DNA of 64,000 bases, taken from the NCBI GenBank assembly GCA_008501825.1, contig QQUA01000023.1, positions 397,994-461,993 of the forward strand. The letters run 5' to 3'. A model generated the notes under the pieces. The model was not told the origin of the DNA and searched no databases. It saw nothing but the letters and a program-made list of their open reading frames with translations. The stretch comes from Planctomycetota bacterium. Its GTDB lineage: Bacteria > Planctomycetota > UBA1135. Of this stretch, positions 1 to 64,000 are shown in pieces. Within the stretch, counting starts at the first letter, position 1, and each line of letters starts with the position of its first letter. A program made the position numbers and the translations under genes.

Positions 1-1
1 A

Positions 2-3000
2 TTCGACCAAGAAGCTGCCTTTGCTTGTTACGAAGAAATCCTGCAATCCTCTCCGGATAACCCGGCGGTCTTCCGGGAAGTCGCCGACGCTTACCAAAAG
101 CTGAATCTCAAGGACAAAGCGCTGCAATGCCTGCAACAGGCCGCTCGTTTGGCCCCGGAAGACGGTCAAACTTTTCTGGAGCTGGCTGAATTGCAGATGG
201 AATCGGGTGAGGTCGCCAAAGCTCGGACTTCCCTGGAAGCGGCTTTGCAATCGGATGAAGAACGAACTCGCGACAAAGCCCGCAAACGCTATTACGAATT
301 GCTACTTCGGGACGGGAGCGTGGAAGAAGAAATGGCTGTCCTTCGAGAACGGGTGGAGCGAAACCCCTATGACTTGGAAGCGCCTTTGACCTTGGCCGAT
401 CTTTACATCCGGGAATTGGAATATGAATTAGGTCTGGAAATGCTGGACCGGCTGCTTTCCTATCAACCGGAACAGCCGAAACTATTGGAAGAACGGGCCC
501 GGATATCTCTGGCCATGGAACGCTTTGACGAGGCGGTAAACACCTACGAACGTCTTTGGAAACTCCCCAAAGCCGACCAGCAGCATCTGGCTTTGCGAAT
601 TACGGAAGCCCACCTCTTGGAAGGAGATTTACAACGAGCCGATGAGGTGGCCAAAGGCATTGGAAACCGCAATCGACTGGCCCGGCTTTACAGCAAACAC
701 AAGTTATTTGATCGGGCCATTGCCGTTTTGGAGAGCGTCGCCCAGGGATCCCGCGTCAACCCCCGAACGCTTTCTCGTTTGGCCCGCATGAAGCAGGATC
801 AGGGTGACCTCGAGGGAGCGGTCGTGGCATTGGAGCAAGCCTTCGCCGCCCGGTCCAATGACTGGAGAACCGTGAAGGGTCTCGGCGATCTCTATTACGA
901 ATTGGGCCGCAAAGAAGACGTCCTGGCCATGGGCGAGCGACTTTTCGCTCTGATCCGAGAGCACGGCGCCCGAGAAGAAGAAGAGGAAGAAGACGACCAA
1001 GAAAACGACGTTTTCGCCAGTTTCCGCAGCTTCAACAGTTCCTGGGGTCGCTATCAGAACCGCTACCGTCAGGCGGTTTCGGAAATCCAACAATTCTTCA
1101 ATTCCAAGAACATGGAAAGAGAGTTCGGCGAAATCGGTGCCCGGGAGGCCTTGGCGCAACCGACCAATGAATCGCTCTATCAAGTCGTCCAAAGCCACCT
1201 GAATTACAACCTCAAAGACGTCGAACTGAGCCTGAGCTTCCTGGACGGAATTTGGAAAGCCACGGTAGAGCAAGGCCGGACGCCGCCTTCCTATACTCCA
1301 AGAAGTTGGCGGAACACTTTGGAAAGAGCCCGAGTTTCGGTATTTCGAGATAAGCCGAAACAAGGACGCCAAAGGGAACAGGAGTTGAGGGCGGAAATTG
1401 CCGCCGGCGCTTCGATCCAAAATTATCAGGAACTGTGCCAAGTTCTTGGATACCTTCGGAAGGACCAGGAAATTCTGGAAGCATTCCAAGAGGGTTTGGG
1501 GCGCTTTCCCGATTCCGTCCATCTGCTTGCCGGCTTAGCCAGCCATCTGCTGAGGGAAAAGCGTTACCAGGAAGCCTTGGAGCCTTTAAACCAATTGCTT
1601 CCGTTGTTGGAAAACCAGCCGGAAGAAGATGAAGAACAAGCCAGAAGCCGCCGTTTGCAGTACAAGCGAAGGCGCCAGGAACTGATTGCCGGCTTACCTT
1701 CATTCATGCAAAGGCAGGTCAAGGAGGGAGATCTTCAGCGTGCCTTTCAGTTGGAGTGGAGACGACCGTCCGCTCTGAGTTGGCAAATCGGCAGCCATCC
1801 GAAGCGGGAAGCGGCTCTTAAGAAACACGCTTCCTGCCTGCTTCGCCTGAAGCGAGCGGAAGAGGCAAAGCAAAGCCTGGCGGCCTTGCAACCCGAGAAG
1901 CAAGATGATCTACAAGCCTGGATTTCCCTTGGCAACCTGTACTTCCAAGAAGACTTGCTGGATGAAGCGGCCGAAGCTTATGAACAAGTACGGCAACTGG
2001 AAGACCAGCTGTACGCCGATCCTGTATTAGCTTGGTTTAGCAATTGGAAAGGCTCCATTTCAAAGCCGATGTCGAACCTGGCAAGGATTCGAGAGCGCCA
2101 AGATCGGTATTTGGAAGCCTTCGATTTACTGAGGAGTTATGGCAAGGCCGAGCCGGCGTGGTTGCTTCTGAGCTCTCAGGAGCTTTGGCAGCAATCTGAA
2201 GATCGTTATGGAAAGCGATTGATGGACGCAGAAGCGCAGTTGGCCGAACTTCAGGACTCAGCCAGCCCAGAGGCCCGCCGGCTTCGCCACCAGCTACGGG
2301 ATGCGGCCATCAAGCTGGCGGAAATCCATCAGATTCAAACTCATTGGGATCAAGCTTTAAGCACCTATCAAAGAATCCTTCCGGCCCTTTCCGAAGACTT
2401 CTCCATTCCGGAAGTAGTAGCCAAACTGCACCTGCGGGCCGGGCGCCCTGAAAAGGCAGTGGACACCTTGCTGGAAGTCATCGACCGCAAAAAAGAGCGG
2501 AACCGCAAGCCGCCCCGGGACCAACCGCCCCTCCCCAGAATGATTCAACCCAGCCCGCCCCCTCTACCGGACGGAGGCGCCAATGATTGGATTTGGTCCA
2601 ATCTTCGGGCAACGTGGTATCGGCCTCAGAGTCAAGGACGATTTCCGCTTAAGGAAAATTACGTAGATATCTTGCGCATTTACTTGGACGGCGGCCAAGC
2701 CTTCAAGGCCGCCGGATTCATGCGTAAATTGGCCCGGGAAGACATCACCACCTTTAGTTGGCTGAGCTGGACTATGGCCCAGGTGATCCAGAATTATGAA
2801 ATGGGCAAGGAGGCACTTCCGATTTTGAGAATGCTGCACAATTACAACCCGGATGACGCCGACGTGATCCTCGAGTACGGAAAGGCTCTTATCGAAGATG
2901 AACGATTTGAAGAGGCACAAAAGGTTCTGCTGCCTCTCTCTCTGCGAAGCCGAAACTGGTGGGGCGTCGAGGAAGCAGAAGATTTATTGCAAGTGGTGGA

Positions 3001-6000
3001 ACAGAAGCTAGGCTTGGACAACCAACTGAGCCTGGAGCAATTGCTGGCCAAGGTTGAGGAAGATCCCAAAAATGTCCGAAACCGAATCAAGCTGGCCAAT
3101 GCCTACATCAAGAAGGATGATTTCACTGCCGCCAGGGAAGAAGCGGAACAAGCCCGCAAGCTTGCCCCCCACCAAAGCAAAGTCAAAGATCTCTATGAAC
3201 GCTGCCTGAAAGCGACGGGAGACCTCCCAGCGCTGGAAAATTTTCTGAAAGAGAAACTCAAGGGAGCCAAAGGGGAAGAAGAGCGCTTCCAGCTCGGTAT
3301 CCAACTCGCCCGCTTGGCCAGCGCACAATCCAAACAAGAAGAAGCCTGGCAAAGCATCCGAAAAGCCGCCGAGCAAAGCAAACGCTATTCCGCCGTCGGT
3401 TGGTTGATGGAGCAAAACCGCATTGAAGAAGCCCACCGGCTGGCCAAGCAAGAATTTGAAGAGTTCCGAGGAGCCGACCAGCGCCGCATGGAATTGCGCA
3501 ATCGGCTAAGACAAATCGAGCTACTCCGCGGCAATCTGAAGGAAGCCCTTGATTTGGCTTACGAGAGTTTTGATTCGACCTCCAGCTTTGGAGGAAAAGC
3601 CGGGGCTTTTCAAGAGTTGGTCACCACCCTGGAAACCCACCCGAATCCAGCGGTTCAACAGGCCGAGGTAATGCAAGCAGCCCAACTAAGTGGAGGCCTG
3701 CAAGGAGCGCTGTATCGGGCCGCTTTCTACCAAGCTTGCCGGCGATGGGCGGAGCAGGAAGAAGCGCTGCAGGAAGCCCTCAGCTTCGATGAGGATGCCT
3801 TGTTCATCTATCCCCTGCTGCTGAATGCCGCCAGAGAACGGCAGGATGCAGACGCCGCCTTAGCCTATATGGAAGATTTGGAACGGATCAATCCGGGCTC
3901 GGAATCTCAAACCGTCCGCACTACCGCCGGCCAAATTTCGGAGCGGGATACTTTCCGAGCCGAAAAAGGTTCTCTCTTGTTCCAACTCGACCAGCGGGAA
4001 CTGGCATTGGAAGTTTGGCAAGAGATCTACGATCCGGCCAATTCGGAAACTCGCAAGGCTTTGCGTCAGATTTATCAAGACCATCGCCTGTATGACCAAG
4101 CTCTGGCCATGCACTTGGAGTATCTGAACAAAGAAGGAGAAAGAAACGTGACCGATCTCCTTACTCTTTCCGAACTGTATTTCAAAACCGGGCAGGATGA
4201 TTTGGGCTTTCAGGCCTTGGAAAGAGCTCGTTTGCTCGCCCATGGCAAAGAAGGGGACAGCAATCGAGTCCGAAATCAACTGCAAAAAGTCCACCGGGAG
4301 AGGAATCGGTTGGAGGAGTATTACCAAGCTCTGGCGGATCGCTCTCAACAGGACCCCGACGATGTAGAAATCCTCCGGGAAATGGCCAACCTGGCGGCGG
4401 AACTCAAGCGACCAGAAGAAGCTATCGCCGCCTTGGAGAAGATCGGAGAAAAACCCTCCATGCAGGCTTCGATTCAGTCGGAGCTGGCGGAACATTACCA
4501 GCGGATGGGAGACTATCCGAAAGCCCTGCGGGCCTTGGAACTTGCCTGGGAAGGCAATCTCGACGACTGGGACCGAAATTCCATGAGTCGCACCATTGCC
4601 CGCCTACACCTTCGTTTGGGAGACCCGGACAAGGCCCTGGAAGCCTGGCTTCGAGGCAAAGCGCAGCCGGATGGTCGGGAAGCCCAAATGGAAATGATGA
4701 ATCACTGCTTGGAGCTGGAACGGTATGAAGAAGCCATGCAGTACGCCAAAAAAGCCGAACAATTGGAGCCGGACAACCCGACCGTACTTCGGGAAATCGG
4801 CGACATGCTGCGGGAAAAGGGGGATTTGGAACAAGCTCTGGTTTACTACTTCCGAGCTTTATCCTCGCCGAAACAATCCAATTTTGAAACCTATCGGAAG
4901 GAAGCCGTGTTGCACTGTGAAAGCGCCTTAAGCCAAACCAAGATCCAAGAAGCCGTTTTCTCGGCGGCCAAAAACGGCGAGGCCCTGCTGTGGCAAGCTG
5001 CTCTCTCCTTTTACAATCGAGAATGGGCGGCGGCGGAACAATCGGCTCAATCCTATTTGGAAACCAACCCCGATAACGCCGTGGCCTGGGACTTGCTTCA
5101 GAAAAGTCTCATGCAGCAAAATAAAGGTGAAGCCGCCTTTGAAATCTACCGGGAATTCCTCGGCGTCTTGGATTTAGGAGTGGCTCGAGATTATTTCTCG
5201 GATTGGCAAGTTCGCAACTCGGTGGATGGCTATGGCGACCTGGCGGCCAAACTGGAACGCTGGGAAGAAGCCGGGCAAATTTGGCGTTCCGGCTTTCCCA
5301 TGCTGAATCAAGAAGTCCGACCGTGGTATTACTACTCCAACAACCTCTTTCCATACTACCCCTTCGGTAGGAATGAGGTAGATAAATGGCTTCAACGGGA
5401 CCGTCTCCAGGAAGCCTTGGACGCCCTGGAATTCTCAGTTTACCGAGGTGGAAACTCGGTCGCCTTGCAGTCTCGATATGCCTCGATCTTGGGAGAAATG
5501 GGACGAACCCAAGAAGCGGAAGAACTGCTTTGGCTAGTTTTGAAGAAACAGCTTTCCAATGGAATTCCCCAACGCAACTGGTGGCGCGATCCCTTCGATC
5601 GGGAAAAGAACCCAAGTTTCAGCCGCTTCTCCGACAATCCCATGGAGGCGATGCTGCTTCTATTCCAAAAGAGCCAAGACCTTTCAAGATTGGAATCGGA
5701 AATTCAGCAAGAATTCGCTGGAGAGAAATACTTTTATCATCGTAATTACGCTCTCTGCAGCCTCTACTACTACCAAGATCGTGGACAAGATGCCGTCCCC
5801 ATCTTAAAAGCGCTTCAAGCCCGAGATCCGGAAGCGGAAGCTTTCCCCAAGGAGCTGGCGGAAATCCATCTGAGCCAGGGCAACCACCAGGAGGCTCTGA
5901 ATGCTTTGCAATACGTTCGCCTGCTTGAAGAATCTGGCACGGGAGTAACCGGCGTTCAAAACCAACCGACCGCCATTCAGCGAAACACTATCAACTTCCA

Positions 6001-6775
6001 GTGGTCCGGGAATCTCCGGTCTTTCTCCTCGCGGCGGAGGTTCTACTACGGGAACTACCGCTATCGCCAACAAATCGCCAGCAAGCCCATGCAAGTCGCC
6101 TTGCTTTGGTCTCTCGGACGGGAAACCGAAGCCGCCACATTGGAACGGGAGTATTTCCTCGAATCCTCCTTGACCAGTTCCTACCCTTACACTCAATTGG
6201 CGAAATTGTTCTTGCGATTGGATTTGCCCGATCACGGCCTCCGGGTTCTGGAACTTGGCATGCAGCGGCTTTCCAACCGCCACCAAGGCGAGCTTTTGAA
6301 TTGGATCATCCGCAGTCACCATCGAGGCGGTTCCGAAGAAGCCCGCAACGCCGCTTGGCAACAACGATTGCAGCAGCGGCAACAAGCCGCCAAGGGCCTG
6401 ACCAGACCGTCATGGCGCCTAAGCGACGCCCGTCTTCGCATGGAATTGGACTGGGAGTTGGAACAAGCTCTGGCTGACTTGCAAAGCTACTGCGAGGAGT
6501 TCCCAACTCAGTCCTCCGCCCGGTTCAGCCTGGCCGCCCTCTTGCTTCGATTGCAGAAGCCGGAAGAAGCCCTTCAGGCTTGGCGGCAAGCCGACGAAAC
6601 CCGGAGAGAGGATTCGCAAGGCCGGCCCGGGGCGACGGAACTTTTCACCTTAGGCCTTTGCCTGCAAGCGCTTGGCCGCAATCAAGAGGCCATACCGACG
6701 TTGCAGGAGGCCTTGCGCCTGGCTCCCTTCGACTCTCAAGCCGGGGCAGCCCGAAAAGCCCTGGAAGGTCTGTAA
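2..6775 (+). CDS. Giant TPR-repeat protein, N-terminus outside window (>=2257 aa)
   Basis: The ORF-track ORF 149..6775 starts at an internal TTG. The same frame stays open to nt 2 (FDQEAAFACYEEILQSSPDNPAVFREVADAYQKLNLKDKALQCLQQAARLAPEDG...). The sequence is dominated by TPR-like helical repeats (e.g. LGNLYFQEDLLDEAAEAYEQV, LANAYIKKDDFTAAREEAEQARKLAP). Its position upstream of MoxR/DUF58/VWA genes parallels BatC/BatE-type TPR proteins. Confidence 0.8.
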   Translation, partial: FDQEAAFACYEEILQSSPDNPAVFREVADAYQKLNLKDKALQCLQQAARLAPEDGQTFLELAELQMESGEVAKARTSLEAALQSDEERTRDKARKRYYELLLRDGSVEEEMAVLRERVERNPYDLEAPLTLADLYIRELEYELGLEMLDRLLSYQPEQPKLLEERARISLAMERFDEAVNTYERLWKLPKADQQHLALRITEAHLLEGDLQRADEVAKGIGNRNRLARLYSKHKLFDRAIAVLESVAQGSRVNPRTLSRLARMKQDQGDLEGAVVALEQAFAARSNDWRTVKGLGDLYYELGRKEDVLAMGERLFALIREHGAREEEEEEDDQENDVFASFRSFNSSWGRYQNRYRQAVSEIQQFFNSKNMEREFGEIGAREALAQPTNESLYQVVQSHLNYNLKDVELSLSFLDGIWKATVEQGRTPPSYTPRSWRNTLERARVSVFRDKPKQGRQREQELRAEIAAGASIQNYQELCQVLGYLRKDQEILEAFQEGLGRFPDSVHLLAGLASHLLREKRYQEALEPLNQLLPLLENQPEEDEEQARSRRLQYKRRRQELIAGLPSFMQRQVKEGDLQRAFQLEWRRPSALSWQIGSHPKREAALKKHASCLLRLKRAEEAKQSLAALQPEKQDDLQAWISLGNLYFQEDLLDEAAEAYEQVRQLEDQLYADPVLAWFSNWKGSISKPMSNLARIRERQDRYLEAFDLLRSYGKAEPAWLLLSSQELWQQSEDRYGKRLMDAEAQLAELQDSASPEARRLRHQLRDAAIKLAEIHQIQTHWDQALSTYQRILPALSEDFSIPEVVAKLHLRAGRPEKAVDTLLEVIDRKKERNRKPPRDQPPLPRMIQPSPPPLPDGGANDWIWSNLRATWYRPQSQGRFPLKENYVDILRIYLDGGQAFKAAGFMRKLAREDITTFSWLSWTMAQVIQNYEMGKEALPILRMLHNYNPDDADVILEYGKALIEDERFEEAQKVLLPLSLRSRNWWGVEEAEDLLQVVEQKLGLDNQLSLEQLLAKVEEDPKNVRNRIKLANAYIKKDDFTAAREEAEQARKLAPHQSKVKDLYERCLKATGDLPALENFLKEKLKGAKGEEERFQLGIQLARLASAQSKQEEAWQSIRKAAEQSKRYSAVGWLMEQNRIEEAHRLAKQEFEEFRGADQRRMELRNRLRQIELLRGNLKEALDLAYESFDSTSSFGGKAGAFQELVTTLETHPNPAVQQAEVMQAAQLSGGLQGALYRAAFYQACRRWAEQEEALQEALSFDEDALFIYPLLLNAARERQDADAALAYMEDLERINPGSESQTVRTTAGQISERDTFRAEKGSLLFQLDQRELALEVWQEIYDPANSETRKALRQIYQDHRLYDQALAMHLEYLNKEGERNVTDLLTLSELYFKTGQDDLGFQALERARLLAHGKEGDSNRVRNQLQKVHRERNRLEEYYQALADRSQQDPDDVEILREMANLAAELKRPEEAIAALEKIGEKPSMQASIQSELAEHYQRMGDYPKALRALELAWEGNLDDWDRNSMSRTIARLHLRLGDPDKALEAWLRGKAQPDGREAQMEMMNHCLELERYEEAMQYAKKAEQLEPDNPTVLREIGDMLREKGDLEQALVYYFRALSSPKQSNFETYRKEAVLHCESALSQTKIQEAVFSAAKNGEALLWQAALSFYNREWAAAEQSAQSYLETNPDNAVAWDLLQKSLMQQNKGEAAFEIYREFLGVLDLGVARDYFSDWQVRNSVDGYGDLAAKLERWEEAGQIWRSGFPMLNQEVRPWYYYSNNLFPYYPFGRNEVDKWLQRDRLQEALDALEFSVYRGGNSVALQSRYASILGEMGRTQEAEELLWLVLKKQLSNGIPQRNWWRDPFDREKNPSFSRFSDNPMEAMLLLFQKSQDLSRLESEIQQEFAGEKYFYHRNYALCSLYYYQDRGQDAVPILKALQARDPEAEAFPKELAEIHLSQGNHQEALNALQYVRLLEESGTGVTGVQNQPTAIQRNTINFQWSGNLRSFSSRRRFYYGNYRYRQQIASKPMQVALLWSLGRETEAATLEREYFLESSLTSSYPYTQLAKLFLRLDLPDHGLRVLELGMQRLSNRHQGELLNWIIRSHHRGGSEEARNAAWQQRLQQRQQAAKGLTRPSWRLSDARLRMELDWELEQALADLQSYCEEFPTQSSARFSLAALLLRLQKPEEALQAWRQADETRREDSQGRPGATELFTLGLCLQALGRNQEAIPTLQEALRLAPFDSQAGAARKALEGL

Positions 6776-6859
6776 AACCATCCCTAGCCACCTCACCCAA
6801 GACCTTTGGAAATCTCGTCCTATAATGGCCGAGGATCTTTTCCAAGCCCTCCAAAAAGC

Positions 6860-8308
6860 ATGAGCGACCCTGCCCATCAAGACCTCCTGTTCGGAGTCCG
6901 ACGACTGCGAAACCGCTACCGCCGCGTAGTGCTCCTACGGTATTTGGTGCAAGCCTCCTTTTATGGTTTGCTGGTCACCGCCGCCGCCTTGGTCCTGTTC
7001 CCGGCGATCGAGCCCTGGCGCCTGGCCTTGGCCGTACTTTTGGCCGTGGCTGTGACTGCAGCGGCTTTGGGCTGGAAACACCGCCGGTCATTCACCCATC
7101 TGGCCAAAGATTTTGACAACCACGCCGGCTGGAAAGATCGATTCAGCAGCTCGGTCGACCTCATGCAGTCCTCGGATCCGGTGGCCCGCCATTTGGTTCA
7201 GCAAACCGCTACCGCCGCCCGGGATCTAAGTACGGAGAAGCTTTACCCCTATCGAGTGCCCCGGGAGGGTTGGCTGATGCCCTTGCCGGTTCTTCTGGTC
7301 GCCGCGGTGTTGTTTCTCCCCGGCATGCTTCATGGAGAGGCCCCGCCCAATCCTGAATTGGAAAGCACCCTGGCCAGTCAGATTCAACGGGTAGAAGACC
7401 TGCTAAGCCGGGAACGGGAGGAAGTCCCGACCGAGAATCGGAAGGAAGTCCTTCAGCAACTGGAAGAATTGAAAAAGGAGCTTTCTCGGGATCCAATCGA
7501 CAAAAAGGACGCAATGGCCGAGATTTCCAAGCTTATGGAGGAAATCCGAAAAAGCCAGGAGGAGAACGAGGAGCAAAAAGCCAAGCTGGAAGAGATGCTC
7601 CGCAATTTCAAGTCCAACGACCGCAACCAAAAGCTAAGCGAAGCGATGCAAGCCGGCCAATATGCCGACGCCGCCAACCGCATCGACGAGTTATTGGAAG
7701 AGATGAGGGACGAGCTCAGGAAACTGAAAAAGAAGGGAGCCGATCCCGAGAAGTTGAAGGAATTGGAGGAACAAATCCGGGAGCTGGAGAATTTGAAAGC
7801 GCAGCTCCTCAAACTCCTCAACGTCCGCTATGACTTGCAATTTGCCGGTGAGATCCTGGACGTCCTCAGCGAATGCGAAGGCGAGCTAGGCGGCCTTCCT
7901 GACGATGACATCGAAGACGTCTGGTTTGTCCGGCTGGGTAAATGCCAAGGCCAGTGTGAAAGCGACAAAATCCTCCGTTTGCACCAAAAGCTGATCTCCC
8001 CGGAATCCAAAAAGGCCGGAAAGGCCACCATGGCCAAATTCTTGGCTGACGACCCGACCAGAAGCGACGGCAGCCACGAAGAGGTCAAAGTGCGTGTCCG
8101 CGAGGGCAAAGGCAGGAGCAGCTTCACCCAAACTCAAGTCTCCAACGACGGCAGCCAGTCCCAATTGGAGGCCAAGGAAGTTCTCGCCGCCGAAAGGCGG
8201 GCCGCCCAAGACACCATCGAACGGCAGGACGTCCCGGCCAGCTACCGGGAGTACATTCGCAAATACTTTGAAGGGATTCAGCCTGAAGCGACGTCCCAAC
8301 AGAAATAA
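6860..8308 (+). CDS. Membrane-anchored coiled-coil protein, function unknown
   Basis: ATG at 6860 (MSDPAHQDLL...) is preferred over the TTG at 6806. Hydrophobic segments are present (VVLLRYLVQASFYGLLVTAAALVLF, LALAVLLAVAVTAAALGW, LMPLPVLLVAAVLFLPGML), followed by a long K/E-rich coiled-coil region. No catalytic motif was recognised. Confidence 0.55.
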   Translation: MSDPAHQDLLFGVRRLRNRYRRVVLLRYLVQASFYGLLVTAAALVLFPAIEPWRLALAVLLAVAVTAAALGWKHRRSFTHLAKDFDNHAGWKDRFSSSVDLMQSSDPVARHLVQQTATAARDLSTEKLYPYRVPREGWLMPLPVLLVAAVLFLPGMLHGEAPPNPELESTLASQIQRVEDLLSREREEVPTENRKEVLQQLEELKKELSRDPIDKKDAMAEISKLMEEIRKSQEENEEQKAKLEEMLRNFKSNDRNQKLSEAMQAGQYADAANRIDELLEEMRDELRKLKKKGADPEKLKELEEQIRELENLKAQLLKLLNVRYDLQFAGEILDVLSECEGELGGLPDDDIEDVWFVRLGKCQGQCESDKILRLHQKLISPESKKAGKATMAKFLADDPTRSDGSHEEVKVRVREGKGRSSFTQTQVSNDGSQSQLEAKEVLAAERRAAQDTIERQDVPASYREYIRKYFEGIQPEATSQQK

Positions 8309-8433
8309 GCCGAAACCGAGCGATTCCGCTCCATTAAAAATGCCGTCGGTTCGGCGAGACCCCCTCTCGCCGAAGCCAATTTCGGGCCGGCCGACGGCCG
8401 GTCGCCCCCCGCCTTCCGTTTCTCGCCACCGCC

Positions 8434-9453
8434 ATGACCCCCGAACCCAAAGAACTTGAGGCCCGCGTTCAGGCCTTTCACGACAACTTCGTAGCCATTC
8501 GCGAGGAAATCAATAAGGAAGTCGTTGGCTATTCCGACATCATCGAAAAAGTCCTGGTTTGTCTATTTGCCAACGGCCACGTTCTTTTGGAAGGCGTTCC
8601 CGGCCTCGGAAAGACTTTGTTGGTCCGCACATTGGCTCGCACCCTGCATCTGGATTTTTCCAGAATCCAGTTCACTCCGGACATCATGCCGGCCGATATC
8701 GTCGGAACCCAAATCATGGTTCTAGGCGAAGACGGGGCCAAGGAGTTTCGCTTCCAGCAGGGACCGGTATTTGCCAATATCCTGCTGGCCGATGAGATCA
8801 ACCGAGCTACGCCGAAAACTCAGTCGGCTCTATTGGAAGCGATGCAGGAGCACTCGGTCACCATAGGCGGGACCACTCACCGTTTGGATGAGCCCTTTTT
8901 CGTTCTTGGCACTCAAAACCCGATTGAGATGGAGGGGACTTATCCCCTACCAGAAGCCCAATTGGATCGCTTCTTCTTCAAATTGATGGTTACATACCTC
9001 GGCGAAGAAGATTTACTCAGCATCATCGACCGAACCACGAGCACCGCGGAAGCGGTTCTCCAAGCCACGATTGGGCCGGAAGATATTGCTTGGATGCGTT
9101 CCCTGGTTCGCGAAGTGGCGGTCGCCGAGCACGTCAAGCGCTACGCAGTTCGTTTGGTCCTGGCCACCCACCCGGACAGCGAGGTCGCTACGCCGGAAGT
9201 TCGGCGATACGTGAAGTTCGGCGCCAGTCCGCGGGGCATTCAAACCATGATTCTCGGCGGTAAGGTCCAAGCCTTGATCGACGGTCGTTACCACCTCTCC
9301 TGCGAGGACTTGAAAGAAGTCATCAAGCCGGCTCTCCGTCACCGAATCATCCTCAACTTCGAAGGCGAAGCGGAAGATAAAACCACTGACGAAATCCTGG
9401 ATTCCGTACTGAGCGCCGTCCCGGAGCTGAAAGCCGCCACTTCCGTCGCCTGA
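8434..9453 (+). CDS. moxR: MoxR-family AAA+ ATPase
   Basis: Walker A GVPGLGKT and Walker B LLADEINRA. The N-terminus is typical of MoxR (VVGYSDIIEKVLVCLFANGHVLLEGVPG). It is followed by DUF58 and VWA genes, as in MoxR-VWA operons. Confidence 0.9.
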   Translation: MTPEPKELEARVQAFHDNFVAIREEINKEVVGYSDIIEKVLVCLFANGHVLLEGVPGLGKTLLVRTLARTLHLDFSRIQFTPDIMPADIVGTQIMVLGEDGAKEFRFQQGPVFANILLADEINRATPKTQSALLEAMQEHSVTIGGTTHRLDEPFFVLGTQNPIEMEGTYPLPEAQLDRFFFKLMVTYLGEEDLLSIIDRTTSTAEAVLQATIGPEDIAWMRSLVREVAVAEHVKRYAVRLVLATHPDSEVATPEVRRYVKFGASPRGIQTMILGGKVQALIDGRYHLSCEDLKEVIKPALRHRIILNFEGEAEDKTTDEILDSVLSAVPELKAATSVA

Positions 9454-9463
9454 GGTAAACCCC

Positions 9464-10372
9464 ATGGCCGAGGTCCAATCGCAAATCCGCGAGGAATTGC
9501 TCCAATTCGACAGCGAATTCCTCCGGCGCCTCGAGTATTTGAACGTGGTCGCCCGAAAGATCTTCGCCGGGTTGATTCGAGCCGATCGCCAAAGCATCAA
9601 ACGGGGAACCAGCGCTGAATTCGCCGATCATAGACCTTATGTGCCGGGTGATGATTTCAGGCACGTGGATTGGCACCTTTTTGGCCGCCTGGAAGAACTG
9701 TTTCTGAAGCTATATCGAGAAGAAGAAAATCTGCACATGACTATATTGTTGGATTGCAGCCAGTCCATGGACTTCGGCCGCACTCACAAGCTGAGCTACG
9801 CCTTACAAGTTACCGCCGCACTTGCTTATATCGGCATGGCCAACATGGACAGCGTCAACGTCCTGCCGTTTCAAGAACGACTTCAGGAGGGGCTGTGGAA
9901 CTTAAAGGGGCGAGGGAAGATCTTTCCCTTGTTCGAATTCTTGAAGGAATTGAACGGTGGCGGAGAAACCTCCTTTCCGACCTCCTTCCGCGAATTTATC
10001 AGTCGCGAGCGGCGAAGGGGAATCGTGGTGGTCATCAGTGATTTTTATGACCGCCAAGGCTTCCAACCCGGCTTGAAGTTCCTGCGCTTTCCGCGTCACG
10101 ACATATACGTCATACACGTGGTCGATCGATTGGAAATGGAACCGGATCTGCGCGGAGAACTGCGGCTGGTCGACTCGGAAAATCAGGAGCACCAGGAAAT
10201 CACCATCACCGACGGCATGTTGCGCCGGTACAAGGAGGCCTTTGGACAATTGACCGAGGAAGTCGAAGCCTTTTGCATCCGAAATGAAATGGGATACGTC
10301 AAGGCTCTCACCGAGATCCCCTTTGATCAATTGGTCTTGAAGATCCTGCGCCGGGGAGGCTTGGTCGGATGA
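9464..10372 (+). CDS. DUF58-family protein (VWA-like), MoxR partner
   Basis: Carries the DHRPYVPGDDFRHVDW motif typical of DUF58, followed by ILLDCSQSM. It starts 10 nt after the moxR stop and has an ATGA overlap with the next gene at 10369. Confidence 0.85.
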   Translation: MAEVQSQIREELLQFDSEFLRRLEYLNVVARKIFAGLIRADRQSIKRGTSAEFADHRPYVPGDDFRHVDWHLFGRLEELFLKLYREEENLHMTILLDCSQSMDFGRTHKLSYALQVTAALAYIGMANMDSVNVLPFQERLQEGLWNLKGRGKIFPLFEFLKELNGGGETSFPTSFREFISRERRRGIVVVISDFYDRQGFQPGLKFLRFPRHDIYVIHVVDRLEMEPDLRGELRLVDSENQEHQEITITDGMLRRYKEAFGQLTEEVEAFCIRNEMGYVKALTEIPFDQLVLKILRRGGLVG

Positions 10373-12321
10373 ATTTCGCCAATCCCCTGGCATTCGCGGC
10401 TTTCGCCATTGCCGCCGCTGTAATCGCTCTCTACATCCTTAAGGTCCGGCGCAGGCCGCAAGTCGTACCTTATTTGCAACTTTGGACCAGCTTGGTCGCC
10501 GAAACCCGAGCTCGCTCCTTATTCCAGCGGCTCCGGCGTTTGCTTTCTCTCCTGCTGCAACTTTTGATCCTGGCCGGCTTGGTGTTCGCTTTAAGTCGCC
10601 CGGGATTGGATCTAGCCAATCTTAAAGAAGAAAGCCTGGTGGTGATGCTGGACGTATCGGCATCCATGAATTGCCTGGAATCGAACAGATCGGGCCAGGA
10701 GGCGGATGAGAAGTCGGAAGAGGCGAATCAAACAACGGAAGGAGAGCTGAAACAAAGCCGCTTTGATTTGATGATGGCGGCGGCCAAGAAACTGATTGAC
10801 GGCCGCAGTTTCGAAGATGAAATGATGCTGGTGGCCATTAGCGACCGGGTCGAAGTATTGACTCCCTTTGTCCGCAACAATCTTCAACTTCGCCAAGCCC
10901 TCCAAACCGCGACACCGACCTTTCGCGCCTGCCGACCCGACCAAGCCTTGGCCTTTGCCGAAGAAGTGACCCGCGGTAAAGAACATCCCATCTTCCTAGT
11001 AATTTCCGATGGCGATTCAGGCCGCTGGCAGGAAGTCCTGGACGAGGATCCAAGAGCCCGCTTCATTACGGTTGGCCACGAAACCGAGAATCTCGGCATT
11101 CTGCGATTTAGTAGCCGCAAGAACCGCTCCCTGGGAAGCGATCACATCCTGGCCAAGGTTCAAAATTTTGGCAACCGGCCACAGGCCTTTCAAATGGAGC
11201 TGGCTCTTAACGGAGTCACGCAAAAAGTGCTGGATCGAGAGTTGCCACCTGGAGAATCGCTTACTGAACGCTTCCAGCTCCACCTTCCCGACGGCGGCAC
11301 CCTGCGCTTGCGTTTGAATACGCCTGACGGCTTCGCCGCCGATAACGAAGCCTACGCCATTGTTTATCCAGAGCGTCTGAGGCGCATAGTTCTCGTCACC
11401 CCGAATTCTCCAGAGGCGGAGCCATTCAAGATCGCCTTTTCTTCCATGGCCGAACTATTGGACGAGCGAAGCGCGGTGTTTACGATCCAAGAATATGAAG
11501 CCTTGGAAGCTCCCGATCGGGTAGCCGATGTCACCCTTTGCTTGAATGCATTGCCCAAGGCATTGCCGCAGCAGGGCAATCTAATTTTGATGAATACTCC
11601 ACTACCCGAGGAGTTGCCCGCTACCGAAGCGGATGATATTGGCAAACCGGAAATTTGGGATTGGGACCGAGAACACATTGTAAATCGCTATATGAATTAC
11701 AAGGATCTCCCCATTCCCCGGGCGAAAGGAATCCGTTTGGAAGCGAGTCCCCCTCGGGCCCAAGCTCTGGTGGAAAGTTATGACGGCCCTCTATTGGCCG
11801 CCTTCGAAGAAGACATGCGCAAAATTCTCTACCTGGCGTTTGATCCTACGGCTAGGTTTTTCCCATTCCGCCTGGCGTTTCCGATTTTACTTCGCAACGC
11901 CATCGCCTGGTTCGAGGCCGAGGAAGATCTCATGCTCGAAGCCAGTCACGCCCCAGGAGCCTCGATTCGGCCTTTGGGCAAGGTGCGCGCCCAGGAAGTC
12001 ATGGTTCGCTATTTTCGTGACGGACAAGCCCAAGAAGAACTGCTTCCGGTCCGAGACGGGCAGTTCGTGTTCAGCCAAACCGAAACCCCCGGGGCTTATC
12101 TATTCCAAATTGACGGGCGTGATCACGCCACTTCAGTGAATTTGTTTCATACCCGAGAATCCGACCTGAGGCCGCCGACCGGTCAAGAACAGCAGGAATC
12201 TGATTTCAGGTTTTTGCAAGCCGGCTTCTTCCACCGAGAGCCCTGGATATATTTCGCCGCCTTCGCCTTGCTGCTTTGGGTCTTGGAGTGGCTTCTGTTC
12301 CATCGGAGGATCACGGAATGA
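10369..12321 (+). CDS. BatA-like protein: aerotolerance-regulator N-terminal TM domain + VWA domain
   Basis: The N-terminus MNFANPLAFAAFAIAAAVIALYILKVRRRP is typical of the BatA_N domain. A VWA MIDAS-like motif is present (VVMLDVSASM), along with a C-terminal TM helix (WIYFAAFALLLWVLEWLLF). Confidence 0.8.
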   Translation: MNFANPLAFAAFAIAAAVIALYILKVRRRPQVVPYLQLWTSLVAETRARSLFQRLRRLLSLLLQLLILAGLVFALSRPGLDLANLKEESLVVMLDVSASMNCLESNRSGQEADEKSEEANQTTEGELKQSRFDLMMAAAKKLIDGRSFEDEMMLVAISDRVEVLTPFVRNNLQLRQALQTATPTFRACRPDQALAFAEEVTRGKEHPIFLVISDGDSGRWQEVLDEDPRARFITVGHETENLGILRFSSRKNRSLGSDHILAKVQNFGNRPQAFQMELALNGVTQKVLDRELPPGESLTERFQLHLPDGGTLRLRLNTPDGFAADNEAYAIVYPERLRRIVLVTPNSPEAEPFKIAFSSMAELLDERSAVFTIQEYEALEAPDRVADVTLCLNALPKALPQQGNLILMNTPLPEELPATEADDIGKPEIWDWDREHIVNRYMNYKDLPIPRAKGIRLEASPPRAQALVESYDGPLLAAFEEDMRKILYLAFDPTARFFPFRLAFPILLRNAIAWFEAEEDLMLEASHAPGASIRPLGKVRAQEVMVRYFRDGQAQEELLPVRDGQFVFSQTETPGAYLFQIDGRDHATSVNLFHTRESDLRPPTGQEQQESDFRFLQAGFFHREPWIYFAAFALLLWVLEWLLFHRRITE

Positions 12322-15011
12322 TTCAAATCGAATCTCCCGGAGCTTTTTGGCTGGCTGTACTCCTAGCCCCCCTCCTCTTGTTTGCATGGAGGAAAAGCTA
12401 TGCCGATTTGCCTTCGAGTCGCCGCTGGCTGTCTCTGATTCTAAGGAGTTTGGCGTTTGCCTTGATCCTATTTGGCTTGTCCAAACCCCTCTTCCTGCTC
12501 GAGAACAAGGATCAATCCATCTTGTTCTTGCTGGATGTTTCCGATTCTTCTTCAGACGCAGCCCTGGAAAAGGCATGGCAGTCCTACCAGGATCAAACCA
12601 GTGACCTGAGCAAGGACCAAAAGGCCGCTTTATTGGTTTTCGCCGGACAACCCCGATTACTCCAAACCCTTCAGTCGGCCAAAGCGGACTCGGAAACTGA
12701 AATCGAACATAAGATTTTCCACCGGCGCAGAGAGAAGGAACTCCAGCAGCAAATCCAAGAAATCGAACGCGGTGAACTGACGGAAACCGCGCGACTCGAT
12801 CTGGAAGAAAAACAGCGACTGCTCGCCGAAATACGCGCTTGGCGAGACGATATATCCGTAGCCGAAACCAACGTGGAATCCGCTTTACGTTTGGCGCGCG
12901 GCGTCCTGCCGAATGACACCTTCCGACGCCTTGTATTGTGGAGCGACGGGAATCAAACTCGCGGAGACTTTCTTCAAGAATTGGCATTGCTGAAGAAAGC
13001 CGAGGTTTCCGTTTACGCCCATTTGTTGGCCAAGAAAGATACCCCTGAAGTCTTGGCGGAAAGTTTGCGCCTACCTTCGGAAGTCCAGGTCATGGAACCA
13101 TTCGACTTGGAGTTGAACTTGCAAGCCAATTATAAAACGCCGGCGAAGCTGCGAATCTACCGCAATCGCTTTCTGGTTACGGAAAAGGAAATTCAATTGA
13201 AATCAGGCAAGAACATCCTGGAGGTGCCCAAGCTTCGCCTCGAGGAGGGTTTTCATGAATTTGAAGCCATCGTGGCCGCAGCAGGAGATGAAACCCTTGA
13301 AAACAATATGGTTCGGGCGGCCATCCGGGTATCCGGCCGCCCCAAGGTTTTATTCATTGAAGAGGATCCTTTAGCCGCCCGGTATCTGGAAGAAGCTCTG
13401 GCGGCGGAAGAGATTCACGTCGAGGTCCGGCCCTCAGGAGGAATTCCTGAAGACATGAATGACCTTTTGAATTATGAAGCTCTCATCCTGAGCAATGTGG
13501 CGGCCAATTCTATGCGGCCGGAGCAAATGGGCATGATCAAGCGATACGTCCGCGAAATGGGCGGTGGCTTGGTCATGATCGGAGGAGAAAAAAGTTTTGG
13601 GCTTGGAGGCTATTACCGCACTCCCATTGAAGAAGCTCTGCCGGTTCGGATGCCGATCCGAAAGAATGTAGAGAAACCGAACTTGGGTTTGATTTTGGTA
13701 TTGGACAAGTCCGGCAGTATGGGCGGCCACAAGATTGAACTGGCCAAGGAGGCAGCCATTGCTTCCGCCGAGGTTTTGAAACCGAGAGATTTAATTGGAG
13801 TGGTGGCTTTCGATGGTTTGCCGGAATGGATCGTGCATTTGACCGATGCCACGGAGTTGGATGCCATTACTCAACTGGTCGCTCGCTTGGATGCCGGCGG
13901 CGGAACCAATATATACAACGGGCTCTATGAAGCTTATCAGGCTCTTTTGGAATCCGACGCCAAACTAAAACACATCATCTTGCTGTCCGACGGCATAACC
14001 CAGGGTAGCGGCTACCGGGAGCTGGTTTCCCACATTGCTGCCGATGACATTACCTTGTCCACCGTCGGCATCGGCGAGGGAGTAGATGTCGACCTTCTGC
14101 AAGGCATGGCGGAATGGGCCGGAGGCGAATGCTATCTAACCAATGACTTCCAGAGCATTCCTCAAATTTTTACCCGAGAAACGCTACGTGCCTCTAAATC
14201 TATGATGGTGGAAGAGCCTTTCATTCCTCAACTCGTGCAGGGGGTGGATGCGGTGAAGGGTATTGATTTCAGCGATGCTCCCTTCTTATTGGGTTACGTC
14301 GCAACGTCGCCGAAGGAGACTGCAACGGTTTCCCTGGCTTCTGAATACGGCGACCCAATTTTGGCAACTTGGAGATTCGGGCTGGGACGCTCTGCCGCTT
14401 TCACTTCCGATGCTAAAGCTCAATGGGCCGGAGATTGGATCAGTTGGGAGAATTTTTCCAAGTTCTGGGGCCAGCTCCTCCGATCCGTAATGAGCACCGG
14501 CACTCACCGGGAACTTCGCAGCCGAAGCCGAGTCTCGGTTGACGACGCCACCGTGAACCTTTCATTGGACGTTCGAGGACGCTCCGGTGCCTTCCGTGAT
14601 GATTTTCAGACGGAAATCTCCTTGTTTCAGGGTGATCAAGCGCCCAAACCTTTAACCGTGGTGCATGAAGCACCTGGGTTATTCAAAACCAAGTTCCCCA
14701 TTGAAAATTACGGCGAATTTTACCGGCTCCTGGTCGTTCAATCTCAGGGTGAAGGAGCCAGCAAAGAAATCGTGGACATGAAAACTCTTGCCGTCACCGA
14801 ATCTTATTCTCCCGAGTTTCGCAATCCTTTACCTGACGAAACCGCTCTCCGGACACTGGCTGAAGAAACTCAAGGCAAGTTCCAAGAATCCGCGGCTCCG
14901 TGGGATTTTGATGGCGAACCAGCTAGAACTCCCAAGGAAACCTGGTGGTGGTGGATCTTGGCGGCTGTCTTGCTGCTTCCTTTGGATATCGCTGTTCGCA
15001 GACTCCCCTGA
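12318..15011 (+). CDS. Large BatA_N + double-VWA membrane protein
   Basis: ATG at 12318 overlaps the upstream stop (ATGA). It has a BatA_N-like start (MIQIESPGAFWLAVLLAPLLLFAWRKS) and a degenerate VWA domain (FLLDVSDSSS). A canonical VWA domain is also present (LILVLDKSGSMGGHKIELAKEA...GGGTNIYNGL...IILLSDGITQG), plus a C-terminal TM helix (WWWWILAAVLLLPLDIAV). Confidence 0.8.
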   Translation: MIQIESPGAFWLAVLLAPLLLFAWRKSYADLPSSRRWLSLILRSLAFALILFGLSKPLFLLENKDQSILFLLDVSDSSSDAALEKAWQSYQDQTSDLSKDQKAALLVFAGQPRLLQTLQSAKADSETEIEHKIFHRRREKELQQQIQEIERGELTETARLDLEEKQRLLAEIRAWRDDISVAETNVESALRLARGVLPNDTFRRLVLWSDGNQTRGDFLQELALLKKAEVSVYAHLLAKKDTPEVLAESLRLPSEVQVMEPFDLELNLQANYKTPAKLRIYRNRFLVTEKEIQLKSGKNILEVPKLRLEEGFHEFEAIVAAAGDETLENNMVRAAIRVSGRPKVLFIEEDPLAARYLEEALAAEEIHVEVRPSGGIPEDMNDLLNYEALILSNVAANSMRPEQMGMIKRYVREMGGGLVMIGGEKSFGLGGYYRTPIEEALPVRMPIRKNVEKPNLGLILVLDKSGSMGGHKIELAKEAAIASAEVLKPRDLIGVVAFDGLPEWIVHLTDATELDAITQLVARLDAGGGTNIYNGLYEAYQALLESDAKLKHIILLSDGITQGSGYRELVSHIAADDITLSTVGIGEGVDVDLLQGMAEWAGGECYLTNDFQSIPQIFTRETLRASKSMMVEEPFIPQLVQGVDAVKGIDFSDAPFLLGYVATSPKETATVSLASEYGDPILATWRFGLGRSAAFTSDAKAQWAGDWISWENFSKFWGQLLRSVMSTGTHRELRSRSRVSVDDATVNLSLDVRGRSGAFRDDFQTEISLFQGDQAPKPLTVVHEAPGLFKTKFPIENYGEFYRLLVVQSQGEGASKEIVDMKTLAVTESYSPEFRNPLPDETALRTLAEETQGKFQESAAPWDFDGEPARTPKETWWWWILAAVLLLPLDIAVRRLP

Positions 15012-16146
15012 AATCTGGCCCAGAGTATTGGAGGTTAAGCCGAAAAAATCGGCGTAACCTCGAGCCGATCTAGCCGTCTTCCAGGCGTACCCGCAGTTTT
15101 CTCGGTGCGCCTCATGACCGCTTTTCAGCCCTCTCATTGCCCCTGGCCCCGGTGCCCGAGCCGGCACGACAAAACCAGCCCGCACATCCAACGCCGCGGC
15201 TTTTTCCGGACCCGCCACCAGCCCAAGGTGCAGCGCTTTTTGTGCCTGGTCTGCAAGCGCTCCTTTTCCACCCAGACCTTTCGCCTCGACTATCGTCTGC
15301 GCTATCCCGATCTGCATCTGAAAGTGTTTTGGGAAAACGTCAGCAAGGTCACGCTGCGCCAAAGCGGTCGCAAACTGAAGGTGGATCGAAAGACCATCGC
15401 CCACCGTCTGCACCTGCTTGGCGTCCACGCCGAAGCCTTCCACACCGACAAGCTTCGGCAACCGGCAGGGGCCGGCTTTCATGGGCCTTTCCAATTGGAC
15501 GAACTGGAGACTTTCGAGTCCGATCGGCGTTTACAGCCCTTGACCGTGCCGGTTTTGATCCATCGGCGGAACTACTTCGTGGTCCATCTCGACGCCGGCA
15601 CCTTGCCTTGTCGCGGCAAGCTGACGCCGAAATATCGCCAAAAGAAGCAAGCTCGGGAGAAGTTGTACGGCAAGCGGCGCTCCGAATCCCGCAAGCTGGT
15701 AACCCGCTGCTTCGAGATCCTGCAGCGGGCGCTGCCGCCGGAGGTAGCCCTGGAGTTGCAGTCGGACCGCAAGCAGCTCTACGGCTCGGTCCTGGCCAAA
15801 GTGTTCGAGGGCGAGCGGCCGTATCGCTGGCGGCGGGAGTCGTCGAAGACCCGCCGCGACAACCGCAATTTGCTGTTTCCGATCAACCACACCTTGGCGC
15901 AGATGCGGGATTCGATCTCGCGTCTGGTGCGGCGCAATTGGGGGGTGTCGAAGCAGTGCGCTTGGCTGCGCCGGCACCTTTGGGTGTGGCTGATATGGCG
16001 CAATTACGTGCGGCCGGTGACGGTGAAGCCGAAGGTGCCGACTCCGGCCCAGATCGCCGGAGTCTGCAGCAAGCCGCTAACCGCTGAAGAGGTCTTTACT
16101 TGGAGGATTTTTTAAGCCCCAGACCTCCAATACTCTGGGCCAGATT
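15012..16146 (+). mobile_element. IS1-family-like insertion sequence, 1135 bp, perfect 24-bp terminal inverted repeats
   Basis: Left end AATCTGGCCCAGAGTATTGGAGGT (15012-15035) is the exact reverse complement of 16123-16146 (ACCTCCAATACTCTGGGCCAGATT). A single transposase ORF lies between them. No target-site duplication could be identified by eye. Confidence 0.75.
15114..16115 (+). CDS. IS1-like DDE transposase with N-terminal zinc finger and HTH
   Basis: Zinc-ribbon-like CPWPRCPS...CLVCKRSFS is followed by an HTH-like KVTLRQSGRKLKVDRKTIAHRL. LDELETF and INHTLAQMRDSISRLVRRNWGVSK recall the IS1 InsB DE(M/Q)W and [23 protein letters not shown] regions. ATG at 15114 is preferred over the GTG at 15105. 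Confidence 0.6.
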   Translation: MTAFQPSHCPWPRCPSRHDKTSPHIQRRGFFRTRHQPKVQRFLCLVCKRSFSTQTFRLDYRLRYPDLHLKVFWENVSKVTLRQSGRKLKVDRKTIAHRLHLLGVHAEAFHTDKLRQPAGAGFHGPFQLDELETFESDRRLQPLTVPVLIHRRNYFVVHLDAGTLPCRGKLTPKYRQKKQAREKLYGKRRSESRKLVTRCFEILQRALPPEVALELQSDRKQLYGSVLAKVFEGERPYRWRRESSKTRRDNRNLLFPINHTLAQMRDSISRLVRRNWGVSKQCAWLRRHLWVWLIWRNYVRPVTVKPKVPTPAQIAGVCSKPLTAEEVFTWRIF

Positions 16147-17764
16147 CGGCCAGTTTCATCTGGTGGATCCGTTGGCTGGAATCCCACCCTAACGCCTCCC
16201 CCGCCAAATCCGCCGCCTCCCTAAGGAAGCTCTCTTCTAAGGGAGCTAAAATGGAAACGGGAATTCTTCGCCGAATTAAGTCCACTAAATTGACAACCAT
16301 CTCTTCCTTCGCGCAGTACAAGAACTCAGCCTTGACGAAGGGAAGGTCCGGATGAAAACGTGCTCCTAAAGCGGGACGCCTCTGAATGAGTTTCCAAATA
16401 CCATCCACTCGTTTCCCATATCGGCGCACACAATTTTCAATTACGATTGAATCCAAGCCCAAGCCACGACCAATTTTTTGCTGGGCAGCCTGCCACGGCT
16501 CGAACCCATCCTCCGGAGTCCATGGAAAAGCTTGCCGATGCGTTTGTGAATTGCCAACGGCTCGGCCTTCCGCATTGGCGATGGCATCCACCATTTCCGC
16601 GGCTTCCACTCTGGCAGAAGTAAATTTCCCTCCGATCGGTAACCACAACCCCGGCTCGATTTGTTGCAAGGTCCACTCGCGACTGATTTCGGAGGGAGCC
16701 AATCCTTCTTGGTTTTGAAGGGTCCGCAGGCCGGCAAAACTACCCAGAACATCACTTCGACCCCAGGGCTGGTCCTCAAGAAAGGAATTGGCCGCCTTCA
16801 ACAAATAATCGACATCCTCCTCCTGGACTTGAAGGTGGTCAGGGTCGCCGGACCAAGCCGTATCGGTAGTTCCGACCAAGGTGCGCCCATACCAGGGAAT
16901 GAAAAAGAAAACCCGCCCATCCTTGGGAGCGGTCAACAGATGAGCTTCCTCCCCGCCTAAAGCCGGCATCACGAGATGGATGCCCTTTGTAAACCGAGTT
17001 CGGGCTTTGGTAGGGACGGCCCCGCCCGGGAGCTGCCTTTGTAGAAAAGCCTCGGCATAAGCTCCGGTCGTCAACAGAATCTGTCGGGCTCGGACTTCGG
17101 CTTTCTGACCGCTGATTTGATCTTGGACCAAAGCTCCTTCCACCACTCCGTTTCCGCGCCCCCGGAGAAGAGAAAGACCCTCAACATAAGAAACAGCCAC
17201 GGCACCGGCTTGGATCGCGCCGGCAACGATTTCCAAACAAAAGCGAGCGTCGTCAGTTCCGCAATCGCCGTAGCGAAAGCCTCCCAACAAAGCTTCGGAT
17301 CTCAGAAAAGGACTTTGTTTCAAAATCCGTTTCTTGGACCAATACGCGTGCGAGGCCACGGGTTGCCCCCGACCGGCAAGCAGGTCGTAAAGCAATAATC
17401 CCGCTTTCAACGGCCACCGTTTGAGTCTTCCGCCCCGATAAATCGGCAAAAGAAAATCCAAAGGCCAGCTCCGATGGGGAGCCAAGTCGGCGAGCAGCTT
17501 GCGCTCCTTCAAAGTTTTGCGCACCAGCCCGAACTCGTAGTTCTCCAAATAACGCAACCCTCCGTGGATCAACTTGGAGGAGGCTGAGGAGGTCCCGGAA
17601 GCCCAGTCGCCTTTTTCGATCAAGGCCACCTTGAGGCCTCGAGACGCAGCGTCCCGGGCGACCCAAGTTCCATAAATGCCTCCACCAAGGATGAGCAGAT
17701 CGAAAGTGGATTCGGCCAGATCTTGGAAGCTTCGCAGCAAGGGTCTGCTCGAGTGGATGAACAC
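16112..17764 (-). CDS. glpD: FAD-dependent glycerol-3-phosphate dehydrogenase
   Basis: N-terminus DLLILGGGIYGTWVARDAASRGLKVALIEKGDWASGTSSASSKLIHGGLRYLENYEFGLV closely follows the GlpD consensus (…ATSSASSKLIHGGLRYLE…). The last ~10 codons (SGPEYWRSGA*) are encoded by the IS right inverted repeat. Confidence 0.9.
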   Translation of the reverse strand: MFIHSSRPLLRSFQDLAESTFDLLILGGGIYGTWVARDAASRGLKVALIEKGDWASGTSSASSKLIHGGLRYLENYEFGLVRKTLKERKLLADLAPHRSWPLDFLLPIYRGGRLKRWPLKAGLLLYDLLAGRGQPVASHAYWSKKRILKQSPFLRSEALLGGFRYGDCGTDDARFCLEIVAGAIQAGAVAVSYVEGLSLLRGRGNGVVEGALVQDQISGQKAEVRARQILLTTGAYAEAFLQRQLPGGAVPTKARTRFTKGIHLVMPALGGEEAHLLTAPKDGRVFFFIPWYGRTLVGTTDTAWSGDPDHLQVQEEDVDYLLKAANSFLEDQPWGRSDVLGSFAGLRTLQNQEGLAPSEISREWTLQQIEPGLWLPIGGKFTSARVEAAEMVDAIANAEGRAVGNSQTHRQAFPWTPEDGFEPWQAAQQKIGRGLGLDSIVIENCVRRYGKRVDGIWKLIQRRPALGARFHPDLPFVKAEFLYCAKEEMVVNLVDLIRRRIPVSILAPLEESFLREAADLAGEALGWDSSQRIHQMKLAESGPEYWRSGA

Positions 17765-17790
17765 CGTTACTCTATCGACCCCGACCCGCC

Positions 17791-18087
17791 TTGGCTGCCC
17801 TGGCCTTCATGGAAGCGTTCCTCTTCGCCCTAATTTTGGTTCTGAATCTCCTCAGTTTCTTTGCGTTCGGCATAGACAAGCACTTGGCGCGCCGAGAGAA
17901 ACAAAGAATTCCAGAAGCCCGCCTCCTTCTCATGGCTTGGCTCGGAGGATTCCTGGGAGCCTGGCTGGGCATCCGAGCATTCCGCCACAAGACCCGCAAA
18001 CAGCCATTCCGGCGCAATCTGGTCCTCGTCTCCCTGTTCAGCCCGGCTTGGCTTCTGCTCTATCTGGAGATAAGGAGCTGGCTATAG
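17791..18087 (+). CDS. DUF1294 small membrane protein
   Basis: FGIDKHLARREKQRIPEARLLLMAWLGGFLGAWLGIRAFRHKTRKQPF matches the DUF1294 core pattern (GxDKxxAxxxxxRIPExxLxxxxxxGGxxGxxxxxxxFRHKTxK). The start could instead be the ATG at 17809. Confidence 0.8.
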   Translation: MAALAFMEAFLFALILVLNLLSFFAFGIDKHLARREKQRIPEARLLLMAWLGGFLGAWLGIRAFRHKTRKQPFRRNLVLVSLFSPAWLLLYLEIRSWL

Positions 18088-18547
18088 GACAGGGGTATTG
18101 ACCTGTTCAACGGACGGCCAACCTGGACCTCCTCGACAAGAAAACAGGCCTTAGAAGCTGTTATTTAGGGGTCGATCTATTTCAGAATTCCTAGATTTTC
18201 GCTATGATTTTCGATTTTTTTCCGTACTCCTTGGGTTGAGAAGGGACTTCATCCGCCCTGAGGATGAAAGCATAAGTCATTTAATAATAAAGCCTTAAGA
18301 AAATATTCCCGGTCGGGTTCCGCCGTGTTCCGGGTTTTTTCCGGCTGGAAGCCAAGAAAAGCCGGCTCGTAGTAATTTGCAAAAAGTAGACTTCAGCACA
18401 CAATGGCAGTGAAGCTTAACTGCTTTGCTGGTCGTCGAAGCCCGGTTCACCGCCTTTCAGGCAAACCTCAAGCTCCGGCGCGAAGCAGTCGAAAGCTTGT
18501 TGTTGAGCCACAACTAATAATTCCCCAAACCCGTTAGACACACGAAC

Positions 18548-19660
18548 ATGTCTCGGACCCTTCTCGCTGCAGCGGCCATTCTTGCCCTTTCCGCCACCGC
18601 GGTTGCCCAAACCCAGGTCCCGGTTAGCAAGGCCGTCACTCCTAAGCACGCTGGCGTCTACAAGATGGCCACCGGTGAGCTCGTTCCCGCCACTCCTGGC
18701 GAGCGTAGCGGCCCCATCGTCATCTTTAACGCCTCCGAGTTAACCAACTACTACAGCGTGCCTGGTCTCGACCAGGAGTGGCTGGATGAAGGTTCCCTGC
18801 TGGACCGCAACCCCGGCAACGTTGAGCAAATGAACGGCATGGAGTTCGTTTACTGCTCGACCGAAGCCGACGCGACCCAGAACAGTGGTACCGTCACCTT
18901 CGCCTTCTACGATGACACCATCGTCTGCTCCGGACCCTCCAATGGCGGTAACTTCGCCTTGGGTGGCTACCTCTGCGCCTACGACATCGTCGGCCTGCCT
19001 CTCGGTGACGCCAACGGCGCCATCCAGTGCTGGATCGTCACTGTCGACCTGATGTGCGGATTTGAATGCCCGCCCGACCTGAGCTTCGATTGGGCCACGG
19101 ACAACGCCAACACCAAGCTGTTCGGCTGGTCCTTCATTCCTCGTAACGACAACACCGGCCCCTGGTTGACCAAGGGCGGTACCCAAGCCTCCGGCATCGA
19201 CAACAGCTTCGTCTGGTTTGACCAGTTCGGCGCCTTGGTCGGCTGCTTCTGGTTCGGTGGTACCCCGTTCGCCAACTTCGCCATGAAGATGTGGGGTAAC
19301 GACGCTGGTGTCCGTCACTACAACGCCTCCGCCCCCGGTGCTGCTGATGACTACTGCATGAGCATGCTCGACGCTGGCGCTGGCAACTACACCTTCGACA
19401 TCGCTGACGCCGCCGGCACCTCCGTGGGTGGCTGGTTGGTCGCCTCCTTGGGCGCTGGTGAACTCTCCGTGGCTGGCGGCACCTTGTTGGTCGCTCTGCC
19501 GGTCCTGCCCCCGACGCCCGTCCCGGTCGCCGCTGGTGGTAGCACCTACGCCGTCCCGGCTGGTACCTTCTACTTGCAAGGCGTCGGCACCGCCAACGGT
19601 GCTCCGCCCAGCCCGGCTAACTTGCCGAACCACTGGTCCAACGGCATCCAGAAGAACTGA
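18548..19660 (+). CDS. Secreted Cys-rich protein, unknown family (paralogue A, 370 aa)
   Basis: Signal peptide MSRTLLAAAAILALSATAVA|QTQ. The mature chain has 8 Cys. No known catalytic motif was seen. An intrinsic terminator follows. It is nearly identical to 20245..21357. Confidence 0.75.
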   Translation: MSRTLLAAAAILALSATAVAQTQVPVSKAVTPKHAGVYKMATGELVPATPGERSGPIVIFNASELTNYYSVPGLDQEWLDEGSLLDRNPGNVEQMNGMEFVYCSTEADATQNSGTVTFAFYDDTIVCSGPSNGGNFALGGYLCAYDIVGLPLGDANGAIQCWIVTVDLMCGFECPPDLSFDWATDNANTKLFGWSFIPRNDNTGPWLTKGGTQASGIDNSFVWFDQFGALVGCFWFGGTPFANFAMKMWGNDAGVRHYNASAPGAADDYCMSMLDAGAGNYTFDIADAAGTSVGGWLVASLGAGELSVAGGTLLVALPVLPPTPVPVAAGGSTYAVPAGTFYLQGVGTANGAPPSPANLPNHWSNGIQKN

Positions 19661-19723
19661 TCTCGGTTAGTTCCTCCGGGAGCTCGCTCCCGACTCGACA
19701 CCCCACCCTCTCGGTGGGGTGTC
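18635..19723 (+). repeat. Tandem duplication unit, copy 1 (offset 1697 bp to copy 2)
   Basis: From GTCACTCCTAAGCACGCTGGC through the stop codon and terminator stem, the sequence aligns colinearly with 20332-21420. By eye there is a single difference between 18746 and 19327. Confidence 0.85.
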
Positions 19724-19731
19724 TTTCTTTT
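19697..19731 (+). terminator. Rho-independent terminator
   Basis: 11-bp perfect stem GACACCCCACC / GGTGGGGTGTC (19697-19707 / 19713-19723), 5-nt loop, followed by TTTCTTTT. Confidence 0.8.
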
Positions 19732-20244
19732 CCCTCCGGCCAAGCTCGGATCCGGCTTGAAATAGCCCCATCCACCGGCTCTCGCCACCAATCGCTTTCA
19801 CATTTCCAAACTCCTACTAATTAAAGACTTTTCAGCGATCTTGAAGGTACCAATTATGGCTCAATTAGAAGGATGTCGGAAAACGAGCCCGACACTCAAA
19901 TCTTGAACTCGGAACATCGTTAAGTAGCCACTCGAACAAAGCCCGCTTCAGGGGGTTCCGCATAAACACCTTGAAAATATAGATTTATTGAAGACCGACA
20001 TTAATTCTTCCACTCCAAGGCTCCTTTTTCCACAATCCAGAATCTCAAAAATTTTCGGTCCCCCCAGGAAAACGCAGTTTTTTTGAAAAATGTTGGAAAA
20101 ACCCCTTGCCGAATCTCAGAAAATTTTCCAGAGTCGTACCAGTGCTGGTCTTGTTCCTTCCCCTTCGGAGACCCTCCGAACATTAAGCACACCGACGAGA
20201 CCGCACTTAGTTCCACCCCATCTTTTCCCCAAAAATAGGTACAC

Positions 20245-21357
20245 ATGTCCCGTACCCTGCTTGCTGCTGCTGCAGTTCTGACTTTGTCGGCCTCCGTCGC
20301 CGCTCAAACTCAGGTTCCGGTCTCCAAGGCTGTCACTCCTAAGCACGCTGGCGTCTACAAGATGGCCACCGGTGAGCTCGTTCCCGCCACTCCTGGCGAG
20401 CGCAGCGGCCCCGTTGTCATCTTTAACGCCTCTGAGCTGACTAACTACTACAGCGTGCCTGGTCTCGACCAGGAGTGGCTGGATGAAGGTTCCCTGCTGG
20501 ACCGCAACCCCGGCAACGTTGAGCAAATGAACGGCATGGAGTTCGTTTACTGCTCGACCGAAGCCGACGCGACCCAGAACAGTGGTACCGTCACCTTCGC
20601 CTTCTACGATGACACCATCGTCTGCTCCGGACCCTCCAATGGCGGTAACTTCGCCTTGGGTGGCTACCTCTGCGCCTACGACATCGTCGGCCTGCCTCTC
20701 GGTGACGCCAACGGCGCCATCCAGTGCTGGATCGTCACTGTCGACCTGATGTGCGGATTTGAATGCCCGCCCGACCTGAGCTTCGATTGGGCCACGGACA
20801 ACGCCAACACCAAGCTGTTCGGCTGGTCCTTCATTCCTCGTAACGACAACACCGGCCCCTGGTTGACCAAGGGCGGTACCCAAGCCTCCGGCATCGACAA
20901 CAGCTTCGTCTGGTTCGACCAGTTCGGCGCCTTGGTCGGCTGCTTCTGGTTCGGTGGTACCCCGTTCGCCAACTTCGCCATGAAGATGTGGGGTAACGAC
21001 GCTGGTGTCCGTCACTACAACGCCGTCGCCCCCGGTGCTGCTGATGACTACTGCATGAGCATGCTCGACGCCGGCGCTGGCAACTACACCTTCGACATCA
21101 CGGACGCCGCTGGCACCTCCGTGGGTGGCTGGTTGGTCGCCTCCTTGGGCGCTGGTGAACTCCCCGTGGCTGGCGGCCACCTGATGATCGCCCTGCCCAA
21201 CCTGCCCCCGACGCCCGTCCCGGTCGCCGCTGGTGGCAGCACCTACGCCGTTCCGGCTGGTACCTTCTACCTGCAAGGCGTCGGCACCGCCAACGGTGGT
21301 CCGCCCTCCGCTGGTAACCTGCCGAACCACTGGTCCAACGGCATCCAGAAGAACTGA
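20245..21357 (+). CDS. Secreted Cys-rich protein, unknown family (paralogue B, 370 aa)
   Basis: Signal peptide MSRTLLAAAAVLTLSASVAA|QTQ. Same length as paralogue A and colinear with it. Differences cluster in the signal peptide and the last ~100 aa. Confidence 0.75.
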   Translation: MSRTLLAAAAVLTLSASVAAQTQVPVSKAVTPKHAGVYKMATGELVPATPGERSGPVVIFNASELTNYYSVPGLDQEWLDEGSLLDRNPGNVEQMNGMEFVYCSTEADATQNSGTVTFAFYDDTIVCSGPSNGGNFALGGYLCAYDIVGLPLGDANGAIQCWIVTVDLMCGFECPPDLSFDWATDNANTKLFGWSFIPRNDNTGPWLTKGGTQASGIDNSFVWFDQFGALVGCFWFGGTPFANFAMKMWGNDAGVRHYNAVAPGAADDYCMSMLDAGAGNYTFDITDAAGTSVGGWLVASLGAGELPVAGGHLMIALPNLPPTPVPVAAGGSTYAVPAGTFYLQGVGTANGGPPSAGNLPNHWSNGIQKN

Positions 21358-21420
21358 TCTCGGTTAGTTCCTCCGGGAGCTCGCTCCCGACTCGACACCC
21401 CACCTTCTCGGTGGGGTGTC
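20332..21420 (+). repeat. Tandem duplication unit, copy 2
   Basis: Colinear with 18635-19723. The sequence from the stop codon to the terminator (TGATCTCGGTTAGTTCCTCCGGGAGCTCGCTCCCGACTCGACACCCCACC) is identical in both copies. Confidence 0.85.
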
Positions 21421-21426
21421 TTTTTT
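21394..21426 (+). terminator. Rho-independent terminator
   Basis: Same 11-bp stem as at 19697 (GACACCCCACC / GGTGGGGTGTC), loop TTCTC, followed by TTTTTT. Confidence 0.85.
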
Positions 21427-21605
21427 CATTCTTGGAAGCCATTTCGAAACCCGAGACCCAAAGCGACCGGATGAGGAAGGACCCCGGCTTCAGCCGGCAC
21501 CCGAGGCAAAAATCGCCCTGAATAAGAACTTCCGGGAACTCCATCCACAGAAAGAAGGTCAAAAAAGGGGTGAGAACCGAATTCAATCCAGGCAACCCTA
21601 AGAGC

Positions 21606-21632
21606 TTGCAGTTTGGTTCCCCCTGCTAGAAT
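21606..21632 (+). promoter_or_regulatory. Candidate sigma70-type promoter for the ACP/KS/rSAM cluster
   Basis: TTGCAG (21606-21611), 15-nt spacer, then an extended -10 TGcTAGAAT (21624-21632), about 100 nt upstream of the ACP ATG. This is a pattern match only. Confidence 0.25.
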
Positions 21633-21736
21633 CGAGTTGAGTCGAGGGACCGCCCTAGGCCGACCGGCCCCCCCGCCGACTCGCTTCGTCATCCTTCCCA
21701 AGCGAACAACCCCGACCCATAACCCAACCACGCTTT

Positions 21737-21991
21737 ATGAGCGAACTCGAAAAACAAGTGACGGCTTTGGTCGCCGAGATCTTCGAAATGGAAGACAGCG
21801 AATTGTGGGAGAAGCGTTCCCAACACTTCGTCGAAGATCTCGGGATCGATTCCATGCTGGCCCTGGAAGTTTTGGCGAGCTTAGAGCGGACCTTTCGTAT
21901 TGAAATCCCGGAAGAAAGCGTGCTGGAGATGACTTCCCTGGATTCCACCATCGGCCTGGTAAAGGCCAAGGTGGAACAAGCCGCAGCCTAA
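21737..21991 (+). CDS. Acyl carrier protein (cluster-specific)
   Basis: 84 aa. DLGIDSMLALEVLASLE matches the ACP phosphopantetheine-attachment motif (D-S-L/M). Confidence 0.9.
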   Translation: MSELEKQVTALVAEIFEMEDSELWEKRSQHFVEDLGIDSMLALEVLASLERTFRIEIPEESVLEMTSLDSTIGLVKAKVEQAAA

Positions 21992-22003
21992 GCGAGATTC
22001 CCT

Positions 22004-22528
22004 TTGTACCTCGGCTTCGAGGAAGTCCGGCGCCTGTTACCCCAGGCGCCGCCGTTTCTGTTCATCGACCAGGTTCTTGAATTTGAACCTGGAGTACGCA
22101 TTCTCTGTAAGAAAAACGTAAGTGGTGGCGAACCCTTTTTCGCCGGCCACTTTCCGGAAGCTGCCGTGTTCCCCGGCGTGCTTTTAACCGAAGCAATGGC
22201 CCAAGCGGCCATCCTTTTGCTTCGACTAAGCGAAGATCCCGGGGCAGGCTCGGCTTCGGATCAGGGCGGTCCTCCCGAGAGGATGTTCATGATCGGCACG
22301 CAGCGAAATCGTTTTCTGCATCCAGTGTTTCCGGGCGATTCCTTGTTCTTGACCGTCGAGGCCGACAAGATCCTTCGCGAAGCGGCCATGGTCAGTGCAA
22401 AAGCCGAAGTCGATGACAAAGAAGTAGCCCGTTCCTCCATGACTCTTTCCGCTATGACTTGGGAACGCTTTCAAGCCATTCGCTTGCAAACCACCGCCGG
22501 CCAATCTTCAGCCGAGCATTCCTCATGA
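22004..22528 (+). CDS. FabZ/FabA-like 3-hydroxyacyl-ACP dehydratase (hot-dog fold)
   Basis: LLPQAPPFLFIDQV and FAGHFPEAAVFPGVLLTEAMAQAA match the FabZ consensus (LLPHRYPFLLVDRV ... GHFP..P.MPGVL..EAMAQ). TTG start at 22004. Confidence 0.85.
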   Translation: MYLGFEEVRRLLPQAPPFLFIDQVLEFEPGVRILCKKNVSGGEPFFAGHFPEAAVFPGVLLTEAMAQAAILLLRLSEDPGAGSASDQGGPPERMFMIGTQRNRFLHPVFPGDSLFLTVEADKILREAAMVSAKAEVDDKEVARSSMTLSAMTWERFQAIRLQTTAGQSSAEHSS

Positions 22529-23724
22529 GCGATCGACGCGTAGTGGTCACCGGTTTAGGCCCGGTCAGCCCTTTGGGTTGCGGCAAGGAAACCTTCTGGA
22601 ACGCCATCCTGGAAGGAAAGGACGGCTCTTGCAACGTTCAGCGTTTCGACACTTCGCAGTACAAGGTGCATCGCGCTTGCGAGGTTCAAGGCTACGTAGC
22701 TCCCAAGCTCCCGGGAGACCCGGGACCGGCTGCGGCCTTGGCCGTGGAAGCCGCCCGGTTGGCCTTGGAAGACGCGAATTTCGCCGAAATTCCGCAACAA
22801 AGCGGGGTGGTAATGGGAACCACCGGCGGCGAAATTCCCATTTTGGAGCACATTCACCGCCAGCAAGCGGAGCAAGGCGAAGACCAGGTTCCCCGGCGCC
22901 AATTTCCCAAATACCCCTGCCACACCATTACGGCTCAAGTCGCCCGATACTTCGGATTGAAAGGCCCGAACTTGATGGTGCCCACCGCTTGTGCCGCCGG
23001 CAACTATGCCTTTGCCATGGCCAAGGATTGGATTCAAGAAGGCCGTTGCGACGTGGTCTTAGCCGGCGGCGCCGATCCCCTATCGATCGTCTCCTTTACC
23101 GGCTTCAGCCGCCTGTTCGCCATTTCCCCCGACGTCCCGCGGCCCTTCGACAAGAACCGCAAAGGCATCCTTCCGGGAGAAGGCGCTGGCATCTTGGTTC
23201 TGGAAGCTTATGAATCAGCGCAAAAACGCGGCGCTCACATCTACGCCGAAATGGTGGGCTACGGTTTGAGCTGCGATGCTTATCACCCCACCATGCCTCA
23301 TCCGGAAAGCATGGGCGTTCGCCTGGCCATGGAACGAGCCTTGGCCGATGCCGGACTCACTCCCGCGGACGTGGATTACATCAGTGCCCACGGAACCGGC
23401 ACCCAGGCAAACGATAAGTTGGAAACTGCCGCGATTCGAGCGGTGATGCAAGACCAAGCGGAACGAGTTCCGGTTAGCTCGGTGAAGAGCATGATGGGCC
23501 ACACCATGGGTGCAGCTTCTGCTTTGGAAGGCATCGTATGTTCCATGGCCATTCAAAGCGACATGATCCCACCGACCATTCACTATGAAACTCCCGACCC
23601 CGATTGCGATTTGGATTACGTCCCCAACCAGGCCCGCCAGCACCCGGTGGGAGTCGCTTTGAACAACGCCTACGCTTTCGGCGGTAACAACAGTTGCGTG
23701 GTTTTTGCACGCCACCCACGATGA
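22525..23724 (+). CDS. Beta-ketoacyl-ACP synthase (FabF-like KS), catalytically intact
   Basis: ATG at 22525 overlaps the FabZ-like stop (ATGA). Start is MSDRRVVVTGLGPVSPLG. The Cys-His-His triad motifs are PTACAAGNYA, SAHGTGTQAND and KSMMGHTMGAAS. Confidence 0.9.
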   Translation: MSDRRVVVTGLGPVSPLGCGKETFWNAILEGKDGSCNVQRFDTSQYKVHRACEVQGYVAPKLPGDPGPAAALAVEAARLALEDANFAEIPQQSGVVMGTTGGEIPILEHIHRQQAEQGEDQVPRRQFPKYPCHTITAQVARYFGLKGPNLMVPTACAAGNYAFAMAKDWIQEGRCDVVLAGGADPLSIVSFTGFSRLFAISPDVPRPFDKNRKGILPGEGAGILVLEAYESAQKRGAHIYAEMVGYGLSCDAYHPTMPHPESMGVRLAMERALADAGLTPADVDYISAHGTGTQANDKLETAAIRAVMQDQAERVPVSSVKSMMGHTMGAASALEGIVCSMAIQSDMIPPTIHYETPDPDCDLDYVPNQARQHPVGVALNNAYAFGGNNSCVVFARHPR

Positions 23725-24881
23725 GCCAAAGCCACGCTCCGGTCGTCATTACGGCAACTTCCGCTTTGACCCCGTTCGGATGCGGCGGCGAGGATTTCTG
23801 GCTTGGAATCACTCAAGCCACCCATTCGCCCAGCGAAAAGGAAGTCCCTGCCCTGGACGTCAAGGCCTTGTTAGGCCCTCGTGGCTTGCGCCACTGGGAC
23901 CGAACCGCATTGTTACTTGGCTGCGCCGCCCGTTTGGCCATGAACGAAGGCGATTGGGAACAAGCCGGCTATCAACCGGATGAAGCCGGAGTGGTGTTCG
24001 GCTCCACTCATGGCTCCATCGAAGCCATCGTTTCCTTCGATAAAGAAGCCGTGGCGGAAGGTCCTCGCTACGTCAACCCGCAAGCTTTCGCCAATACCGT
24101 GATCAATGCACCGGCCGGACGCTTGGCCATGCATTTTGATCTTCCCGGTTTGAACACCACGGTTTCTTCAGGATTGAGCTCGGTCTTGGACGCGATCGGT
24201 TACGCCGAAGGCATGATTCGGCGGGGCCGCATTCAAGCCGTCTTGTGTGGCGGGGCTTTGGGATGGAGTCCGGCCATCGCCTGGGGTTATGAACGGAATC
24301 AACGCCTGGCCGTAAACGGTCAACCCTCGCCGCCGTTTGACGCCGCCGGCGAAGGCGGCTCGCTTCGAGAAGGCGCCGGCGTCTTGTTGTTGGAATGCCC
24401 GGAACGAGCCGCCGCCAGAAATCGCCAACCCCTGGCCAAAATCACCGGAAGCGGTGCCTGTTTCGAACCGGATGTTTCGTCCCCTTCCTTTTCCGGGCCG
24501 GAATCCGCCATTCGCTTCGCCTTGAAACAAGCCGGGCGCGAAGCCGATGAACTCGCCGCCGTCGTGAGCTGCGCCCGCGGCCTGGCGTTGACCGACGAAG
24601 TGGAATTCAAAGCCTTGGCCAATTTGGTTCCCGAAACCGTCCCGATCACCGCTCCGGCCGGAGCCTGCGGAGATTCCCTGGAAACCGTAGGCGCCCTGGC
24701 CATGATCACGGCAGTGGAAATGCTGACCCACGGCCAAATCCCCAAGATCGCCGGCGGCCGCCCTCGCCCCGGCCTGAATCTGGTTTTGGAACAAACGCAG
24801 AGTTTCGCCCCCGGTCCCGTTTTAGTCAGCAGTTGGGATCCGGAAGGCCACGGAGCCGCCGTGATCCTCGAACCGGGTTAA
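23721..24881 (+). CDS. KS-like protein lacking the catalytic triad (chain-length-factor-like partner)
   Basis: ATGA overlap at 23721. The fold is KS-like, but the active-site Cys position reads TTVSSGLSSV (Ser). The two His motifs are replaced (SCARGLA, PAGACGDSLETVG). Confidence 0.75.
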   Translation: MSQSHAPVVITATSALTPFGCGGEDFWLGITQATHSPSEKEVPALDVKALLGPRGLRHWDRTALLLGCAARLAMNEGDWEQAGYQPDEAGVVFGSTHGSIEAIVSFDKEAVAEGPRYVNPQAFANTVINAPAGRLAMHFDLPGLNTTVSSGLSSVLDAIGYAEGMIRRGRIQAVLCGGALGWSPAIAWGYERNQRLAVNGQPSPPFDAAGEGGSLREGAGVLLLECPERAAARNRQPLAKITGSGACFEPDVSSPSFSGPESAIRFALKQAGREADELAAVVSCARGLALTDEVEFKALANLVPETVPITAPAGACGDSLETVGALAMITAVEMLTHGQIPKIAGGRPRPGLNLVLEQTQSFAPGPVLVSSWDPEGHGAAVILEPG

Positions 24882-24930
24882 ACCGGTTTGAACCAGCCCG
24901 CCGTCCCTGCGGGCTTCCCCTTGTCCTTTC

Positions 24931-26403
24931 ATGATCTCGATCCCTAAAACCGAACTCCGCCGCCAATACGACGCCGTCATCATCGGCGCCGGCGTCGGAG
25001 GTCTGGTTTGTGCCGGTTTCCTGGTCCGCGCCGGCCTCAGCGTTTTGGTTTTGGATCAACACTATTTACCTGGGGGATGCTGCACCGCCTTTCCCAGGAA
25101 GGGAAAACGATATTTGTTCGACGCCGCGGTTCATCACATTGGAGCCTGCGGCAAGTTCGGAACGGTCGGCCGGATTGTGAAAGCCTTTGATCTAGGCATT
25201 CGCTTCCAACGACTGGATCCGATGGATCACCTAGTTTTCAGCGAGGACCGGGAATACACCATTCCGTCCGACTGGGAAGCCTGGAAAAATCAGCTTTGCC
25301 TGAGTTTCCCCGATCAGCGGGAAGGAATCGAACGCCTGTTTCGCGATCTACAACGGTTCCATCGCCAAATGTTGAAAGGAAGCGGACCTTTGTTGGACCA
25401 ATACCGGCGCACCACCTATCAAAGCTTCCTCCAGGACTACGTGGAAGACCCGGAATTGCTGCGCTGCTTGAGCGGCCAATGGGGTTATTTGGGCTTGCCC
25501 GCCGAACGCATCGCCGCAACCGGCATGGTGCAAATGCTGGTGAGTTATTGGCGCGAAGGTGCTTGGTATCCCCAAGGAAGTACGCAGAATTTTTCCAATG
25601 CTTTGGCTCATTCCCTGCTTGCCGCCGGCGGACATCTGCTGTTGAAACATCGAGTCGATGAAGTTTTGTTTGAAGAAAACGGCGACACAGCCTGCCACCG
25701 GGCCATCGGCATCCGCACCGAACACGGAGACGTCGTCCGCGCCAAAGTGGTGATCCACAACGGTGACGCCCGGCGCCTGTTCGAAGAATTGCTGCCGCAA
25801 CAAGCCGCGCCCAGAGAACACCAGGCTTGTCAAAAGCTGCAAGCGGCCACTCCCTATTTCGGTTTGTACATGGCTTTGGATGCCGGCTGCGATTTAAGCC
25901 GCCTCCCCCGCGGATTCTATTTCCCCAGTCGCTCGGAAATTTCCGACCTTGAAGGCGGTGCCAGCTTGGATTGGATGTATTTGTCCATCGGCACTCGATA
26001 CGACCCCGACATCGCCCCGCAGGGCGATCAGATCTTCTCCTCCACCGTAGCGGTCCGACCCGATTCGCCAAGCTTCGATGCCTGGCAACAGGACAAGAGC
26101 GGCATGGTGAAGGCAGTGATCGCTTATCTGGAAAACCGGGTGCCTGAATTGCAGCAGCACCTTCAGTTCGTGGACAGCGCCACTCCCAAAACCGTGGCCC
26201 GATTCACCATGTCCAAGGACGGCGCCGCTTACGGCTGGGCCGTCTCTCCCGATCAAGCCGCCGAGGATCGCCTCGGCCCCGAAACTTCCCTGGCCGGACT
26301 TTATCTCACCGGTCATTGGACCTCTCCCGGTCCAGGTGTTGCCGCCGTAGCCGCTTCCGGCTGGTCGGTGGCACATCGCATTCTCCAAAACCAAAACTCA
26401 TGA
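24931..26403 (+). CDS. FAD-dependent oxidoreductase, phytoene-desaturase (CrtI)-like
   Basis: Dinucleotide-binding start YDAVIIGAGVGGLVCAGFLVRAGLSVLVLDQHYLPGGC. It is ~490 aa, with a C-terminal GLYLTGHWTSPGPGV typical of CrtI/amine-oxidase-type flavoproteins. Confidence 0.8.
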   Translation: MISIPKTELRRQYDAVIIGAGVGGLVCAGFLVRAGLSVLVLDQHYLPGGCCTAFPRKGKRYLFDAAVHHIGACGKFGTVGRIVKAFDLGIRFQRLDPMDHLVFSEDREYTIPSDWEAWKNQLCLSFPDQREGIERLFRDLQRFHRQMLKGSGPLLDQYRRTTYQSFLQDYVEDPELLRCLSGQWGYLGLPAERIAATGMVQMLVSYWREGAWYPQGSTQNFSNALAHSLLAAGGHLLLKHRVDEVLFEENGDTACHRAIGIRTEHGDVVRAKVVIHNGDARRLFEELLPQQAAPREHQACQKLQAATPYFGLYMALDAGCDLSRLPRGFYFPSRSEISDLEGGASLDWMYLSIGTRYDPDIAPQGDQIFSSTVAVRPDSPSFDAWQQDKSGMVKAVIAYLENRVPELQQHLQFVDSATPKTVARFTMSKDGAAYGWAVSPDQAAEDRLGPETSLAGLYLTGHWTSPGPGVAAVAASGWSVAHRILQNQNS

Positions 26404-27833
26404 AGAAGAAACTCGTACTAATCAATCCCCATGTGGAGGGGCGCCGAGGCGAGGAAGACATTCGCGTCATCGTGCAGATGCCGTTGAACCTGGCCTACCT
26501 CGCCGCCCACACACCGAGCGAGGAATGGGACATCGACCTGATCGATGAAACCCTTGAAGACGCCCTCGATGAAAACGGCAAGCTGAAGTTCCAAGCCGAT
26601 TTGGTCGGCTTGACCGGATTGACCTACCAAGCCCCCAGGGCATACGAAATCGCCCTGGCCTGCCGCAAAGCCGGCGTCCCCACCGTGTTCGGTGGAACCC
26701 ACGCCATCACCTGCACCGAGGAAGCCACTCAGTACATGGATGCCGTGGTCATCGGCGAAGCGGAATTGATCTGGAAAGACCTGCTGGCGGATTTCCACAA
26801 GGGAGAGCTGAAGAAAATTTACGACGGCGGCTTCCCCGATTTATCCACCCTCAAAACCTGGCCCAATCGGGACTTGTTCAAGGACAAGTACGATTACAAA
26901 TATTCCTCCATCGTCACCACTAAAGGATGTCCTTGGCGCTGCGAATTTTGCAGCGTTCCGATGAGCCAGGGGAATGCTTATCGGGAAAGAGACGTCGACG
27001 ACGTGATCGACGAAATGGAAGCCACCGACTTCCGCGGCTTGATGTTCGCAGAAGATAATTTTTACGGCTACAAGCCCGATTCCAACGCCCGGGCGCGCAA
27101 ATTATTCCAGCGCATGAACGAACGCGGCGTGTTCAAGGATTGGTTCGGTTTCACCCAATTCAGCACCGGGCAAGATCCGGTGGCCTTGCGCGCCATGTCC
27201 GATTCGGGTTGTCTAGGATTCCTGATCGGCCTGGAATCCACCGATGAGCAGGTGCTGCGCAAAATGCGCAAAGGTTCGAATCTAAAGACCGGAATCGCCA
27301 ATTACACCAAGTGCATCGACAACATCCACGACAACGGCATGATCGTGTGGGCTTCGGTGATCTGGGGAGCGGACTTTCAAACCAAGGACGCTTTCTACTC
27401 CATGACCGATTTCATTCTTGAAAATTCGATCGACGTGCTTACCTACGGGATCCATTGCCCCTTCCCGGGTACGCCGCTGTTCAAGCGCATGGAGAAAGAA
27501 AACCGCCTGCTGCGGACCGACTTCCCCCAAGATTGGGAATACTACGACACCGCTCACGTCACCCACACGCTCAGCCACATGACCTTGGATGACTTCATTG
27601 AAGGTATGCAGTACCTTTATGACAACGTCTACGGCCAGGAAAACCTGAAGAAACGGTTCATCGAAACCTTGAAGCGCAACGGCAGTCGCCGCACCGCCAT
27701 GTTCGCTTACAAAGTCGGCAGCGATTGGGATCAGGTGTTCCGTCAAGTTCTGGACCGCTTGTACGCCTTGCGCGAATCCGGTCACTACGACCGCATCGTT
27801 CGGGACCGGGGCCTGCAGCCCGCTTCCGTCTGA
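26400..27833 (+). CDS. B12-binding-domain radical SAM enzyme (class B), paralogue 1
   Basis: ATG at 26400 overlaps the upstream stop (ATGA). The N-terminal region is B12-binding/Rossmann-like (KLVLINP...LNLAYLAAHTP...DLVGLTGLTYQAPRAYEIALACRKAGVPTVFGGTHA). The CxxxCxxC cluster motif CPWRCEFC lies at 26928-26951. Confidence 0.85.
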   Translation: MKKKLVLINPHVEGRRGEEDIRVIVQMPLNLAYLAAHTPSEEWDIDLIDETLEDALDENGKLKFQADLVGLTGLTYQAPRAYEIALACRKAGVPTVFGGTHAITCTEEATQYMDAVVIGEAELIWKDLLADFHKGELKKIYDGGFPDLSTLKTWPNRDLFKDKYDYKYSSIVTTKGCPWRCEFCSVPMSQGNAYRERDVDDVIDEMEATDFRGLMFAEDNFYGYKPDSNARARKLFQRMNERGVFKDWFGFTQFSTGQDPVALRAMSDSGCLGFLIGLESTDEQVLRKMRKGSNLKTGIANYTKCIDNIHDNGMIVWASVIWGADFQTKDAFYSMTDFILENSIDVLTYGIHCPFPGTPLFKRMEKENRLLRTDFPQDWEYYDTAHVTHTLSHMTLDDFIEGMQYLYDNVYGQENLKKRFIETLKRNGSRRTAMFAYKVGSDWDQVFRQVLDRLYALRESGHYDRIVRDRGLQPASV

Positions 27834-27878
27834 TCCAACGTCGTTCAACCACTCCCCCCCACAACGACTGTGCTGACC

Positions 27879-29312
27879 ATGAAAAAGAAGCTGGTGTTGA
27901 TCAATCCCTACACTCCCGGCCGGAAGGGGGAGGAGTCGATCCGGGTCATCGTGCAGATGCCCCTGAATTTGGCCTATCTGGCGGCCCACACGCCGCGGGA
28001 TCGCTGGGAAATTGACTTAATCGACGAAACGCTGGAAACCGCGCTGGATGAAAACGGCAAGTTGAAATTCGAAGCGAATCTGGTCGGCATCACCGCCCTG
28101 ACCTATCAGGCGTCCCGGGCTTATGAAATCGGTTTGGCGTGCAAGGCCGCCGGCGTGCCGTGCATCATGGGCGGCTCTCACGCCGTCACCAATACCGAGG
28201 AAGCGTTGCAATACGTGGACAGCGTGCTGGTCGGCGAAGCGGACGCCATCTGGCCGGAAATTCTGAAAGACGTCGAACTGAAAAAGTTGAAGCAGCTTTA
28301 TGACGGCGGTTTTCCCGATTTGGGATCGCTTTCGGCGTGGCCGGACCGGGATTTGTTCAAGGATAAATACGCTTATAAATACTCCTCCATCGTCACCACC
28401 AAGGGCTGCCCCTGGCGTTGCGAATTTTGCAGCGTCCCGATGGTGCAGGGAGGAAGTTATCGGGAACGGCCGGTGCATGACGTCCTCGATGAAATGGAAG
28501 GAACCAGCTTCCGCGGCTTGATGTTCGCCGAGGACAATTTCTACGGTTACAAGCCGGAATCCAATGCCAGAGCCCGCCAATTGTTCCGGGGCATGGTCGA
28601 GCGGGGCATCTACAAGGACTGGTTCGGCTTCACTCAATTCAGCACCGGCATGGATACCGACGCCCTGTCCGACATGAGCGACAGCGGCTGCCTGGGCTTT
28701 TTGATCGGCATGGAATCCACCGACGAGCAAGTGCTGCGGAAATTGCGCAAGGGTTCCAATCTCAAAACCGGAGTAGACAACTATCCGGTGGCGATCAAAA
28801 ACATCCACGATCACGGCATGATCGTTTGGGCGTCCATCATCTGGGGAGCGGATTTCCAGACCAAAGACGCGTTTCAAGCTATGGCGGATTACACGTGGGA
28901 GCAATCCCTGGACGTGGTCACTTTCGGAATCCACGCCCCGTTCCCGAACACCGCCCTATTCAAGCGCATGGTCAAGGAAAACCGCATGCTGCGGACCAAC
29001 TTCCCGGAAGATTGGTGGTATTACGACACCGCCCATATCACCCATACCTTCAGCCACATGACTTTGGAAGAATTCATCGAAGGTATGGAAGGGTTTTACC
29101 GGCAGGTTTACGGCCCGGAAAACATCAAAAAACGCTTTATTGAGACCTTGAAGCGCAACGGCAGCCGGCGGACGGCCATGTTCGCCTATAAAGTCAACAG
29201 CGACTGGGATCGAGTCTACCGCCAAGTCCTGGACCACTTGTACCGTTTGCGAGATTCCGGCTTGTACCACGACACCATGAAAGCAAGAGGCTTGGAGGTA
29301 GCCCGAGTTTGA
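27879..29312 (+). CDS. B12-binding-domain radical SAM enzyme (class B), paralogue 2
   Basis: ATG at 27879 (MKKKLVLINPYTPGRKGEE) aligns with the paralogue 1 start. CPWRCEFC lies at 28407-28430, the same residue position (177). The two are colinear and highly similar over their full length. Confidence 0.85.
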   Translation: MKKKLVLINPYTPGRKGEESIRVIVQMPLNLAYLAAHTPRDRWEIDLIDETLETALDENGKLKFEANLVGITALTYQASRAYEIGLACKAAGVPCIMGGSHAVTNTEEALQYVDSVLVGEADAIWPEILKDVELKKLKQLYDGGFPDLGSLSAWPDRDLFKDKYAYKYSSIVTTKGCPWRCEFCSVPMVQGGSYRERPVHDVLDEMEGTSFRGLMFAEDNFYGYKPESNARARQLFRGMVERGIYKDWFGFTQFSTGMDTDALSDMSDSGCLGFLIGMESTDEQVLRKLRKGSNLKTGVDNYPVAIKNIHDHGMIVWASIIWGADFQTKDAFQAMADYTWEQSLDVVTFGIHAPFPNTALFKRMVKENRMLRTNFPEDWWYYDTAHITHTFSHMTLEEFIEGMEGFYRQVYGPENIKKRFIETLKRNGSRRTAMFAYKVNSDWDRVYRQVLDHLYRLRDSGLYHDTMKARGLEVARV

Positions 29313-30490
29313 CCGCCAGGCCCCGGGTGCTGGTCACCGATATGGAATTGGCCTGTTCCCTAGGCAAGGGAGTGGACCAGGTCTGGCCGGCCCTGCTTGC
29401 CGGCCGGGAAGCCATCGGCCCGATCTCGAAATTTGATACTTCCGCCTTTCGCGTCGGTCTTTCCGCCGAAGCCAAAGAAATGGCTTGCATGACCGATTTC
29501 GAAGCCGCTCGATACAGCCTGGAACCGCTGCTTCAAAGGCAAGGCGCCTCTTCTTTTGCCGGCCCCCATTGCGGCTTGGTCCTGGGCATGCTCGGCGGCG
29601 ACTACTGGCCCATGGAGCGACGAATCTTGGCCAACCCGGAGGATCGAACCACCGGCATGACCCAAGAAATCTCCGAGATCTTTCCCCCTCACCAAGCCGC
29701 CGCGACCTTGGCTACGAAATTGGCAGTGGAAGGTCCGGTCACCACGGTGGCCGCCGCCTGCGCCTCCGGAAACCATGCCCTGAGTTTGGCCGGCGATTGG
29801 ATTCGGGAAGGTCGGGTGGATCGGGTCTTGGCCGGAGGCGTAAACGTGCTTTCGGTGCCTTGTTTCGCCCATTTCCATGGCATCCGGCTATTGGCCAAAG
29901 AACATTGCCGGCCCTTCGACAAAAATCGAGACGGTTTGGTGGCTGGCACCGGATCCGCTTGGATCCTGCTGGAATCGGAATCGGCGGCCAAAGCCCGAGG
30001 AGCGGAAGTCCTGGCTGAATTCGTGGGCTGGGGTCATTCCTGCGACGCTCATACAGTGACCGCCCCCCATCCGGAAGCCCGGGGCGCCATCGATTCGATC
30101 CAAGCTTGTTTGGCCGACGGTCGCATAGCCGCCGACCAAATCGATTACGTCAGCGCCCATGGCACCGGCACCGGCACCAATGACCGCACCGAAAGCAAAG
30201 CCCTTTATCACGTTTTCGGTTCCAGAGCAGCCACCCTGCCCATGAGTTCGATCAAATCCATGATCGGCCACACGATGGGGGCTTCCGCCGTGATCGAAGC
30301 CATTGCTTGCATCCAAGCCATCCGTACCGGTCAACTTCCTCCTACCGCCAACTTCGAACAAGCCGATCCGGAGTGCCCGGTGAACTGCCTGCCGAATCAA
30401 GCCGGGGAAGCCAAAGTTCGCTACGCCTTGAATGCCTCGTACGGTTTCGGCGGCAATAACTCCATAACCCTTTTCGGGCCCACTCCATGA
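29309..30490 (+). CDS. Beta-ketoacyl-ACP synthase (KS), catalytically intact, second copy
   Basis: The TTG start overlaps the rSAM stop. Triad motifs are AAACASGNHAL, SAHGTGTGTND and KSMIGHTMGASA. Confidence 0.85.
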   Translation: MTARPRVLVTDMELACSLGKGVDQVWPALLAGREAIGPISKFDTSAFRVGLSAEAKEMACMTDFEAARYSLEPLLQRQGASSFAGPHCGLVLGMLGGDYWPMERRILANPEDRTTGMTQEISEIFPPHQAAATLATKLAVEGPVTTVAAACASGNHALSLAGDWIREGRVDRVLAGGVNVLSVPCFAHFHGIRLLAKEHCRPFDKNRDGLVAGTGSAWILLESESAAKARGAEVLAEFVGWGHSCDAHTVTAPHPEARGAIDSIQACLADGRIAADQIDYVSAHGTGTGTNDRTESKALYHVFGSRAATLPMSSIKSMIGHTMGASAVIEAIACIQAIRTGQLPPTANFEQADPECPVNCLPNQAGEAKVRYALNASYGFGGNNSITLFGPTP

Positions 30491-31485
30491 CTTCCCCCCA
30501 GGAAGTTTGGATCACCGGCTGCGGCGCCATCAGCCCTTGGGGAAGTGCTTGGCAGGATTTGCCCACCTTCGGCTCGAAAAGAGATCTACTGAAGCCGGAA
30601 GCGGGAAAGTTGCTGCGGATGGCCGAATACGACTCCAAGGGAATCTTAAATCGGCGAGGCCTTCGCTACTGCGGCTCCGGCACTTTGGCCCTGGCGTGCA
30701 GCAGCGTGTTGGCGGTTGAAGACGCGGATTGGCAGGATCAGGAAGGATTGGCCTTTTTTGCCGGCACCGGATTCGGCAACGTTTCGCCGATGTTCGACTT
30801 TCTCTACCGAGTCCTGAACGAAGGGCCGGCCCAAGTATTGCCGATGGCCTCTTTCGACGCGGCTTTGAACTCCCAGGCCAACTACGTCTCGGTATTTTTG
30901 GCGGCCAGACGCTTGAATCGTTGCTTCGTCGGCATGACCGCCGGTTTGGAAGCCGTCATCGATGCCATTCGCTGGATTCGAGCTGGATGGGCCCGTGGCG
31001 CGGTCGTGGGCGGAGTCGACACCATCAACGTGGATTTAGAAAGCTGGCTTCCCTTCCAGCCCGAAGAAAGCCGCAATGGAGTGAGTGAAGGCGCCTATTC
31101 CATTTTTCTGGAGTCGGCTGAATCCGCCCGCCAACGAGGCCGGACCGCGATCGCGGAAATTCGGGAGAGTGGCCTAGGCTTTCACCCGCCGGCCGGCCCG
31201 CCGCCGGATTTTTCGTTTTGGTTTTCAAAATTCGCCTCGGGTGAACCGTCGACCTACCGTTGGCTTTACTGTGGAAACGATTTGAATCAGGATTCCGAAG
31301 CTCAGTTTCTGCCTTTGACCCGCCTTTACGGCAACGCTCTCGGCGCCCGTGGTTTGGCAGGGGTACAAGTCGCCTGCCTGGAAGCAAGAGAAGGCGCTAC
31401 CCCAATTCAAGTATTCGATTCCCACCGCCAAGGCAATTACGCCGCGGTGACCGTGACTCCTCCGACCCCCAACTCGAAGTCATGA
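30487..31485 (+). CDS. Short KS-like protein without catalytic triad (second CLF-like partner)
   Basis: ATGA overlap at 30487. Length is 332 aa versus 393 aa for its KS neighbour. The Cys position reads FVGMTAGLEA (no Cys), and no HGTGT or GHT motifs are present. Confidence 0.7.
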   Translation: MTSPQEVWITGCGAISPWGSAWQDLPTFGSKRDLLKPEAGKLLRMAEYDSKGILNRRGLRYCGSGTLALACSSVLAVEDADWQDQEGLAFFAGTGFGNVSPMFDFLYRVLNEGPAQVLPMASFDAALNSQANYVSVFLAARRLNRCFVGMTAGLEAVIDAIRWIRAGWARGAVVGGVDTINVDLESWLPFQPEESRNGVSEGAYSIFLESAESARQRGRTAIAEIRESGLGFHPPAGPPPDFSFWFSKFASGEPSTYRWLYCGNDLNQDSEAQFLPLTRLYGNALGARGLAGVQVACLEAREGATPIQVFDSHRQGNYAAVTVTPPTPNSKS

Positions 31486-32237
31486 CCGCTTCTTCTTCCT
31501 GGCAAGATCAATGTGTTTTGGTTACCGGCGGCAGCCGCGGCATCGGCCGGGCCATCGTCGAACACCTGGTTCAGAAAGGCGCAAAAGTGGCCTTTACTTA
31601 TCAATCCCGTGCCGATGCCGCCGAAGCCTTGATCGCCGATTTGCAAACTGCACCGGGCCAAGCCATCGCCTTTGCTTGCGATAGCCGCGACTTCGACGCG
31701 GTCAAAGAAACCGTGAACCAAGCCAGAGAACAACTGGGCGGCCTCCACGGATTGGTGAACAACGCCGGCATCACTCGGGATCAAATTCTGATGATGATGA
31801 AAGCGGAACAGTGGCATGAAGTGATCGATACCAACTTGACCGGGGTTTTTCATTTCTGCAAAGCGGTGATCTTCTCCATGTTGAAGCAAAGACAGGGAAG
31901 AATCGTCAACGTCGGCTCGGTTTCCGGTTTGATTGGAAATCCAGGCCAGGTGAATTACTCCGCCGCCAAAGCCGGCATCATCGGCCTGAGTAAAGCCCTG
32001 GCCAAGGAAACCGCCAGCCGCGGCATCACCGTCAATGTGGTCGCCCCCGGCTTTATCGAAACCGACATGGTTGGGGACATCCAGGAGAAAACTCGAGAAA
32101 CGGTCCTCCAAATGATCCCGGTGGGCCGCTTTGGAGAAGCCTCGGAGGTCGCCTCGCTGGTGACCTATCTCCTTGGCCAAGAAGCAGCTTACATCACCGG
32201 CCAGGTATTTACCATCGACGGCGGCCTGGCAATTTAA
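31482..32237 (+). CDS. fabG: 3-oxoacyl-ACP reductase (SDR, FabG-like)
   Basis: ATG at 31482 overlaps the upstream stop (ATGA). Motifs are VLVTGGSRGIGRAIV (TGxxxGxG), NNAGI and YSAAKAG (YxxxK). Confidence 0.9.
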   Translation: MTASSSWQDQCVLVTGGSRGIGRAIVEHLVQKGAKVAFTYQSRADAAEALIADLQTAPGQAIAFACDSRDFDAVKETVNQAREQLGGLHGLVNNAGITRDQILMMMKAEQWHEVIDTNLTGVFHFCKAVIFSMLKQRQGRIVNVGSVSGLIGNPGQVNYSAAKAGIIGLSKALAKETASRGITVNVVAPGFIETDMVGDIQEKTRETVLQMIPVGRFGEASEVASLVTYLLGQEAAYITGQVFTIDGGLAI

Positions 32238-32412
32238 ATCACCTCTTAGACCAGTTCAGTTGAATATTTTGCCTCGGCTGAATCCTTCTTGCCTTCGCCG
32301 ATGGGGACTACTTTTTCGGAATTTCGTTCTATTGCAGTATTCTGAGAGTCCCCTGAAGCTGATCCCAAGAAGTGTCAGGGGAGCATCCCCTTCTCGTCGC
32401 AGTTCCCGTTCC

Positions 32413-33354
32413 ATGAAAACCATCCTCAAAATCAGCCTGGCCCTGTTGTTCACCGGGCCAGGATTCGCCCAAGTCGACCTTGGGCCCTTAAATCTTCCGA
32501 CCGAATTTACCCCACTTCCCTTCTATGAAGGATTCGAAGCGGCCGCCGGCCAAGTTCCGAACTACATGGCCTTGACCGAGTTGGACGCCGGTTCCTTGAC
32601 CCACGACAACGATGCATGGTGCAACATCGGCAATCGGGCGGCATGCTTGAACCCGCCGGTGGGCTCCTTCGCTTTGGAAATGGGATTGAATCCCAACTAC
32701 ACCAGCAACATCCATTATGTGCGCAACGCCATGGTGCTGGGCTTGGATGGCAGCCAATACAACGGTTCCTTCCGGATGGGTTTCATGGCCTACGACGGCG
32801 GAGAAGAAACTCATACCGTAGATGGTGTTTGGCTCAGCAACGACGGGGTGGATTGGTACCAGGCTTATGGTCCGTGGACCTCGCTCAGTGCGGTGTGGAC
32901 CGAATTGGAAGGGGTCGACTTGGCCGCTGCCGGAGTCAACCTACGCTCCCAGTTTTATTTGGCATTCGTGCAGGAAGACAATTACCCCTATTTCGACATC
33001 GACGGGGTTGGCATCGATGAAATCACCATCCCGGTACGCCCGAGCATCGAGAGTACACCTTTGACCGCCGGCGGCTACGGAGTCCTGACCTTGGATACGG
33101 ACATCCCCTATTCCACCGCCTACTTCATTGTCTCCAAAGTCGGCCTCGGCCAGATTCAACTCGGAAACGTGCTGTTTGATCTCGCCGGTCCGATTCACCG
33201 CATCGCCGCCCGCCCCACTGACAGCCAAGGCAACACCATGCTGGTTTATCTGGTGCCGGCCGATCTGTCCGGCAACACCCTTTACATCCAAGCGGCTATT
33301 GGAGATTGGCAGTACAGCCTTACCACCAAAGTACTTGCAGAGCCGGTTCAATAG
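32413..33354 (+). CDS. Secreted protein, MAM/jelly-roll-like N-domain + C-terminal beta module (paralogue 1 of 3)
   Basis: ATG at 32413 with signal peptide MKTILKISLALLFTGPGFA|QVDLGPLNLP. The family shares conserved blocks (FYEGFE, WCNIGNRAACLNP, SFALEMGL, DGVWLSNDGVDWYQ, YLAFVQEDNYPYFDIDGVGIDEITI). The ORF-track start at 32173 lies inside fabG. Confidence 0.7.
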   Translation: MKTILKISLALLFTGPGFAQVDLGPLNLPTEFTPLPFYEGFEAAAGQVPNYMALTELDAGSLTHDNDAWCNIGNRAACLNPPVGSFALEMGLNPNYTSNIHYVRNAMVLGLDGSQYNGSFRMGFMAYDGGEETHTVDGVWLSNDGVDWYQAYGPWTSLSAVWTELEGVDLAAAGVNLRSQFYLAFVQEDNYPYFDIDGVGIDEITIPVRPSIESTPLTAGGYGVLTLDTDIPYSTAYFIVSKVGLGQIQLGNVLFDLAGPIHRIAARPTDSQGNTMLVYLVPADLSGNTLYIQAAIGDWQYSLTTKVLAEPVQ

Positions 33355-33362
33355 CACCCTCA

Positions 33363-33400
33363 TCACCCCCGTTCTTTTTTCGGAGCGGGGGTGAATTTTT
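33363..33400 (+). terminator. Rho-independent terminator
   Basis: Stem TCACCCCCG / CGGGGGTGA (33363-33371 / 33386-33394), followed by ATTTTT. Confidence 0.6.
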
Positions 33401-33515
33401 ACCCAAAATTTCAAAATTACATCCGTATGGCGGTTAGGCTTGATTGTGCCTCGAAGCGCGATTCCAACCTCGAGGCATGGGCAATCCCCAGCCCAAACCC
33501 ATCGAATCCCCAAAA

Positions 33516-34457
33516 ATGAAAAAAATTCTGCCCCTTTTGGTGGCTTTGGCCGCCATTTCCGCCCCCGTTTCGGCTCAGACAGACCTTGGTCCCCTGAATT
33601 TACCTGCCGGGACCACCACCCTGCCGCTGTTCGAGGGCTTTGAAGTCGCCGCCGGTGTGATTCCGCCTTACATGGCGGTCACCGAGCTGGACGTCGCCAC
33701 CTTGCTCCCTGACCCGGAAGCCTGGTGCAACATTGGGCAAAAGGCTCCTTGCCTGAACCCTTTCAACGGCAGTTACGCCCTGGAAATGGGCTTGATTCCC
33801 GGCTCCACCAACTACCACGACGTTCGCAACGCCCTGGTCCTCGGCATCGACGGCACCGGTTACACCGGTTCCACCTCGATGGCCTTCCAGGTTTTTGACG
33901 AAGGCGAGGAAAGCGACGTAGTGGACGGCGTGTGGATCAGTAACGACGGCGTTGGCTGGTACCAGGTTTACGGCGATTGGACTTCGCTTCCGCAAGCTTG
34001 GACCTACGTCACCGGCGTGGACTTGGCCAGCACCCCGGTCGACATTACCGGCCAGTTCTATCTGGCTTTCGTGCAGGAAGACAACTTCCCCTACCTGGAC
34101 TTGGACGGCGTCGGCATTGACGACATCGCCATTCCCGGCCGCGCCCTGTTGACCTCCACCGCTTTGGCCGGTGGTGCCTACGCCACGGTCACCATCGACT
34201 CCACCACCGCCGGGGGTACCGCAACCTTGCTGGCCTCCTTCACCGGCTCTGGACCGAGCTTCTACGGCAACGTTCAGGTCGACTTGAGCCAACCGATCTT
34301 CACCATCGTCACCATTCCTACCGACGTCAACGGAGATGCGGTGCTCTCTTCCATCGTTCCGGCGAACCTGAGCGGGCGCACCATTTACCTGCAAGGCATC
34401 GTTTCGGACGGCATCAACAGCAACGTCACCACGCTGTTGGTCGATACCATTCTTTAA
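33516..34457 (+). CDS. Secreted MAM-like protein (paralogue 2 of 3)
   Basis: ATG at 33516 with signal peptide MKKILPLLVALAAISAPVSA|QTDLGPLNLP. It has the same conserved blocks as 32413..33354. Confidence 0.7.
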   Translation: MKKILPLLVALAAISAPVSAQTDLGPLNLPAGTTTLPLFEGFEVAAGVIPPYMAVTELDVATLLPDPEAWCNIGQKAPCLNPFNGSYALEMGLIPGSTNYHDVRNALVLGIDGTGYTGSTSMAFQVFDEGEESDVVDGVWISNDGVGWYQVYGDWTSLPQAWTYVTGVDLASTPVDITGQFYLAFVQEDNFPYLDLDGVGIDDIAIPGRALLTSTALAGGAYATVTIDSTTAGGTATLLASFTGSGPSFYGNVQVDLSQPIFTIVTIPTDVNGDAVLSSIVPANLSGRTIYLQGIVSDGINSNVTTLLVDTIL

Positions 34458-34474
34458 CGGAATTCCTTCCGCGT

Positions 34475-34505
34475 CGCCCCGTTCGCCTTGGCGGACGGGG
34501 CATTT
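34475..34505 (+). terminator. Rho-independent terminator
   Basis: Stem GCCCCGTTCGC / GCGGACGGGGC (one G-U pair) spans 34475-34500, followed by ATTTT. It overlaps the ORF-track start at 34488, which supports the ATG at 34593 as the real start. Confidence 0.6.
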
Positions 34506-34592
34506 TCCGTTTCCGGTCCAGTCGGCCGGCGAAGATCTCGGGATATACTGAATCGGCCCCTTCTCGCTTGGCTTTGCAAAGCTTCCCACACC

Positions 34593-35534
34593 ATGAAAAC
34601 CGCCCTCGTCCTGATTCTGGCCGGACTCGGTTTGAACCATAGCGCCGTTGCGCAAACCGACCTCGGCCCGCTGGATTTACCGAACGCCTTCGCTCCCCTT
34701 CCTTTTTTCGAGGGTTTCGAAACGGCTGCCGGCAACGTTCCGCCTTATATGGCGTTGACCAACTTGGACGGCCTGACCTTGCTGCCGGACGGAGAAGCCT
34801 GGTGTAACATCGGCAACCGAGCGGCTTGCTTGAATCCCTACAGCGGCTCCTATGCCCTGGAAATGGGATTGGAACCGAACTCCACCAACTATCATCTGGT
34901 TCGTAACGCCATGGTGTTGGGCTTGGACGGAAGCAGTCACGTCGGCACGTTCAGCTTGGCTTATTGGGGTTTCGACGGCGGCGAAGAATACAACGCCGTG
35001 GACGGCATCTGGGTCAGCGAAGACGGCTCCGGTTGGTACCAAGTCAGCGGCGCTTGGGACTTCCCCACCGGCTCGTGGACTTATGAAAACTTCGTCGACA
35101 TCACTGGAACGCCGGTCAACCTTCAAGATCGTTTTTATCTTGCCTTCGTTCAGGAAGACAACTTTCCCTATGCAAACGCCGACGGCATCGGTGTCGACGA
35201 TTTAGCCATTCCGGCCCGGCCGCAACTCACGGCTTCGCCTTTGATTGGCGGCCAGTTCGGGCTCCTCAGCCTGGATTCGACCCTGGCCAATGGCGACGCT
35301 CGTTTCCTGATGTCCTTCACCGGATCCGGACCGAGTCCCTATGGCCATTTGACCGTGGACTTGACCCCTCCGATTTGGAATTTGGCCACCGTACCGACCG
35401 ATCAATTCGGAGACGCATTTTTGGCCGACGTGGTTCCCTATGGATTCAGCGGCCGCACTTTGTTCCTGCAAGCCATTGTCAGCGACGGCATCATTTTCGA
35501 AATCACCACTCCTCTCATCGTGGTGGTGCAATGA
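34593..35534 (+). CDS. Secreted MAM-like protein (paralogue 3 of 3)
   Basis: ATG at 34593 with signal peptide MKTALVLILAGLGLNHSAVA|QTDLGPLDLP. It has the same conserved blocks as the other two. Confidence 0.7.
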   Translation: MKTALVLILAGLGLNHSAVAQTDLGPLDLPNAFAPLPFFEGFETAAGNVPPYMALTNLDGLTLLPDGEAWCNIGNRAACLNPYSGSYALEMGLEPNSTNYHLVRNAMVLGLDGSSHVGTFSLAYWGFDGGEEYNAVDGIWVSEDGSGWYQVSGAWDFPTGSWTYENFVDITGTPVNLQDRFYLAFVQEDNFPYANADGIGVDDLAIPARPQLTASPLIGGQFGLLSLDSTLANGDARFLMSFTGSGPSPYGHLTVDLTPPIWNLATVPTDQFGDAFLADVVPYGFSGRTLFLQAIVSDGIIFEITTPLIVVVQ

Positions 35535-35550
35535 ATCGAAAGCCGGCTTT

Positions 35551-36747
35551 TTAATCGAAGAAATCGGAATCGCCCTGGCAGTAATACCACTGGCGACCGT
35601 CGATGGCCCGCTCGGTCAGATCGGCGATGCCGACTTCTTCGGCTCGTTTGGTGGTTTCGGAAACGATGACGTGTTCCAAGGGCCGCCTTGCCGGCCGCCA
35701 TGGTTTTTGGGAAACCAAAAGCTCGGAAACCGAACCTAAAGATGGGGCGAATTGCAGGAAATCCGAGCCCTGCCGAATTCCCTCCGCTCCCGCGGCTTGC
35801 AATAGAGCGACTTCTACTTCCGGATCTTGGCCACTGAACATATCGATGACGGAAGTCAGACGAGCTTCCCCCATGTCGTCCTGCCGGTGACGGAGGACGG
35901 CAAAGCCTTGCAAGACTCCTTGTTTCCTGGCCGCCAATATGGTCGCTGGAACCGGACAATCAAAATATCGCCACTGCAACTCCCGGGCGTCTCGGCGTAA
36001 AAGAACTTGATAGCGATCTCGTTTCCGCAACCACAAGTCGTCAAACTCCGCCGTCATTTGCTGCACCGGCTCCACCGTCCAGCCGTCGTTGCGGGAGCGG
36101 AAAGGCCGGTGAAGCCCGGCGTCCAAAGCCCAACTCAAAGGCTTACCCAAAAAGCCCAAGCGGCTTCGAGCGGCAAGGCGCCAGGACAACCTGCGCTCAT
36201 AGGTGGTCAGCGCACACATTTCTCGATTGTCCGCCACCCAGGCACCGACCTTCAAGGCCGCTTCGCCGGCTCCCCCGCCTATACCGACCGGAATGCCCAT
36301 GGATTCCAAGTAGGCGAAACAAAAGCGCAGGAAGCCGATGTAGACCCGTCCTCCCCCCCGGTATTTCGGGTGGACCAGGGTCCGGCAAGCTTGAAAGCAC
36401 AACAATTCCTGCCCGTGAATATAAACAGGGCGAACGGTTCCCGGATAAAGTCCGATCAGTTCCTTGTCCTCGGAAAAGGCAGCCAGCACGTTGCTCAAAC
36501 CGGGATTGCGTTGAAAAAACCGCCAGTCCCAAATTTCTGCCGACGGCACCGGTTCACCGGCGAGACGATAAAGCCGGCGGGCTTTTTCCACCTCGTCCCG
36601 GCGTAACAAGCGCAAAGAAATACGCCCGGCTTTCCAAGTCAACGTCACCGATTGCCCTTTGGGCGGCTTCAAAAGCCTAACGTCTTCATCAGGCACGAAA
36701 CGAAGCGAATTGGAGTCCGAAAGCTGCAATTTTTCGGCAGAGCCCAT
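35551..36747 (-). CDS. GNAT-fold acyltransferase-like protein (398 aa), paralogue 1
   Basis: Carries a GNAT-like acyl-CoA-binding stretch, LVHPKYRGGGRVYIGFL. The conserved C-terminus is WYYCQGDSDFFD*. It is colinear with 36948..38144. The family assignment rests on motif resemblance only. Confidence 0.5.
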   Translation of the reverse strand: MGSAEKLQLSDSNSLRFVPDEDVRLLKPPKGQSVTLTWKAGRISLRLLRRDEVEKARRLYRLAGEPVPSAEIWDWRFFQRNPGLSNVLAAFSEDKELIGLYPGTVRPVYIHGQELLCFQACRTLVHPKYRGGGRVYIGFLRFCFAYLESMGIPVGIGGGAGEAALKVGAWVADNREMCALTTYERRLSWRLAARSRLGFLGKPLSWALDAGLHRPFRSRNDGWTVEPVQQMTAEFDDLWLRKRDRYQVLLRRDARELQWRYFDCPVPATILAARKQGVLQGFAVLRHRQDDMGEARLTSVIDMFSGQDPEVEVALLQAAGAEGIRQGSDFLQFAPSLGSVSELLVSQKPWRPARRPLEHVIVSETTKRAEEVGIADLTERAIDGRQWYYCQGDSDFFD

Positions 36748-36947
36748 GAATTCCCTGTACCCCTGACAAGAATGATCGTCCTTCCTACACCATACGTTTG
36801 AAAAGCGATCGGTTACAGGATGGCTCCGCGCCAGAGCGGGAAGAAGTCAAGTCTCCGGGGTAGGAATGATCGAAAAGATACAAAGGGATTTTCATTAGCT
36901 TCAGGATAGAACAATAGATAGGTCATCCCCCTTGGGGACAGTCTTTC

Positions 36948-38144
36948 TCAATCGTAAAAATCGGAATCTCCTTGACAGTAATACCAATGCTTCCCTTCCA
37001 CCGCCACCGAGACCACCTCGGACAGCCCAACTTCGGCGGAATGATCGGAGGTATGCCCAACGACTACGCTCTCCAACGGACGCTTCGCCGGTCGCCAGGG
37101 GCCCTGCTTCACCATAGTTTCGGCAACGGAACCGGGTACAGGAGCAAATTGCAAAAAATCTGTCCCCATGTGACGCCCTTCCGCTCCGGCGGCCCTCAAT
37201 AGAGCCATTTCCACCGCGGGATCTTGGCCGCTGAACATATCGATGACGCAACTCAGTTGCGCTTTCCCCATGTCGTCCTGGCGATGGCGAATCGCGGCAT
37301 AACCTTCCAATTCCCCACGCCGCTTGGCAACCAAAACCGTGGTGGCCACCGGGCAATCAAAGTAGCGCCATTTCAATTCGCGAGCATCCCTCCGCAACAA
37401 GACTCGATAATGATGGCGCTTTCGACGCCACAGCTCGTCGAACATCGGCCCGCTTTGATGAACGGTTTCCACTTGGATCTGGCCGTCGCGAAACAGTAAA
37501 TCTCGGTTTCCAAAGGCGTCGAAAAAGGCGGCAAAGCTGCCGCCGCCTCGGCCAAACCGTCTTTGCAAAGCCAATCGCCAGGAAAGCCGCCTTTCATAAG
37601 TCTGCAAGGTGCACATTTCCCGATTGTCCAATGCCCAGGCTCCCACCTTCAGGGCCGCCTTGCCGGCTCCGCCTCCAAAGCCGAAATGAATGCCGATGGA
37701 ATCGTTGCGTTGAAAACAAAACCGCAACAAAGCCAGATAAAGTCGACCACCGCCACGAAAATCCGGATGGATCAAGGTTCGGCACGCTTGGTAGCTCATC
37801 AAGTCCAAGCCGTCCACCCAAGCCGGCCTTACCGTTGCCGGATAAAGGGCCACTAATTGCCCTTCCCGATTGAATGCGGCCGGCACGTAGCTCAATTCCG
37901 GATTGCGGCTGAAAAACCGCCAATCCCACTGCCGGGGACTGGGTACGGGTTCTCCGGCTACGCGATACAACTCCAGGGCAGATTCGGTCTCCTCCCTTCT
38001 TAGCAGCCGAACAAAATAAGCTCCGACTTTTCGCTCGGTCAAAGGAGTCGAGCCAGAGGAAGGCTTCAATAAACGACGGTCCTCTTCCACTTGTTCCAAG
38101 GTAGGATCGGCATGAGAAGAGGGAAACTGCACCGTTGGATTCAA
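36948..38144 (-). CDS. GNAT-fold acyltransferase-like protein, paralogue 2 (start re-assigned to TTG 38144)
   Basis: The ORF-track ORF (to 38237) overlaps the upstream gene by 83 nt. A TTG at 38144-38142 gives 398 aa, the same length as paralogue 1. It also aligns EEDRRLLKP with EDVRLLKP at residues 21-28. Motif LIHPDFRGGGRLYLALL; C-terminus WYYCQGDSDFYD*. Confidence 0.5.
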   Translation of the reverse strand: MNPTVQFPSSHADPTLEQVEEDRRLLKPSSGSTPLTERKVGAYFVRLLRREETESALELYRVAGEPVPSPRQWDWRFFSRNPELSYVPAAFNREGQLVALYPATVRPAWVDGLDLMSYQACRTLIHPDFRGGGRLYLALLRFCFQRNDSIGIHFGFGGGAGKAALKVGAWALDNREMCTLQTYERRLSWRLALQRRFGRGGGSFAAFFDAFGNRDLLFRDGQIQVETVHQSGPMFDELWRRKRHHYRVLLRRDARELKWRYFDCPVATTVLVAKRRGELEGYAAIRHRQDDMGKAQLSCVIDMFSGQDPAVEMALLRAAGAEGRHMGTDFLQFAPVPGSVAETMVKQGPWRPAKRPLESVVVGHTSDHSAEVGLSEVVSVAVEGKHWYYCQGDSDFYD

Positions 38145-38154
38145 GGGAAAATGG

Positions 38155-38517
38155 TCAACCTCGTTCTTGGCTGGAAGGGCTTTCCGAGGGAGCATCCGGT
38201 TGCATGCGCCTGGCCACCGCCAACAATCGGCGGGCATTCCCTCTCGCTTCTTCGGCGTCCACCAAAGGGGTCAGGGAAATCCGGGTGAAGTGTGGAAACA
38301 ACGGCAGGCTTGCCACCAGCAAATCGGCGTCTTCCGGGCCTCTAACCTGCAAGATAGCTGCTGCTCCGCGACGGCCGCTCAATTTACCACCGGCCAAGAT
38401 CTTGCCTCGATCTTGCAACCGTTGGAAGGCGTCCCACTCCTGGACCACCCGTTCCAAGAATTTGACCATGCTTCCTGACGGCGGATGTTCCACTTCCACT
38501 TCGAGAAGAAAGAGCAT
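38155..38517 (-). CDS. Muconolactone-isomerase-like (dimeric alpha+beta barrel) protein
   Basis: MLFLLEVEVEHP...LQDRGKIL...LPLFPHFTRISLTPL parallels muconolactone delta-isomerase (MLFHVKMTV...LQREGTW...LPLFPYMDIEVDGL). Confidence 0.6.
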   Translation of the reverse strand: MLFLLEVEVEHPPSGSMVKFLERVVQEWDAFQRLQDRGKILAGGKLSGRRGAAAILQVRGPEDADLLVASLPLFPHFTRISLTPLVDAEEARGNARRLLAVARRMQPDAPSESPSSQERG

Positions 38518-38596
38518 GGTGTTTTCGAGCCGTTTCCTTGAAAGCCACGATCCCGTCGAATGAAACGAAACTGGCCGCTCGCGGATTCAATCGGCT

Positions 38597-38902
38597 TTAA
38601 GAAGCGTGCTCTCTCCTCGGCGGATCGTCCGCCGGTCGAGGTTCTACTGGTGGGTTGTTGCGGAATTCAGGAGCCAATTCGGCGTTGATGCGGATCCACT
38701 CTTCCGGCGCTTCCTCGTCTTCGAAAATGGCGTCTACCGGACATTCCGGCTTGCAAACCGCGCAATCGATGCATTCTTCAGGATCGATGATCATGAAGTC
38801 CTGCCCCTGATATTGTCCCGGGTGAATGCACTCCACCGGGCAAACTTCAACACAGGTGGCGTAACGTTCTCCTAAACACTTTTCACCGATGACGAAGGGC
38901 AT
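38597..38902 (-). CDS. fdxA: 7Fe ferredoxin ([3Fe-4S][4Fe-4S], FdxA type)
   Basis: Cys patterns Cx7Cx3CP (KCLGERYATCVEVCPVEC) and CxxCxxCxxxCP (CIDCAVCKPECPVDA). Confidence 0.85.
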   Translation of the reverse strand: MPFVIGEKCLGERYATCVEVCPVECIHPGQYQGQDFMIIDPEECIDCAVCKPECPVDAIFEDEEAPEEWIRINAELAPEFRNNPPVEPRPADDPPRREHAS

Positions 38903-39034
38903 GGCGGATGAAAACGTAGGGGTTCGAGCGTGATTGGGTGGGGCTATGGCCCCGGTGAGAAGGATGGTTCGATGCTAGCAAATCCGCTCTTCGTCACCAG
39001 CCCGAACAACGCGAAAGCCAATCTCGAATTCAAC

Positions 39035-40021
39035 CTAAAACTGCAACAATACCGCGGCCCAGTGAAAACCGGCGCCGAAGGCGGTGAGCAAAACCTTGCT
39101 TCCCGCCGGCACCATGCCTTTGTTGCGAGCCTCCCAAAGGGCCAGGGGAACCGAGGCCGATCCGGTGTTGCCGTAATCCTGGACGTTGATGTAGACCTTC
39201 TCCAGAGGAAAGCCCAGCGATTTGGCCACGGAATGCAAAATGCGAATATTGGCTTGGTGGGGCACGAACAAATCGATGTCGTCGGTGCTCCAGCCAACCT
39301 GATTCAACACCTCGTGGGCGGCGGCGCTCATGCGACTGACGGCTTCCTTGAACACCTCGCGGCCGTTCATCACCACTCGATTGTGGACGTTGTCCTCGGC
39401 CACTTCTTTGGAGAAAGGAACCCGGGTGCCGCCGATCTCCTTACCCAAAATGTCGGCTTTGCTGCCGTCGGTTCCAGTGGTGACGGCTAAGACCTCCACC
39501 AAATCCTGGCCCTGATCGATCACCATGGCTCCGGCACCGTCGCCGAACAGGACGCAAGTGTTGCGGTCCTGCCAACTCATGATTTTGGAAATGGCTTCCA
39601 CTCCCAAAACCAAAATGGGTCCGCCACGAACCGCGACCCGGGAACAAGCCAGATCCACCGCTTGCAGAAAGCCAGCGCAGCCGCTTCCGGCCAAATCGTA
39701 AGCCGGAACTTCGCCGGCGCCGATTTGATGTTGGATGTAGGCGGCGGTATCCGGGTTGTAAACCTCGGGCGTATCGGTGGCGACGATGATTTCCCGCAAC
39801 TCCCCCGGTTGCACCGCCGCTTCTTCCATGGCCAAGCGAGCCGCCGCCATGCCGAGGTCCACGGTGGTTTCCTTTTCCCCGGCAAACCGCCGCTGGTGGA
39901 TTCCGGTTCGTTCTACGATCCACTCATCGGAGGTGTCCACGTACCGGGTCCAATCTTCGTTGGTCATGACCCGTTCCGGAACGTAAGCACCCAGCCCCCG
40001 AAATCCGATTTTTTGCTGCAC
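39035..40021 (-). CDS. fabH: 3-oxoacyl-ACP synthase III
   Basis: GLGAYVPERVMTNEDW...TSDEWIVERTGIHQRRFA, active-site GSGCAGF, VPHQANIRI, and GNTGSASVPLAL. Confidence 0.9.
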   Translation of the reverse strand: MQQKIGFRGLGAYVPERVMTNEDWTRYVDTSDEWIVERTGIHQRRFAGEKETTVDLGMAAARLAMEEAAVQPGELREIIVATDTPEVYNPDTAAYIQHQIGAGEVPAYDLAGSGCAGFLQAVDLACSRVAVRGGPILVLGVEAISKIMSWQDRNTCVLFGDGAGAMVIDQGQDLVEVLAVTTGTDGSKADILGKEIGGTRVPFSKEVAEDNVHNRVVMNGREVFKEAVSRMSAAAHEVLNQVGWSTDDIDLFVPHQANIRILHSVAKSLGFPLEKVYINVQDYGNTGSASVPLALWEARNKGMVPAGSKVLLTAFGAGFHWAAVLLQF

Positions 40022-40145
40022 CTTGGTCGTCCTGCGTCACGAGGTAAGGATTGACCACATTGTAGGCGTCGGTTTTCCCTGCCGTTGTCGTTCTCCATCC
40101 CAAGGGCAAAAATGGGGACGCCGCCTTTCCTCTCGGCCTGCCGCC

Positions 40146-43100
40146 ATGTCCAAACCACCGCCGCACCACCACGAAGACCCTTCGGATGAAGCGGAGCGAT
40201 TGTTCAGCCAGTTTTTGGATGAACAGGATTCCGGCCAGGCCTCCGATTTTGAAAGCTGGGTGACGGCCTATCCGGCTCATCAACAGGCGCTCCGGGCTTT
40301 GCACCAGGACTGGTCGGCGGTTCGCCAGGCCTTCAGTCCAGAGACTGATCCGCTGGCCTCCTCCGATGCCCCTTCGCCCAATTTGCAAGCGCAGCACCTC
40401 CACCGCCTGCTGGCGCGGTTGGCTTCCCAAGGGCCGAAAGACCACCGCTATCAAAAAGCCCGTGAAATCGCCCGCGGCGGCATGGGAGCCATTTACGAGG
40501 TGCAGGACACTCTGCTCCGCCGGGAACTGGCGATGAAGGTCATGCTGCGAAGAGAGGAGCGGCCGCCGCGGCAAGGCAGCAGTCCAAGTGAAGAGGCCTG
40601 CTTGGTTCGGTTTCTGGAAGAAGCGCAAATTACCGGCCAACTGGAGCACCCGGGAATCGTCCCGATTCACGAACTGGGTTTGGCCGCCAACGGCCAGGTG
40701 TTTTTCACCATGCCCCTGGTTCGGGGCCGCAACTTCAAAGAAATCATCGAGGAAGTCCACCGCGGCCATCCCAATTGGAGTTTGCAAAGAGCCATCGGCG
40801 TGATTCTTCACGTTTGTCGAACCATGGCCTATGCCCACGCCAAAGGGGTGGTCCATCGTGATTTGAAACCCCGCAACATCATGGTCGGGCCTTTCGGCGA
40901 GACTTTTGTGATGGATTGGGGTCTGGCCAAAGTGCAAGGCTGGGAGGACCGCCGCGACATTCGCCCGGCCGTGGCGGAACAGAAAAAGCACCCGCCGGTT
41001 CGAACCGAGCGCAGCGAAACTCCCGACCAAAGTCCCGACTCTCCAGTATTGACCGTCGATGGCGACGTCCTCGGCACGCCGGCTTATATGTCGCCGGAAC
41101 AAGCGCAAGGGAAGTTGGAATGGGTCGGCCCGTCTGCAGACATCTACGCCGTCGGTGCCATGCTTTACCACCTGCTATCAGGAGGCCCCCCCTATTTGCC
41201 TCCCGGAACCCAACGCAGCGCCCGGAGCTTATTGGAAGCCCTGCAAGAAGGAGAACCGCCGGCGGTGGAAAGTCTGGCGACTTGGGCACCAGCCGAGTTG
41301 GCAGCGATTTGTGAAAAAGCCATGGCCCGGGCGCCGCAAGACCGCTATGCCGGCATGTCGGAAATGGCCGACGAACTACAAGCCTTTTTAGACGGCCGGG
41401 TGGTTCATGCTTATCAAAGCGGAGCCATCGCCGAGTTTCGCAAATGGGTTCGGCGAAATCGCTTGGCCGCCGGCTCCTTGCTTGCCGCTGCGGTGATCGC
41501 CCTCAGCGGAGCGACGCTGCTGTTTTGGAAGCAAAGCTCGTGGAACGAACGCTTGCAGGATCAAAACAAACTCCTTCAAGCCGCCGGTACTGCGATTGAA
41601 GAAAAAAGCGTTCAATTGCAAGCGACTCTGGAAAAGGTTTCCCGCCTCAGCGATCGCAGCGAAGTGGCGGCCTTGCAGGAATTGGCGCAAGAAAGGTGGG
41701 TGATCCACCCGCGGAACGCCGATCGTTACCAGCAATGGCTACAACGAGCCCAGGCTCTATTGGCCAATCAACCCCTACATCGGAGTTTCCTGAACGAATT
41801 ACGCCAAACCGCCCAACCGATCAACGATCAGCAAAAGGAACAGGATCGACTTCATCATCCACAAGCGGAAAGGTTGCGGAATTTACAACAAGAGCAAGCC
41901 GATTTAATGGCGGCCGACCCGGAATTGTCCGCCGATCGAAAACAGCGGATCGCCGCACGCCTGCAATTTTTAGAACAGGAAATCCCGCGCTTGCAGACCG
42001 TGGTTCAAGAACGGCGCAGTTGGCAATTCGAAAACCCGCAAACCGGACGCCTGCACCATGCCGTGCAACGATTGTTGGCCGACTTGGAGGCCTTGGAAGC
42101 CGGCGAACTCAGCTTGTTCGCCAGAATGCGTTGGGCGTTGGAAGAAGCCCAAGCTTTACGCCCCAACACGATTACTCAGCAATCCGATTTATGGAATCAG
42201 GCAATCGAGGCCATTTCGGACCCGCAGCAACATCCTCAATATCAGGGATTGCAAATCGAGCCGCAAATGGGCTTGGTTCCCCTGGGACCAGATCCTGATA
42301 CTGGCTTCTGGGAATTCGGCCACTGGCTCAGCGGCCAGATTCCGAAAAGGGACTCTCGGGGTAGATTGATCCTGAGTCCGGAATCCAGTCTGGTTCTGGT
42401 TCTCCTGCCGGGTGGCGGCTTCACCATGGGAGCCGATTCCGATCCGAATCAAATCCAGCACGACCCCTTCCGTCAAAGCCAGGAAGGTCCGGCTCATGCA
42501 GTGGAGCTGGCGCCCTTTTTCCTATCCAAGTACGAAATGACTCAGGCCCAATGGGCTCGGATTTGGGGTTCGAACCCGGCCTTCTTCTCCGACCGTTGGC
42601 AGATCCAAGACCCGGTGGACGCCTGGTTGCGGCCGGTGGAGCGGGTTTCCTGGTATCAATGCACCTCGCTCTTGGAACAGGTCGGCCTGCAATTGCCCAC
42701 CGAAGCCCAGTGGGAATACGCAGCCCGGGGAGGGAGTCCCCATGCCTGGTACCCCGGCTCCGACCCCCAGGCGGTTCAGGGGCATGCCAACCTTGCGGAT
42801 CCGAAGCTGCTGGCCAAAGCCGCCTCGGCCGGGTTTCTCCTGGGCCGGAACGGGTCTAAGGCGGCCGAGAGTTGGACCCAAGGGGAGCTCTTGGAAGATC
42901 CCTTCGCCCTACCCTCGCCAGTTGGCAGTTTTTTGCCAAACTCATTGGGATTGTATGACGTGATCGGCAACGTCCGGGAATGGTGCCAGGATGGTCTTGG
43001 GCCTTACCACCTGCCGGTGGAGGGCGCTCATGCCCTGCGCCAGGTGCCCCGCCACCGCCACCGCCGAGTCCACCGGGGCGGCAGCTTTCTGGTTTCCCCC

Positions 43101-43244
43101 TTCGCCGCTCGCAGTGCCCATCGAGGGGTAGACGGCGCCGAAACCCGGGATCCGGACCTCGGACTTCGCCCCGCCAGACCCTTGCTGGCCCGAGATCAAG
43201 TTCAGGGAATTTTCGAGCCGCCGCCGGAAGCTGATACCCGATAA
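40146..43244 (+). CDS. Ser/Thr protein kinase fused to a C-terminal formylglycine-generating-enzyme (FGE/SUMF1)-like domain
   Basis: ATG at 40146 (MSKPPPHHHED). Kinase motifs are HRDLKPRNIMV, DWGLAK and GTPAYMSPEQ. A TM segment follows (LAAGSLLAAAVIALSGATLLFW), then a coiled coil. FGE-like motifs are GGGFTMGAD, PAHAVELAPFFLSKYEMTQAQW, RVSWYQCTSLL, LPTEAQWEYAARGG, YDVIGNVREWCQD and RVHRGGSF. Confidence 0.85.
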   Translation: MSKPPPHHHEDPSDEAERLFSQFLDEQDSGQASDFESWVTAYPAHQQALRALHQDWSAVRQAFSPETDPLASSDAPSPNLQAQHLHRLLARLASQGPKDHRYQKAREIARGGMGAIYEVQDTLLRRELAMKVMLRREERPPRQGSSPSEEACLVRFLEEAQITGQLEHPGIVPIHELGLAANGQVFFTMPLVRGRNFKEIIEEVHRGHPNWSLQRAIGVILHVCRTMAYAHAKGVVHRDLKPRNIMVGPFGETFVMDWGLAKVQGWEDRRDIRPAVAEQKKHPPVRTERSETPDQSPDSPVLTVDGDVLGTPAYMSPEQAQGKLEWVGPSADIYAVGAMLYHLLSGGPPYLPPGTQRSARSLLEALQEGEPPAVESLATWAPAELAAICEKAMARAPQDRYAGMSEMADELQAFLDGRVVHAYQSGAIAEFRKWVRRNRLAAGSLLAAAVIALSGATLLFWKQSSWNERLQDQNKLLQAAGTAIEEKSVQLQATLEKVSRLSDRSEVAALQELAQERWVIHPRNADRYQQWLQRAQALLANQPLHRSFLNELRQTAQPINDQQKEQDRLHHPQAERLRNLQQEQADLMAADPELSADRKQRIAARLQFLEQEIPRLQTVVQERRSWQFENPQTGRLHHAVQRLLADLEALEAGELSLFARMRWALEEAQALRPNTITQQSDLWNQAIEAISDPQQHPQYQGLQIEPQMGLVPLGPDPDTGFWEFGHWLSGQIPKRDSRGRLILSPESSLVLVLLPGGGFTMGADSDPNQIQHDPFRQSQEGPAHAVELAPFFLSKYEMTQAQWARIWGSNPAFFSDRWQIQDPVDAWLRPVERVSWYQCTSLLEQVGLQLPTEAQWEYAARGGSPHAWYPGSDPQAVQGHANLADPKLLAKAASAGFLLGRNGSKAAESWTQGELLEDPFALPSPVGSFLPNSLGLYDVIGNVREWCQDGLGPYHLPVEGAHALRQVPRHRHRRVHRGGSFLVSPFAARSAHRGVDGAETRDPDLGLRPARPLLARDQVQGIFEPPPEADTR

Positions 43245-43446
43245 AGCTTTGAGGAAATCTGAGCGGCACCCAAGAAAGCTGCCACCGGTTTCTCACGGGG
43301 TATGCTTTGCACAACCTCCATTCCAAGCGATTGAAGGGGAACTTTCCGACCTTTGACCGGGTCCAACGAATAGGACCCTTGCGGCTGATACCTGCCGCCC
43401 AGGGTTGGTCCCCATTCACGCGAATCGTCAAGCCTCGCTACCCATC

Positions 43447-43998
43447 ATGAAGATCTCTCGCTGGCCCGCCCAGCTTGTCGCTCTGGGTCTACTGACCACT
43501 GCCGCCGGCGCCTGCATCGAGGCCCTGGACCTGGCCAAGATGGTGCAGCGCACCGATACCGCGGTTCGTGGCACCATCACCGACGTTCGGACCGTCAAGT
43601 ACACCCCTCCCGGTGACGACCGTCTGATCTACACCATTTTGACCATTGAAGGGGAAGACCTCTTCAGCGGTAAGGAACGCACTTTGGAAGCCGCCTTCCT
43701 CGGCGGCACTTACGAAGGCGATTCCATGATGGTCACCTCCATGCCCGCCGCCGCCGACTACCGGCTCGGTAACAAGGTCGTGGTGTTCAGCGCTCCGGTC
43801 GAAGGCTGGGGCCCGGAAATCGATCGCTGCGTCTACGCCGCCATGGGCGGCATCTTCAAGGAAGTCGCCACCAAGAAGGGGCCGGTCTTCCTCGGCAAGG
43901 GCGAAGGTTTCGCCATTGACCAGAACATGAGCCTGAGCCAACTCCAGGCCGGTATCGCCAAGGCGCTCGAAGCCAAGCAGAAGGAGGTCAACCGATGA
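43447..43998 (+). CDS. Small secreted protein S1 (183 aa) with Cys directly after the signal peptide; partner of metzincin P1
   Basis: ATG at 43447. The signal peptide MKISRWPAQLVALGLLTTAAGA is followed by CIEALDL. There are only two Cys in total (C23, C128). The stop overlaps the P1 start (ATGA). No known family was recognised. Confidence 0.75.
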   Translation: MKISRWPAQLVALGLLTTAAGACIEALDLAKMVQRTDTAVRGTITDVRTVKYTPPGDDRLIYTILTIEGEDLFSGKERTLEAAFLGGTYEGDSMMVTSMPAAADYRLGNKVVVFSAPVEGWGPEIDRCVYAAMGGIFKEVATKKGPVFLGKGEGFAIDQNMSLSQLQAGIAKALEAKQKEVNR

Positions 43999-44027
43999 AA
44001 CGTCTCCCCCTTCGTCTTTTGGCCGGC
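43513..44027 (+). repeat. High-identity repeat, copy 1 (mature S coding region + first 33 nt of protease gene)
   Basis: Aligns colinearly with 45526-46040, with about 15 differences in ~515 nt by eye. It aligns somewhat less well with 61484-61960 and 63538-64000. Confidence 0.85.
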
Positions 44028-45305
44028 TCCGCCTTGGTCGCCATGGCTGCGACCTTGGTCGTGGCGGAGAACTCCCAAGCCTGGAGCACCATCGGCGGCT
44101 CCCTCGGTTTGAATCAGCGGGATTTCCGCATCTACGACAACTTCACCGACTCCTCGGCCCACAACAACACCACCGCCCACGCCAACTGGCCGGGCTACAC
44201 CGAAGTCGAAATGGCTTGTTGGAAAGGCGGCGCCGAATGGGGCAGCCGGGCCTTCGGCGACGGAACCGGTGATTCCACCCAAAGCAACGTCGGCGACGGC
44301 AACGCCAACTTCAACTTCTTCTGGAACGGCGAAGCCTCCGGCGTCGGCGGCACCAACGACAACATCAATTCCGGCCTGAGCGGCAGTAGCGGTGGGGTTC
44401 TGGCCTACACCGAAACGCCGATCGCCGACGGCTGGCGAATTCGCTACTACGAAGCCTGGACCTGGCACGACGGCCCCGGCAGCGTCAGCAGCGGCATCGA
44501 CTTCCAAGGCGTTGCCTGTCATGAACTCGGCCACGCGTTGGGATTGGGTCATACCAGCACCTGGGGTGCCACCATGTACCCGTCGATCAGCGGCACCGGA
44601 GTCGGCACCCGCTCGATTCATTCCGATGATCAGGCCGGGCTGCAAAACGGCATTTACGGTGCTCGGGACGACGCCCGCATTCCCCGCATCGACAGCATCA
44701 GCGGTTCCTTCGCCGGCGGCGGCACCGCGGTCATCACCGGGGCCAACTTCACCACCACCGCCAACCGGGTGTGGCTGAACAGCACCACCCTCGACGGCGG
44801 CCAAGGCGGCGGCGACCCCTACGAAGTCAGCAATCTGGATTCGACCAACGGTCAGACTCAGATTTCCTTCACGGTTCCGAACAGCGGCGTCGAATCCGGC
44901 GGCTTGCACGTCCGCAAGGGCGGTAGCGGGCACGACCGCTTGTCCGAAGGCCATCCCTTCGAGTACGGCGGCGGCAGCTCCAACGACACCATCAACCTGA
45001 GCGGACCGACCAGCGCCAACGTCGGCGATAGCGTCAACTACGACTTCGACAGCGCTCCCGCCAGCTCCCCGTGGTGGTTCTACTACGCCTTGAACGCCAA
45101 CGGGACCACCATCAACGGTCAAGCTTTTGACATCGGCACGCCCTACTTCACCGCCGACACCGGGACCACCGACCCCACCGGCGCGGGCAGTTTCTCCGGC
45201 ACCATCCCGCCGAAGGCGGCAGGGCGCACCGTTTACTTGGAAGTGCGCGTCGACAACGGCGGCAGCACTTTTGACTCCAACATGCTGACCTTGGTAGTGA
45301 ATTAA
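43995..45305 (+). CDS. Secreted matrixin-like zinc metalloprotease P1 (metzincin, M10-like) with IPT/TIG-like and C-terminal beta domains
   Basis: Signal peptide ...AENSQA|WSTIGG. HELGHALGLGHT lies at 44520-44552 (HExxHxxGxxH + Thr) and the ATMYP Met-turn ends at 44582. No cysteine-switch propeptide was seen. An IPT-like region follows (PRIDSISGSFAGGGTAVITGANFTTTANRVWLN). Confidence 0.85.
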   Translation: MKRLPLRLLAGSALVAMAATLVVAENSQAWSTIGGSLGLNQRDFRIYDNFTDSSAHNNTTAHANWPGYTEVEMACWKGGAEWGSRAFGDGTGDSTQSNVGDGNANFNFFWNGEASGVGGTNDNINSGLSGSSGGVLAYTETPIADGWRIRYYEAWTWHDGPGSVSSGIDFQGVACHELGHALGLGHTSTWGATMYPSISGTGVGTRSIHSDDQAGLQNGIYGARDDARIPRIDSISGSFAGGGTAVITGANFTTTANRVWLNSTTLDGGQGGGDPYEVSNLDSTNGQTQISFTVPNSGVESGGLHVRKGGSGHDRLSEGHPFEYGGGSSNDTINLSGPTSANVGDSVNYDFDSAPASSPWWFYYALNANGTTINGQAFDIGTPYFTADTGTTDPTGAGSFSGTIPPKAAGRTVYLEVRVDNGGSTFDSNMLTLVVN

Positions 45306-45324
45306 TTCGCTTCCTCCTTGGGAC

Positions 45325-45346
45325 CCGGGCCGCCTGAGCGGTCCGG
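45325..45346 (+). terminator. Weak hairpin after P1
   Basis: CCGGGCCGC-CTGA-GCGGTCCGG (one G-U pair), followed by TTCCTTTGTT. Confidence 0.3.
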
Positions 45347-45459
45347 TTCCTTTGTTAGGATGCCGAGCGCCCCTCGGCGGTTACACCGGCGAGGGCCTCT
45401 TGCTAGTTACCCCCCAAAACCCATCTTCCTCCCGAGAACGAACCCCAGGAGACACCTTG

Positions 45460-46011
45460 TTGAAATCCCTCAGATGGCCTGCCGTGTTGGTGGCAGGCAC
45501 TTTGCTGACCGCCGGTGCGGTGGCCTGCATCGAGGCCTTGGACTTGGCCAAGATGGTGCAGCGCACCGATACCGCGGTTCGCGGCACCATTACCGACGTT
45601 CGGACCGTCAAGTACACCCCTCCCGGTGACGACCGTCTGATCTACACCATTTTGACCATTGAAGGGGAAGACCTCTTCAGCGGTAAGGAACGCACTTTGG
45701 AAGCCGCCTTCCTCGGCGGGACCTACGAAGGCGATTCCATGATGGTCACCTCCATGCCCGCCGCTTCCGACTACCGGCTCGGCAACAAGGTCGTGGTGTT
45801 CAGCGCTCCGGTTGAAGGCTGGGGCCCCGAAATCGATCGCTGCGTCTACGCCGCCATGGGCGGCATCTTCAAGGAAGTCGCCACCAAGAAGGGGCCGGTC
45901 TTCCTCGGCAAGGGCGAAGGTTTCGCCATTGACCAAAACATGAGCCTGAGCCAACTCCAGGCCGGCATTGCCAAGGCGCTCGAAGCCAAGCAGAAGGAGG
46001 TCAACCGATGA
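45460..46011 (+). CDS. Small secreted protein S2 (183 aa), N-terminal-Cys family
   Basis: There is no in-frame ATG. A TTG at 45460 (or 45457) gives (M)KSLRWPAVLVAGTLLTAGAVA|CIEALDL, the same length as S1. The mature part differs from S1 by one residue (AAADY -> AASDY). Confidence 0.7.
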   Translation: MKSLRWPAVLVAGTLLTAGAVACIEALDLAKMVQRTDTAVRGTITDVRTVKYTPPGDDRLIYTILTIEGEDLFSGKERTLEAAFLGGTYEGDSMMVTSMPAASDYRLGNKVVVFSAPVEGWGPEIDRCVYAAMGGIFKEVATKKGPVFLGKGEGFAIDQNMSLSQLQAGIAKALEAKQKEVNR

Positions 46012-46040
46012 AACGTCTCCCCCTTCGTCTTTTAGCCGGC
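45526..46040 (+). repeat. High-identity repeat, copy 2
   Basis: See 43513-44027. Confidence 0.85.
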
Positions 46041-47309
46041 GGTTTGGTCCTGTCCGCCGCCAGCACCATGGTGGTGATGGAACAGGCCCAAGCCTATAGC
46101 ACCCTGGGTCACAGCCTAGGTTTGGCTCAACGGGACGTCCGCCTCTACGACGAGTTCGGTGCCGGCGCCCACACCAATTCCACCCCCGAGCCGAACATGC
46201 CCGGCTACACCGAAGCCGCCTTGGCGGTTTGGAAGGGAGTGGCGGAATGGGGCCACACCAGCTTCGGCGACGGTTCCGGTGACCCGCTGCAGAGCAACAT
46301 CGGTGACGGTGGCGCCAACTTCAACCCGCTTTGGAACGGCTTCGCCTCCGGCGAGGGTCCGAGCAGCGGCAACATCACCGCAGGTTTGACCGGCTCCTCC
46401 GGCGGCGTGTTGGCCTACATGACCGGCGGCGGCAGCGGCTGGCGGATTTACTTCTACGTCACCGCCTGGAACTGGAAGGACAACCCCAACAGCGCCAGCG
46501 GCGGTTTCGACATTCAAGCCGTCATGTGCCACGAGTACGGCCACGCCCTTGGCTTGGGTCACTCCAGCAGCAGCCAAGCCACCATGTACCCGAGCATCGG
46601 CACCAGCAGCACCAAGGAACGCTCGATCAACAGCGACGACCAAAATGGTGTGCAAGCGGTCTACGGCGCCCTCGACCCGACCAAGATTCCCTACATCAGC
46701 AGCGTCACCGGTTCCACTTCTCCTGGCGGAACCGCGGTGGTCAACGGCTCCAACTTCACCAATACCGCCAACCGGATCTGGTTCAACAGCTCCACTTTGG
46801 ACGGCAACCAAACCGGCGGCGATCCTTACGAGATCAGCGGCTTGGACTCCACCAACGGCCAGACTCAGATCTCCTTCACCGTGCCGAGCAGTGGCATTGA
46901 AGACGGTGGCCTTCACGTCCGCAAGGGCGGCAGCGGCCACGATCGTTTGTCCAACGGCTGGCCCTTCGACTACGACGGCGCCACCACCAACACCATCTTC
47001 CTGAGCGGTCCGACCAGCACTCAAATCAACCAGACCGAGTCCTGGACCTTCACCGGTGCTCCGGCCAGCTCGCCGTGGTGGTTCTACTACAGCTTCAACG
47101 CCAACGGCACCACCATCAACGGCCAGCCCTTTGACATCGGCTCGCCCTACTTCACCGCAGGCACCGGCATGACCGACGCCGGCGGCAACGGCTTCTTCAC
47201 CAAGACCATCCCCCCCGGCGGAGCCGGACGGACGGCTTACTTGGAAGTTCGCTGCGACAGCGGCGGCACCACCTACGATTCCAACATGCTGACTTTGGTC
47301 ATCCAGTAA
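46008..47309 (+). CDS. Secreted matrixin-like zinc metalloprotease P2
   Basis: ATGA overlap with S2. Carries HEYGHALGLGHS and ATMYP, with the same domain order as P1. The catalytic domain is clearly diverged from that of P1. Confidence 0.85.
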   Translation: MKRLPLRLLAGGLVLSAASTMVVMEQAQAYSTLGHSLGLAQRDVRLYDEFGAGAHTNSTPEPNMPGYTEAALAVWKGVAEWGHTSFGDGSGDPLQSNIGDGGANFNPLWNGFASGEGPSSGNITAGLTGSSGGVLAYMTGGGSGWRIYFYVTAWNWKDNPNSASGGFDIQAVMCHEYGHALGLGHSSSSQATMYPSIGTSSTKERSINSDDQNGVQAVYGALDPTKIPYISSVTGSTSPGGTAVVNGSNFTNTANRIWFNSSTLDGNQTGGDPYEISGLDSTNGQTQISFTVPSSGIEDGGLHVRKGGSGHDRLSNGWPFDYDGATTNTIFLSGPTSTQINQTESWTFTGAPASSPWWFYYSFNANGTTINGQPFDIGSPYFTAGTGMTDAGGNGFFTKTIPPGGAGRTAYLEVRCDSGGTTYDSNMLTLVIQ

Positions 47310-47353
47310 GGAATCAGAAGCCACCCTTCGCGGTCTTTGCCGGCCGCGGCACC

Positions 47354-47382
47354 AGGCCGGTTCGGATTTTCCGAACCGGCCT
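47354..47382 (+). terminator. Strong hairpin after P2 (no clear T-tract)
   Basis: 13-bp stem AGGCCGGTTCGGA / TCCGAACCGGCCT with a 3-nt loop. Confidence 0.35.
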
Positions 47383-47400
47383 TCCTGTTAGCATGGCTGC

Positions 47401-48702
47401 ATGCAAATGCTCCCCCGTCTTTGCCTCGGCCTGGGTCTTTTCGCCGCGGCGGCCACGTTGACCGTCTCTGAAGAATTACCGGCTTATTCGACCATCGGCC
47501 ACAATCTGGGCACGAATCAAAGAGACTTTCGGCTCTACGATTTGTTTTCCGCCTCGGCCCACAGCAATCAGAACTACCACGCCAACTTTCCGGGCTATAA
47601 CGAAGTCGCTTTAGCGATTTGGAAAGGCGGCCAGGAATGGGGAGCTCGTACCTATGGCGACGGCAGCGGTGACCCGACTCAGTCGAACATCGGCGACGGC
47701 AATGCCAACTTCAATCCAATTTGGAATGGTTTTGCCACCGGCAACGGTACCGGCACTACCAACATCGTCGGCTCCGTATCCGGTTCTTCCGGTGGAGTTT
47801 TGGCGTTTATGACCGGTTACTACAGCGGTTGGAACATCAAGTTCTACACCGAGGCTTGGAACTGGAAGGACAATCCCAACTCCGCCAGCGGTGGCATGGA
47901 CATTCAAGGAGTGATGTGCCACGAGTACGGACACGCTCTTGGCTTGGGACACTCCAGCAATTGGAACGCCACCATGTATCCCTCCACCGGGGGCGGCAGC
48001 ACCAAAGAGCGCTCGGTTCACAGCGACGATCAAGCCGGCATTCAAAGTATCTATGGAGTGCGCGACGACGCCCGCATGCCGCGGATCGACGACGTCACCG
48101 GATCTTTCGTTCCCGGCGGCACCGTGGTGGTGACCGGAGTCAATTTCACCGACGTGGCCAACCGGGTTTGGATGAACAACACCATTTTGGACAGCATGGA
48201 CGCCGGCGGCGATCCTTATGAAATCGCCGACTTGGATTCCACCAACGGCCAAACCCAACTCTCCTTTACTTTGCCGGCCTACGGTGTGGAAGCCGGTTCC
48301 ATTCACGTCCGCAAAGGTGGAAGCGGACACGATCGCCTGTCGGAAGGACATCCTTTTCCCTTTGATCAAGGCAGCGTGACCGACACCATTCTTTTAGAAG
48401 GTCCGACTAGCGCCCCCGCCGGCGGCCAAGTCAGTTATTCCTGGACCGGCGCGCCGGGCAACTCGCCTTGGTGGCTTTACTGGAGCTTCTCCAACGCCGG
48501 TAGCGTTATTAACGGTCAAAGTTTCGACGTCGGCAGTCCCTACAACACAGTGGCGACCGGGGACAATCCTTCTTCGGGAAGTTCCAGCTACACCGCATAC
48601 CTGCCGGGCGGCGCCTCCGGTCTCAACGTTTATCTGGAACTACGAACCGATTTCGACGGCCGCAGCTACGACTCCAACGTCCTGTTGTTGAGCATTCAGT
48701 AA
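47401..48702 (+). CDS. Secreted matrixin-like zinc metalloprotease P3 (orphan, no S gene upstream)
   Basis: Signal peptide MQMLPRLCLGLGLFAAAATLTVSEELPA|YST. Carries HEYGHALGLGHS and ATMYP. It is preceded by only 91 nt of intergenic sequence containing the P2 hairpin. Confidence 0.85.
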   Translation: MQMLPRLCLGLGLFAAAATLTVSEELPAYSTIGHNLGTNQRDFRLYDLFSASAHSNQNYHANFPGYNEVALAIWKGGQEWGARTYGDGSGDPTQSNIGDGNANFNPIWNGFATGNGTGTTNIVGSVSGSSGGVLAFMTGYYSGWNIKFYTEAWNWKDNPNSASGGMDIQGVMCHEYGHALGLGHSSNWNATMYPSTGGGSTKERSVHSDDQAGIQSIYGVRDDARMPRIDDVTGSFVPGGTVVVTGVNFTDVANRVWMNNTILDSMDAGGDPYEIADLDSTNGQTQLSFTLPAYGVEAGSIHVRKGGSGHDRLSEGHPFPFDQGSVTDTILLEGPTSAPAGGQVSYSWTGAPGNSPWWLYWSFSNAGSVINGQSFDVGSPYNTVATGDNPSSGSSSYTAYLPGGASGLNVYLELRTDFDGRSYDSNVLLLSIQ

Positions 48703-48732
48703 AGCGGATAGGGCTGTTGCCGTCGTCGATCA

Positions 48733-48758
48733 GGAGGGAAGCCCAGCGGCTTCCCTCC
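48733..48758. terminator. Hairpin between P3 and the trailer end of the CRISPR array
   Basis: 11-bp perfect stem GGAGGGAAGCC / GGCTTCCCTCC with loop CAGC, followed by AGGTTGTTT. Given the convergent transcription here, it could act in both directions. Confidence 0.45.
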
Positions 48759-48783
48759 AGGTTGTTTCGAGGGACAGGTTTTG

Positions 48784-51700
48784 CGGGTCAGCCCCGCATG
48801 CGCGGGGAACAGCCGAGCCTGGCCGATTTATTCAGCCTACAATTCGGGTCAGCCCCGCATGCGCGGGGAACAGCGGCGTCAGCCTCCCAGTGCCCGTAAA
48901 CATCGCGGGTCAGCCCCGCATGCGCGGGGAACAGCAACACGTTTTTCATAATTAGTTTCGCCAATTCGGGTCAGCCCCGCATGCGCGGGGAACAGCGGCG
49001 TCAGCCTCCCAGTGCCCGTAAACATCGCGGGTCAGCCCCGCATGCGCGGGGAACAGTCAGACATTCCTTTGATAGATAAAGGAACTACCGGGTCAGCCCC
49101 GCATGCGCGGGGAACAGCGGCGTCAGCCTCCCAGTGCCCGTAAACATCGCGGGTCAGCCCCGCATGCGCGGGGAACAGCAGGGCGGCCATTTTTTTGGAT
49201 TTAGTATTGACGGGTCAGCCCCGCATGCGCGGGGAACAGTTAAAAGCTCCAAGGCGCCGGCATTATCTAGGCGGGTCAGCCCCGCATGCGCGGGGAACAG
49301 TTGCGCATTCACATTCTAAACCATTCCCAACACGGGTCAGCCCCGCATGCGCGGGGAACAGGCTTTTTATTCGCCTCGTCCCAATACACATTTTGGGTCA
49401 GCCCCGCATGCGCGGGGAACAGTAAGCCCATCCCGCCGTGGCCAATCAATCCAGCGGGTCAGCCCCGCATGCGCGGGGAACAGTTCGCGCACGCATGCCA
49501 AAACCTCAAAAACGACGGGTCAGCCCCGCATGCGCGGGGAACAGTCAGTTCAAGTTACGCCCAGGTTTACGCAAGACGGGTCAGCCCCGCATGCGCGGGG
49601 AACAGACTGCCGCGACTTCATTCAACGTCCACGACGACGGGTCAGCCCCGCATGCGCGGGGAACAGTTGCAGTTCGCCGAGGGCGACAACAATGACCACG
49701 GGTCAGCCCCGCATGCGCGGGGAACAGCAGGGCGGCCATTTTTTTGGATTTAGTATTGACGGGTCAGCCCCGCATGCGCGGGGAACAGGCTGTACGGGAA
49801 GCTATGGAGGATCCGATGGACGGGTCAGCCCCGCATGCGCGGGGAACAGACTGGGTTGCCGGCGCTGTTTCATCCGGTTCACGGGTCAGCCCCGCATGCG
49901 CGGGGAACAGGCAATTGGACCACACGAGTCCCACCAGAGGCGCGGGTCAGCCCCGCATGCGCGGGGAACAGCGAATCGTCGCCAGTTTCCTCCTCTTCTT
50001 CGCCGGGTCAGCCCCGCATGCGCGGGGAACAGGTGGAGCCTCGCTTTTTCTTCGCTTCGGCCGCCGGGTCAGCCCCGCATGCGCGGGGAACAGCACAAAG
50101 CAAGCGCAGTGCTTAAAGCATCCTGCGGGTCAGCCCCGCATGCGCGGGGAACAGGGTTTGCTTGCCGCGCGGGATTGCCCGGCACCCGGGTCAGCCCCGC
50201 ATGCGCGGGGAACAGAATGACGCGGTTATTGAGCCGCTGATTCAAGGCGGGTCAGCCCCGCATGCGCGGGGAACAGTTCCCGCCAGTTTTTCACAATTAC
50301 CCTAAATACGGGTCAGCCCCGCATGCGCGGGGAACAGAGGCAAGGCCACTGTAGCCATTATTTATCCTCCGGGTCAGCCCCGCATGCGCGGGGAACAGAG
50401 TGTACGTAGAGTTTCAATCTTCCCGGGTCTCGGGTCAGCCCCGCATGCGCGGGGAACAGTAAGTAATATCTTTCTAGGACATTGTGTAATACGGGTCAGC
50501 CCCGCATGCGCGGGGAACAGATGGATCGCCGAGTAGTAAATGCCGAAGAATACGGGTCAGCCCCGCATGCGCGGGGAACAGAAATGTAAGATAAGGTAGC
50601 TCTATCGCCTAGCCGGGTCAGCCCCGCATGCGCGGGGAACAGGGCGACGGCACCGTTCGGCCACGTCAAAAGCCGCGGGTCAGCCCCGCATGCGCGGGGA
50701 ACAGTCGGATTGATCCCAACGGATGGAGTCTCGAGGCGGGTCAGCCCCGCATGCGCGGGGAACAGGAGAAAGGGGAAAGGACGCCATCGGCTGGCAGCGG
50801 GTCAGCCCCGCATGCGCGGGGAACAGTGGCGGTCGCGAAGGAGTGGACCGAAAAGATTCGGGTCAGCCCCGCATGCGCGGGGAACAGTTTGATCGCGTTT
50901 TTCATTGCACTCCTCCCGCCGGGTCAGCCCCGCATGCGCGGGGAACAGTCACTATCCCAGGTGTACTCGTTTTCTGGATCCGGGTCAGCCCCGCATGCGC
51001 GGGGAACAGTGGTTTGCCTCCCCCTCATCCAACCATTCATCCGGGTCAGCCCCGCATGCGCGGGGAACAGGCGGACCTGATGGGGGCCTCTTACCAAGAT
51101 GTCGGGTCAGCCCCGCATGCGCGGGGAACAGGCACTAGTATTTACATTGGTATCACTATCTGCTGGGTCAGCCCCGCATGCGCGGGGAACAGCTCTGCCT
51201 GCGCTCGGCTCGGCGCCAAAGATTCGGGTCAGCCCCGCATGCGCGGGGAACAGCACCTGTGCGTTTTTAAGTGTCCCAAGTAATCCGGGTCAGCCCCGCA
51301 TGCGCGGGGAACAGTTTGCAGACAGACTCAATAAATTGGGCGACGTCGGGTCAGCCCCGCATGCGCGGGGAACAGGCCGAAATAGTCGGTAATCAGGTTT
51401 ACAAGTACGGGTCAGCCCCGCATGCGCGGGGAACAGGAGGTCGGAAGACTGGGGGAGGAGGCGGACTTCGGGTCAGCCCCGCATGCGCGGGGAACAGTCA
51501 AATCCACAGGCCCAAGCAACGGCTCACAGCGGGTCAGCCCCGCATGCGCGGGGAACAGTCTAACAGCTTCTCTTCAGTTCTATTCATTGTCGGGTCAGCC
51601 CCGCATGCGCGGGGAACAGGAATTAGAAGTGTGTTCAAACCCTGCCAAAGACGGGTCAGCCCCGCATGCGCGGGGAACAGGACTACCTGGGCTGACGCTG

Positions 51701-52290
51701 TATCTTCCAGACCGGGTCAGCCCCGCATGCGCGGGGAACAGACATATTCGGGCGCGATCAATTGCGCGTTTTTCGGGTCAGCCCCGCATGCGCGGGGAAC
51801 AGAAAGGTTTTTTCACCAAACACAATAGATAAATCGGGTCAGCCCCGCATGCGCGGGGAACAGAGCGCACTCGCCGGCCCCGGGCAAAGCTGAATCGGGT
51901 CAGCCCCGCATGCGCGGGGAACAGGAATTTGTCGCCAGATATTCGATGATGCACGTCGGGTCAGCCCCGCATGCGCGGGGAACAGTGTCCATCGGTTTTG
52001 TCCCGACCAAGGTCCGACGGGTCAGCCCCGCATGCGCGGGGAACAGTTTCCGGCGTCGGCGCAACTGGAGTGCCAACACGGGTCAGCCCCGCATGCGCGG
52101 GGAACAGTGGAAAAGGAAGCGCCGTTGTGACCGATCCGCCGGGTCAGCCCCGCATGCGCGGGGAACAGTTTCGGTGGAAAAAACTACCGGAAATCTACGA
52201 CGGGTCAGCCCCGCATGCGCGGGGAACAGGGAGATATCGGCCCTGCCCAAGCCGGGATTAACGGGTCAGCCCCGCATGCGCGGGGAACAG
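48784..52290 (-). CRISPR. Type I-E CRISPR array, 58 repeats / 57 spacers
   Basis: The 29-nt repeat on the plus strand is CGGGTCAGCCCCGCATGCGCGGGGAACAG. Its reverse complement, CTGTTCCCCGCGCATGCGGGGCTGACCCG, resembles the E. coli I-E repeat GAGTTCCCCGCGCCAGCGGGGATAAACCG and has the same CCCCGC/GCGGGG stem. The period is 61 nt, with 56 spacers of 32 nt and one of 33 nt. The 28-nt core read as invariant in all 58 copies by eye. Orientation is inferred from the repeat, the adjacent cas2-cas1 genes and the leader at the high-coordinate end. Confidence 0.97.
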
Positions 52291-52355
52291 TCCATTCCGA
52301 AGTCTACAAAAATGAAGGGTTTACGAAAACCATTATCTGGCACCAAAATTGCCGG
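52291..52355 (-). promoter_or_regulatory. CRISPR leader (65 nt between cas2 stop and first repeat)
   Basis: A comparatively AT-rich segment (minus strand: CCGGCAATTTTGGTGCCAGATAATGGTTTTCGTAAACCCTTCATTTTTGTAGACTTCGGAATGGA) lies directly upstream of repeat 58. No promoter was mapped. Confidence 0.6.
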
Positions 52356-53647
<1,292 letters not shown>

Positions 53648-53650
53648 GGT

Positions 53651-54313
53651 TTAGTCAGCTCTCCGCACAAGGATCATCCCGCAGCCAAAAGCGCGAGATG
53701 GACCCAATCCAGTACATAAGGTGCGAATCAACTTGCTTGGATCTTTGACTTCCATGCGCCCTTCAAAATCCACTTGGCCGAATCGAATCTGGTGCTTTTG
53801 CTTTCGACTGTTTTTCTGAAACTTTACCACCCTGTAGCCCTCCACGCGAACATCGATCAAACGAAACCCATTCCTTTCGGACCGAGCCTCTAACCATGTC
53901 TCTCCAGCCCCCTGAGCGTGTTCAATGCGATTCAGATCCTTTGAAGTCTTTCCTTTTGTACGAGCGAGTACCTTAGCATGCATTACCACATCGTGTCGGA
54001 CATGGCCTTGCCGAAGCACCGGGTTTGCACGTAGGCGGAAGTGGAGCATCTGGCCTTCCGAAAGCTTTGGCTGAAAGGGTTTAGTCTCCACGTTCCAAAG
54101 ACCGGAATCATCAACGCAAGGACGAGGACCCAGAATCAGCAGCGTCGGCCTCCCGCTTCCCATATCCAACCGAAAGAGGAAGTCACGGGACGCCTCTTTC
54201 GGGAGATCTTGTAGCCGCCACACTTCTTGGTGCAAAGCGTAAGGCTGGCCGATCTGCCAGAAACGATTGTGCTCGGGCGCTCGATCACTAAGCATTAGTC
54301 GAGACAGATACAT
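53651..54313 (-). CDS. cas6e: Cas6e (CasE) crRNA endoribonuclease
   Basis: ATG at 54313 (TGATG overlap with the cas5 stop). MYLSRLMLS...ALHQEVWRL and the C-terminal GLGPSRAFGCGMILV parallel E. coli CasE (MYLSKV...LHQGLWHLF, GIGPAKSMGCGLL). The ORF-track start at 54388 lies inside cas5. Confidence 0.9.
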   Translation of the reverse strand: MYLSRLMLSDRAPEHNRFWQIGQPYALHQEVWRLQDLPKEASRDFLFRLDMGSGRPTLLILGPRPCVDDSGLWNVETKPFQPKLSEGQMLHFRLRANPVLRQGHVRHDVVMHAKVLARTKGKTSKDLNRIEHAQGAGETWLEARSERNGFRLIDVRVEGYRVVKFQKNSRKQKHQIRFGQVDFEGRMEVKDPSKLIRTLCTGLGPSRAFGCGMILVRRAD

Positions 54314-55068
54314 CAACTCCCCTCCCCAATTGTGTCCGGAATTACTGGAAGCTTTGCCCGAAACTCGATTCGTTCGTCGTACTGCCAACGTCGCCGGGAA
54401 ACGGGATCATCCCGCCGGAGTACCGATTGCGCAGCATCCAGGGCGCCGACGGGCAAAGCTGATTCCCAGAAAAAAGTGCCCGAACCGTTACCATTTGGGG
54501 GTCGCATGTTTCCTGGAAGTCGCACCGATACGGCTGCAAGCGCTGTCGGTGCGTCGTCGGCCGATACGATTTGCGGGTTGAAGGGCAGAGCCGTAGGACA
54601 GGATTTCCGACCGAGAAAGGGAATGAACGCCGGCCGCTGGAGGGCGGCAGCAAGCTTTTCTAGGGTCGGCGCCCCATCGCTTTGGCGGACCACCACCACT
54701 CTGTACCAGGCATCCTCCCGATATTCTCGTTGAGTAATCAAGGCTTTGACGTCACCGATCATAGCCAGGTCCTGCCCTCTGGTTCGTGGCCCCACCTTTT
54801 CCCTGGCTGGTGGCTTCCTTGACTGGACAGTGTGGTAATCCCACGTACTGCGGCCAGAGCTGAACATCTCAACTCCGAACACAAGGGCCTGGTTTAGTCG
54901 GGAATGTCCCTCGTCGTCGGTGCGGGGAAGGCCAAGCGCACCTGCCAAAAGCCCCAGCAAAGCGCTCCGGCCCGGATGGTCTTCCGAAGCCCGAACCTCA
55001 CCGACCGCGATGCCACCCCAAGCCGACCATGGACCGAAAAGTTGGAAAACAAGGAATTCCACTATCAC
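54313..55068 (-). CDS. cas5: Cas5e (CasD)
   Basis: LVFQLFGPWSAWGGIAVGEVRASEDHPGRSALLGLLAGALG is a typical Cas5e N-terminus. Operon position agrees. Confidence 0.9.
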   Translation of the reverse strand: MIVEFLVFQLFGPWSAWGGIAVGEVRASEDHPGRSALLGLLAGALGLPRTDDEGHSRLNQALVFGVEMFSSGRSTWDYHTVQSRKPPAREKVGPRTRGQDLAMIGDVKALITQREYREDAWYRVVVVRQSDGAPTLEKLAAALQRPAFIPFLGRKSCPTALPFNPQIVSADDAPTALAAVSVRLPGNMRPPNGNGSGTFFWESALPVGALDAAQSVLRRDDPVSRRRWQYDERIEFRAKLPVIPDTIGEGS

Positions 55069-56102
55069 ACTCCAGGCAGGCGGCTAGAGGCGAAGTCCGC
55101 GACTTCCTGCAGGCTTCCCTTTCCCCGGGTCACATCAAAGCTCTTTATTTCTCGAGCAGAAGGTCCGTAAACTTTTTCGAAATCCCTCCGAGTATCTTCA
55201 AAAGCCTTGATTCCATTCGCCAAGAGATCAGAACCCGCTATTGGCTTGAGAAAAGCTACGGCAAGGGATCGGGGTTGTGCGTCGCCACGTTCCGCCAGAA
55301 TGAAGCTGGCATACGCCCGCGATGCGAAGCTATTTTGCTTCCCACGGGGAGCAACCGTCGCCGCCGTTTTAACGAGTGAATTCACTGCCGGCACTGCCAG
55401 CGCCTTGTCGTCACCCAAATTGCCCGTAAGCTGGTTAAGATCAAGACAAACGTAGAGGTAAAACAAGCCCGCGGCGAAACCTAGCTCATCTAAGTGCCCT
55501 GCTCCACGGTTGAGATCGTCGACCGCCGTGAAATAGTCGTCTTCAACTGCAACACGATGGATGCTAAATGCATGAGCAACCTGGCAGGCGGCCTCGACGT
55601 TGTAATGCGGGGATGCCGCAAGCATTCGGCCGAAGAGAGCCACGTCTACCGCATCAGTCTTCGCGTCAAGGAGCGCGCTGATTTCCTCCGAAGTCGCTTC
55701 GCGCTGTTCCCGCCCCATCATAGAACAAAGTTCGTCGATCGACCTCAGCTCGCGCGGGCTATAGTGGACGAGTTGCTCCGTTTCAAGTGACTTCTTCTTA
55801 CGCTTTCCAAACTGATCCACAATTGGGCCGGCCCATTTTTCAGCAGATTTTTGTTCGACTCCGGCCTGGATCAAGCTTTGAACGATCCGGTTTCCGATCT
55901 CCTTAGTACGAAGGCCCAAATCGGCGACCACTCCGTCGCGGAAGGGGGCTGCCGTTCGCCATGTACGTTTGAGGCACTGAGACGAAATCCGCAGGCGTTG
56001 AACGCCGCCAAAGATGGCGGTCTTCGGCCGAGAAAGGTCGTCTCGGTTCAAGTTGGCCGGCGGATAACTGGTCAGCAAATGGAGTTGCAAGAAGTCAGTC
56101 AT
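55065..56102 (-). CDS. cas7: Cas7e (CasC/Cse4)
   Basis: FLQLHLLTSYPPANLNRDDLSRPKTAIFGGVQRLRISSQCLKRTWR is a typical Cas7e N-terminus. Confidence 0.92.
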   Translation of the reverse strand: MTDFLQLHLLTSYPPANLNRDDLSRPKTAIFGGVQRLRISSQCLKRTWRTAAPFRDGVVADLGLRTKEIGNRIVQSLIQAGVEQKSAEKWAGPIVDQFGKRKKKSLETEQLVHYSPRELRSIDELCSMMGREQREATSEEISALLDAKTDAVDVALFGRMLAASPHYNVEAACQVAHAFSIHRVAVEDDYFTAVDDLNRGAGHLDELGFAAGLFYLYVCLDLNQLTGNLGDDKALAVPAVNSLVKTAATVAPRGKQNSFASRAYASFILAERGDAQPRSLAVAFLKPIAGSDLLANGIKAFEDTRRDFEKVYGPSAREIKSFDVTRGKGSLQEVADFASSRLPGV

Positions 56103-56626
56103 TTCGAAGTTTCCTGGTTAGGCGTCACGTCGTAGTAGTCGTAGGCCCACTGTCTCTGCAGATGGACCGGGAAGGAAAAGGCGGCCTGGGCGAAACCACC
56201 GAGGTCAACGTTTTCGAGTTGGGCAGCGATACGGCGCAACGCAATGTATCTTTGAGAGAGATCGGAGGCCGTCTCAAGCAGACGACGAAATCGAAGCTCG
56301 CTGATTACGGGGCGATCTCCTACTGGGCGTCCGAGCTGAGCGCCAGGGGTCAACTTGTCAGAGGACACATCGCGTCGAATGGTGGCAGTAACTCCCGCCA
56401 CGGCCGCAAGCGGCAGTGGGCTAAATTTTGAATCGGTTTCTTGAAGACGGCGGCGGAGTCGATGAAACGCGGGAACGAACGCCACGTCGGAAAGGTCAAC
56501 GCAGCGACGAAGCTCCGCTTGACCCGCTCGGTCGTTTTCCTTCAAATCCATCCACCAAACACGCAAAATGGTTTGGCCTGCTCCGTCTTCCTTTCGGAAA
56601 TCCAACCATTGTTTGTCTTTGCTCAA
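56099..56626 (-). CDS. cse2: Cse2 (CasB/Cas11e) small subunit
   Basis: 175 aa, Arg-rich and helical (AELRRCVDLSDVAFVPAFHRLRRRL). It lies between cse1 and cas7, with 4-nt overlaps on both sides. Confidence 0.85.
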   Translation of the reverse strand: MSKDKQWLDFRKEDGAGQTILRVWWMDLKENDRAGQAELRRCVDLSDVAFVPAFHRLRRRLQETDSKFSPLPLAAVAGVTATIRRDVSSDKLTPGAQLGRPVGDRPVISELRFRRLLETASDLSQRYIALRRIAAQLENVDLGGFAQAAFSFPVHLQRQWAYDYYDVTPNQETSK

Positions 56627-58203
56627 GTCAGAATCTCCTTCTTGCTAATCTTCTTTTTCCTTTCTCTCCCGGGGGGAGAAATTCCTAGCTGCTTATACAT
56701 CTTTGGACCTCTTAACTTCATGCTCAGGGCTTTCCAAGCCATAGCCACCGACCTTGGGGAAACGACCATCTTGGATTCCACATCCACCGCCTGATTAAAA
56801 AGGCGGCTGACTTCTTGTTCCAGCACATCGCGCCATTCCCGCATATATTGATCAGCCGCTATCCCAACCGGATCACTGCGTAGTTGGTCGACCATCTCAT
56901 AAAATCTATCCTCAGTCTCGCGCCAGAGCCGCCCGTTTAAGGACTGCCCAAATGTCTTCTTGGTAGGAGAGCTAACCCGGACCGCTTCGGCCACGTGTTT
57001 GCACAATGCCCAGGCGGCGTAGTCAACAGCCGCGACGAGAGCATGTGTACGGACCGCGAAGGCTTCACGCAAATCCTGAGCGACGTCGATCCAAGGCATG
57101 ATAGATTCGTTCCATGAACGGATTTTCGCGTTTGCTGTCTGGAACCCGAATGCCCATACCCGCAATTCAGCCGACCGCCCACTATCCATTTGATTACGCC
57201 GTGCGCTGAGGACGGACGCCGGCTCGACTCCACCAGCTCCAAGCACCCAACCTGGCCAGTTCCGGTACGTCATCCCGCTACCCGGAGTTTCGACAAATCG
57301 CAAAGAACCATCCTGCTTTTTGATTTGCGGCGAGAGTGGATGACGCCACCCACCAGAGTAGGACAGGCCTTCGCTTTCAGTTTGGAACTCCGTCGCCAGC
57401 CGGTTGTCTGAATAGCCGCATAGCCCACAGAAACCCTTAACATCGCTCCAGTGAAGCCGCAAGCGTCGGGATTGCGAAAAGAAGACTTGATCGGGTGAAG
57501 AATTTTCAGGTGTGCATTGCACCCGTTTCACGCTCTTGCCACTTTTCCAATCTTCAAACCAGGGAAAGCGGTCGGCAAGCGACCTCTTATCCACGGCTCC
57601 GTAATCCATGAACTGATCTTGCTTCAAAACATTTAGCCAACAAGTATGAAACAATGTGCCTGCATCTGGATGCGGGTCCAGGAGGAGAGTCGTGACTGGA
57701 CCGCCTCCTCGGAGTCCGGAGAAGTAGCCGCGCCCACTAGGGGCACCAGTTTGGGTAAGACTAATGATTGCCGCCGCCGTACAAGGTCGACAAAGCCCCT
57801 CCATGGGAGCACGCCGGACGAAAATCCCGCTCTCCGGCCACTCTACCAGGAGCCGCTCAATGGGTTCCCATTTTGAAGTCGCCGGGCTCCAGGCATCCTG
57901 GAGAAACGCCGGGGGTTGCGAAGGGTCAAGTTCGAATGCTTTAGCTATCGATGAGAAACTCTCATGCAACACTTCCGGCGCGGGCGGAGTGTCAAAATCG
58001 CGCCGCCAGTCCCGCGGATATGCCGGAGCTCGAGTACATTGCAAAAGGCCGATCAGGAACTGAATGAGAGCTCCATTGAAATCAGCCCGGGGAGCGTCGA
58101 GTCGGACCGGTCGGTCTTCCGCGGTGAGATCAGCCGGGCGAATCCGCCGGCGGCTCCCACTTTGAAGCACAACCGGAATCCAAGGGTCGAAAATCAGATT
58201 CAT
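56623..58203 (-). CDS. cse1: Cse1 (CasA/Cas8e) large subunit
   Basis: MNLIFDPWIPVVLQSGSRRRIRPADL is a typical Cse1 start. Length is 526 aa, and it sits directly downstream of cas3. Confidence 0.88.
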   Translation of the reverse strand: MNLIFDPWIPVVLQSGSRRRIRPADLTAEDRPVRLDAPRADFNGALIQFLIGLLQCTRAPAYPRDWRRDFDTPPAPEVLHESFSSIAKAFELDPSQPPAFLQDAWSPATSKWEPIERLLVEWPESGIFVRRAPMEGLCRPCTAAAIISLTQTGAPSGRGYFSGLRGGGPVTTLLLDPHPDAGTLFHTCWLNVLKQDQFMDYGAVDKRSLADRFPWFEDWKSGKSVKRVQCTPENSSPDQVFFSQSRRLRLHWSDVKGFCGLCGYSDNRLATEFQTESEGLSYSGGWRHPLSPQIKKQDGSLRFVETPGSGMTYRNWPGWVLGAGGVEPASVLSARRNQMDSGRSAELRVWAFGFQTANAKIRSWNESIMPWIDVAQDLREAFAVRTHALVAAVDYAAWALCKHVAEAVRVSSPTKKTFGQSLNGRLWRETEDRFYEMVDQLRSDPVGIAADQYMREWRDVLEQEVSRLFNQAVDVESKMVVSPRSVAMAWKALSMKLRGPKMYKQLGISPPGRERKKKISKKEILT

Positions 58204-58211
58204 CTTTTTTC

Positions 58212-60908
58212 TTAATCCTCAGAAAATTGCAGTCCAAGTAAGTGATTGTAGCGGACGGTCACTGGACCAGAAACACTTTTGGCCTTCGCCAACCAGGAAT
58301 CAGCATCTGGGCGGAGAAAGAGCAGAATTCGGTTACGCCCCTGGTCAGGCATCTGAGCCCTGACGGTTGAAGACAAGGGATCCGCAACCTCATCGGAAAT
58401 CCTCCTCTGGACAACTGTAAGCTCGGACAATCCCCAAGCGACAACCGGATCTGGATCATCCCACCAGGGTCGCGGCTCGGAGAAACCGTCATCCTTTACC
58501 AGCCTGACGGTAACCGTCCGCTCCCCAAGACGGGTACGGATGTTTTCATCATCAAACCAGGCACCGTCAGCCGAATAGCCGGTTTTCATGGTAAGAACAC
58601 TTTGGCTCGCAGTACCAGCCTGGGCCAATCGATCTCCTTCCGCTTGCTCACTTCTGTCTATGAGCGAATCCGGCACCTTCAGAGGAGACTCGTCAGCGTA
58701 AACAGTCTCGATCGCATTCCTTGCATCATCCGGAACTTGAAAACCGCGGTTTTGCTCCAGCCAGGCTGCAGTACGCCAAAGGATGGCTGGATCACGGTAG
58801 ACAAAGCCCGTTCGAGGCAACACTTTAGCAGGCCAGTCGGACAAAACACTTCCCAGGGGAGATGGCGAAAGGAGACCGAGTCGTGGCTTGCCTCTAGCAT
58901 CGGGCCCTTCAAAAACGGCACCATTTCCGTCTCGGGGATGCCGCATCAATCTTCCCGCGCGTTGAATGATTAAATCCATCGGTGCGAGATCGGTAACCAT
59001 CCAGTCGAAATCAACGTCGAGAGACTGTTCAAGCACCTGTGTAGACACGACTACGTGTCCAGCGCGTTCAGCCGGCTTGCCATATTTACCAAATCGCCGC
59101 ACAACCAAGCGTTCGGTAGCCAGACGGTCACCCAATGCAAAGCGCGCATGGAAAAGTATGACTCTGTCAGCCCCGAGTCTGGCACGGAGCATTTGCCACG
59201 CCTCCATGGCGTCGTCAACTGTGTTACGAATCCAAGCGACGCACCTCCCCTCCTCGGCAGTTGCCACGATTCGGGCAACCACATCGTCTTCAAGGTCAAA
59301 CCTTTCCACCTCAACCCTGCGACGGCAAATTGTCCGGCTTGTGGGCGCATGCCTTCGAGTTTGGGTGGCATTGATCGCCGTCACAAGTGGGTAAGGAGCC
59401 TCTTCAATCCTAGGTGAAGTTTTCATTCCGACTCCACTCCTGAATGCTTTCTCCAAATCACAGCGAACCCTAGCTGGCAACGTCGCAGATAACAAAATGA
59501 CATGGCCGCCAAGGCCAGCTTGGAATTCCAATAGACGTCGCAGTTCGCCAAGCATATATGCATCGCACGCATGCACTTCATCCACAACAAGGACGTGCCG
59601 GCAGAGCCCGAGCAGCCGGAGTGATTGATGGGCCGCAGGGAGTACAGCAAGAAGCGCTTGGTCGATCGTTCCAACTCCAAGGTGGGCAAGGAGTGCGCTC
59701 TTTCGCGAGTCGGTCAACCAAGATCGGGCCGCAGTAGAAGCACTGGGCTCTCCATCGGTGTATTTCGTTTCTTTCCCAGCATCGAGGACTCTCATCCGCC
59801 GCGCCAAAGAAGCACCGGAATGAGCCAAAATTACCTCAATCGATGACTCGAATAACCGGTCCCCAAGAGAGTCCACTCGGCCGAACATGGCGTTGGCTGT
59901 AGCCATGGTAGGAAGTGCAAAGAAAACGCCGGACGCCTCACCTGCCGCGAGCAGTCGGCCGGCGAGAACCATTGCAGCTTCGGTTTTCCCGCCACCAGTT
60001 AACTCCTCGACGATCCAAAGCTTCGGACCTGCACCAAGCTCAATAGTGGACATTTTGTCCTGAAGTGGAGTCGCTTCAAAGTCAGGAAAGAACTCCGAAA
60101 AGAGTCCCGATTCTAGAGTAATAGTTGGCGGAATTATCTTGGCAGCACAAACAGCTTCCCGCGCCGCCGGCCGGGCAACTTCCTGCCAATATTCACCAAG
60201 GTCCCTGGGCTCGGATTGGTATCGAAAGAATTTCGTGTTGGATCCGAGCCAGTCTGAAACCACCGCCAAACCGGCCACAAGCCACGATGTGCGACGTTGA
60301 GCGTCAAAGTGACGTTCATAGTCATCAAGGTCAAAGATCGGGGCACACCCAAGCAATCGACCGACATCGGTAATAAACTCTCTTGCATCCCTTTCTGTAG
60401 AAGGTGGAAAATGCTGGCCTAAAGCCCAGGGAATGTCGGAGCGAGTGGGCCGGCCGTGGTGCCCTGTGACGGCGGTCACGGCCGGGGTCCAAAGATCCAA
60501 CAAATCCTCCTCAGATCCATGCTCCGCCGTCAACTGAGCTGAAAAACTGCTAAGGCTGAAGAGCCCCTTTTCGGTCAGAAAGCGGCGCCCAAGTTCATCA
60601 TGCCGAATGCAGTACGGAACGTTAGATGATTTGGTGCTGGGACGAAGTTTGAGGTCCTGCCTAAGGTTTTGAAAACTCTCCGCAAACTTTCCTACATCGT
60701 GGAGAGCAATAAGCGTTATCAACCAAGGGGTTATCCTGTCCTCCGGCGTTTCCAAAAGGTCGGCAAGCCGTTTCCGAAGCAAGGCATCTCCTTCCAATAT
60801 GCATTCACAGACCGCTGCGACGTCAAGGGAATGGCAGGCCAGTGGGTGCCAGACTTCCTGCCCAGGCTCGGCTTTTCCCCAATATCGCCAGTAACCATTC
60901 ATCGCCAA
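58212..60908 (-). CDS. cas3: Cas3 HD nuclease / SF2 helicase
   Basis: HD-domain motifs are HPLACHSLDVAAV, ALHDVGK and TGHHG. Helicase motif I is TGGGKTEAA and motif II is VDEVHA. Length is 898 aa. Confidence 0.93.
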   Translation of the reverse strand: MAMNGYWRYWGKAEPGQEVWHPLACHSLDVAAVCECILEGDALLRKRLADLLETPEDRITPWLITLIALHDVGKFAESFQNLRQDLKLRPSTKSSNVPYCIRHDELGRRFLTEKGLFSLSSFSAQLTAEHGSEEDLLDLWTPAVTAVTGHHGRPTRSDIPWALGQHFPPSTERDAREFITDVGRLLGCAPIFDLDDYERHFDAQRRTSWLVAGLAVVSDWLGSNTKFFRYQSEPRDLGEYWQEVARPAAREAVCAAKIIPPTITLESGLFSEFFPDFEATPLQDKMSTIELGAGPKLWIVEELTGGGKTEAAMVLAGRLLAAGEASGVFFALPTMATANAMFGRVDSLGDRLFESSIEVILAHSGASLARRMRVLDAGKETKYTDGEPSASTAARSWLTDSRKSALLAHLGVGTIDQALLAVLPAAHQSLRLLGLCRHVLVVDEVHACDAYMLGELRRLLEFQAGLGGHVILLSATLPARVRCDLEKAFRSGVGMKTSPRIEEAPYPLVTAINATQTRRHAPTSRTICRRRVEVERFDLEDDVVARIVATAEEGRCVAWIRNTVDDAMEAWQMLRARLGADRVILFHARFALGDRLATERLVVRRFGKYGKPAERAGHVVVSTQVLEQSLDVDFDWMVTDLAPMDLIIQRAGRLMRHPRDGNGAVFEGPDARGKPRLGLLSPSPLGSVLSDWPAKVLPRTGFVYRDPAILWRTAAWLEQNRGFQVPDDARNAIETVYADESPLKVPDSLIDRSEQAEGDRLAQAGTASQSVLTMKTGYSADGAWFDDENIRTRLGERTVTVRLVKDDGFSEPRPWWDDPDPVVAWGLSELTVVQRRISDEVADPLSSTVRAQMPDQGRNRILLFLRPDADSWLAKAKSVSGPVTVRYNHLLGLQFSED

Positions 60909-61417
60909 CTCTACTAACTTTGGGGTTGAGACATGATCTTGAACTTGGTTCGAAAGCTTTGGCCCGCGGAATTAGAGAAGCTACTTCCCTATTCTTTTCT
61001 TAGTCAACCGACCAATAACCAACTTTACTCATCGGCATGGTCAGCGCCCGGTTTACGGACAAGGGAAATTCGAGGTGTCAAACTCTAGCAAATTCTCGAC
61101 GGATCCTTGAAGAATTGCGTTCAGCTACCCAGCGGAGCGATTCAGGGCGAAATATTGCCCTCGAGTTCTCTTTAGTTTCTCCTTTTCGGCGCCAGAAGTG
61201 GCCCAAGACCCCAGTTTCCTTGGTCAGGTTCCCAAAAACCTGAGGGCGGCCGGCCAGATTCCAGCCGGCGAGGTGGCCCCCTAGTTTGGGTTTCCAGTGG
61301 TAGCATGGCCCGACGGCCGGCCCACGAGGGTGCCGGTCTACTGGCCAAATTCCATCTCGAGGTCCCGGAAAGGCCAGGCATTCCATCCCTCCTACCTACC
61401 CCAACCTGGAGTCCCCG

Positions 61418-61966
61418 ATGAAGTTAGCCAAGGGCTTGGCCACAGTTTTGGCCGGCAGCTTACTGGTCGGTGGAGCTTTCGCCTGCATCGAAGCTCTCGA
61501 CCTGGCAAAGATGGTGGACCGCACCGACACCGCGGTTCGTGGCACCATCACCGACGTTCGCACCGTTAAGTACACCCCCCCTGGTGACGACCGTCTGATC
61601 TACACCATTTTGACCATTGAAGGGGAAGACCTCTTCACCGGTAAGGAACGCACTCTGGAAGCCGCCTTCCTCGGCGGAACCTACGAAGGCGATTCCATGA
61701 TGGTCACCTCCATGCCCGCTGCCTCCGACTACCGGCTTGGCAACAAGGTCGTGGTGTTCAGTGCTCCGGTCGAAGGCTGGGGCCCCGAAATCGATCGTTG
61801 CGTCTACGCCGCCATGGGCGGCATCTTCAAGGAAGTCGCCACCAAGAAGGGGCCGGTCTTCCTCGGCAAGGGCGAAGGTTTCGCCATTGACCAAAACATG
61901 AGCCTGAGCCAACTCCAGGCCGGCATCGCCAAGGCTCTTGAAGCCAAGCAGAAGGAGGTGAAGTGA
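61418..61966 (+). CDS. Small secreted protein S3 (182 aa), N-terminal-Cys family
   Basis: MKLAKGLATVLAGSLLVGGAFA|CIEALDL. The mature part is nearly identical to S1/S2. Its stop overlaps the P4 ATG (TGATG). Confidence 0.75.
   Translation: MKLAKGLATVLAGSLLVGGAFACIEALDLAKMVDRTDTAVRGTITDVRTVKYTPPGDDRLIYTILTIEGEDLFTGKERTLEAAFLGGTYEGDSMMVTSMPAASDYRLGNKVVVFSAPVEGWGPEIDRCVYAAMGGIFKEVATKKGPVFLGKGEGFAIDQNMSLSQLQAGIAKALEAKQKEVK
61484..61960 (+). repeat. High-identity repeat, copy 3
   Basis: Colinear with 43513-43990 at roughly 93-95 % identity by eye. It includes perfect runs of more than 50 nt, e.g. GGTGACGACCGTCTGATCTACACCATTTTGACCATTGAAGGGGAAGACCTCTTCA. Confidence 0.8.
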
Positions 61967-63276
61967 TGATTCGCCGTCCCCTTCGTCTTTTGGCCGGCGC
62001 GGCTTTGATTGCCGGCGCCTCCACCTTGGTGGTCGCGGAAGAATCCCAAGCCTGGAGCACCATTGGCGGCTCCTTGGGTCTGACCCAACGGGACTTCCGG
62101 ATTTACGACAACTTCGCCGATTCCGCCTCTCACAACAACAACACGGCCGATGCTAACTGGCCGGGCTACACCCAGATCGAGCTGGCCTGCTGGAAGGGCG
62201 GCGCCGAGTGGGGAAGCCGCTTGTTCGGTGACGGCTCCGGCGACTCGACTCAAGCTGGAGTTGGCGACGGTAAGGCCAACTTCAACTTCTTCTGGAACGG
62301 CGAAGCCTCCGGAATCGGCAGCACCAACGACAACATCAACTCCGCGCTTGGTGGCGGCAGCGGTGGCGTTTTGGCGTTCACCGAAACCCCGATCAGCAAT
62401 GGTTGGCGGATTCGCTACTACGAAGATTGGACCTGGCACGACGGCCCCGGCAGCGTTTCCGGCGGCATCGACTTCCAGGGTGTTGCCTGCCACGAGCTGG
62501 GCCACGCCTTGGGTCTCGGCCACTCCACGAACACCGGCGCCACCATGTACCCGTCGATTAGTGGTAGCGGCGTTGGCGAGCGTTCGATCAACAGTGACGA
62601 CCAAGCCGGCATCCAGCAGGGCATCTACGGCTTCCGCGACGACAACACGCTTCCGCGTATTGCCGACCTGACCGGTTCCTTGGCCGCCGGCGGCACCGCC
62701 GTCATCACCGGCGCCAACTTCACCACCACCGCCAACCGAGTGTGGCTGAACAGCACCACTTTGAACGGCGGCAACAGTGGCGGTGAGCCCTACGAGATCA
62801 GCAACCTGGATTCGACCAACGGTCAGACCCAGATCTCCTTCACCGTGCCGGGCAGTGGCATCGAGTCCGGCGGCATTCACGTCCGCAAGGGCGGCAGCGG
62901 CAACGATCGCCTGTCCGAAGGTCACCCCTTCGACTACGGCGGCGGCAGTTCCACCGACACCATCTTGCTGACCGGTCCGACCAGCACTCAGATCAACAAC
63001 ACCGAGACCTGGACCTTCAGCAACGCTCCGGCCAGCTCGCCGTGGTGGTTCTACTACAGCTTCAACACCAACGGCACCACCATCAACGGTCAGCCCTTCG
63101 ACATCGGTGATCCGATCGTGCAAGTAGGCACCGGATCGACCAATGCTTCCGGAGTCGGCAGCTTCACCAAGACCATTCCCGCCGCAGGCGCCGGTCTCAC
63201 CGCTTACTTGGAAGTGCGCGTCGACAGTGGTGGCAGCACTTACGATTCCAACATGCTGACCCTGGTCATCCAGTAA
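61966..63276 (+). CDS. Secreted matrixin-like zinc metalloprotease P4
   Basis: ATG at 61966 (a GTG at 61963 is also possible). Carries HELGHALGLGHS and ATMYP. The N-terminal half is closest to P1, and the C-terminal ~130 aa are closest to P2. Confidence 0.85.
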   Translation: MIRRPLRLLAGAALIAGASTLVVAEESQAWSTIGGSLGLTQRDFRIYDNFADSASHNNNTADANWPGYTQIELACWKGGAEWGSRLFGDGSGDSTQAGVGDGKANFNFFWNGEASGIGSTNDNINSALGGGSGGVLAFTETPISNGWRIRYYEDWTWHDGPGSVSGGIDFQGVACHELGHALGLGHSTNTGATMYPSISGSGVGERSINSDDQAGIQQGIYGFRDDNTLPRIADLTGSLAAGGTAVITGANFTTTANRVWLNSTTLNGGNSGGEPYEISNLDSTNGQTQISFTVPGSGIESGGIHVRKGGSGNDRLSEGHPFDYGGGSSTDTILLTGPTSTQINNTETWTFSNAPASSPWWFYYSFNTNGTTINGQPFDIGDPIVQVGTGSTNASGVGSFTKTIPAAGAGLTAYLEVRVDSGGSTYDSNMLTLVIQ

Positions 63277-63303
63277 GGCATCCGGCGTTTTCGAACGCCA
63301 CGA

Positions 63304-63338
63304 AACGGCTCGGGATCCCTCCCGAGCCGTTGTTTTTT
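63304..63338 (+). terminator. Rho-independent terminator
   Basis: 12-bp perfect stem AACGGCTCGGGA / TCCCGAGCCGTT with loop TCCC, followed by GTTTTTT. Confidence 0.8.
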
Positions 63339-63471
63339 CGTCCTGCAGTTTGCACGATTCTTCGCCTTCAAAAGCCGTCTTTACCCTCGGCTTTCCCTTC
63401 CTGAAGTACCATAAGTCCATCCTCGGCTTCCCTCCCCCTGGTCGCCCTCATCACCTCTTCTTTGTCTACCC

Positions 63472-64000
63472 ATGAAACCTCGCCCTTTGTTTTACGGCCT
63501 GCTGTTGAGCGGGTTTTTGGCCTCGGCCGCCGGCGCTTGCATTGAAGCTCTGGACTTGACCAAGATGGTGCAACGCACCGATACCGCGGTTCGTGGCACC
63601 ATCACCGACGTTCGGACCGTCAAGTACACCCCTCCCGGTGACGACCGTCTGATCTACACCATTTTGACCATTGAAGGGGAAGACCTCTTCAGCGGGAAGG
63701 AACGCACTTTGGAAGCCGCCTTCCTCGGCGGCACCTACGAAGGCGATTCCATGATGGTCACCTCCATGCCCGCCGCCTCCGACTACCGGCTTGGCAACAA
63801 GGTCGTGGTGTTCAGCGCTCCGGTCGAAGGCTGGGGCCCCGAAATCGATCGTTGCGTCTACGCCGCCATGGGCGGCATCTTCAAGGAAGTCGCCACCAAG
63901 AAGGGGCCGGTCTTCCTCGGCAAGGGCGAAGGTTTCGCCATTGACCAAAACATGAGCCTGAGCCAACTCCAGGCCGGCATCGCCAAGGCGCTCGACGCCA
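63472..64000 (+). CDS. Small secreted protein S4, 3' end cut by window edge
   Basis: ATG at 63472. MKPRPLFYGLLLSGFLASAAGA|CIEALDLTKMVQRTDTAVRGT... The frame is open to the window end, which is why it is missing from the ORF track. Confidence 0.75.
   Translation, partial: MKPRPLFYGLLLSGFLASAAGACIEALDLTKMVQRTDTAVRGTITDVRTVKYTPPGDDRLIYTILTIEGEDLFSGKERTLEAAFLGGTYEGDSMMVTSMPAASDYRLGNKVVVFSAPVEGWGPEIDRCVYAAMGGIFKEVATKKGPVFLGKGEGFAIDQNMSLSQLQAGIAKALDA
63538..64000 (+). repeat. High-identity repeat, copy 4 (truncated by window)
   Basis: Colinear with 43513 onward, and the same direct orientation as the other three copies. Confidence 0.8.

Follow-up and report, generated by a model that had tools for sequence, protein, structure and literature searches.

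A ten-gene operon in a Planctomycetota-labelled genome probably joins two putative ladderane gene sets of anammox bacteria

The DNA analyzed in this study (the window) is a stretch of 64,000 nucleotides within a 479,528-bp contig that bears the NCBI label Planctomycetota. Between positions 21737 and 32237 it carries ten ORFs, all on the plus strand and at the coordinates given in a first-pass annotation, whose gene order was reproduced by Pfam and NCBIfam profile searches using the cut-off of each model: an acyl carrier protein (ACP), a FabZ-like dehydratase, a ketosynthase (KS1), an inactive ketosynthase (CLF1), a CrtI-like flavoenzyme, two B12-binding radical SAM enzymes (rSAM1 and rSAM2), a second ketosynthase (KS2), a short inactive ketosynthase (CLF2), and FabG. 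Best PDB matches were also obtained for selected proteins. The 4-nt overlaps of start and stop codons claimed for six junctions (22525, 23721, 26400, 29309, 30487, and 31482) are real and read ATGA or TTGA. A hairpin at the end of the upstream gene would mark the 5′ boundary of the transcription unit. The whole cluster was recovered, at 99–100% protein identity, in an independent Logan assembly (SRR7585904, L001) and is therefore not an assembly artefact; because ATG 27879 was called independently on that second assembly, it is more likely the start codon of rSAM2 than the GTG at 27870. No enoyl reductase was found among the operon genes by Pfam domain calls, nor was a thioesterase, an acyltransferase, or a holo-ACP synthase found in the operon, the last unlike the situation at kuste2802.

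Table 1. Features of the operon and its surroundings, in window coordinates
Feature	Coordinates	Strand	Evidence and remarks
Intrinsic-terminator-like hairpin	21394..21420	+	11-bp stem, T-run
ACP, amxACP (kuste3603) type	21737..21991	+	Pfam PP-binding; Ser attachment motif GIDSM
3-Hydroxyacyl-ACP dehydratase, amxFabZ (kuste3604) type	22004..22528	+	FabZ/FabA fold; TTG start
KS1, active ketosynthase, putative amxFabF2 (kuste3605) orthologue	22525..23724	+	fabF model, 408 bits
CLF1, inactive ketosynthase, chain-length-factor-like, putative amxFabFmut (kuste3606) orthologue	23721..24881	+	Weak KS match
FAD flavoenzyme, CrtI/carotenoid-isomerase family, positional orthologue of kuste3607 ("PDH")	24931..26403	+	Pfam Amino_oxidase, NAD_binding_8
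rSAM1, cobalamin-dependent radical SAM enzyme	26400..27833	+	Pfam B12-binding, Radical_SAM, DUF4070; CX3CX2C motif CPWRCEFC
rSAM2, cobalamin-dependent radical SAM enzyme	27879..29312	+	Pfam B12-binding and radical SAM; alternative GTG start
KS2, active ketosynthase, kuste2804 type	29309..30490	+	KS domain; TTG start
CLF2, short inactive ketosynthase (332 aa), kuste2805 type	30487..31485	+	fabF model weak, 44 bits
FabG, 3-oxoacyl-ACP reductase	31482..32237	+	TIGR01830, 312 bits, above cut-off; YSAAK; NAD(P)-binding motif TGGSRGIG
Two paralogous GNAT-like proteins (398 and 429 aa)	35551..38237	-	Weak Acetyltransf_9 match
FabH (KAS III)	39035..40021	-	Pfam

The first four proteins find their best structural matches in anammox enzymes. 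The ACP is closest to amxACP (7auf, 85 bits; 7qv0_D, 82 bits), with canonical ACPs at 36 bits, and shares 45–55% identity with the ACPs of anammox Cluster I loci. The dehydratase passes the FabZ model NF000582 (119 bits; cut-off, 113) and matches amxFabZ (7qv0_A and 8ayb) at 133 bits and canonical FabZ at about 90. Its catalytic His is kept, and tunnel position 69 is Ile instead of the canonical Gly, as in amxFabZ; positions 96 and 115 are both Leu, the basic residues being gone, while position 96 is Ser/Thr in amxFabZ. The anammox enzyme prefers chains up to C8 and is active on amxACP only (PMC10139942), and its authors state that the chain-length preference cannot be explained by structure alone. 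KS1 matches 9s5h_B at 480 bits, followed by Iga11 of the ishigamide system at 320 bits, and CLF1 matches 9s5h_C at 192 bits, the next match scoring 89; in the alignment to 9s5h_C, Phe135 and Val139 of the tunnel are conserved in CLF1. The amxFabF2/amxFabFmut heterodimer decarboxylates malonyl-ACP and has a C6–C8 preference (bioRxiv 10.64898/2026.05.19.726425). CLF2 gave no match in the Pfam search, and its best PDB match is amxFabFmut, at 70 bits.

That the operon holds two pairs of a ketosynthase and a CLF-like partner, as proposed from the first reading, agrees with the active-site residues. KS1 and KS2 keep the Cys-His-His triad, the Lys, and the gate Phe, whereas the triad is degenerate in the partners, reading Leu/Cys/Asp in CLF1 and, in CLF2, Met/Cys/Asn in a five-sequence alignment or Met/Phe/Asn in a 51-sequence alignment. 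The trees against anammox sequences that had been suggested as a check, which are neighbour-joining only, grouped KS1 with the kuste3605 type (bootstrap 98/100), CLF1 with the kuste3606 type (88/100), KS2 with the kuste2804 type (97/100), and CLF2 with the kuste2805 type (98/100). KS2 and CLF2 fall with the KS pair of locus L081 of a Brocadiaceae genome, which has the ACPS-rSAM-KS-KS layout of kuste2802-2805, and KS2 is 38% identical (305 bits) to the ketosynthase there.

The flavoenzyme lies below the cut-off of every NCBIfam carotenoid model; its best PDB match is CrtI (4dgk, 64 bits), and its positional counterparts share 37–43% identity with it in anammox loci and 52–57% in clade-B loci. 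A radical SAM tree placed rSAM1 as the sister group of the kuste3608 type and rSAM2, a paralogue 74% identical to it, together with rSAM1. Identity of rSAM1 is 56–58% to the proteins of Kuenenia, Brocadia, and Scalindua, 72–75% to those of Acidobacteria 13_1_40CM (P0013), Bin8, and an ENA contig, and 74–75% to those of the Acidobacteriota MFD06085 and Spirochaetales loci. rSAM2 is only 47% identical to the radical SAM enzyme of L081 and, by these comparisons, is not an orthologue of the kuste2803 type. Both enzymes fail TIGR04072 (61 and 58 bits; cut-off, 360), as do the kuste3608-type and kuste2803-type proteins.

Every clade-B locus and the delta-labelled loci also have a FabG downstream of the cluster, whereas in classical anammox loci none follows at a distance of up to 10 kb. 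The separate fabH pointed out in the first-pass annotation is a real gene, but its description as housekeeping is not established, because no other fab genes accompany it and a FabH is again found beside the cluster in related loci (0.1–6 kb away in L002, L003, and L083/L084). Judging from this recurrent proximity alone, FabH is a possible accessory starter enzyme. A homologue of the GNAT-like pair (34–35% identity) lies directly upstream of KS-CLF-rSAM in the Bin8 locus L005, which hints faintly that the pair might also be accessory to the cluster.

Taken by gene order, trees, and structural matches, genes 1–6 appear to be collinear orthologues of kuste3603-3608, the "Cluster I" of anammox bacteria, and KS2 and CLF2 appear to be orthologues of the kuste2804/2805 type. 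The published order of kuste3603-3608 agrees with that of genes 1–6 (PMC4790861, Table 2), and 58 loci with an rSAM inside the Brocadiales clade show the six genes in that order too. We therefore read the operon, with a probability of about three in four, as a self-contained fusion of two putative anammox ladderane gene sets in a high-GC genome that is labelled Planctomycetota and does not look like that of an anammox bacterium. The latter impression comes from the window and short flanks, namely from GC content, from the groupings of the cluster, and from the matches of FabH, among whose top 120 there are no Brocadiales proteins. This relationship supports the dedicated pathway for an unusual modified lipid that had been proposed at the outset, and the anammox clusters of Rattray et al. 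(2009), then cited as a parallel, turn out to be tied to the operon more tightly, by collinear orthology with kuste3603-3608.

The operon is not alone outside anammox bacteria. In trees, its proteins form a separate clade with Bin8, Acidobacteriota, and Spirochaetales sequences, and the closest relatives of the cluster occur in MAGs labelled Acidobacteriota, Spirochaetales, and Planctomycetota Bin8, with further copies in Blastocatellia and "delta proteobacterium" MAGs. The Spirochaetales-labelled locus L004 has the identical ten-gene order, the delta-labelled L020 and L025 hold both modules in a single array, and L079, which ends at a contig edge, has the same downstream part; the two modules are adjacent and divergent in L058 and lie ~12 kb apart on one contig of a Blastocatellia MAG. 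Related clusters are found on contigs of 381 kb, 884 kb, and 1.8 Mb with non-anammox labels. Papers up to 2026 describe Cluster I as exclusive to ladderane producers. These carriers contradict that view, and since both anammox sets are fused in a high-GC bacterium of non-anammox appearance, the set is not anammox-exclusive.

Most likely, the product is a short acyl chain that is assembled on the dedicated ACP, altered by the radical SAM enzymes and the flavoenzyme, and then extended. Expression of kuste3603-3608 in Escherichia coli left the fatty acids unchanged, which speaks against this reading (PMC4790861). If the operon works as its anammox orthologues have been shown to, the ACP would carry malonate, and the KS1/CLF1 heterodimer would prime by malonate decarboxylation and then elongate. 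FabG would reduce the β-keto group, and the Ile-gated FabZ would dehydrate only substrates on the dedicated ACP, and only short chains (about C6–C8). The earlier expectation of a "long-chain" lipid finds no support, as the residues tied to the C6–C8 preference in anammox enzymes are conserved here; these few residues suggest a short-chain preference for this operon. With an enoyl reductase missing from the operon, the intermediate would remain unsaturated unless a host enzyme reduced it. This intermediate might then be desaturated, isomerised, or saturated by the CrtI/CRTISO-like flavoenzyme, and the cobalamin radical SAM enzymes might form a C–C bond on an unactivated carbon, by ring closure or methylation. 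KS2 and CLF2, the latter shortened, would take the modified intermediate and extend it, and, with neither a thioesterase nor an acyltransferase in the operon, the chain would be passed on to general lipid assembly. The end product would be a specialised membrane fatty acid, with or without cyclobutane rings.

The radical SAM enzymes could instead be ordinary class B C-methyltransferases, with the operon producing methyl-branched, possibly unsaturated fatty acids without rings. Characterised cobalamin radical SAM enzymes are mostly methylases, the best sub-threshold matches of rSAM1 and rSAM2 include PhpK, HpnR, and the Mcr glutamine C-methyltransferase, and the cross-phylum spread of the cluster fits a generic modification better than a unique one. 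However, all radical SAM family scores (55–85 bits) are far under the NCBIfam cut-offs (360–650), the ring-forming or rearranging HpnJ (78–80 bits) and BchE (55 bits) score about as high as the methylases, the best PDB match is AprD4 (37 bits), and an ACP and a dehydratase of its own, along with two KS/CLF pairs, would be superfluous for a pathway that only adds methyl groups. This explanation is rather unlikely. That the operon makes true ladderanes, with concatenated cyclobutane rings, is likewise unlikely, even though each of the six Cluster I genes has an orthologue or positional homologue here, next to KS and CLF of the kuste2804/2805 type, and all appear intact. The carriers of the cluster include soil Acidobacteriota and high-GC MAGs, and the operon proteins are only 26–58% identical to their anammox counterparts and form their own clade. 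To our knowledge, no anammoxosome-like organelle exists in these carrier groups. Researchers in the field take the kuste3608-type enzyme to be the putative "ladderane synthase" (PMC13598231), but the literature searched repeatedly reports ladderanes from anammox bacteria only, and experimental proof of the Cluster I link is lacking (PMC10139942; PMC4790861). Were the ladderane reading true, these lipids would not be confined to anammox bacteria.

It is improbable that the operon encodes a highly reducing type II PKS for a conjugated polyene of the aryl-polyene or ishigamide kind, with the flavoenzyme and radical SAM enzymes as tailoring enzymes. The set of KS/CLF, KR, and DH without an enoyl reductase, the place of Iga11 as second-best structural relative of KS1, and precomputed ApeI-like and ApeP-like Pfam matches on the FabZ homologue would suit it, but every component is markedly nearer to anammox proteins, the dehydratase is above the FabZ cut-off, the active-site Gln of aromatic type II PKS CLFs is absent from CLF1 and CLF2, and no gene for an aryl-starter enzyme, a thioesterase, a glycosyl- or acyltransferase, or an exporter is present in the operon. 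That the cluster is foreign, placed from an anammox or other genome on this contig by mis-assembly or mis-binning, is highly improbable: MAG labels such as that of the source can be wrong, but the GC content of the cluster (57.7%) matches that of the window (57.2%) and not that of anammox loci (37–41%), the contig is long, an independent 22-kb Logan contig spans the cluster and both flanks, and relatives lie on the large non-anammox-labelled contigs mentioned above.

Among known systems, cispentacin (Amc) biosynthesis is a precedent for the formation of an ACP-bound carbocycle with FAS-II-like parts, but all operon scores are below cut-off (FabZ-like versus AmcE, 104 bits against 140; KS1 versus AmcF, 247 against 325) and other Amc components are absent; we know of no radical SAM enzymes in that system. 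Ishigamide (Iga11/Iga12) and aryl-polyene PKSs share the heterodimer of KS and inactive partner, the dedicated ACP, the KR, the FabZ-like DH, and the lack of an enoyl reductase, but are more distant than the anammox proteins, as the KS1 scores indicate; the operon differs from them by its cobalamin radical SAM enzymes and CrtI-like flavoenzyme and by having no aryl-starter or export genes. Combinations of FAS-II paralogues, radical SAM enzymes, and a CrtI-like flavoenzyme outside anammox bacteria were already known (PMC2649909), but those of Desulfotalea psychrophila and Geobacter (Rattray 2009; TIGR04072) share their synteny with the large kuste33xx cluster (Kuste3342/3343 with DP1853/DP1855) rather than with Cluster I. 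The kuste2802-2805 set (holo-ACP synthase, radical SAM, FabF, and non-canonical FabB) shares the order of radical SAM enzyme, active KS, and inactive KS with module 2 (rSAM2, KS2, CLF2, plus FabG); here, however, rSAM2 is a close paralogue of rSAM1, FabG directly follows CLF2, and CLF2 is about 80 residues shorter than its 412-aa counterpart. Module 1 (ACP to rSAM1) matches Cluster I gene for gene in order and orientation, at 32–58% identity, although the triad positions of anammox CLF1 read Val(Thr)/Asn(Cys)/Glu, FabG and a second rSAM-KS-CLF module are joined to it here, and the host is a 57% GC MAG outside the recognised Brocadiales genomes. Since clusters of this family have been described before and in part studied biochemically, the novelty lies not in the gene content but in the host, in the joining of the two modules, and in the addition of FabG.

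The ten open reading frames recorded in the first-pass annotation were all found on the forward strand between 21737 and 32237, with 4-nt start/stop overlaps at six junctions as had been stated, and the observation of a ten-gene operon is confirmed. The cluster and its flanks are reproduced in an independent Logan assembly (SRR7585904). A strong terminator-like hairpin (21394-21420) ends the upstream gene, and a search of the whole window against Rfam returned no family at gathering score, so no cobalamin or other riboswitch is recognized upstream of the operon. A sigma-70 scan gave one internal match, which lies below the shuffled mean of 3.9 and is uninformative about the promoter. A GTG start at 27870 was discarded for rSAM2, because an exact look-up of that form had no match and the recorded gene begins with ATG at 27879.

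Genes of the operon, with the basis of each assignment
Gene product	Position	Strand	Basis
ACP	21737-21991	+	Pfam/NCBIfam
FabZ/FabA-fold dehydratase	22004-22528	+	Pfam/NCBIfam
KS1, FabF-like KS	22525-23724	+	408 bits
CLF1, degenerate KS	23721-24881	+	Pfam/NCBIfam
FAD amine-oxidase/CrtI-family protein	24931-26403	+	Pfam/NCBIfam
rSAM1, B12-binding radical SAM protein	26400-27833	+	Pfam/NCBIfam
rSAM2, second B12-binding radical SAM protein	27870/27879-29312	+	Pfam/NCBIfam
KS2, second KS	29309-30490	+	Pfam/NCBIfam
CLF2, 332 aa, no Pfam match, weak fabF similarity	30487-31485	+	Closest solved structure: inactive anammox KS
FabG	31482-32237	+	Above model cut-off

The earlier distinction between active KSs and inactive partners holds at the residue level: KS1 and KS2 retain the Cys-His-His triad, the Lys and the gate Phe, whereas the triad positions are Leu/Cys/Asp in CLF1 and Met/Cys/Asn in CLF2. 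SDR motifs are seen in the FabG sequence. Both radical SAM proteins contain PF04055 and the CX3CX2C motif CPWRCEFC, and the B12-binding domain PF02310 scores 38.7 bits in rSAM1 and 30.4 bits, slightly under the 32.1 cut-off, in rSAM2; they thus appear to fit the class B (cobalamin-dependent) radical SAM architecture.

The first six genes, from ACP to rSAM1 (module 1), match Cluster I of anammox bacteria (kuste3603-3608), which comprises amxACP, amxFabZ, amxFabF2, amxFabFmut, a phytoene-dehydrogenase homolog (PDH) and a B12 radical SAM enzyme, in the order listed in Table 2 of PMC4790861. Cluster I is widely regarded as the core of the ladderane pathway (PMC10139942; bioRxiv 10.64898/2026.05.19.726425), and its ladderane product is putative even in anammox bacteria (PMC10139942; PMC4790861). 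Synteny was assessed by a radical SAM alignment scan with one genome per GTDB species, followed by tblastn mapping of the ten window proteins on 79 loci. The window has the co-directional order ACP-FabZ-FabF2-FabFmut-PDH-rSAM, and the identical six-gene order occurs in 58 mapped loci with a radical SAM protein that falls in the Brocadiales clade. What we regard as decisive, at the level of sequence comparison, is that in searches of solved structures the anammox-specific version was the top match for four proteins: amxACP (7auf, 7qv0_D) for the ACP, with 82-85 bits versus 36 or less for canonical ACP; amxFabZ for FabZ, with 133 bits versus about 90 for canonical FabZ; amxFabF2 for KS1, with 480 bits versus 320 for Iga11; and amxFabFmut for CLF1, with 192 bits versus 89 for the next match. 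The ACP also falls below the cut-off of every AcpP equivalog model. In FabZ, tunnel position 69 is Ile, the hallmark of amxFabZ, where canonical enzymes have Gly. Leu occupies position 96 as well as position 115, so that the basic ACP-docking residues are gone; amxFabZ has Ser/Thr and Val/Ile there and canonical enzymes have Lys/Arg, and position 96 of the window enzyme is therefore non-basic yet unlike amxFabZ. The tunnel residues Phe135 and Val139 of CLF1 align with those of amxFabFmut, and KS1 with its intact triad and CLF1, which has lost the triad but kept the tunnel residues, probably correspond to the amxFabF2/amxFabFmut pair.

Phylogenies, which the first-pass annotation had proposed as a check, place the window proteins with the anammox types or as their sisters. 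In trees built by neighbor joining, not maximum likelihood, KS1 groups with the kuste3605 type (bootstrap 98/100) and CLF1 with the kuste3606 type (88/100), and the two radical SAM proteins of the window together are sister to the kuste3608 type. When rSAM1 was used as a protein query, an exact copy was recovered from an NCBI MAG labeled "Planctomycetota bacterium" (contig of 479,528 bp), along with relatives of 72-75% identity in MAGs labeled Acidobacteria or Planctomycetota and in unlabeled metagenome contigs, and identities of 56-58% to proteins from Kuenenia, Brocadia, and other Brocadiales.

The second module (rSAM2, KS2 and CLF2, followed by FabG) resembles another anammox gene set. A Brocadiaceae genome locus (L081) encodes a holo-ACP synthase, a B12 radical SAM enzyme and two KSs, which is the published kuste2802-2805 layout, and it has in common with module 2 the succession of radical SAM enzyme, active KS and inactive KS. 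In the neighbor-joining tree, the active KS of L081 falls with KS2 (97/100) and the inactive one with CLF2 (98/100). The likeness has its limits: rSAM2 is unlike the kuste2803 type, being 74% identical to rSAM1 and 47% to the L081 enzyme and falling with rSAM1 in the clade of the window sequences and their relatives (clade B), and Pfam detects no ACPS domain in the ten proteins of the operon, whereas kuste2802-2805 has an adjacent holo-ACP synthase. The groupings of KS1, CLF1, KS2 and CLF2, together with the layout of L081, indicate that the operon joins Cluster I, a kuste2803-2805-like module and FabG in one unit.

This arrangement is not peculiar to the window. A MAG labeled Spirochaetales (L004) has an identical ten-gene order; in two MAGs labeled delta proteobacterium (L020, L025) the core is followed by further radical SAM, KS/CLF and FabG genes, and a third locus (L079), ended by its contig edge, has the same downstream part. 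The two modules are adjacent but divergent in a basal Brocadiia-like MAG and are separated by about 12 kb on a single contig of a Blastocatellia MAG, and most clade B relatives carry a seven-gene form consisting of the core and FabG. In classical anammox genomes, none of KS2, CLF2, and FabG was found within 10 kb of Cluster I. The fusion of the modules in several lineages is gene-neighborhood evidence that the kuste3603-3608 and kuste2803-2805 sets would act in one pathway. In L004, the operon is flanked at 1118-4578 (-) and 16718-19253 (+) by two more B12 radical SAM genes, a myo-inositol-1-phosphate synthase gene and a gene for a PaaK-like AMP ligase; a "phenylacetyl-CoA ligase" was likewise reported by Rattray et al. 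to be syntenic with anammox lipid clusters. In the ENA contig that holds the closest relative of the cluster (L082, 94,612 bp), FabG is followed at 12470-17394 by genes for a membrane-fusion protein and an RND/MMPL-like transporter, a pair that could export the product.

The host itself does not resemble anammox bacteria. The GC content of the cluster (57.7%) equals that of the window (57.2%), and a recent horizontal transfer into the genome is therefore not indicated; neither a tRNA nor an integration signature was detected. The corresponding values are 37-41% in anammox loci, 44-54% in basal Brocadiia and 50-72% in other carriers. The NCBI label of the host reads Planctomycetota only, and FabH, tried as a marker of host taxonomy, gave no placement below phylum. 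The closest FabH proteins are encoded on the same contigs as related clusters, in the ENA contig (67%) and in Planctomycetota Bin8 (65%), followed by proteins from Gemmatimonadota and Acidobacteriota, and no Brocadiales protein is among the top 120 matches. The operon proteins likewise share a clade, supported at 97/100 for KS1, with those of Bin8, two Acidobacteriota MAGs, a Spirochaetales MAG and the ENA contig, and collinear clusters occur in MAGs labeled Acidobacteriota, Spirochaetales, Blastocatellia and delta proteobacterium. Mis-binning is an unlikely explanation because several of the carrier contigs are 0.38-1.8 Mb long, and no axenic isolate is among the best 79 loci. Literature searches with the accessions SHNF01, SRR7585904 and GCA_031316145 returned nothing. 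From host GC, label, FabH relatives and collinear clusters elsewhere, Cluster I appears not to be confined to anammox (ladderane-producing) bacteria. The rooted KS tree nests the anammox sequences among the others, clade B branching first, then the delta sequences, then Blastocatellia together with anammox, with neighbor-joining support of 99-100; the CLF tree is less clear (support 25-68). The nested position suggests that the pathway may have been inherited or acquired by the anammox lineage rather than invented there.

The biochemistry of the anammox enzymes gives a framework for what the operon might do. amxFabZ accepts substrates only when they are bound to amxACP and favors chains of up to C8 (PMC10139942), and amxFabF2 and amxFabFmut, active only as a heterodimer, decarboxylate malonyl-ACP, form acetoacetyl-ACP and prefer C6-C8 probes (bioRxiv 10.64898/2026.05.19.726425). 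By analogy, a short chain would be built by the private ACP, KS1/CLF1, FabG and the Ile-gated FabZ. It would then be left unsaturated, or be reduced elsewhere, because no enoyl reductase domain was found by Pfam in the ten operon proteins. The CrtI/CRTISO-like flavoenzyme might next alter the double-bond pattern, the cobalamin radical SAM enzymes might form a C-C bond on an unactivated carbon, and KS2/CLF2 might extend the modified intermediate. A CrtI-type phytoene or carotenoid desaturase was rejected for the flavoenzyme, which scores under every carotenoid model cut-off (at best 148 versus 587 bits for carot_isom and 126 versus 238 for crtI_fam); its Kuenenia counterpart, kuste3607, did not act as a CrtI in vivo (PMC4790861). 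The models for PhpK, HpnR, HpnJ and BchE give 55-85 bits on the radical SAM proteins, far under cut-off, and because these scores overlap, a methylase and a ring-forming enzyme are not separable by score; the closest solved structure, AprD4, reaches only 37 bits. We put the probability of the orthology together with this general mechanism at about 0.75. A true ladderane seems an unlikely product.

Several features around the operon deserve mention. Directly upstream lie tandem paralogs (18548-19660 and 20245-21357, +) of 370 aa with signal peptides and no Pfam match, which are identical at 355 of 371 aligned positions, counting the stop, and 94.6% identical as DNA. Directly after FabG come genes for three secreted paralogs of about 313-326 aa, also without a Pfam match (32413-35534, +); no terminator-like site was predicted on the forward strand from the FabG stop toward the first of them (scanned to 32700), and their co-transcription with the operon is possible. 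The next pair, GNAT-like paralogs at 35551-36747 and 36948-38237 (-), has only a weak Acetyltransf_9 match, and a homolog of 34-35% identity lies directly upstream of the Bin8 KS-CLF-rSAM module (L005, 5371-6561), which hints at a link with module 2. None of these flanking genes has a lipid-related Pfam match. FabH (39035-40021, -) lies apart from the other fab genes of the window, as the first-pass annotation had noted; its description there as a housekeeping-type enzyme is less secure, because FabH genes occur within 0.1-6 kb of the cluster's relatives at four loci (L002, L003, L083, L084) that represent two phyla, and FabH may instead be a dedicated starter enzyme. Farther downstream are a 1073-aa Ser/Thr kinase (40023-43244, +) whose C-terminal region weakly matches PvdO, GldK/PorK and EgtB models, and two tandem 433-aa paralogs (46008-48702, +) weakly similar to myxosortase-dependent metalloproteases. 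A CRISPR array (48785-52290) contains 58 exact 28-nt repeats, GGGTCAGCCCCGCATGCGCGGGGAACAG, with a period of 61, and two of its spacers are duplicated, one present three times and one twice; open reading frames at 49347-50240 and 50723-51828 are artifacts of the array. A complete type I-E cas operon, cas1 to cas3 (52751-60908, -), adjoins it.

Ladderane biosynthesis has been an open question since 2002, and ladderanes serve as biomarkers of anammox. To our knowledge, no ladderane producer is genetically manipulable and no reconstitution has succeeded. The main case for Cluster I as the ladderane pathway has been that it is both conserved in and exclusive to anammox bacteria, and the exclusivity is now removed. 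One possibility is that ladderane-like chemistry is more widespread, which would matter for the use of ladderanes as anammox biomarkers. The host, labeled Planctomycetota, and the MAGs labeled Acidobacteriota, Spirochaetales, Blastocatellia and delta proteobacterium/Myxococcota may be candidate makers, although we consider it improbable that ladderane-type or biosynthetically close lipids are made outside the anammox lineage. Another possibility is that Cluster I has a different product and that the genes specific to ladderanes are located elsewhere. In practical terms, the compact ten-gene unit with its own ketoreductase and ordinary GC content may suit heterologous expression, and subtraction of this divergent ortholog set from anammox genomes should reveal the truly anammox-only genes.

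Comparison with known families defines what is new here. An aromatic type II PKS is rejected, as CLF1 has Leu and CLF2 Met, and neither Gln, at the active-site Cys position and no cyclase domain was found by Pfam. Membership of NCBIfam TIGR04072 (rSAM_ladder_B12), annotated as "lipid biosynthesis B12-binding/radical SAM protein," was also rejected for rSAM1 and rSAM2 (61.5 and 58.2 bits versus a cut-off of 360); the anammox enzymes (P0051, P0117) fail it too, the kuste3608 type with 87 bits in Kuenenia and the kuste2803 type with 78, so the model describes a different enzyme and is unfit as a membership test, and the Cluster I radical SAM family has no curated model. Cluster I has been described as "encountered exclusively" in ladderane producers (PMC10139942) and as "unique to ladderane-producing bacteria" (bioRxiv 10.64898/2026.05.19.726425). 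Loosely defined antiSMASH "ladderane" calls exist in other phyla without gene-level analysis (PMC9902471), and Rattray et al. found Desulfotalea to be syntenic with a different anammox cluster (PMC2649909). The parallel with the anammox candidate clusters drawn in the first-pass annotation is tightened to Cluster I orthology. No report was found in the literature searched of Cluster I itself, with its diagnostic residues, outside anammox bacteria, or of the two anammox modules fused elsewhere. The cluster family is already known and partly characterized; the host, which is not anammox-like, and the fused form are new. The proposal of a dedicated pathway for an unusual modified lipid is supported and can be sharpened, in that the operon, as judged from its genes, appears to unite the putative ladderane gene sets in a single self-contained unit, carried by a host that is not anammox-like.

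Follow-up and report, generated by a model that had tools for sequence, protein, structure and literature searches.

The near-uniformity of four S genes, which encode small secreted proteins directly ahead of widely diverged protease (P) genes, is best explained by interlocus gene conversion that spread the mature-S tract among old, tandemly arranged S-P operons, combined with ordinary purifying selection. We assign this reading a probability of roughly 0.7. The four copies come from one metagenome-assembled genome (MAG) of an uncultured planctomycete and lie in the window, the 64,000-nucleotide stretch of DNA that was analysed. If the reading is correct, the locus is a clean natural example of conversion and selection acting oppositely on the two halves of one operon. 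The features on which the argument draws are the following.

S1, 43447-43998, forward strand: 183-aa precursor; signal peptide at 43447-43512 ending AAGA/C (lipobox-like); mature protein from the Cys at 43513
Putative converted tract of cassette 1, 43511-44020, forward strand: mature S1 plus the first ~26-33 nt of P1, as located by change-point scan, alignment and difference list
P1, 43995-45305, forward strand: 436-aa secreted, matrixin-type Zn metalloprotease; PF00413 E=3.8e-13, above cut-off
Hairpin 3' of P1, 45325-45346, forward strand: terminator-like
S2, 45457-46011, forward strand: TTG start preceded by GGAGA; mature Cys codon at 45526
P2, 46008-47309, forward strand: 433-aa matrixin paralogue; 64% identity to P1
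P3, 47401-48702, forward strand: 433-aa matrixin paralogue; no S upstream
Hairpin 3' of P3, 48733-48758, forward strand: terminator-like
S3, 61418-61966, forward strand: 182 aa; mature Cys codon at 61484; the most divergent S copy
P4, 61966-63273, forward strand: 435-aa matrixin paralogue; 77% identity to P1
Hairpin 3' of P4, 63304-63331, forward strand: terminator-like
S4, 63472-64000, forward strand: cut by the window end; mature Cys codon at 63538
Equivalent putative tracts in the other cassettes, ~45524-46033, ~61480-61990 and ~63518-64000, forward strand

The 3' side of P2 has no terminator-like site, and P3 is probably co-transcribed with S2-P2. Cluster members and a protein search supply the C-terminus of the full S4 protein (...ALDAKQKEVK) and a fifth protease, P5 (DWQ01_21635), located beyond the window end on the 3' side of S4.

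The P1-P4 proteins belong to peptidase family M10 (matrixin). They score 50-60 bits against Pfam PF00413, for which the gathering cut-off is 24, and the alignment includes HExxHxxGxxH and the Met-turn. P1 carries HELGHALGLGH, a Met-turn (MYPS) and a C-terminal Ig/TIG-like region, and its PDB sequence matches are MMP-7, -12, -13, -8 and karilysin. An initial annotation, made by eye, described the proteases as widely diverged, and this description holds: protein identity among P pairs is 59-77%, with dS 0.65-1.28, dN 0.16-0.38 and dN/dS 0.21-0.47.

Each S gene is closely joined to its P gene. The P1 start overlaps the S1 stop (ATGA), and a Shine-Dalgarno-like sequence, AAGGAGGT, lies within the last S1 codons. 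Overlaps between S stop and P start take the form ATGA or TGATG, and the S-to-P order is kept in about 45 loci. The S2 gene lacks an ATG, as had been noticed earlier, and has instead in-frame TTG codons at 45457 and 45460, 4-7 nt 3' of GGAGA; the NCBI annotation places the S2 start further downstream, at MLVAG... The mature S Cys follows an A-x-A or lipobox-like motif.

Between the Cys codon and a point 33 nt inside P, the S1 and S2 cassettes have 15 differences in 515 nt. The initial annotation had given almost exactly these figures, and 14 of the 15 differences are indeed synonymous, the exception being GCC to TCC (Ala81Ser). Its further statement that every synonymous change is at a third position is true of most, but two are first-position Leu changes (CTG/TTG). 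Divergence begins abruptly at nt 516, 33 nt inside P. Within mature S itself, 14 differences occur in the 462 nt compared, 13 of them synonymous plus the Ala81Ser change. Across S1-S4, the mature regions have 94-97% DNA identity and 97.5-99.4% protein identity (99.4% for S2 versus S1), and the pairs have dS 0.13-0.25, dN 0.003-0.014 and dN/dS 0.02-0.09. On the S1-S4 tree, about 6 of ~38 changes are nonsynonymous, with dN/dS near 0.05.

The decisive comparison is between the synonymous divergence of S and that of the adjoining P. The dS value is 0.126 for S1/S2 versus 0.672 for P1/P2 (Fisher p=1.5e-10), 0.237 for S1/S3 versus 0.798 for P1/P4 (p=6e-8), and 0.251 for S2/S3 versus 0.660 for P2/P4 (p=3e-5). 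Synonymous divergence is therefore 3-5 times lower in S (0.13-0.25 versus 0.65-0.80). Fourfold sites give 8/81 for S1/S2 versus 55/135 for P1/P2 (p=6e-7). Codon bias was considered as the cause of the low S dS and rejected, because GC3 (0.76-0.81 for S; 0.80-0.83 for P1, P2 and P4) and Nc (34-37 in both) are alike in the two genes. With codon bias equal, protein-level selection cannot account for the uniformity of S, because such selection does not reduce dS. Gene conversion, originally mentioned as a possible contributor, thus emerges as the probable main cause. As the initial annotation had anticipated, S has a clearly lower dN/dS than P (0.02-0.09 versus 0.21-0.47).

The limits of the uniform segment are well defined. 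A two-breakpoint likelihood scan, with significance judged against 50 permutations, places the S1/S2 low-divergence segment at 43511-44020, with 2.7% of sites mismatched within it and 32.9% beyond it. The two breakpoints raise the log-likelihood by 120, versus a permutation maximum of 8.8. All six S pairs have significant and nearly coincident change-points (gains of 70-143 versus permutation maxima of at most 8.8). Exact shared runs between S copies span 95-173 nt. Very recent duplication had been raised as a full explanation for sharp boundaries of this kind; the ends are sharp, but the segment is not very recent (dS 0.13-0.25) and its flanks are old homologues rather than freshly made joins.

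The site pattern within S carries signs of mosaicism that rest on few sites. All six S1-unique sites fall in the 3' 60% of S, and 10 of the 14 S3-unique sites fall within nt 1-172 of mature S. Informative splits conflict, four supporting S1S2|S3S4 and a single one S1S3|S2S4, few sites in all; P1/P4 is the closest P pair and S1/S3 is among the most distant S pairs, again on few sites. A further sign of mosaicism comes from P2 and P4, whose pS is 0.12-0.22 in codons 301-380 and 0.37-0.71 in the rest of the gene. The case for conversion comes from comparing four copies in one MAG. Moreover, it is not fully certain which S flank pairs with which P, as an assembler could change paths within the exact runs of 95-173 nt.

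The signal peptides place the cassettes on an older timescale. Signal-peptide DNA among the S copies is 41-55% identical in ungapped comparison, versus 19-33% for unrelated upstream DNA. These segments had been called not alignable, and they are indeed strongly diverged; the wording was slightly overstated for S1 and S2, whose signal peptides have 13 of 22 residues in common, about the level of P1/P2 (64%). The S1 and S2 signal peptides are thus homologous but old, which suggests that the uniform island was pasted into pre-existing cassettes.

These observations suggest the following history. A tandem family of S-to-P operons would encode S, a small signal-peptide protein with a lipobox, and P, a translationally coupled, secreted M10 matrixin-type protease. 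The cassettes would be old duplicates, with synonymous divergence of 0.65-1.3 in signal peptides, intergenic DNA and P genes. A ~510-bp island, bounded by the Ala-Cys codons of the cleavage site and a point about 30 nt inside P, would have been overwritten among the four copies, and its last common ancestor would be 3-5 times younger (dS 0.13-0.25) than that of the flanks. Ordinary purifying selection (dN/dS about 0.05) would since have left almost only synonymous changes. The flanks may now be too diverged for heteroduplex formation, which would keep the tracts within this block, and conversions that homogenised the functionally diverging proteases were presumably lost.

The S family extends well beyond this genome. 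In about 45 genomes of Planctomycetota, an S gene stands ahead of a gene for an M10 matrixin, with S identity down to 27-31%, and a distant S branch adjoins an M14 metallopeptidase gene. The S-P pairing is ancestral. The family comprises about 275 clusters that are unannotated and have no Pfam entry, and searches of S for family assignment gave no Pfam, NCBIfam or PDB-sequence match. Over 44 modules, S identity tracks P identity (r=0.82), and so S normally changes along with P between species. This result does not support, as a general rule, the earlier proposal that S is held constant by fitting an invariant metzincin cleft. Among 944 module pairs, P identity of 0.6-0.7 corresponds to S identity of 0.54-0.76, versus 0.98-0.99 for S at this locus. 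The best match of mature S1-S4 outside their own genome has at most 76% protein identity.

Orthologue comparisons yield a similar picture. Between S1 and its orthologue in the Bin8 MAG, dS is 0.85 and dN is 0.25; for P1 and its Bin8 orthologue the values are 0.84 and 0.30. In close single-copy orthologue pairs, S dN/dS is 0.05-0.15 in most clades and P dN/dS is 0.07-0.27. In 24 such comparisons the ratio of S dS to P dS falls around 0.5-1.5 and never below 0.47, versus 0.19-0.38 at this locus. Two other genomes carry tandem S-P-S-P arrangements (L049 and L053), and their S copies are 53-62% identical, with no homogenisation. A two-copy genome (L005/L006) was considered as a second instance and rejected, as it reflects plain recent duplication (P-P dS 0.31, S-S dS 0.20). 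The initial annotation had proposed strong purifying selection on mature S. Selection is present, with dN/dS near 0.05, but it is not unusually strong given orthologue values of 0.05-0.15. The near-invariance of S would accordingly be due to recent shared ancestry plus ordinary constraint, and the locus serves as a warning against reading a high synonymous/nonsynonymous ratio between paralogues as exceptional constraint.

Close relatives were also sought. An invariant 35-mer of S had no exact DNA match in metagenome contigs, a protein-guided scan of metagenome contigs gave none closer than 73%, and no close strain of this MAG was found in genome or metagenome collections.

Several other explanations must be weighed against conversion. 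If purifying selection acted alone, the cassettes would be equally old and mature S would be so constrained that only synonymous changes survive. The low S dN/dS and the 13 synonymous changes among 14 S1/S2 differences are what this predicts, but we find it barely credible given that S, at equal codon bias, has a dS 3-5 times below that of its neighbouring P. Orthologous S genes also keep pace with P in divergence, the tandem S genes of L049 and L053 have just 53-62% identity, and the orthologue comparisons reveal no family-wide suppression of synonymous change in S. An assembly artefact, in which repeat collapse, consensus polishing or path switching inflates the likeness of the S copies, is very improbable. 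The sequence does come from a MAG, and the exact common runs of 95-173 nt approach or exceed usual k-mer sizes. However, the copies differ at 14-27 sites along the tract, nearly all synonymous, a pattern that an artefact would not give; furthermore, the reading frames, P overlaps and distinct flanks are intact, and the source contig is 479 kb long.

Recent duplication deserves somewhat more attention, although we consider it unlikely. Either whole cassettes would be new and P and the signal peptides would have diverged very fast, or a mature-S segment would have been inserted before older proteases. The sharp tract ends fit such a scheme, L005/L006 provides a plain recent duplication elsewhere (S dS 0.20, P dS 0.31), and the window contains a second island-like pair at 18.5 and 20.2 kb (dS 0.148). 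Nevertheless, fast protein evolution cannot push P dS to 0.65-1.3. The S-P pairing is ancestral. The old homology kept by the S1/S2 signal peptides (13/22 residues) indicates that S was already resident, and in-frame replacement of a resident S homologue is gene conversion by definition. Alternatively, the proteases rather than S might be unusual, the S genes being young duplicates that served as homology arms while P and the signal peptides were swapped with divergent foreign alleles. This possibility would accommodate the mosaic nature of the P genes, in which P2 and P4 have a common younger C-terminal segment (codons 301-380; pS 0.12-0.22 versus 0.37-0.71 elsewhere; a significant segment), and also the P paralogue dN/dS of 0.21-0.47, which is above that of most orthologue pairs. 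We judge it improbable, as P1-P4 cluster together and apart from all other sampled genomes in a neighbour-joining tree. In addition, this scheme needs separate replacement of the two flanks of every S, with all junctions falling no more than about 30 nt from two common points; a single short conversion tract per copy is the simpler account.

Bacterial paralogues are known to evolve in concert through interlocus gene conversion, as in tufA/tufB and rRNA operons (survey in PMC6053082), and the idea of "islands of divergence" has been put forward (PMC3728101). As in those systems, the S paralogues are far more alike than they are to orthologues, and a sharp-ended identity island under purifying selection is bordered by diverged flanks. 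In contrast, the putative converted unit at this locus is sub-genic, comprising the mature part of S and the first ~30 nt of P and excluding the gene's own signal peptide. The tract also adjoins paralogues that are kept different, and S is a lineage-specific secreted protein rather than a core translation gene. With one gene homogenised and its translationally coupled neighbour kept diverse, the locus bears on how sub-genic conversion tracts shape bacterial paralogue families. We view S1-S4 as a tidy instance of concerted evolution, one with precedents, within what may be a new protease-partner system.

The AlphaFold2 model of S1 (pLDDT 89.6-92.3) is mostly beta strands and forms a barrel. Mature S is 161 aa, with an N-terminal helix and a long C-terminal helix, and its N-terminal segment CIEALDL is conserved. 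It has two Cys residues, the second of which is replaced in several family members, and Cys1 is absent in distant members. The only PDB fold matches of the model are OB folds, including TIMP-2 bound to MMP-13, and all are weak (E>=0.013, TM<=0.41). Among the best is TIMP-2 (1br9; 2e2d chain C with MMP-13), with TM-score 0.41, rmsd 4.6 A, 112 columns and E about 0.06; the generic OB folds uS12 and PriB are also among the matches. S is tentatively predicted to be an OB-fold barrel. PotA is absent from the top 50 fold matches, and a BFVD viral fold search gave noise only. Searches of Pfam, NCBIfam and PDB-sequence profiles matched S to no known inhibitor family, and a PDB-sequence profile search for potempin homology at E<=10 returned unrelated proteins only.

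By analogy with potempin/KLIKK and TIMP/MMP pairs, S might be a partner of the pro-domain-less P. A role as an inhibitor or latency factor is the tentative form of this proposal, and we hold it somewhat less probable than its alternatives taken together. The functional reading is plausible on the basis of the S-to-P adjacency, the ATGA overlap with its internal Shine-Dalgarno sequence, the OB-fold-matching model and the M14-adjoining branch. The association of the S family with M10 matrixins, and of one branch with an M14 peptidase, makes it a candidate new class of metalloprotease inhibitors in bacteria. In that role, the identical S copies would constitute a shared, dosage-matched pool for 5-6 different proteases. 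A bolder and rather unlikely version is that S founds a new family of lipoproteins with an OB fold, universal in an uncultured Planctomycetota clade, that inhibit bacterial matrixins or act as their latency partners, and that selection, not merely neutral conversion, keeps the four copies identical as a "master-key" pool at matched dosage against 5-6 diversifying proteases. Such a pool would protect the cell from an expanding and diversifying protease set, the mirror of the potempins, where each inhibitor is specific.

TIMPs have a disulfide framework that includes Cys1-Cys70 and Cys3-Cys99, with a free N-terminal Cys. Like TIMPs, S is a matrixin partner (by gene adjacency) whose mature form begins with Cys, and TIMP-2, a protein with an OB-fold N-domain, is among the best of the weak fold matches of its model. 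However, S has two Cys only, lacks the TIMP framework and has no Pfam TIMP match. Cys1 of S is in a lipobox-like context and would thus be acylated, which would block TIMP-style zinc chelation by the alpha-amino group. The serralysin inhibitors Inh/AprI (Pfam PF02974) are small secreted beta-barrels encoded beside a metzincin gene, and they are periplasmic and not lipoproteins. S resembles them in its predicted fold and its gene neighbor, but it has no Pfam match and differs in size, gene order and the presence of a lipobox-like motif.

In the potempin/KLIKK operons of Tannerella forsythia, a small lipoprotein ORF is located directly 5' of a secreted peptidase gene (PMC9890683). The KLIKK peptidase karilysin is an M10 matrixin, and its inhibitor PotA is an OB-fold beta-barrel (PMC9890683). 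The S-P operons are similar in that an ORF with a signal peptide and lipobox overlaps or lies within 5 bp of a secreted peptidase gene, and in that one genome carries several of these operons. S nonetheless has no detectable sequence similarity to potempins, is larger in its mature form (161 versus 98-132 aa; PMC9890683) and has the additional N-terminal helix and long C-terminal helix. Potempins are inhibitors, and inhibition is a candidate role for S. The evolutionary pattern is a mirror image: potempins have common signal peptides and mature parts that are 4-14% identical (PMC9890683), whereas the S copies share the mature part and have dissimilar signal peptides. A literature search returned no specific description of a planctomycete matrixin/lipoprotein pair. 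Elsewhere in the window, the island-like paralogue pair at 18.5 and 20.2 kb is of an age similar to that of the S island.

Within the window, tblastn searches with S1 and P1 as queries identified four copies each of the small secreted lipoprotein gene (S) and the zinc protease gene (P), whose starts and ends were set by ORF and start-site reading. Cluster look-up and protein searches place the array in a Planctomycetota MAG, under locus tags DWQ01_21555 to DWQ01_21635. According to the same searches, the MAG carries S4 in full, followed by a fifth protease gene, and has a sixth, distant protease paralogue on a different contig.

Features of the S-P array and the CRISPR-Cas block within it (window positions)
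43447-43998, + strand, S1
43995-45305, + strand, P1
45457-46011, + strand, S2
46008-47309, + strand, P2
47401-48702, + strand, P3, without an upstream S
48785-52292, type I-E CRISPR array, 58 repeats of 29 nt (GGGTCAGCCCCGCATGCGCGGGGAACAG) separated by 32-nt spacers
52356-60908, - strand, cas2, cas1, cas6e, cas5e, cas7e, cse2, cse1 and cas3, named by type I-E order and ORF sizes
61418-61966, + strand, S3
61966-63273, + strand, P4
from 63472, + strand, S4, truncated at the edge of the window

A terminator-like hairpin lies 3' of each of P1, P3 and P4, whereas none lies 3' of P2, a pattern that points to S1-P1, S2-P2-P3 and S3-P4 as three separate transcription units. In each cassette (an S gene plus the adjoining P gene), the P start overlaps the S stop (ATGA or TGATG) and a Shine-Dalgarno-like AAGGAGGT lies within the final S codons, and thus S and P are likely to be translationally coupled. 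As noted in the initial annotation, S2 lacks an ATG start and instead carries TTG codons preceded by GGAGA. The CRISPR-Cas block interrupts the tandem array between P3 and S3, and several spacers appear to be duplicated toward its 48.8-49.8 kb end. Immediately 5' of S1 is a 1073-aa ORF (40023-43244, + strand) with, as judged by eye, a Ser/Thr kinase-like N-terminal part and a formylglycine-generating enzyme (SUMF1)-like C-terminal part.

The near-identity of S1 and S2 is real and statistically strong. Counting from the Cys codon, 15 of 515 nt differ, and the two sequences diverge from nt 516 onward, 33 nt inside P. Among 462 nt of mature S, 13 of the 14 differences are synonymous and the remaining one is Ala81Ser, in agreement with the earlier count of a single non-synonymous change; not all are third-position changes, however, as two of the synonymous differences are first-position Leu changes. 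The signal peptides had been called not alignable. Their DNA identity among S copies is indeed low (41-55%), but S1 and S2 retain 13 of 22 signal-peptide residues in common.

The initial annotation attributed this uniformity to strong purifying selection on mature S, as expected if S must fit a conserved surface such as the protease cleft. By the Nei-Gojobori method, dN/dS does differ clearly between the genes, at 0.02-0.09 for S pairs (dS 0.13-0.25, dN 0.003-0.014) and 0.21-0.47 for P pairs (dS 0.65-1.28, dN 0.16-0.38). However, dS of S is 3-5 times below that of the adjoining P in the same cassettes (Fisher p = 1.5e-10, 6e-8 and 3e-5), a contrast that is if anything understated because P is near saturation (pS 0.43-0.61). 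At fourfold-degenerate sites, 8 of 81 differ between S1 and S2 versus 55 of 135 between P1 and P2 (p = 6e-7). S does not differ in codon bias from P1, P2 and P4 (GC3 about 0.8, Nc about 34-37).

Other genomes provide a baseline for the family. S-to-P adjacency recurs in about 45 further Planctomycetota MAG loci, persists down to 27-31% S identity, and involves a single module in most genomes. Relative to the orthologues in the MAG Bin8, S1 (dS 0.85, dN 0.25) and P1 (dS 0.84, dN 0.30) have diverged alike. Close orthologues, compared in 24 cases, give S a dN/dS of 0.05-0.15 for most clades and a dS(S)/dS(P) ratio of at least 0.47 throughout. S and P identities covary (r = 0.82) across 944 comparisons drawn from 44 modules, and S-S identity is 0.54-0.76 where P-P identity is 0.6-0.7, versus window pairs with P-P 0.645 and S-S 0.994, or P-P 0.656 and S-S 0.981. 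In two other genomes with tandem S-P-S-P, divergence among S paralogues (53-62% identical) matches that among P paralogues (63-64% identical). Judged from this baseline, the S family is neither invariant by nature nor inherently slow at synonymous sites, and dN/dS of S in the window is ordinary for the family. Low synonymous divergence and the orthologue baseline together make exceptional purifying selection very unlikely as the explanation of S uniformity.

Gene conversion, which the initial annotation had raised as a secondary possibility, is instead favored as the main cause, with a probability of roughly 0.7. In each cassette pair, a two-breakpoint likelihood scan detects a single segment of low divergence. 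The S1/S2 segment spans 43511-44020, with 2.7% mismatch inside versus 32.9% outside and a log-likelihood gain of 120 versus a permutation maximum of 8.8; in the other pairs, scan and alignment place the ends a few tens of nucleotides from the same two points. The flanks are old homologues rather than foreign DNA, given the shared S1/S2 signal-peptide residues and 64% P identity. The simplest history is one in which old tandem cassettes had their mature-S block later overwritten between copies by interlocus gene conversion, after which mainly synonymous changes accumulated. Diverged flanks would confine heteroduplex formation to the still-similar block, and conversions wiping out protease differences were presumably selected against, which could account for the coincident tract ends in line with the idea that islands of divergence can persist despite conversion (PMC3728101).

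Some features also hint at mosaicism. The six sites unique to S1 are all confined to the tract's 3' 60% (probability about 0.003 by hand calculation from 37 variable sites, uncorrected for multiple tests), and informative splits within S conflict four to one. P1/P4 is the closest protease pair, yet S1/S3 is among the most distant S pairs. P2 and P4 have in common a C-terminal segment of younger age (pS 0.12-0.22 in codons 301-380 versus 0.37-0.71 elsewhere; 0 of 200 permutations as extreme). The S1-S4 evidence comes from one MAG, for which no close strain was found in genome or metagenome collections, and exact runs of 95-173 nt common to the S copies leave room for path switching during assembly, which could affect S-flank/P pairing and the fine mosaic pattern. 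A 95-nt stretch at mature-S nt 316-410 (43828-43922 in S1, with its counterparts in the other copies) has no differences across the four copies and is longer than the spacing of the variable sites predicts; it may be a more recent conversion patch or reflect extra constraint.

Prokaryotic concerted evolution of long duration is documented (PMC6053082). The phenomenon here is of this known kind, in an unusual sub-genic form, and its setting is an uncharacterised protease-partner module that resembles the potempin/KLIKK system of Tannerella forsythia, the closest described analogue. There, lipoprotein inhibitor genes lie immediately 5' of secreted peptidase genes and are co-transcribed, and the OB-fold potempin PotA partners karilysin, an M10 peptidase (PMC9890683). 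Both systems place a small lipoprotein gene directly 5' of a secreted peptidase gene, which is M10 in the PotA case; a profile search of PDB sequences for homology between S and potempins found none. By this likeness, which is analogy and not membership, a role for S as an inhibitor or latency factor is plausible, if tentative.

P1-P4 match Pfam Peptidase_M10 above threshold, and both HExxHxxGxxH and a Met-turn are present in them. The nearest relatives with a solved structure are MMP-7, -12, -13 and -8 and karilysin. By sequence reading, the signal peptide and the catalytic domain adjoin directly, and a cysteine-switch pro-domain is absent. S has no relative in Pfam, NCBIfam or PDB sequences. 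Its family comprises about 275 clusters of about 180 aa each, exclusively from Planctomycetota, and in most members an A-x-A or lipobox-like motif precedes a Cys; distant members lack this Cys. The AlphaFold2 models are confident (pLDDT 89.6 for the precursor, 92.3 for mature S) and show a beta-barrel between a short N-terminal helix and a long C-terminal one. In PDB, Foldseek finds nothing beyond weak matches to OB folds (E>=0.013), namely uS12, uS17, PriB and TIMP-2; the top TM-score (0.41 over 112 columns) belongs to TIMP-2 bound to MMP-13.

A distant S branch (38-41% identity, no Cys) lies directly 3' of an M14 zinc carboxypeptidase lipoprotein gene and precedes a FeS_assembly_P (DUF59) gene at three loci from at least two distinct MAGs (L045 5133-6894, L048 5109-6877, and L046), an arrangement that ties the S fold to a further metallopeptidase family unrelated to the first. 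In a clade of single-copy modules (L012, L013, L020, L051), dN/dS is 0.22-0.50 in S and 0.52-0.73 in P, versus about 0.1 elsewhere, and this acceleration is correlated between the partners. The S-P-P arrangement also occurs, independently, in other genomes (L033 6001-9323, L038 57-3420), where the second P lacks its own S and the paired P copies are 55% identical (dS about 1.5).

The window holds a second identity-island pair, encoding two 370-aa secreted proteins with no Pfam match (18548-19660 and 20245-21357, + strand). The copies are 94.8% identical over 1184 nt (dS 0.148, dN 0.029), an age about that of S1/S2/S4, and identity runs from exactly the ATG to about 70 nt beyond the stop, past a hairpin, with unrelated DNA upstream. 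Tandem B12-binding radical SAM paralogues (26316-27833 and 27870-29312, + strand) are 73% identical in DNA. Three tandem paralogous ORFs of 337-393 aa (32173-35534, + strand) have no Pfam match; in the middle ORF, the C-terminus (34281-34445) has 38% identity to the last 58 residues of P1.

Follow-up and report, generated by a model that had tools for sequence, protein, structure and literature searches.

A standard type I-E CRISPR-Cas locus set among the direct repeats of a paralogous S-P operon family in an uncultured Planctomycetota bacterium

Among the described CRISPR-Cas systems, the E. coli K-12 and Thermus-type Cascade systems carry eight genes in the canonical order cas3-cse1-cse2-cas7-cas5-cas6e-cas1-cas2-leader-array, together with palindromic repeats of 29 nt, spacers of 32 nt and a period of 61 nt. 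Loss of CRISPR-Cas by way of flanking paralogues is already known experimentally in staphylococci. In S. epidermidis RP62a, recombination between paralogous genes on either side of the locus was shown to delete it (Jiang et al. 2013, PMC3784566). The paralogues SERP2353/2491 and SERP2409/2493 are 96% and 98% identical at the nucleotide level, respectively, and the observed deletions spanned 65-306 kb. Tandem gene families that undergo concerted evolution, in which gene conversion acts on one conserved stretch beside others that diverge, are a further point of comparison.

The window considered here is a stretch of 64,000 nt from a metagenome-assembled genome (MAG) of an uncultured Planctomycetota bacterium (contig QQUA01000023.1). 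It holds a standard, complete chromosomal type I-E CRISPR-Cas locus (GenBank locus tags DWQ01_21580-21615), with the same eight genes, order, repeat length, spacer length and period as the E. coli K-12 and Thermus-type systems. Read from the array, the minus-strand genes at 52356-60908 are cas2-cas1-cas6e-cas5-cas7-cse2-cse1-cas3. The NCBIfam type I-E models for Cas2e, Cas1e, Cas6e, Cas5e, Cas7e, Cse2 and Cse1 all score above their curated cut-offs. Cas3 combines an HD nuclease (cas3_HD, 73 bits; cut-off 43.45) with an SF2 helicase (cas3_core, 214.9 bits; cut-off 102.45) and scores 499.5 against the full-length PRK09694 model, which is under its cut-off of 569. All five Cascade subunits are encoded, Cas1e-Cas2e lie beside the leader and array, and every cas ORF is intact. 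Judged by its sequence, the locus is probably active. The initial annotation had described a complete type I-E locus within an array of S and P genes, flanked by long direct repeats, and the array, the cas models and the S copies bear this out.

The CRISPR array consists of 58 copies of CGGGTCAGCCCCGCATGCGCGGGGAACAG at a spacing of 61 nt, where none is expected by chance; 56 of them are exact and two carry one mismatch. Read on the minus strand, the repeat is CTGTTCCCCGCGCATGCGGGGCTGACCCG; it contains the I-E-type palindrome CCCCGC-GCAT-GCGGGG. The 57 spacers are 32-33 nt long and 54 are unique; one is present in triplicate. Two of them, searched in IMG/VR, gave no exact match, and no self-target of a spacer was found within the window. 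The locus differs from the E. coli K-12 and Thermus-type systems in its host, in a non-coding leader of only 65 nt, and in Cas2, which has 132 aa, while the Cas2e model stops at residue 88, leaving about 44 aa as a C-terminal extension. The leader may stretch into this 3' extension of the cas2 ORF. Cas7 also differs: in a set of 5.8 billion proteins, its closest counterpart has no more than 57-60% identity. The region between cas3 and S3 presumably holds their divergent promoters. A minus-strand ORF of 102 aa within it (61078-61386) is probably not a gene: it has no family match, its GC1/2/3 is atypical, and it is uncalled in the independent Logan contig L001 (run SRR7585904), on which the Cascade genes are also called.

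Table 1. Positions, strands and descriptions of the features in the window
Feature	Position	Strand	Description
S repeat copy 1	43513..43995	+	mature part of S1, gene 43405/43447-43998
P1	43995..45305	+	predicted M10 matrixin-like metalloprotease
S repeat copy 2	45526..46008	+	mature part of S2; closest left-hand direct repeat to CRISPR-Cas
P2 + P3	46008..48702	+	P2 46008-47309, P3 47401-48702; predicted sister M10 paralogues
P3 terminator hairpin	48733..48758	+	intact; 25 nt ahead of the last CRISPR repeat
CRISPR array	48784..52290	-	29-nt repeats x58, 57 spacers; leader-proximal end at 52290
Leader	52291..52355	-	AT-rich, 41.5% GC, cas2 stop to first repeat
Adaptation genes	52356..53647	-	cas2e 52356-52754, TIGR01873 119.9 bits; cas1e 52751-53647, TIGR03638 390.1 bits
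Cascade genes	53651..58203	-	cas6e 53651-54388, cas5e 54313-55068, cas7e 55065-56102, cse2 56099-56626, cse1 56623-58203
cas3	58212..60908	-	898 aa, HD nuclease + helicase
Intergenic region cas3/S3	60909..61417	.	509 nt
S repeat copy 3	61484..61963	+	mature part of S3, gene 61418-61966; closest right-hand direct repeat
P4	61963..63276	+	predicted M10 protease, sister of P1
S repeat copy 4	63538..64000	+	mature part of S4, runs off the window

On the plus strand, the order is S1-P1-S2-P2-P3, then CRISPR-Cas, then S3-P4-S4, with a fifth P gene just past the window end. The family thus comprises four S and five P genes (DWQ01_21555-21635). Each S-P module comes with a start and a terminator of its own, and P3 lacks an S partner. 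P1-P4 match Peptidase_M10 (PF00413) with 50-60 bits. The HExxHxxGxxH zinc motif and the Met-turn are present, and the alignments show HE[LY]GHALGLGH and ATMYPS without variation. P is, by these motifs, a predicted M10 matrixin-like zinc protease; as both S and P carry signal peptides, both are presumably exported. S has an invariant Cys after an A-x-A site, and its AF2 model suggests a secreted β-barrel. Foldseek gave weak OB-fold matches only, including TIMP-2 (E 0.19, TM 0.31). TIMPs have a conserved disulphide pattern, Cys1-Cys70 and Cys3-Cys99. S was considered as a TIMP or NTR-type metalloprotease inhibitor on sequence, profile and disulphides, but it has only one further Cys, which is not invariant. 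S has no match in Pfam, and a profile search of PDB sequences returned nothing relevant.

The four S repeats, of about 480 nt each, all lie on the plus strand, and their conserved part begins at the Cys codon, exactly where the initial annotation had placed the four starts. They are 94.0-97.1% identical in pairs over 462-483 nt. Their longest exact runs, at 95-173 nt, exceed the 50-80 nt claimed earlier. The dS of S is 0.12-0.25 and its dN at most 0.014, while P shows a dS of 0.65-1.28 and a dN of 0.16-0.38. The divergence of S is thus far below that of P, and S must have been homogenised after the P genes diverged. Past gene conversion, along with strong purifying selection, would have kept the mature-S coding segments of 0.48 kb similar, and the P genes and S signal peptides meanwhile diverged; the direct repeats around CRISPR-Cas would then be a by-product of this homogenisation. 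Low S divergence with sharp homology boundaries, beside the high dS of P, is what S shares with concerted-evolution tandem families. The difference is that conversion here is not recent, for the variable sites of S are mostly copy-specific singletons. For the same reason, no recent exchange between the repeats is visible, and the arrangement seems stable. At the S-P array, there is no sign of a programmed variation system, and silent cassettes are absent.

As these four direct copies have exact runs well above the minimal processing length of RecA, RecA-type recombination between them could delete at least 16 kb (P2, P3, the array and the cas genes), leaving an intact hybrid S-P operon. A crossover between the nearest pair, S2 and S3, would take out 15,958 bp, and the other left-right pairings 17,971, 18,012 or 20,025 bp. 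CRISPR-Cas deletion by this route is plausible. It had been suggested earlier that the repeats could delete or re-capture the block as a unit; this is mechanistically sound and has its precedent in S. epidermidis, but the unit is not CRISPR-Cas alone, as P2 and P3 would leave with it. As in RP62a, CRISPR-Cas lies between paralogues in direct orientation. However, the deletion here is predicted and of 16-20 kb, while those in RP62a were observed, and the repeats here all belong to one tandem operon family. The case neatly illustrates how a defence locus can come to be surrounded by long direct repeats through a family of tandem paralogues.

A bolder proposal is that P2, P3 and CRISPR-Cas form a switchable 16-kb cassette, in which a circle with a hybrid S, made by the S2 and S3 crossover, re-integrates into any of the S copies, whether in the cell of origin or, after DNA uptake, in a relative. 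It appears very improbable; were it true, CRISPR immunity would be repeatedly lost and regained in this planctomycete population. Deletion or circle junctions in the source sample, if real, would mean natural repeat-mediated turnover of CRISPR-Cas in an uncultured lineage. The locus is of small practical value; it contributes a divergent I-E system from a phylum that has received little study.

As for its origin, the initial annotation thought horizontal acquisition probable. Its hand GC counts agree roughly with the computed values (cas block 55.2%, leader 41.5%, S/P blocks 61%, P3 57.2%) but were not set against a baseline. Positions 1-43000 of the window have 56.4% GC, and the total GC of the cas genes matches this (no difference from background, p=0.058). 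The GC outliers are instead the S/P genes, with a GC3 of 0.68-0.83. The cas tetranucleotide signature is likewise host-like (r=0.912, within the background range of 0.869-0.938). What does deviate is the GC3 of the cas genes, 0.544 (range 0.505-0.583) compared with 0.650 in 24 background genes (Mann-Whitney p=3.6e-6), and their codon usage, whose distance from the background is 0.97, while random background subsets give 0.41 +/- 0.10 with a maximum of 0.81. The low GC3 could also stem from low expression instead of a foreign source. As the carrier, a mobile element (transposon, ICE, prophage or plasmid) was considered and not adopted: the locus has no integrase or transposase, the window no tRNA gene, and the block ends no target-site duplications, terminal inverted repeats or short bracketing repeats beyond chance. 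The neighbouring genes are those for fatty-acid synthesis, radical-SAM, Bat/VWA and a kinase; a kinase-FGE gene occupies 40023-43244. The named Cas7 matches come from Gammaproteobacteria, Thermodesulfobacteriota and Verrucomicrobiota, none from Planctomycetota; since even the best is so distant, any transfer would be old or from an unsampled donor. Horizontal acquisition thus stays plausible but weakly supported: GC3 and codon usage point to it, while total GC, tetranucleotides and the missing mobile-element hallmarks do not.

The reading that we consider probable is that a standard I-E locus came to lie inside a lineage-specific S-P family, in principle deletable through the S repeats, most likely by old horizontal entry into an existing array, though both steps are inferred. 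Insertion into a pre-existing array is more parsimonious because tandem duplication onto both sides would also have copied the CRISPR block. The reverse order, in which CRISPR-Cas was already in place when non-tandem duplication or ectopic gene conversion set S-P modules on either side of it, is rather unlikely but does have points in its favour. In a tree of 44 homologues, P1-P4 form one clade (86/100) and P1 pairs with P4 (95/100), and the nearest relatives of the fifth P are P4 and P1; thus P1 on the left and P4/P5 on the right are mutually closest, and the modules of the two sides must be linked by duplication. The S copies group weakly by side (four informative sites for S1S2|S3S4, one for another split), and the block is free of insertion scars. 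Nevertheless, tandem families usually arise by unequal crossing-over, which sets copies adjacent to each other, and a duplication spanning the block would have doubled CRISPR-Cas, of which no second copy was seen. The deviant GC3 and codon usage of the cas genes also speak against this order.

It may also be asked whether CRISPR-Cas truly lies within the S-P family or was misjoined to it at repeats. The source is a MAG, the exact runs of 128-173 nt in S and the 58 identical (twice with one mismatch) array repeats are classic mis-joining points, and the duplicated spacers could be assembly noise. The short-read MAG assembly is indeed the source of the module order across the S repeats and of the order within the array, and short contigs break at repeats. 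Both junctions between CRISPR-Cas and the S-P genes are, however, confirmed on independent Logan contigs of the run mentioned above. L006 leads from the 3' end of P2 through P3 to the last CRISPR repeat, and L001 from the first repeat through all the cas genes and the intergenic region to the unique signal-peptide region of S3 and on into the beginning of the S repeat, whose 5' part is thus joined to cas3. Any path through the repeats leaves the block flanked by P genes at one end and by an S gene at the other, oriented as given, and a misjoin is highly unlikely. Least likely of all, and barely credible, is that the S-P operons are accessory defence genes whose adjacency to CRISPR-Cas was selected. 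This adjacency in the source genome is the only evidence for it, apart from an upstream kinase that matches PD-T4-6 kinase models through its generic kinase domain. In relatives, more than 40 in all and about 40 at species level, the S-P operon occurs singly (once as S-P-P), and the 10 kb around it are free of cas genes. Neither S nor P has a PADLOC match, and their signal peptides imply export.

In wider collections, the S repeat core and the CRISPR repeat were absent from JGI metagenome contigs, and the protein clusters comprise only the source MAG and one Logan run. The S-P operon is possibly the more interesting object, as it pairs a conserved, putatively secreted β-barrel protein bearing an invariant N-terminal Cys with, in every case, a matrixin-like protease.

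The minus-strand locus is a textbook type I-E CRISPR-Cas system, lodged in a plus-strand array of operons that pair secreted beta-barrel proteins (S) with M10 matrixin-like proteases (P). Its position inside the S-P array, between direct repeats, was noticed in the initial annotation and is confirmed here. Both junctions of the locus were recovered on two independently assembled Logan contigs from run SRR7585904. One of them (L006) links the 3' end of P2 to the last CRISPR repeat, with P3 and the P3 terminator in between. The other (L001) spans the first CRISPR repeat, all the cas genes, a 509-nt intergenic region and the S3 signal peptide, and ends 75 nt inside the S repeat. The MAG assembly is the sole basis for the order in which modules follow one another across the S repeats and for the spacer order in the array. 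In GenBank, the host contig (479,528 bp, from a Planctomycetota MAG) carries the tags DWQ01_21555-21575 for S1, P1, S2, P2 and P3, 21580-21615 for the cas genes, and 21620-21635 for S3, P4, S4 and P5.

Features of the CRISPR-Cas locus and of the flanking S-P operons
Feature	Position	Strand	Remarks
S1	43405-43998	+	left of CRISPR-Cas
P1	43995-45305	+	left; Peptidase_M10
S2	45352-46011	+	left of CRISPR-Cas
P2	46008-47309	+	left; Peptidase_M10
P3	47401-48702	+	left; Peptidase_M10
CRISPR array	48784-52290	-	29-nt repeat, n=58, period 61 nt; 0 expected by chance
leader	between array and cas2	-	AT-rich, 65 nt, 41.5% GC
cas2	52356-52754	-	
cas1	52751-53647	-	
cas6e	53651-54388	-	
cas5	54313-55068	-	
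cas7	55065-56102	-	
cse2	56099-56626	-	
cse1	56623-58203	-	
cas3	58212-60908	-	
S3	61418-61966	+	right of CRISPR-Cas
P4	61963-63276	+	right; Peptidase_M10
S4	63466 to window end	+	right of CRISPR-Cas

Seven of the eight cas ORFs matched NCBIfam I-E equivalog models above the curated cut-offs, and Cas3 exceeded them via the core-helicase and HD-domain models. The Cas2 ORF encodes 132 aa, while the Cas2e model stops at residue 88; this extension of ~44 aa reduces the non-coding leader to its 65 nt. The CRISPR repeat on the transcribed strand is CTGTTCCCCGCGCATGCGGGGCTGACCCG. A single change is seen in two repeats only (49394 and 51164), and the repeat at the trailer end (48784-48812) is perfect, with no degenerate terminal repeat. 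The 57 spacers are 32-33 nt long, and 54 of them are unique. One spacer is present three times, at every second position close to the trailer end (48874-48905, 48996-49027 and 49118-49149; spacers 56, 54 and 52), and another in duplicate (49179-49210 and 49728-49759; spacers 51 and 42); the rest are mutually unrelated. Repeated acquisition, intra-array recombination or an assembly artefact could each account for such duplication. Neither the triplicate nor the duplicate spacer had an exact match in IMG/VR.

The S cluster comprises exactly four members, and the S proteins gave no Pfam match. They are 177-183 aa long and conserved in Planctomycetota (window copies and loci L002-L052); the signal peptide ends in A-x-A, and the mature protein starts with an invariant Cys-Ile-Glu. 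The AF2 model (pLDDT 84) is a beta-barrel with a C-terminal helix, for which Foldseek returned weak OB-fold matches only, including TIMP-2 (1br9, E 0.19). An M10 matrixin-like protease lies directly 3' of S in every case. One possible role for S is that of a TIMP- or APRin-like N-terminal inhibitor or partner of P. The P proteins (~435 aa) match Peptidase_M10 (matrixin) and share an invariant HExGHALGLGH motif and an ATMYPS Met-turn. A fifth paralogue, P5 (DWQ01_21635), is located just past the window end; its annotation of 364 aa is without the N-terminal 72 residues, signal peptide included, and P5 may be truncated or mis-started.

The S repeats start exactly where the initial annotation had placed them, at the Cys codon after the signal peptide (43513, 45526, 61484 and 63538), and extend for ~480 nt to the S stop, plus ~45 nt into P. 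Their pairwise identity is 94.0-97.1%, with longest exact runs of 95-173 nt; the upstream regions, signal peptides included, are unalignable between copies. The S copies differ at dS 0.12-0.25 and dN of at most 0.014 (mature protein 99% identical), against dS 0.65-1.28 and dN 0.16-0.38 for the adjacent, co-transcribed P genes (57-77% identical). Hence S was homogenised by gene conversion later than the P copies diverged, and it is under strong purifying selection. The uneven evolution within one operon family (43513-45305, 45526-47309 and 61484-63276) suggests that gene conversion acted on S only and that P diversified. Since 30 of the 37 variable S sites are singletons specific to one copy (four separate S1+S2 from S3+S4 and one groups S1+S3), the last homogenisation was not recent.

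Among species-representative Planctomycetota MAGs, S homologues (35-76% identity) were found at 46 loci, almost all with a single S directly followed by a single P (S-P-P in one). No cas3, cse1, cas7 or cas1 homologue was present within 10 kb of these loci. A neighbour-joining tree built from 44 P proteins unites P1-P4 in one clade (86/100), in which P1 and P4 are sisters (95/100), as are P2 and P3; P5 is nearest to P4 (74%), then P1 (72%). Thus, the five-fold amplification is lineage-specific, and the CRISPR block has P1-like copies to its left and to its right. Sequences at least 90% identical to S, P1-P3 or Cas7 were found only in this MAG and one run, and JGI metagenome contigs lacked both the CRISPR repeat and an invariant 43-nt S core.

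Direct repeats of ~480 nt that contain exact runs of 95-173 nt suffice for RecA-dependent recombination. In S. epidermidis, recombination between paralogues of 96% and 98% identity was shown by experiment to be one route, among others, to CRISPR-Cas deletion (Jiang et al., PMC3784566). Deletion as a unit, which the initial annotation had proposed, is plausible on both counts, but CRISPR-Cas could not leave alone, as there is no S copy between P3 and the array. Recombination between the nearest pair, S2 and S3, would remove 15,958 bp, taking out P2 and P3 along with the array and all cas genes; the product would be a hybrid S, still in frame, with P4 behind it. For the remaining pairs, the start-to-start distances between S repeats give losses of 17,971, 18,012 or 20,025 bp. 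For an excised circle, re-capture is no more than conceivable. Arrangements of this kind are known, and the CRISPR-Cas locus itself is an ordinary one, though in somewhat unusual surroundings.

Horizontal acquisition of the block, also proposed at the outset, is plausible though weakly supported; taken with deletion, the interpretation is reasonable but only partly supported. No tRNA, integrase or transposase was found within the window, no short repeats bracket the block, and its junctions hold no S/P remnants. The P3 terminator hairpin (48733-48758), which lies 25 nt from the last CRISPR repeat, is intact. Among 5.8 billion proteins, the best Cas7 homologues reach 57-60% identity, those named being from Gammaproteobacteria, Thermodesulfobacteriota and Verrucomicrobiota; the best plasmid-borne Cas7 reaches 53%. 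The reported GC contrast between cas and S/P exists (55.2% for the cas block, 61% for the S/P blocks), but it is mostly due to GC-rich S/P (GC3 0.68-0.83) and not to GC-poor cas, window 1-43000 having 56.4% and the CRISPR array 62.8%. The cas block does deviate in GC3 (0.505-0.583 in all eight genes; background median 0.656, with 2 of 24 genes at or below 0.583; Mann-Whitney p=3.6e-6) and in codon-usage distance to background (0.97, and 1.05 for S/P; random background subsets 0.41 +/- 0.10, maximum 0.81). However, its total GC (p=0.058) and its composition-normalised tetranucleotide signature (r=0.912, background range 0.869-0.938; S/P r=0.777) are background-like. This composition is weak evidence, consistent with an old or partly ameliorated acquisition and also with low expression.

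Other paralogues and clusters are also present in the window. Two tandem 370-aa paralogues with no family match (18546-19660 and 20243-21357) share 89% DNA identity and a high GC3 (0.79). Three tandem unknowns of 337-393 aa occupy 32173-35534, and the last 58 aa of P1 are similar to the C-terminus of ORF 33444-34457 (38% identity, E 3e-5). Directly upstream of S1 is a 1073-aa fusion of a Ser/Thr kinase and an FGE-sulfatase domain (40023-43244), which PADLOC PD-T4-6 kinase models matched only via the generic kinase domain. Further upstream of the S-P array (22459-31485 and 39035-40021) lies a lipid-type biosynthetic cluster with several ketoacyl synthases, FabH, an amine oxidase/desaturase-like flavoprotein and two B12-binding radical-SAM enzymes, the latter encoded by tandem paralogues (26316-27833 and 27870-29312).
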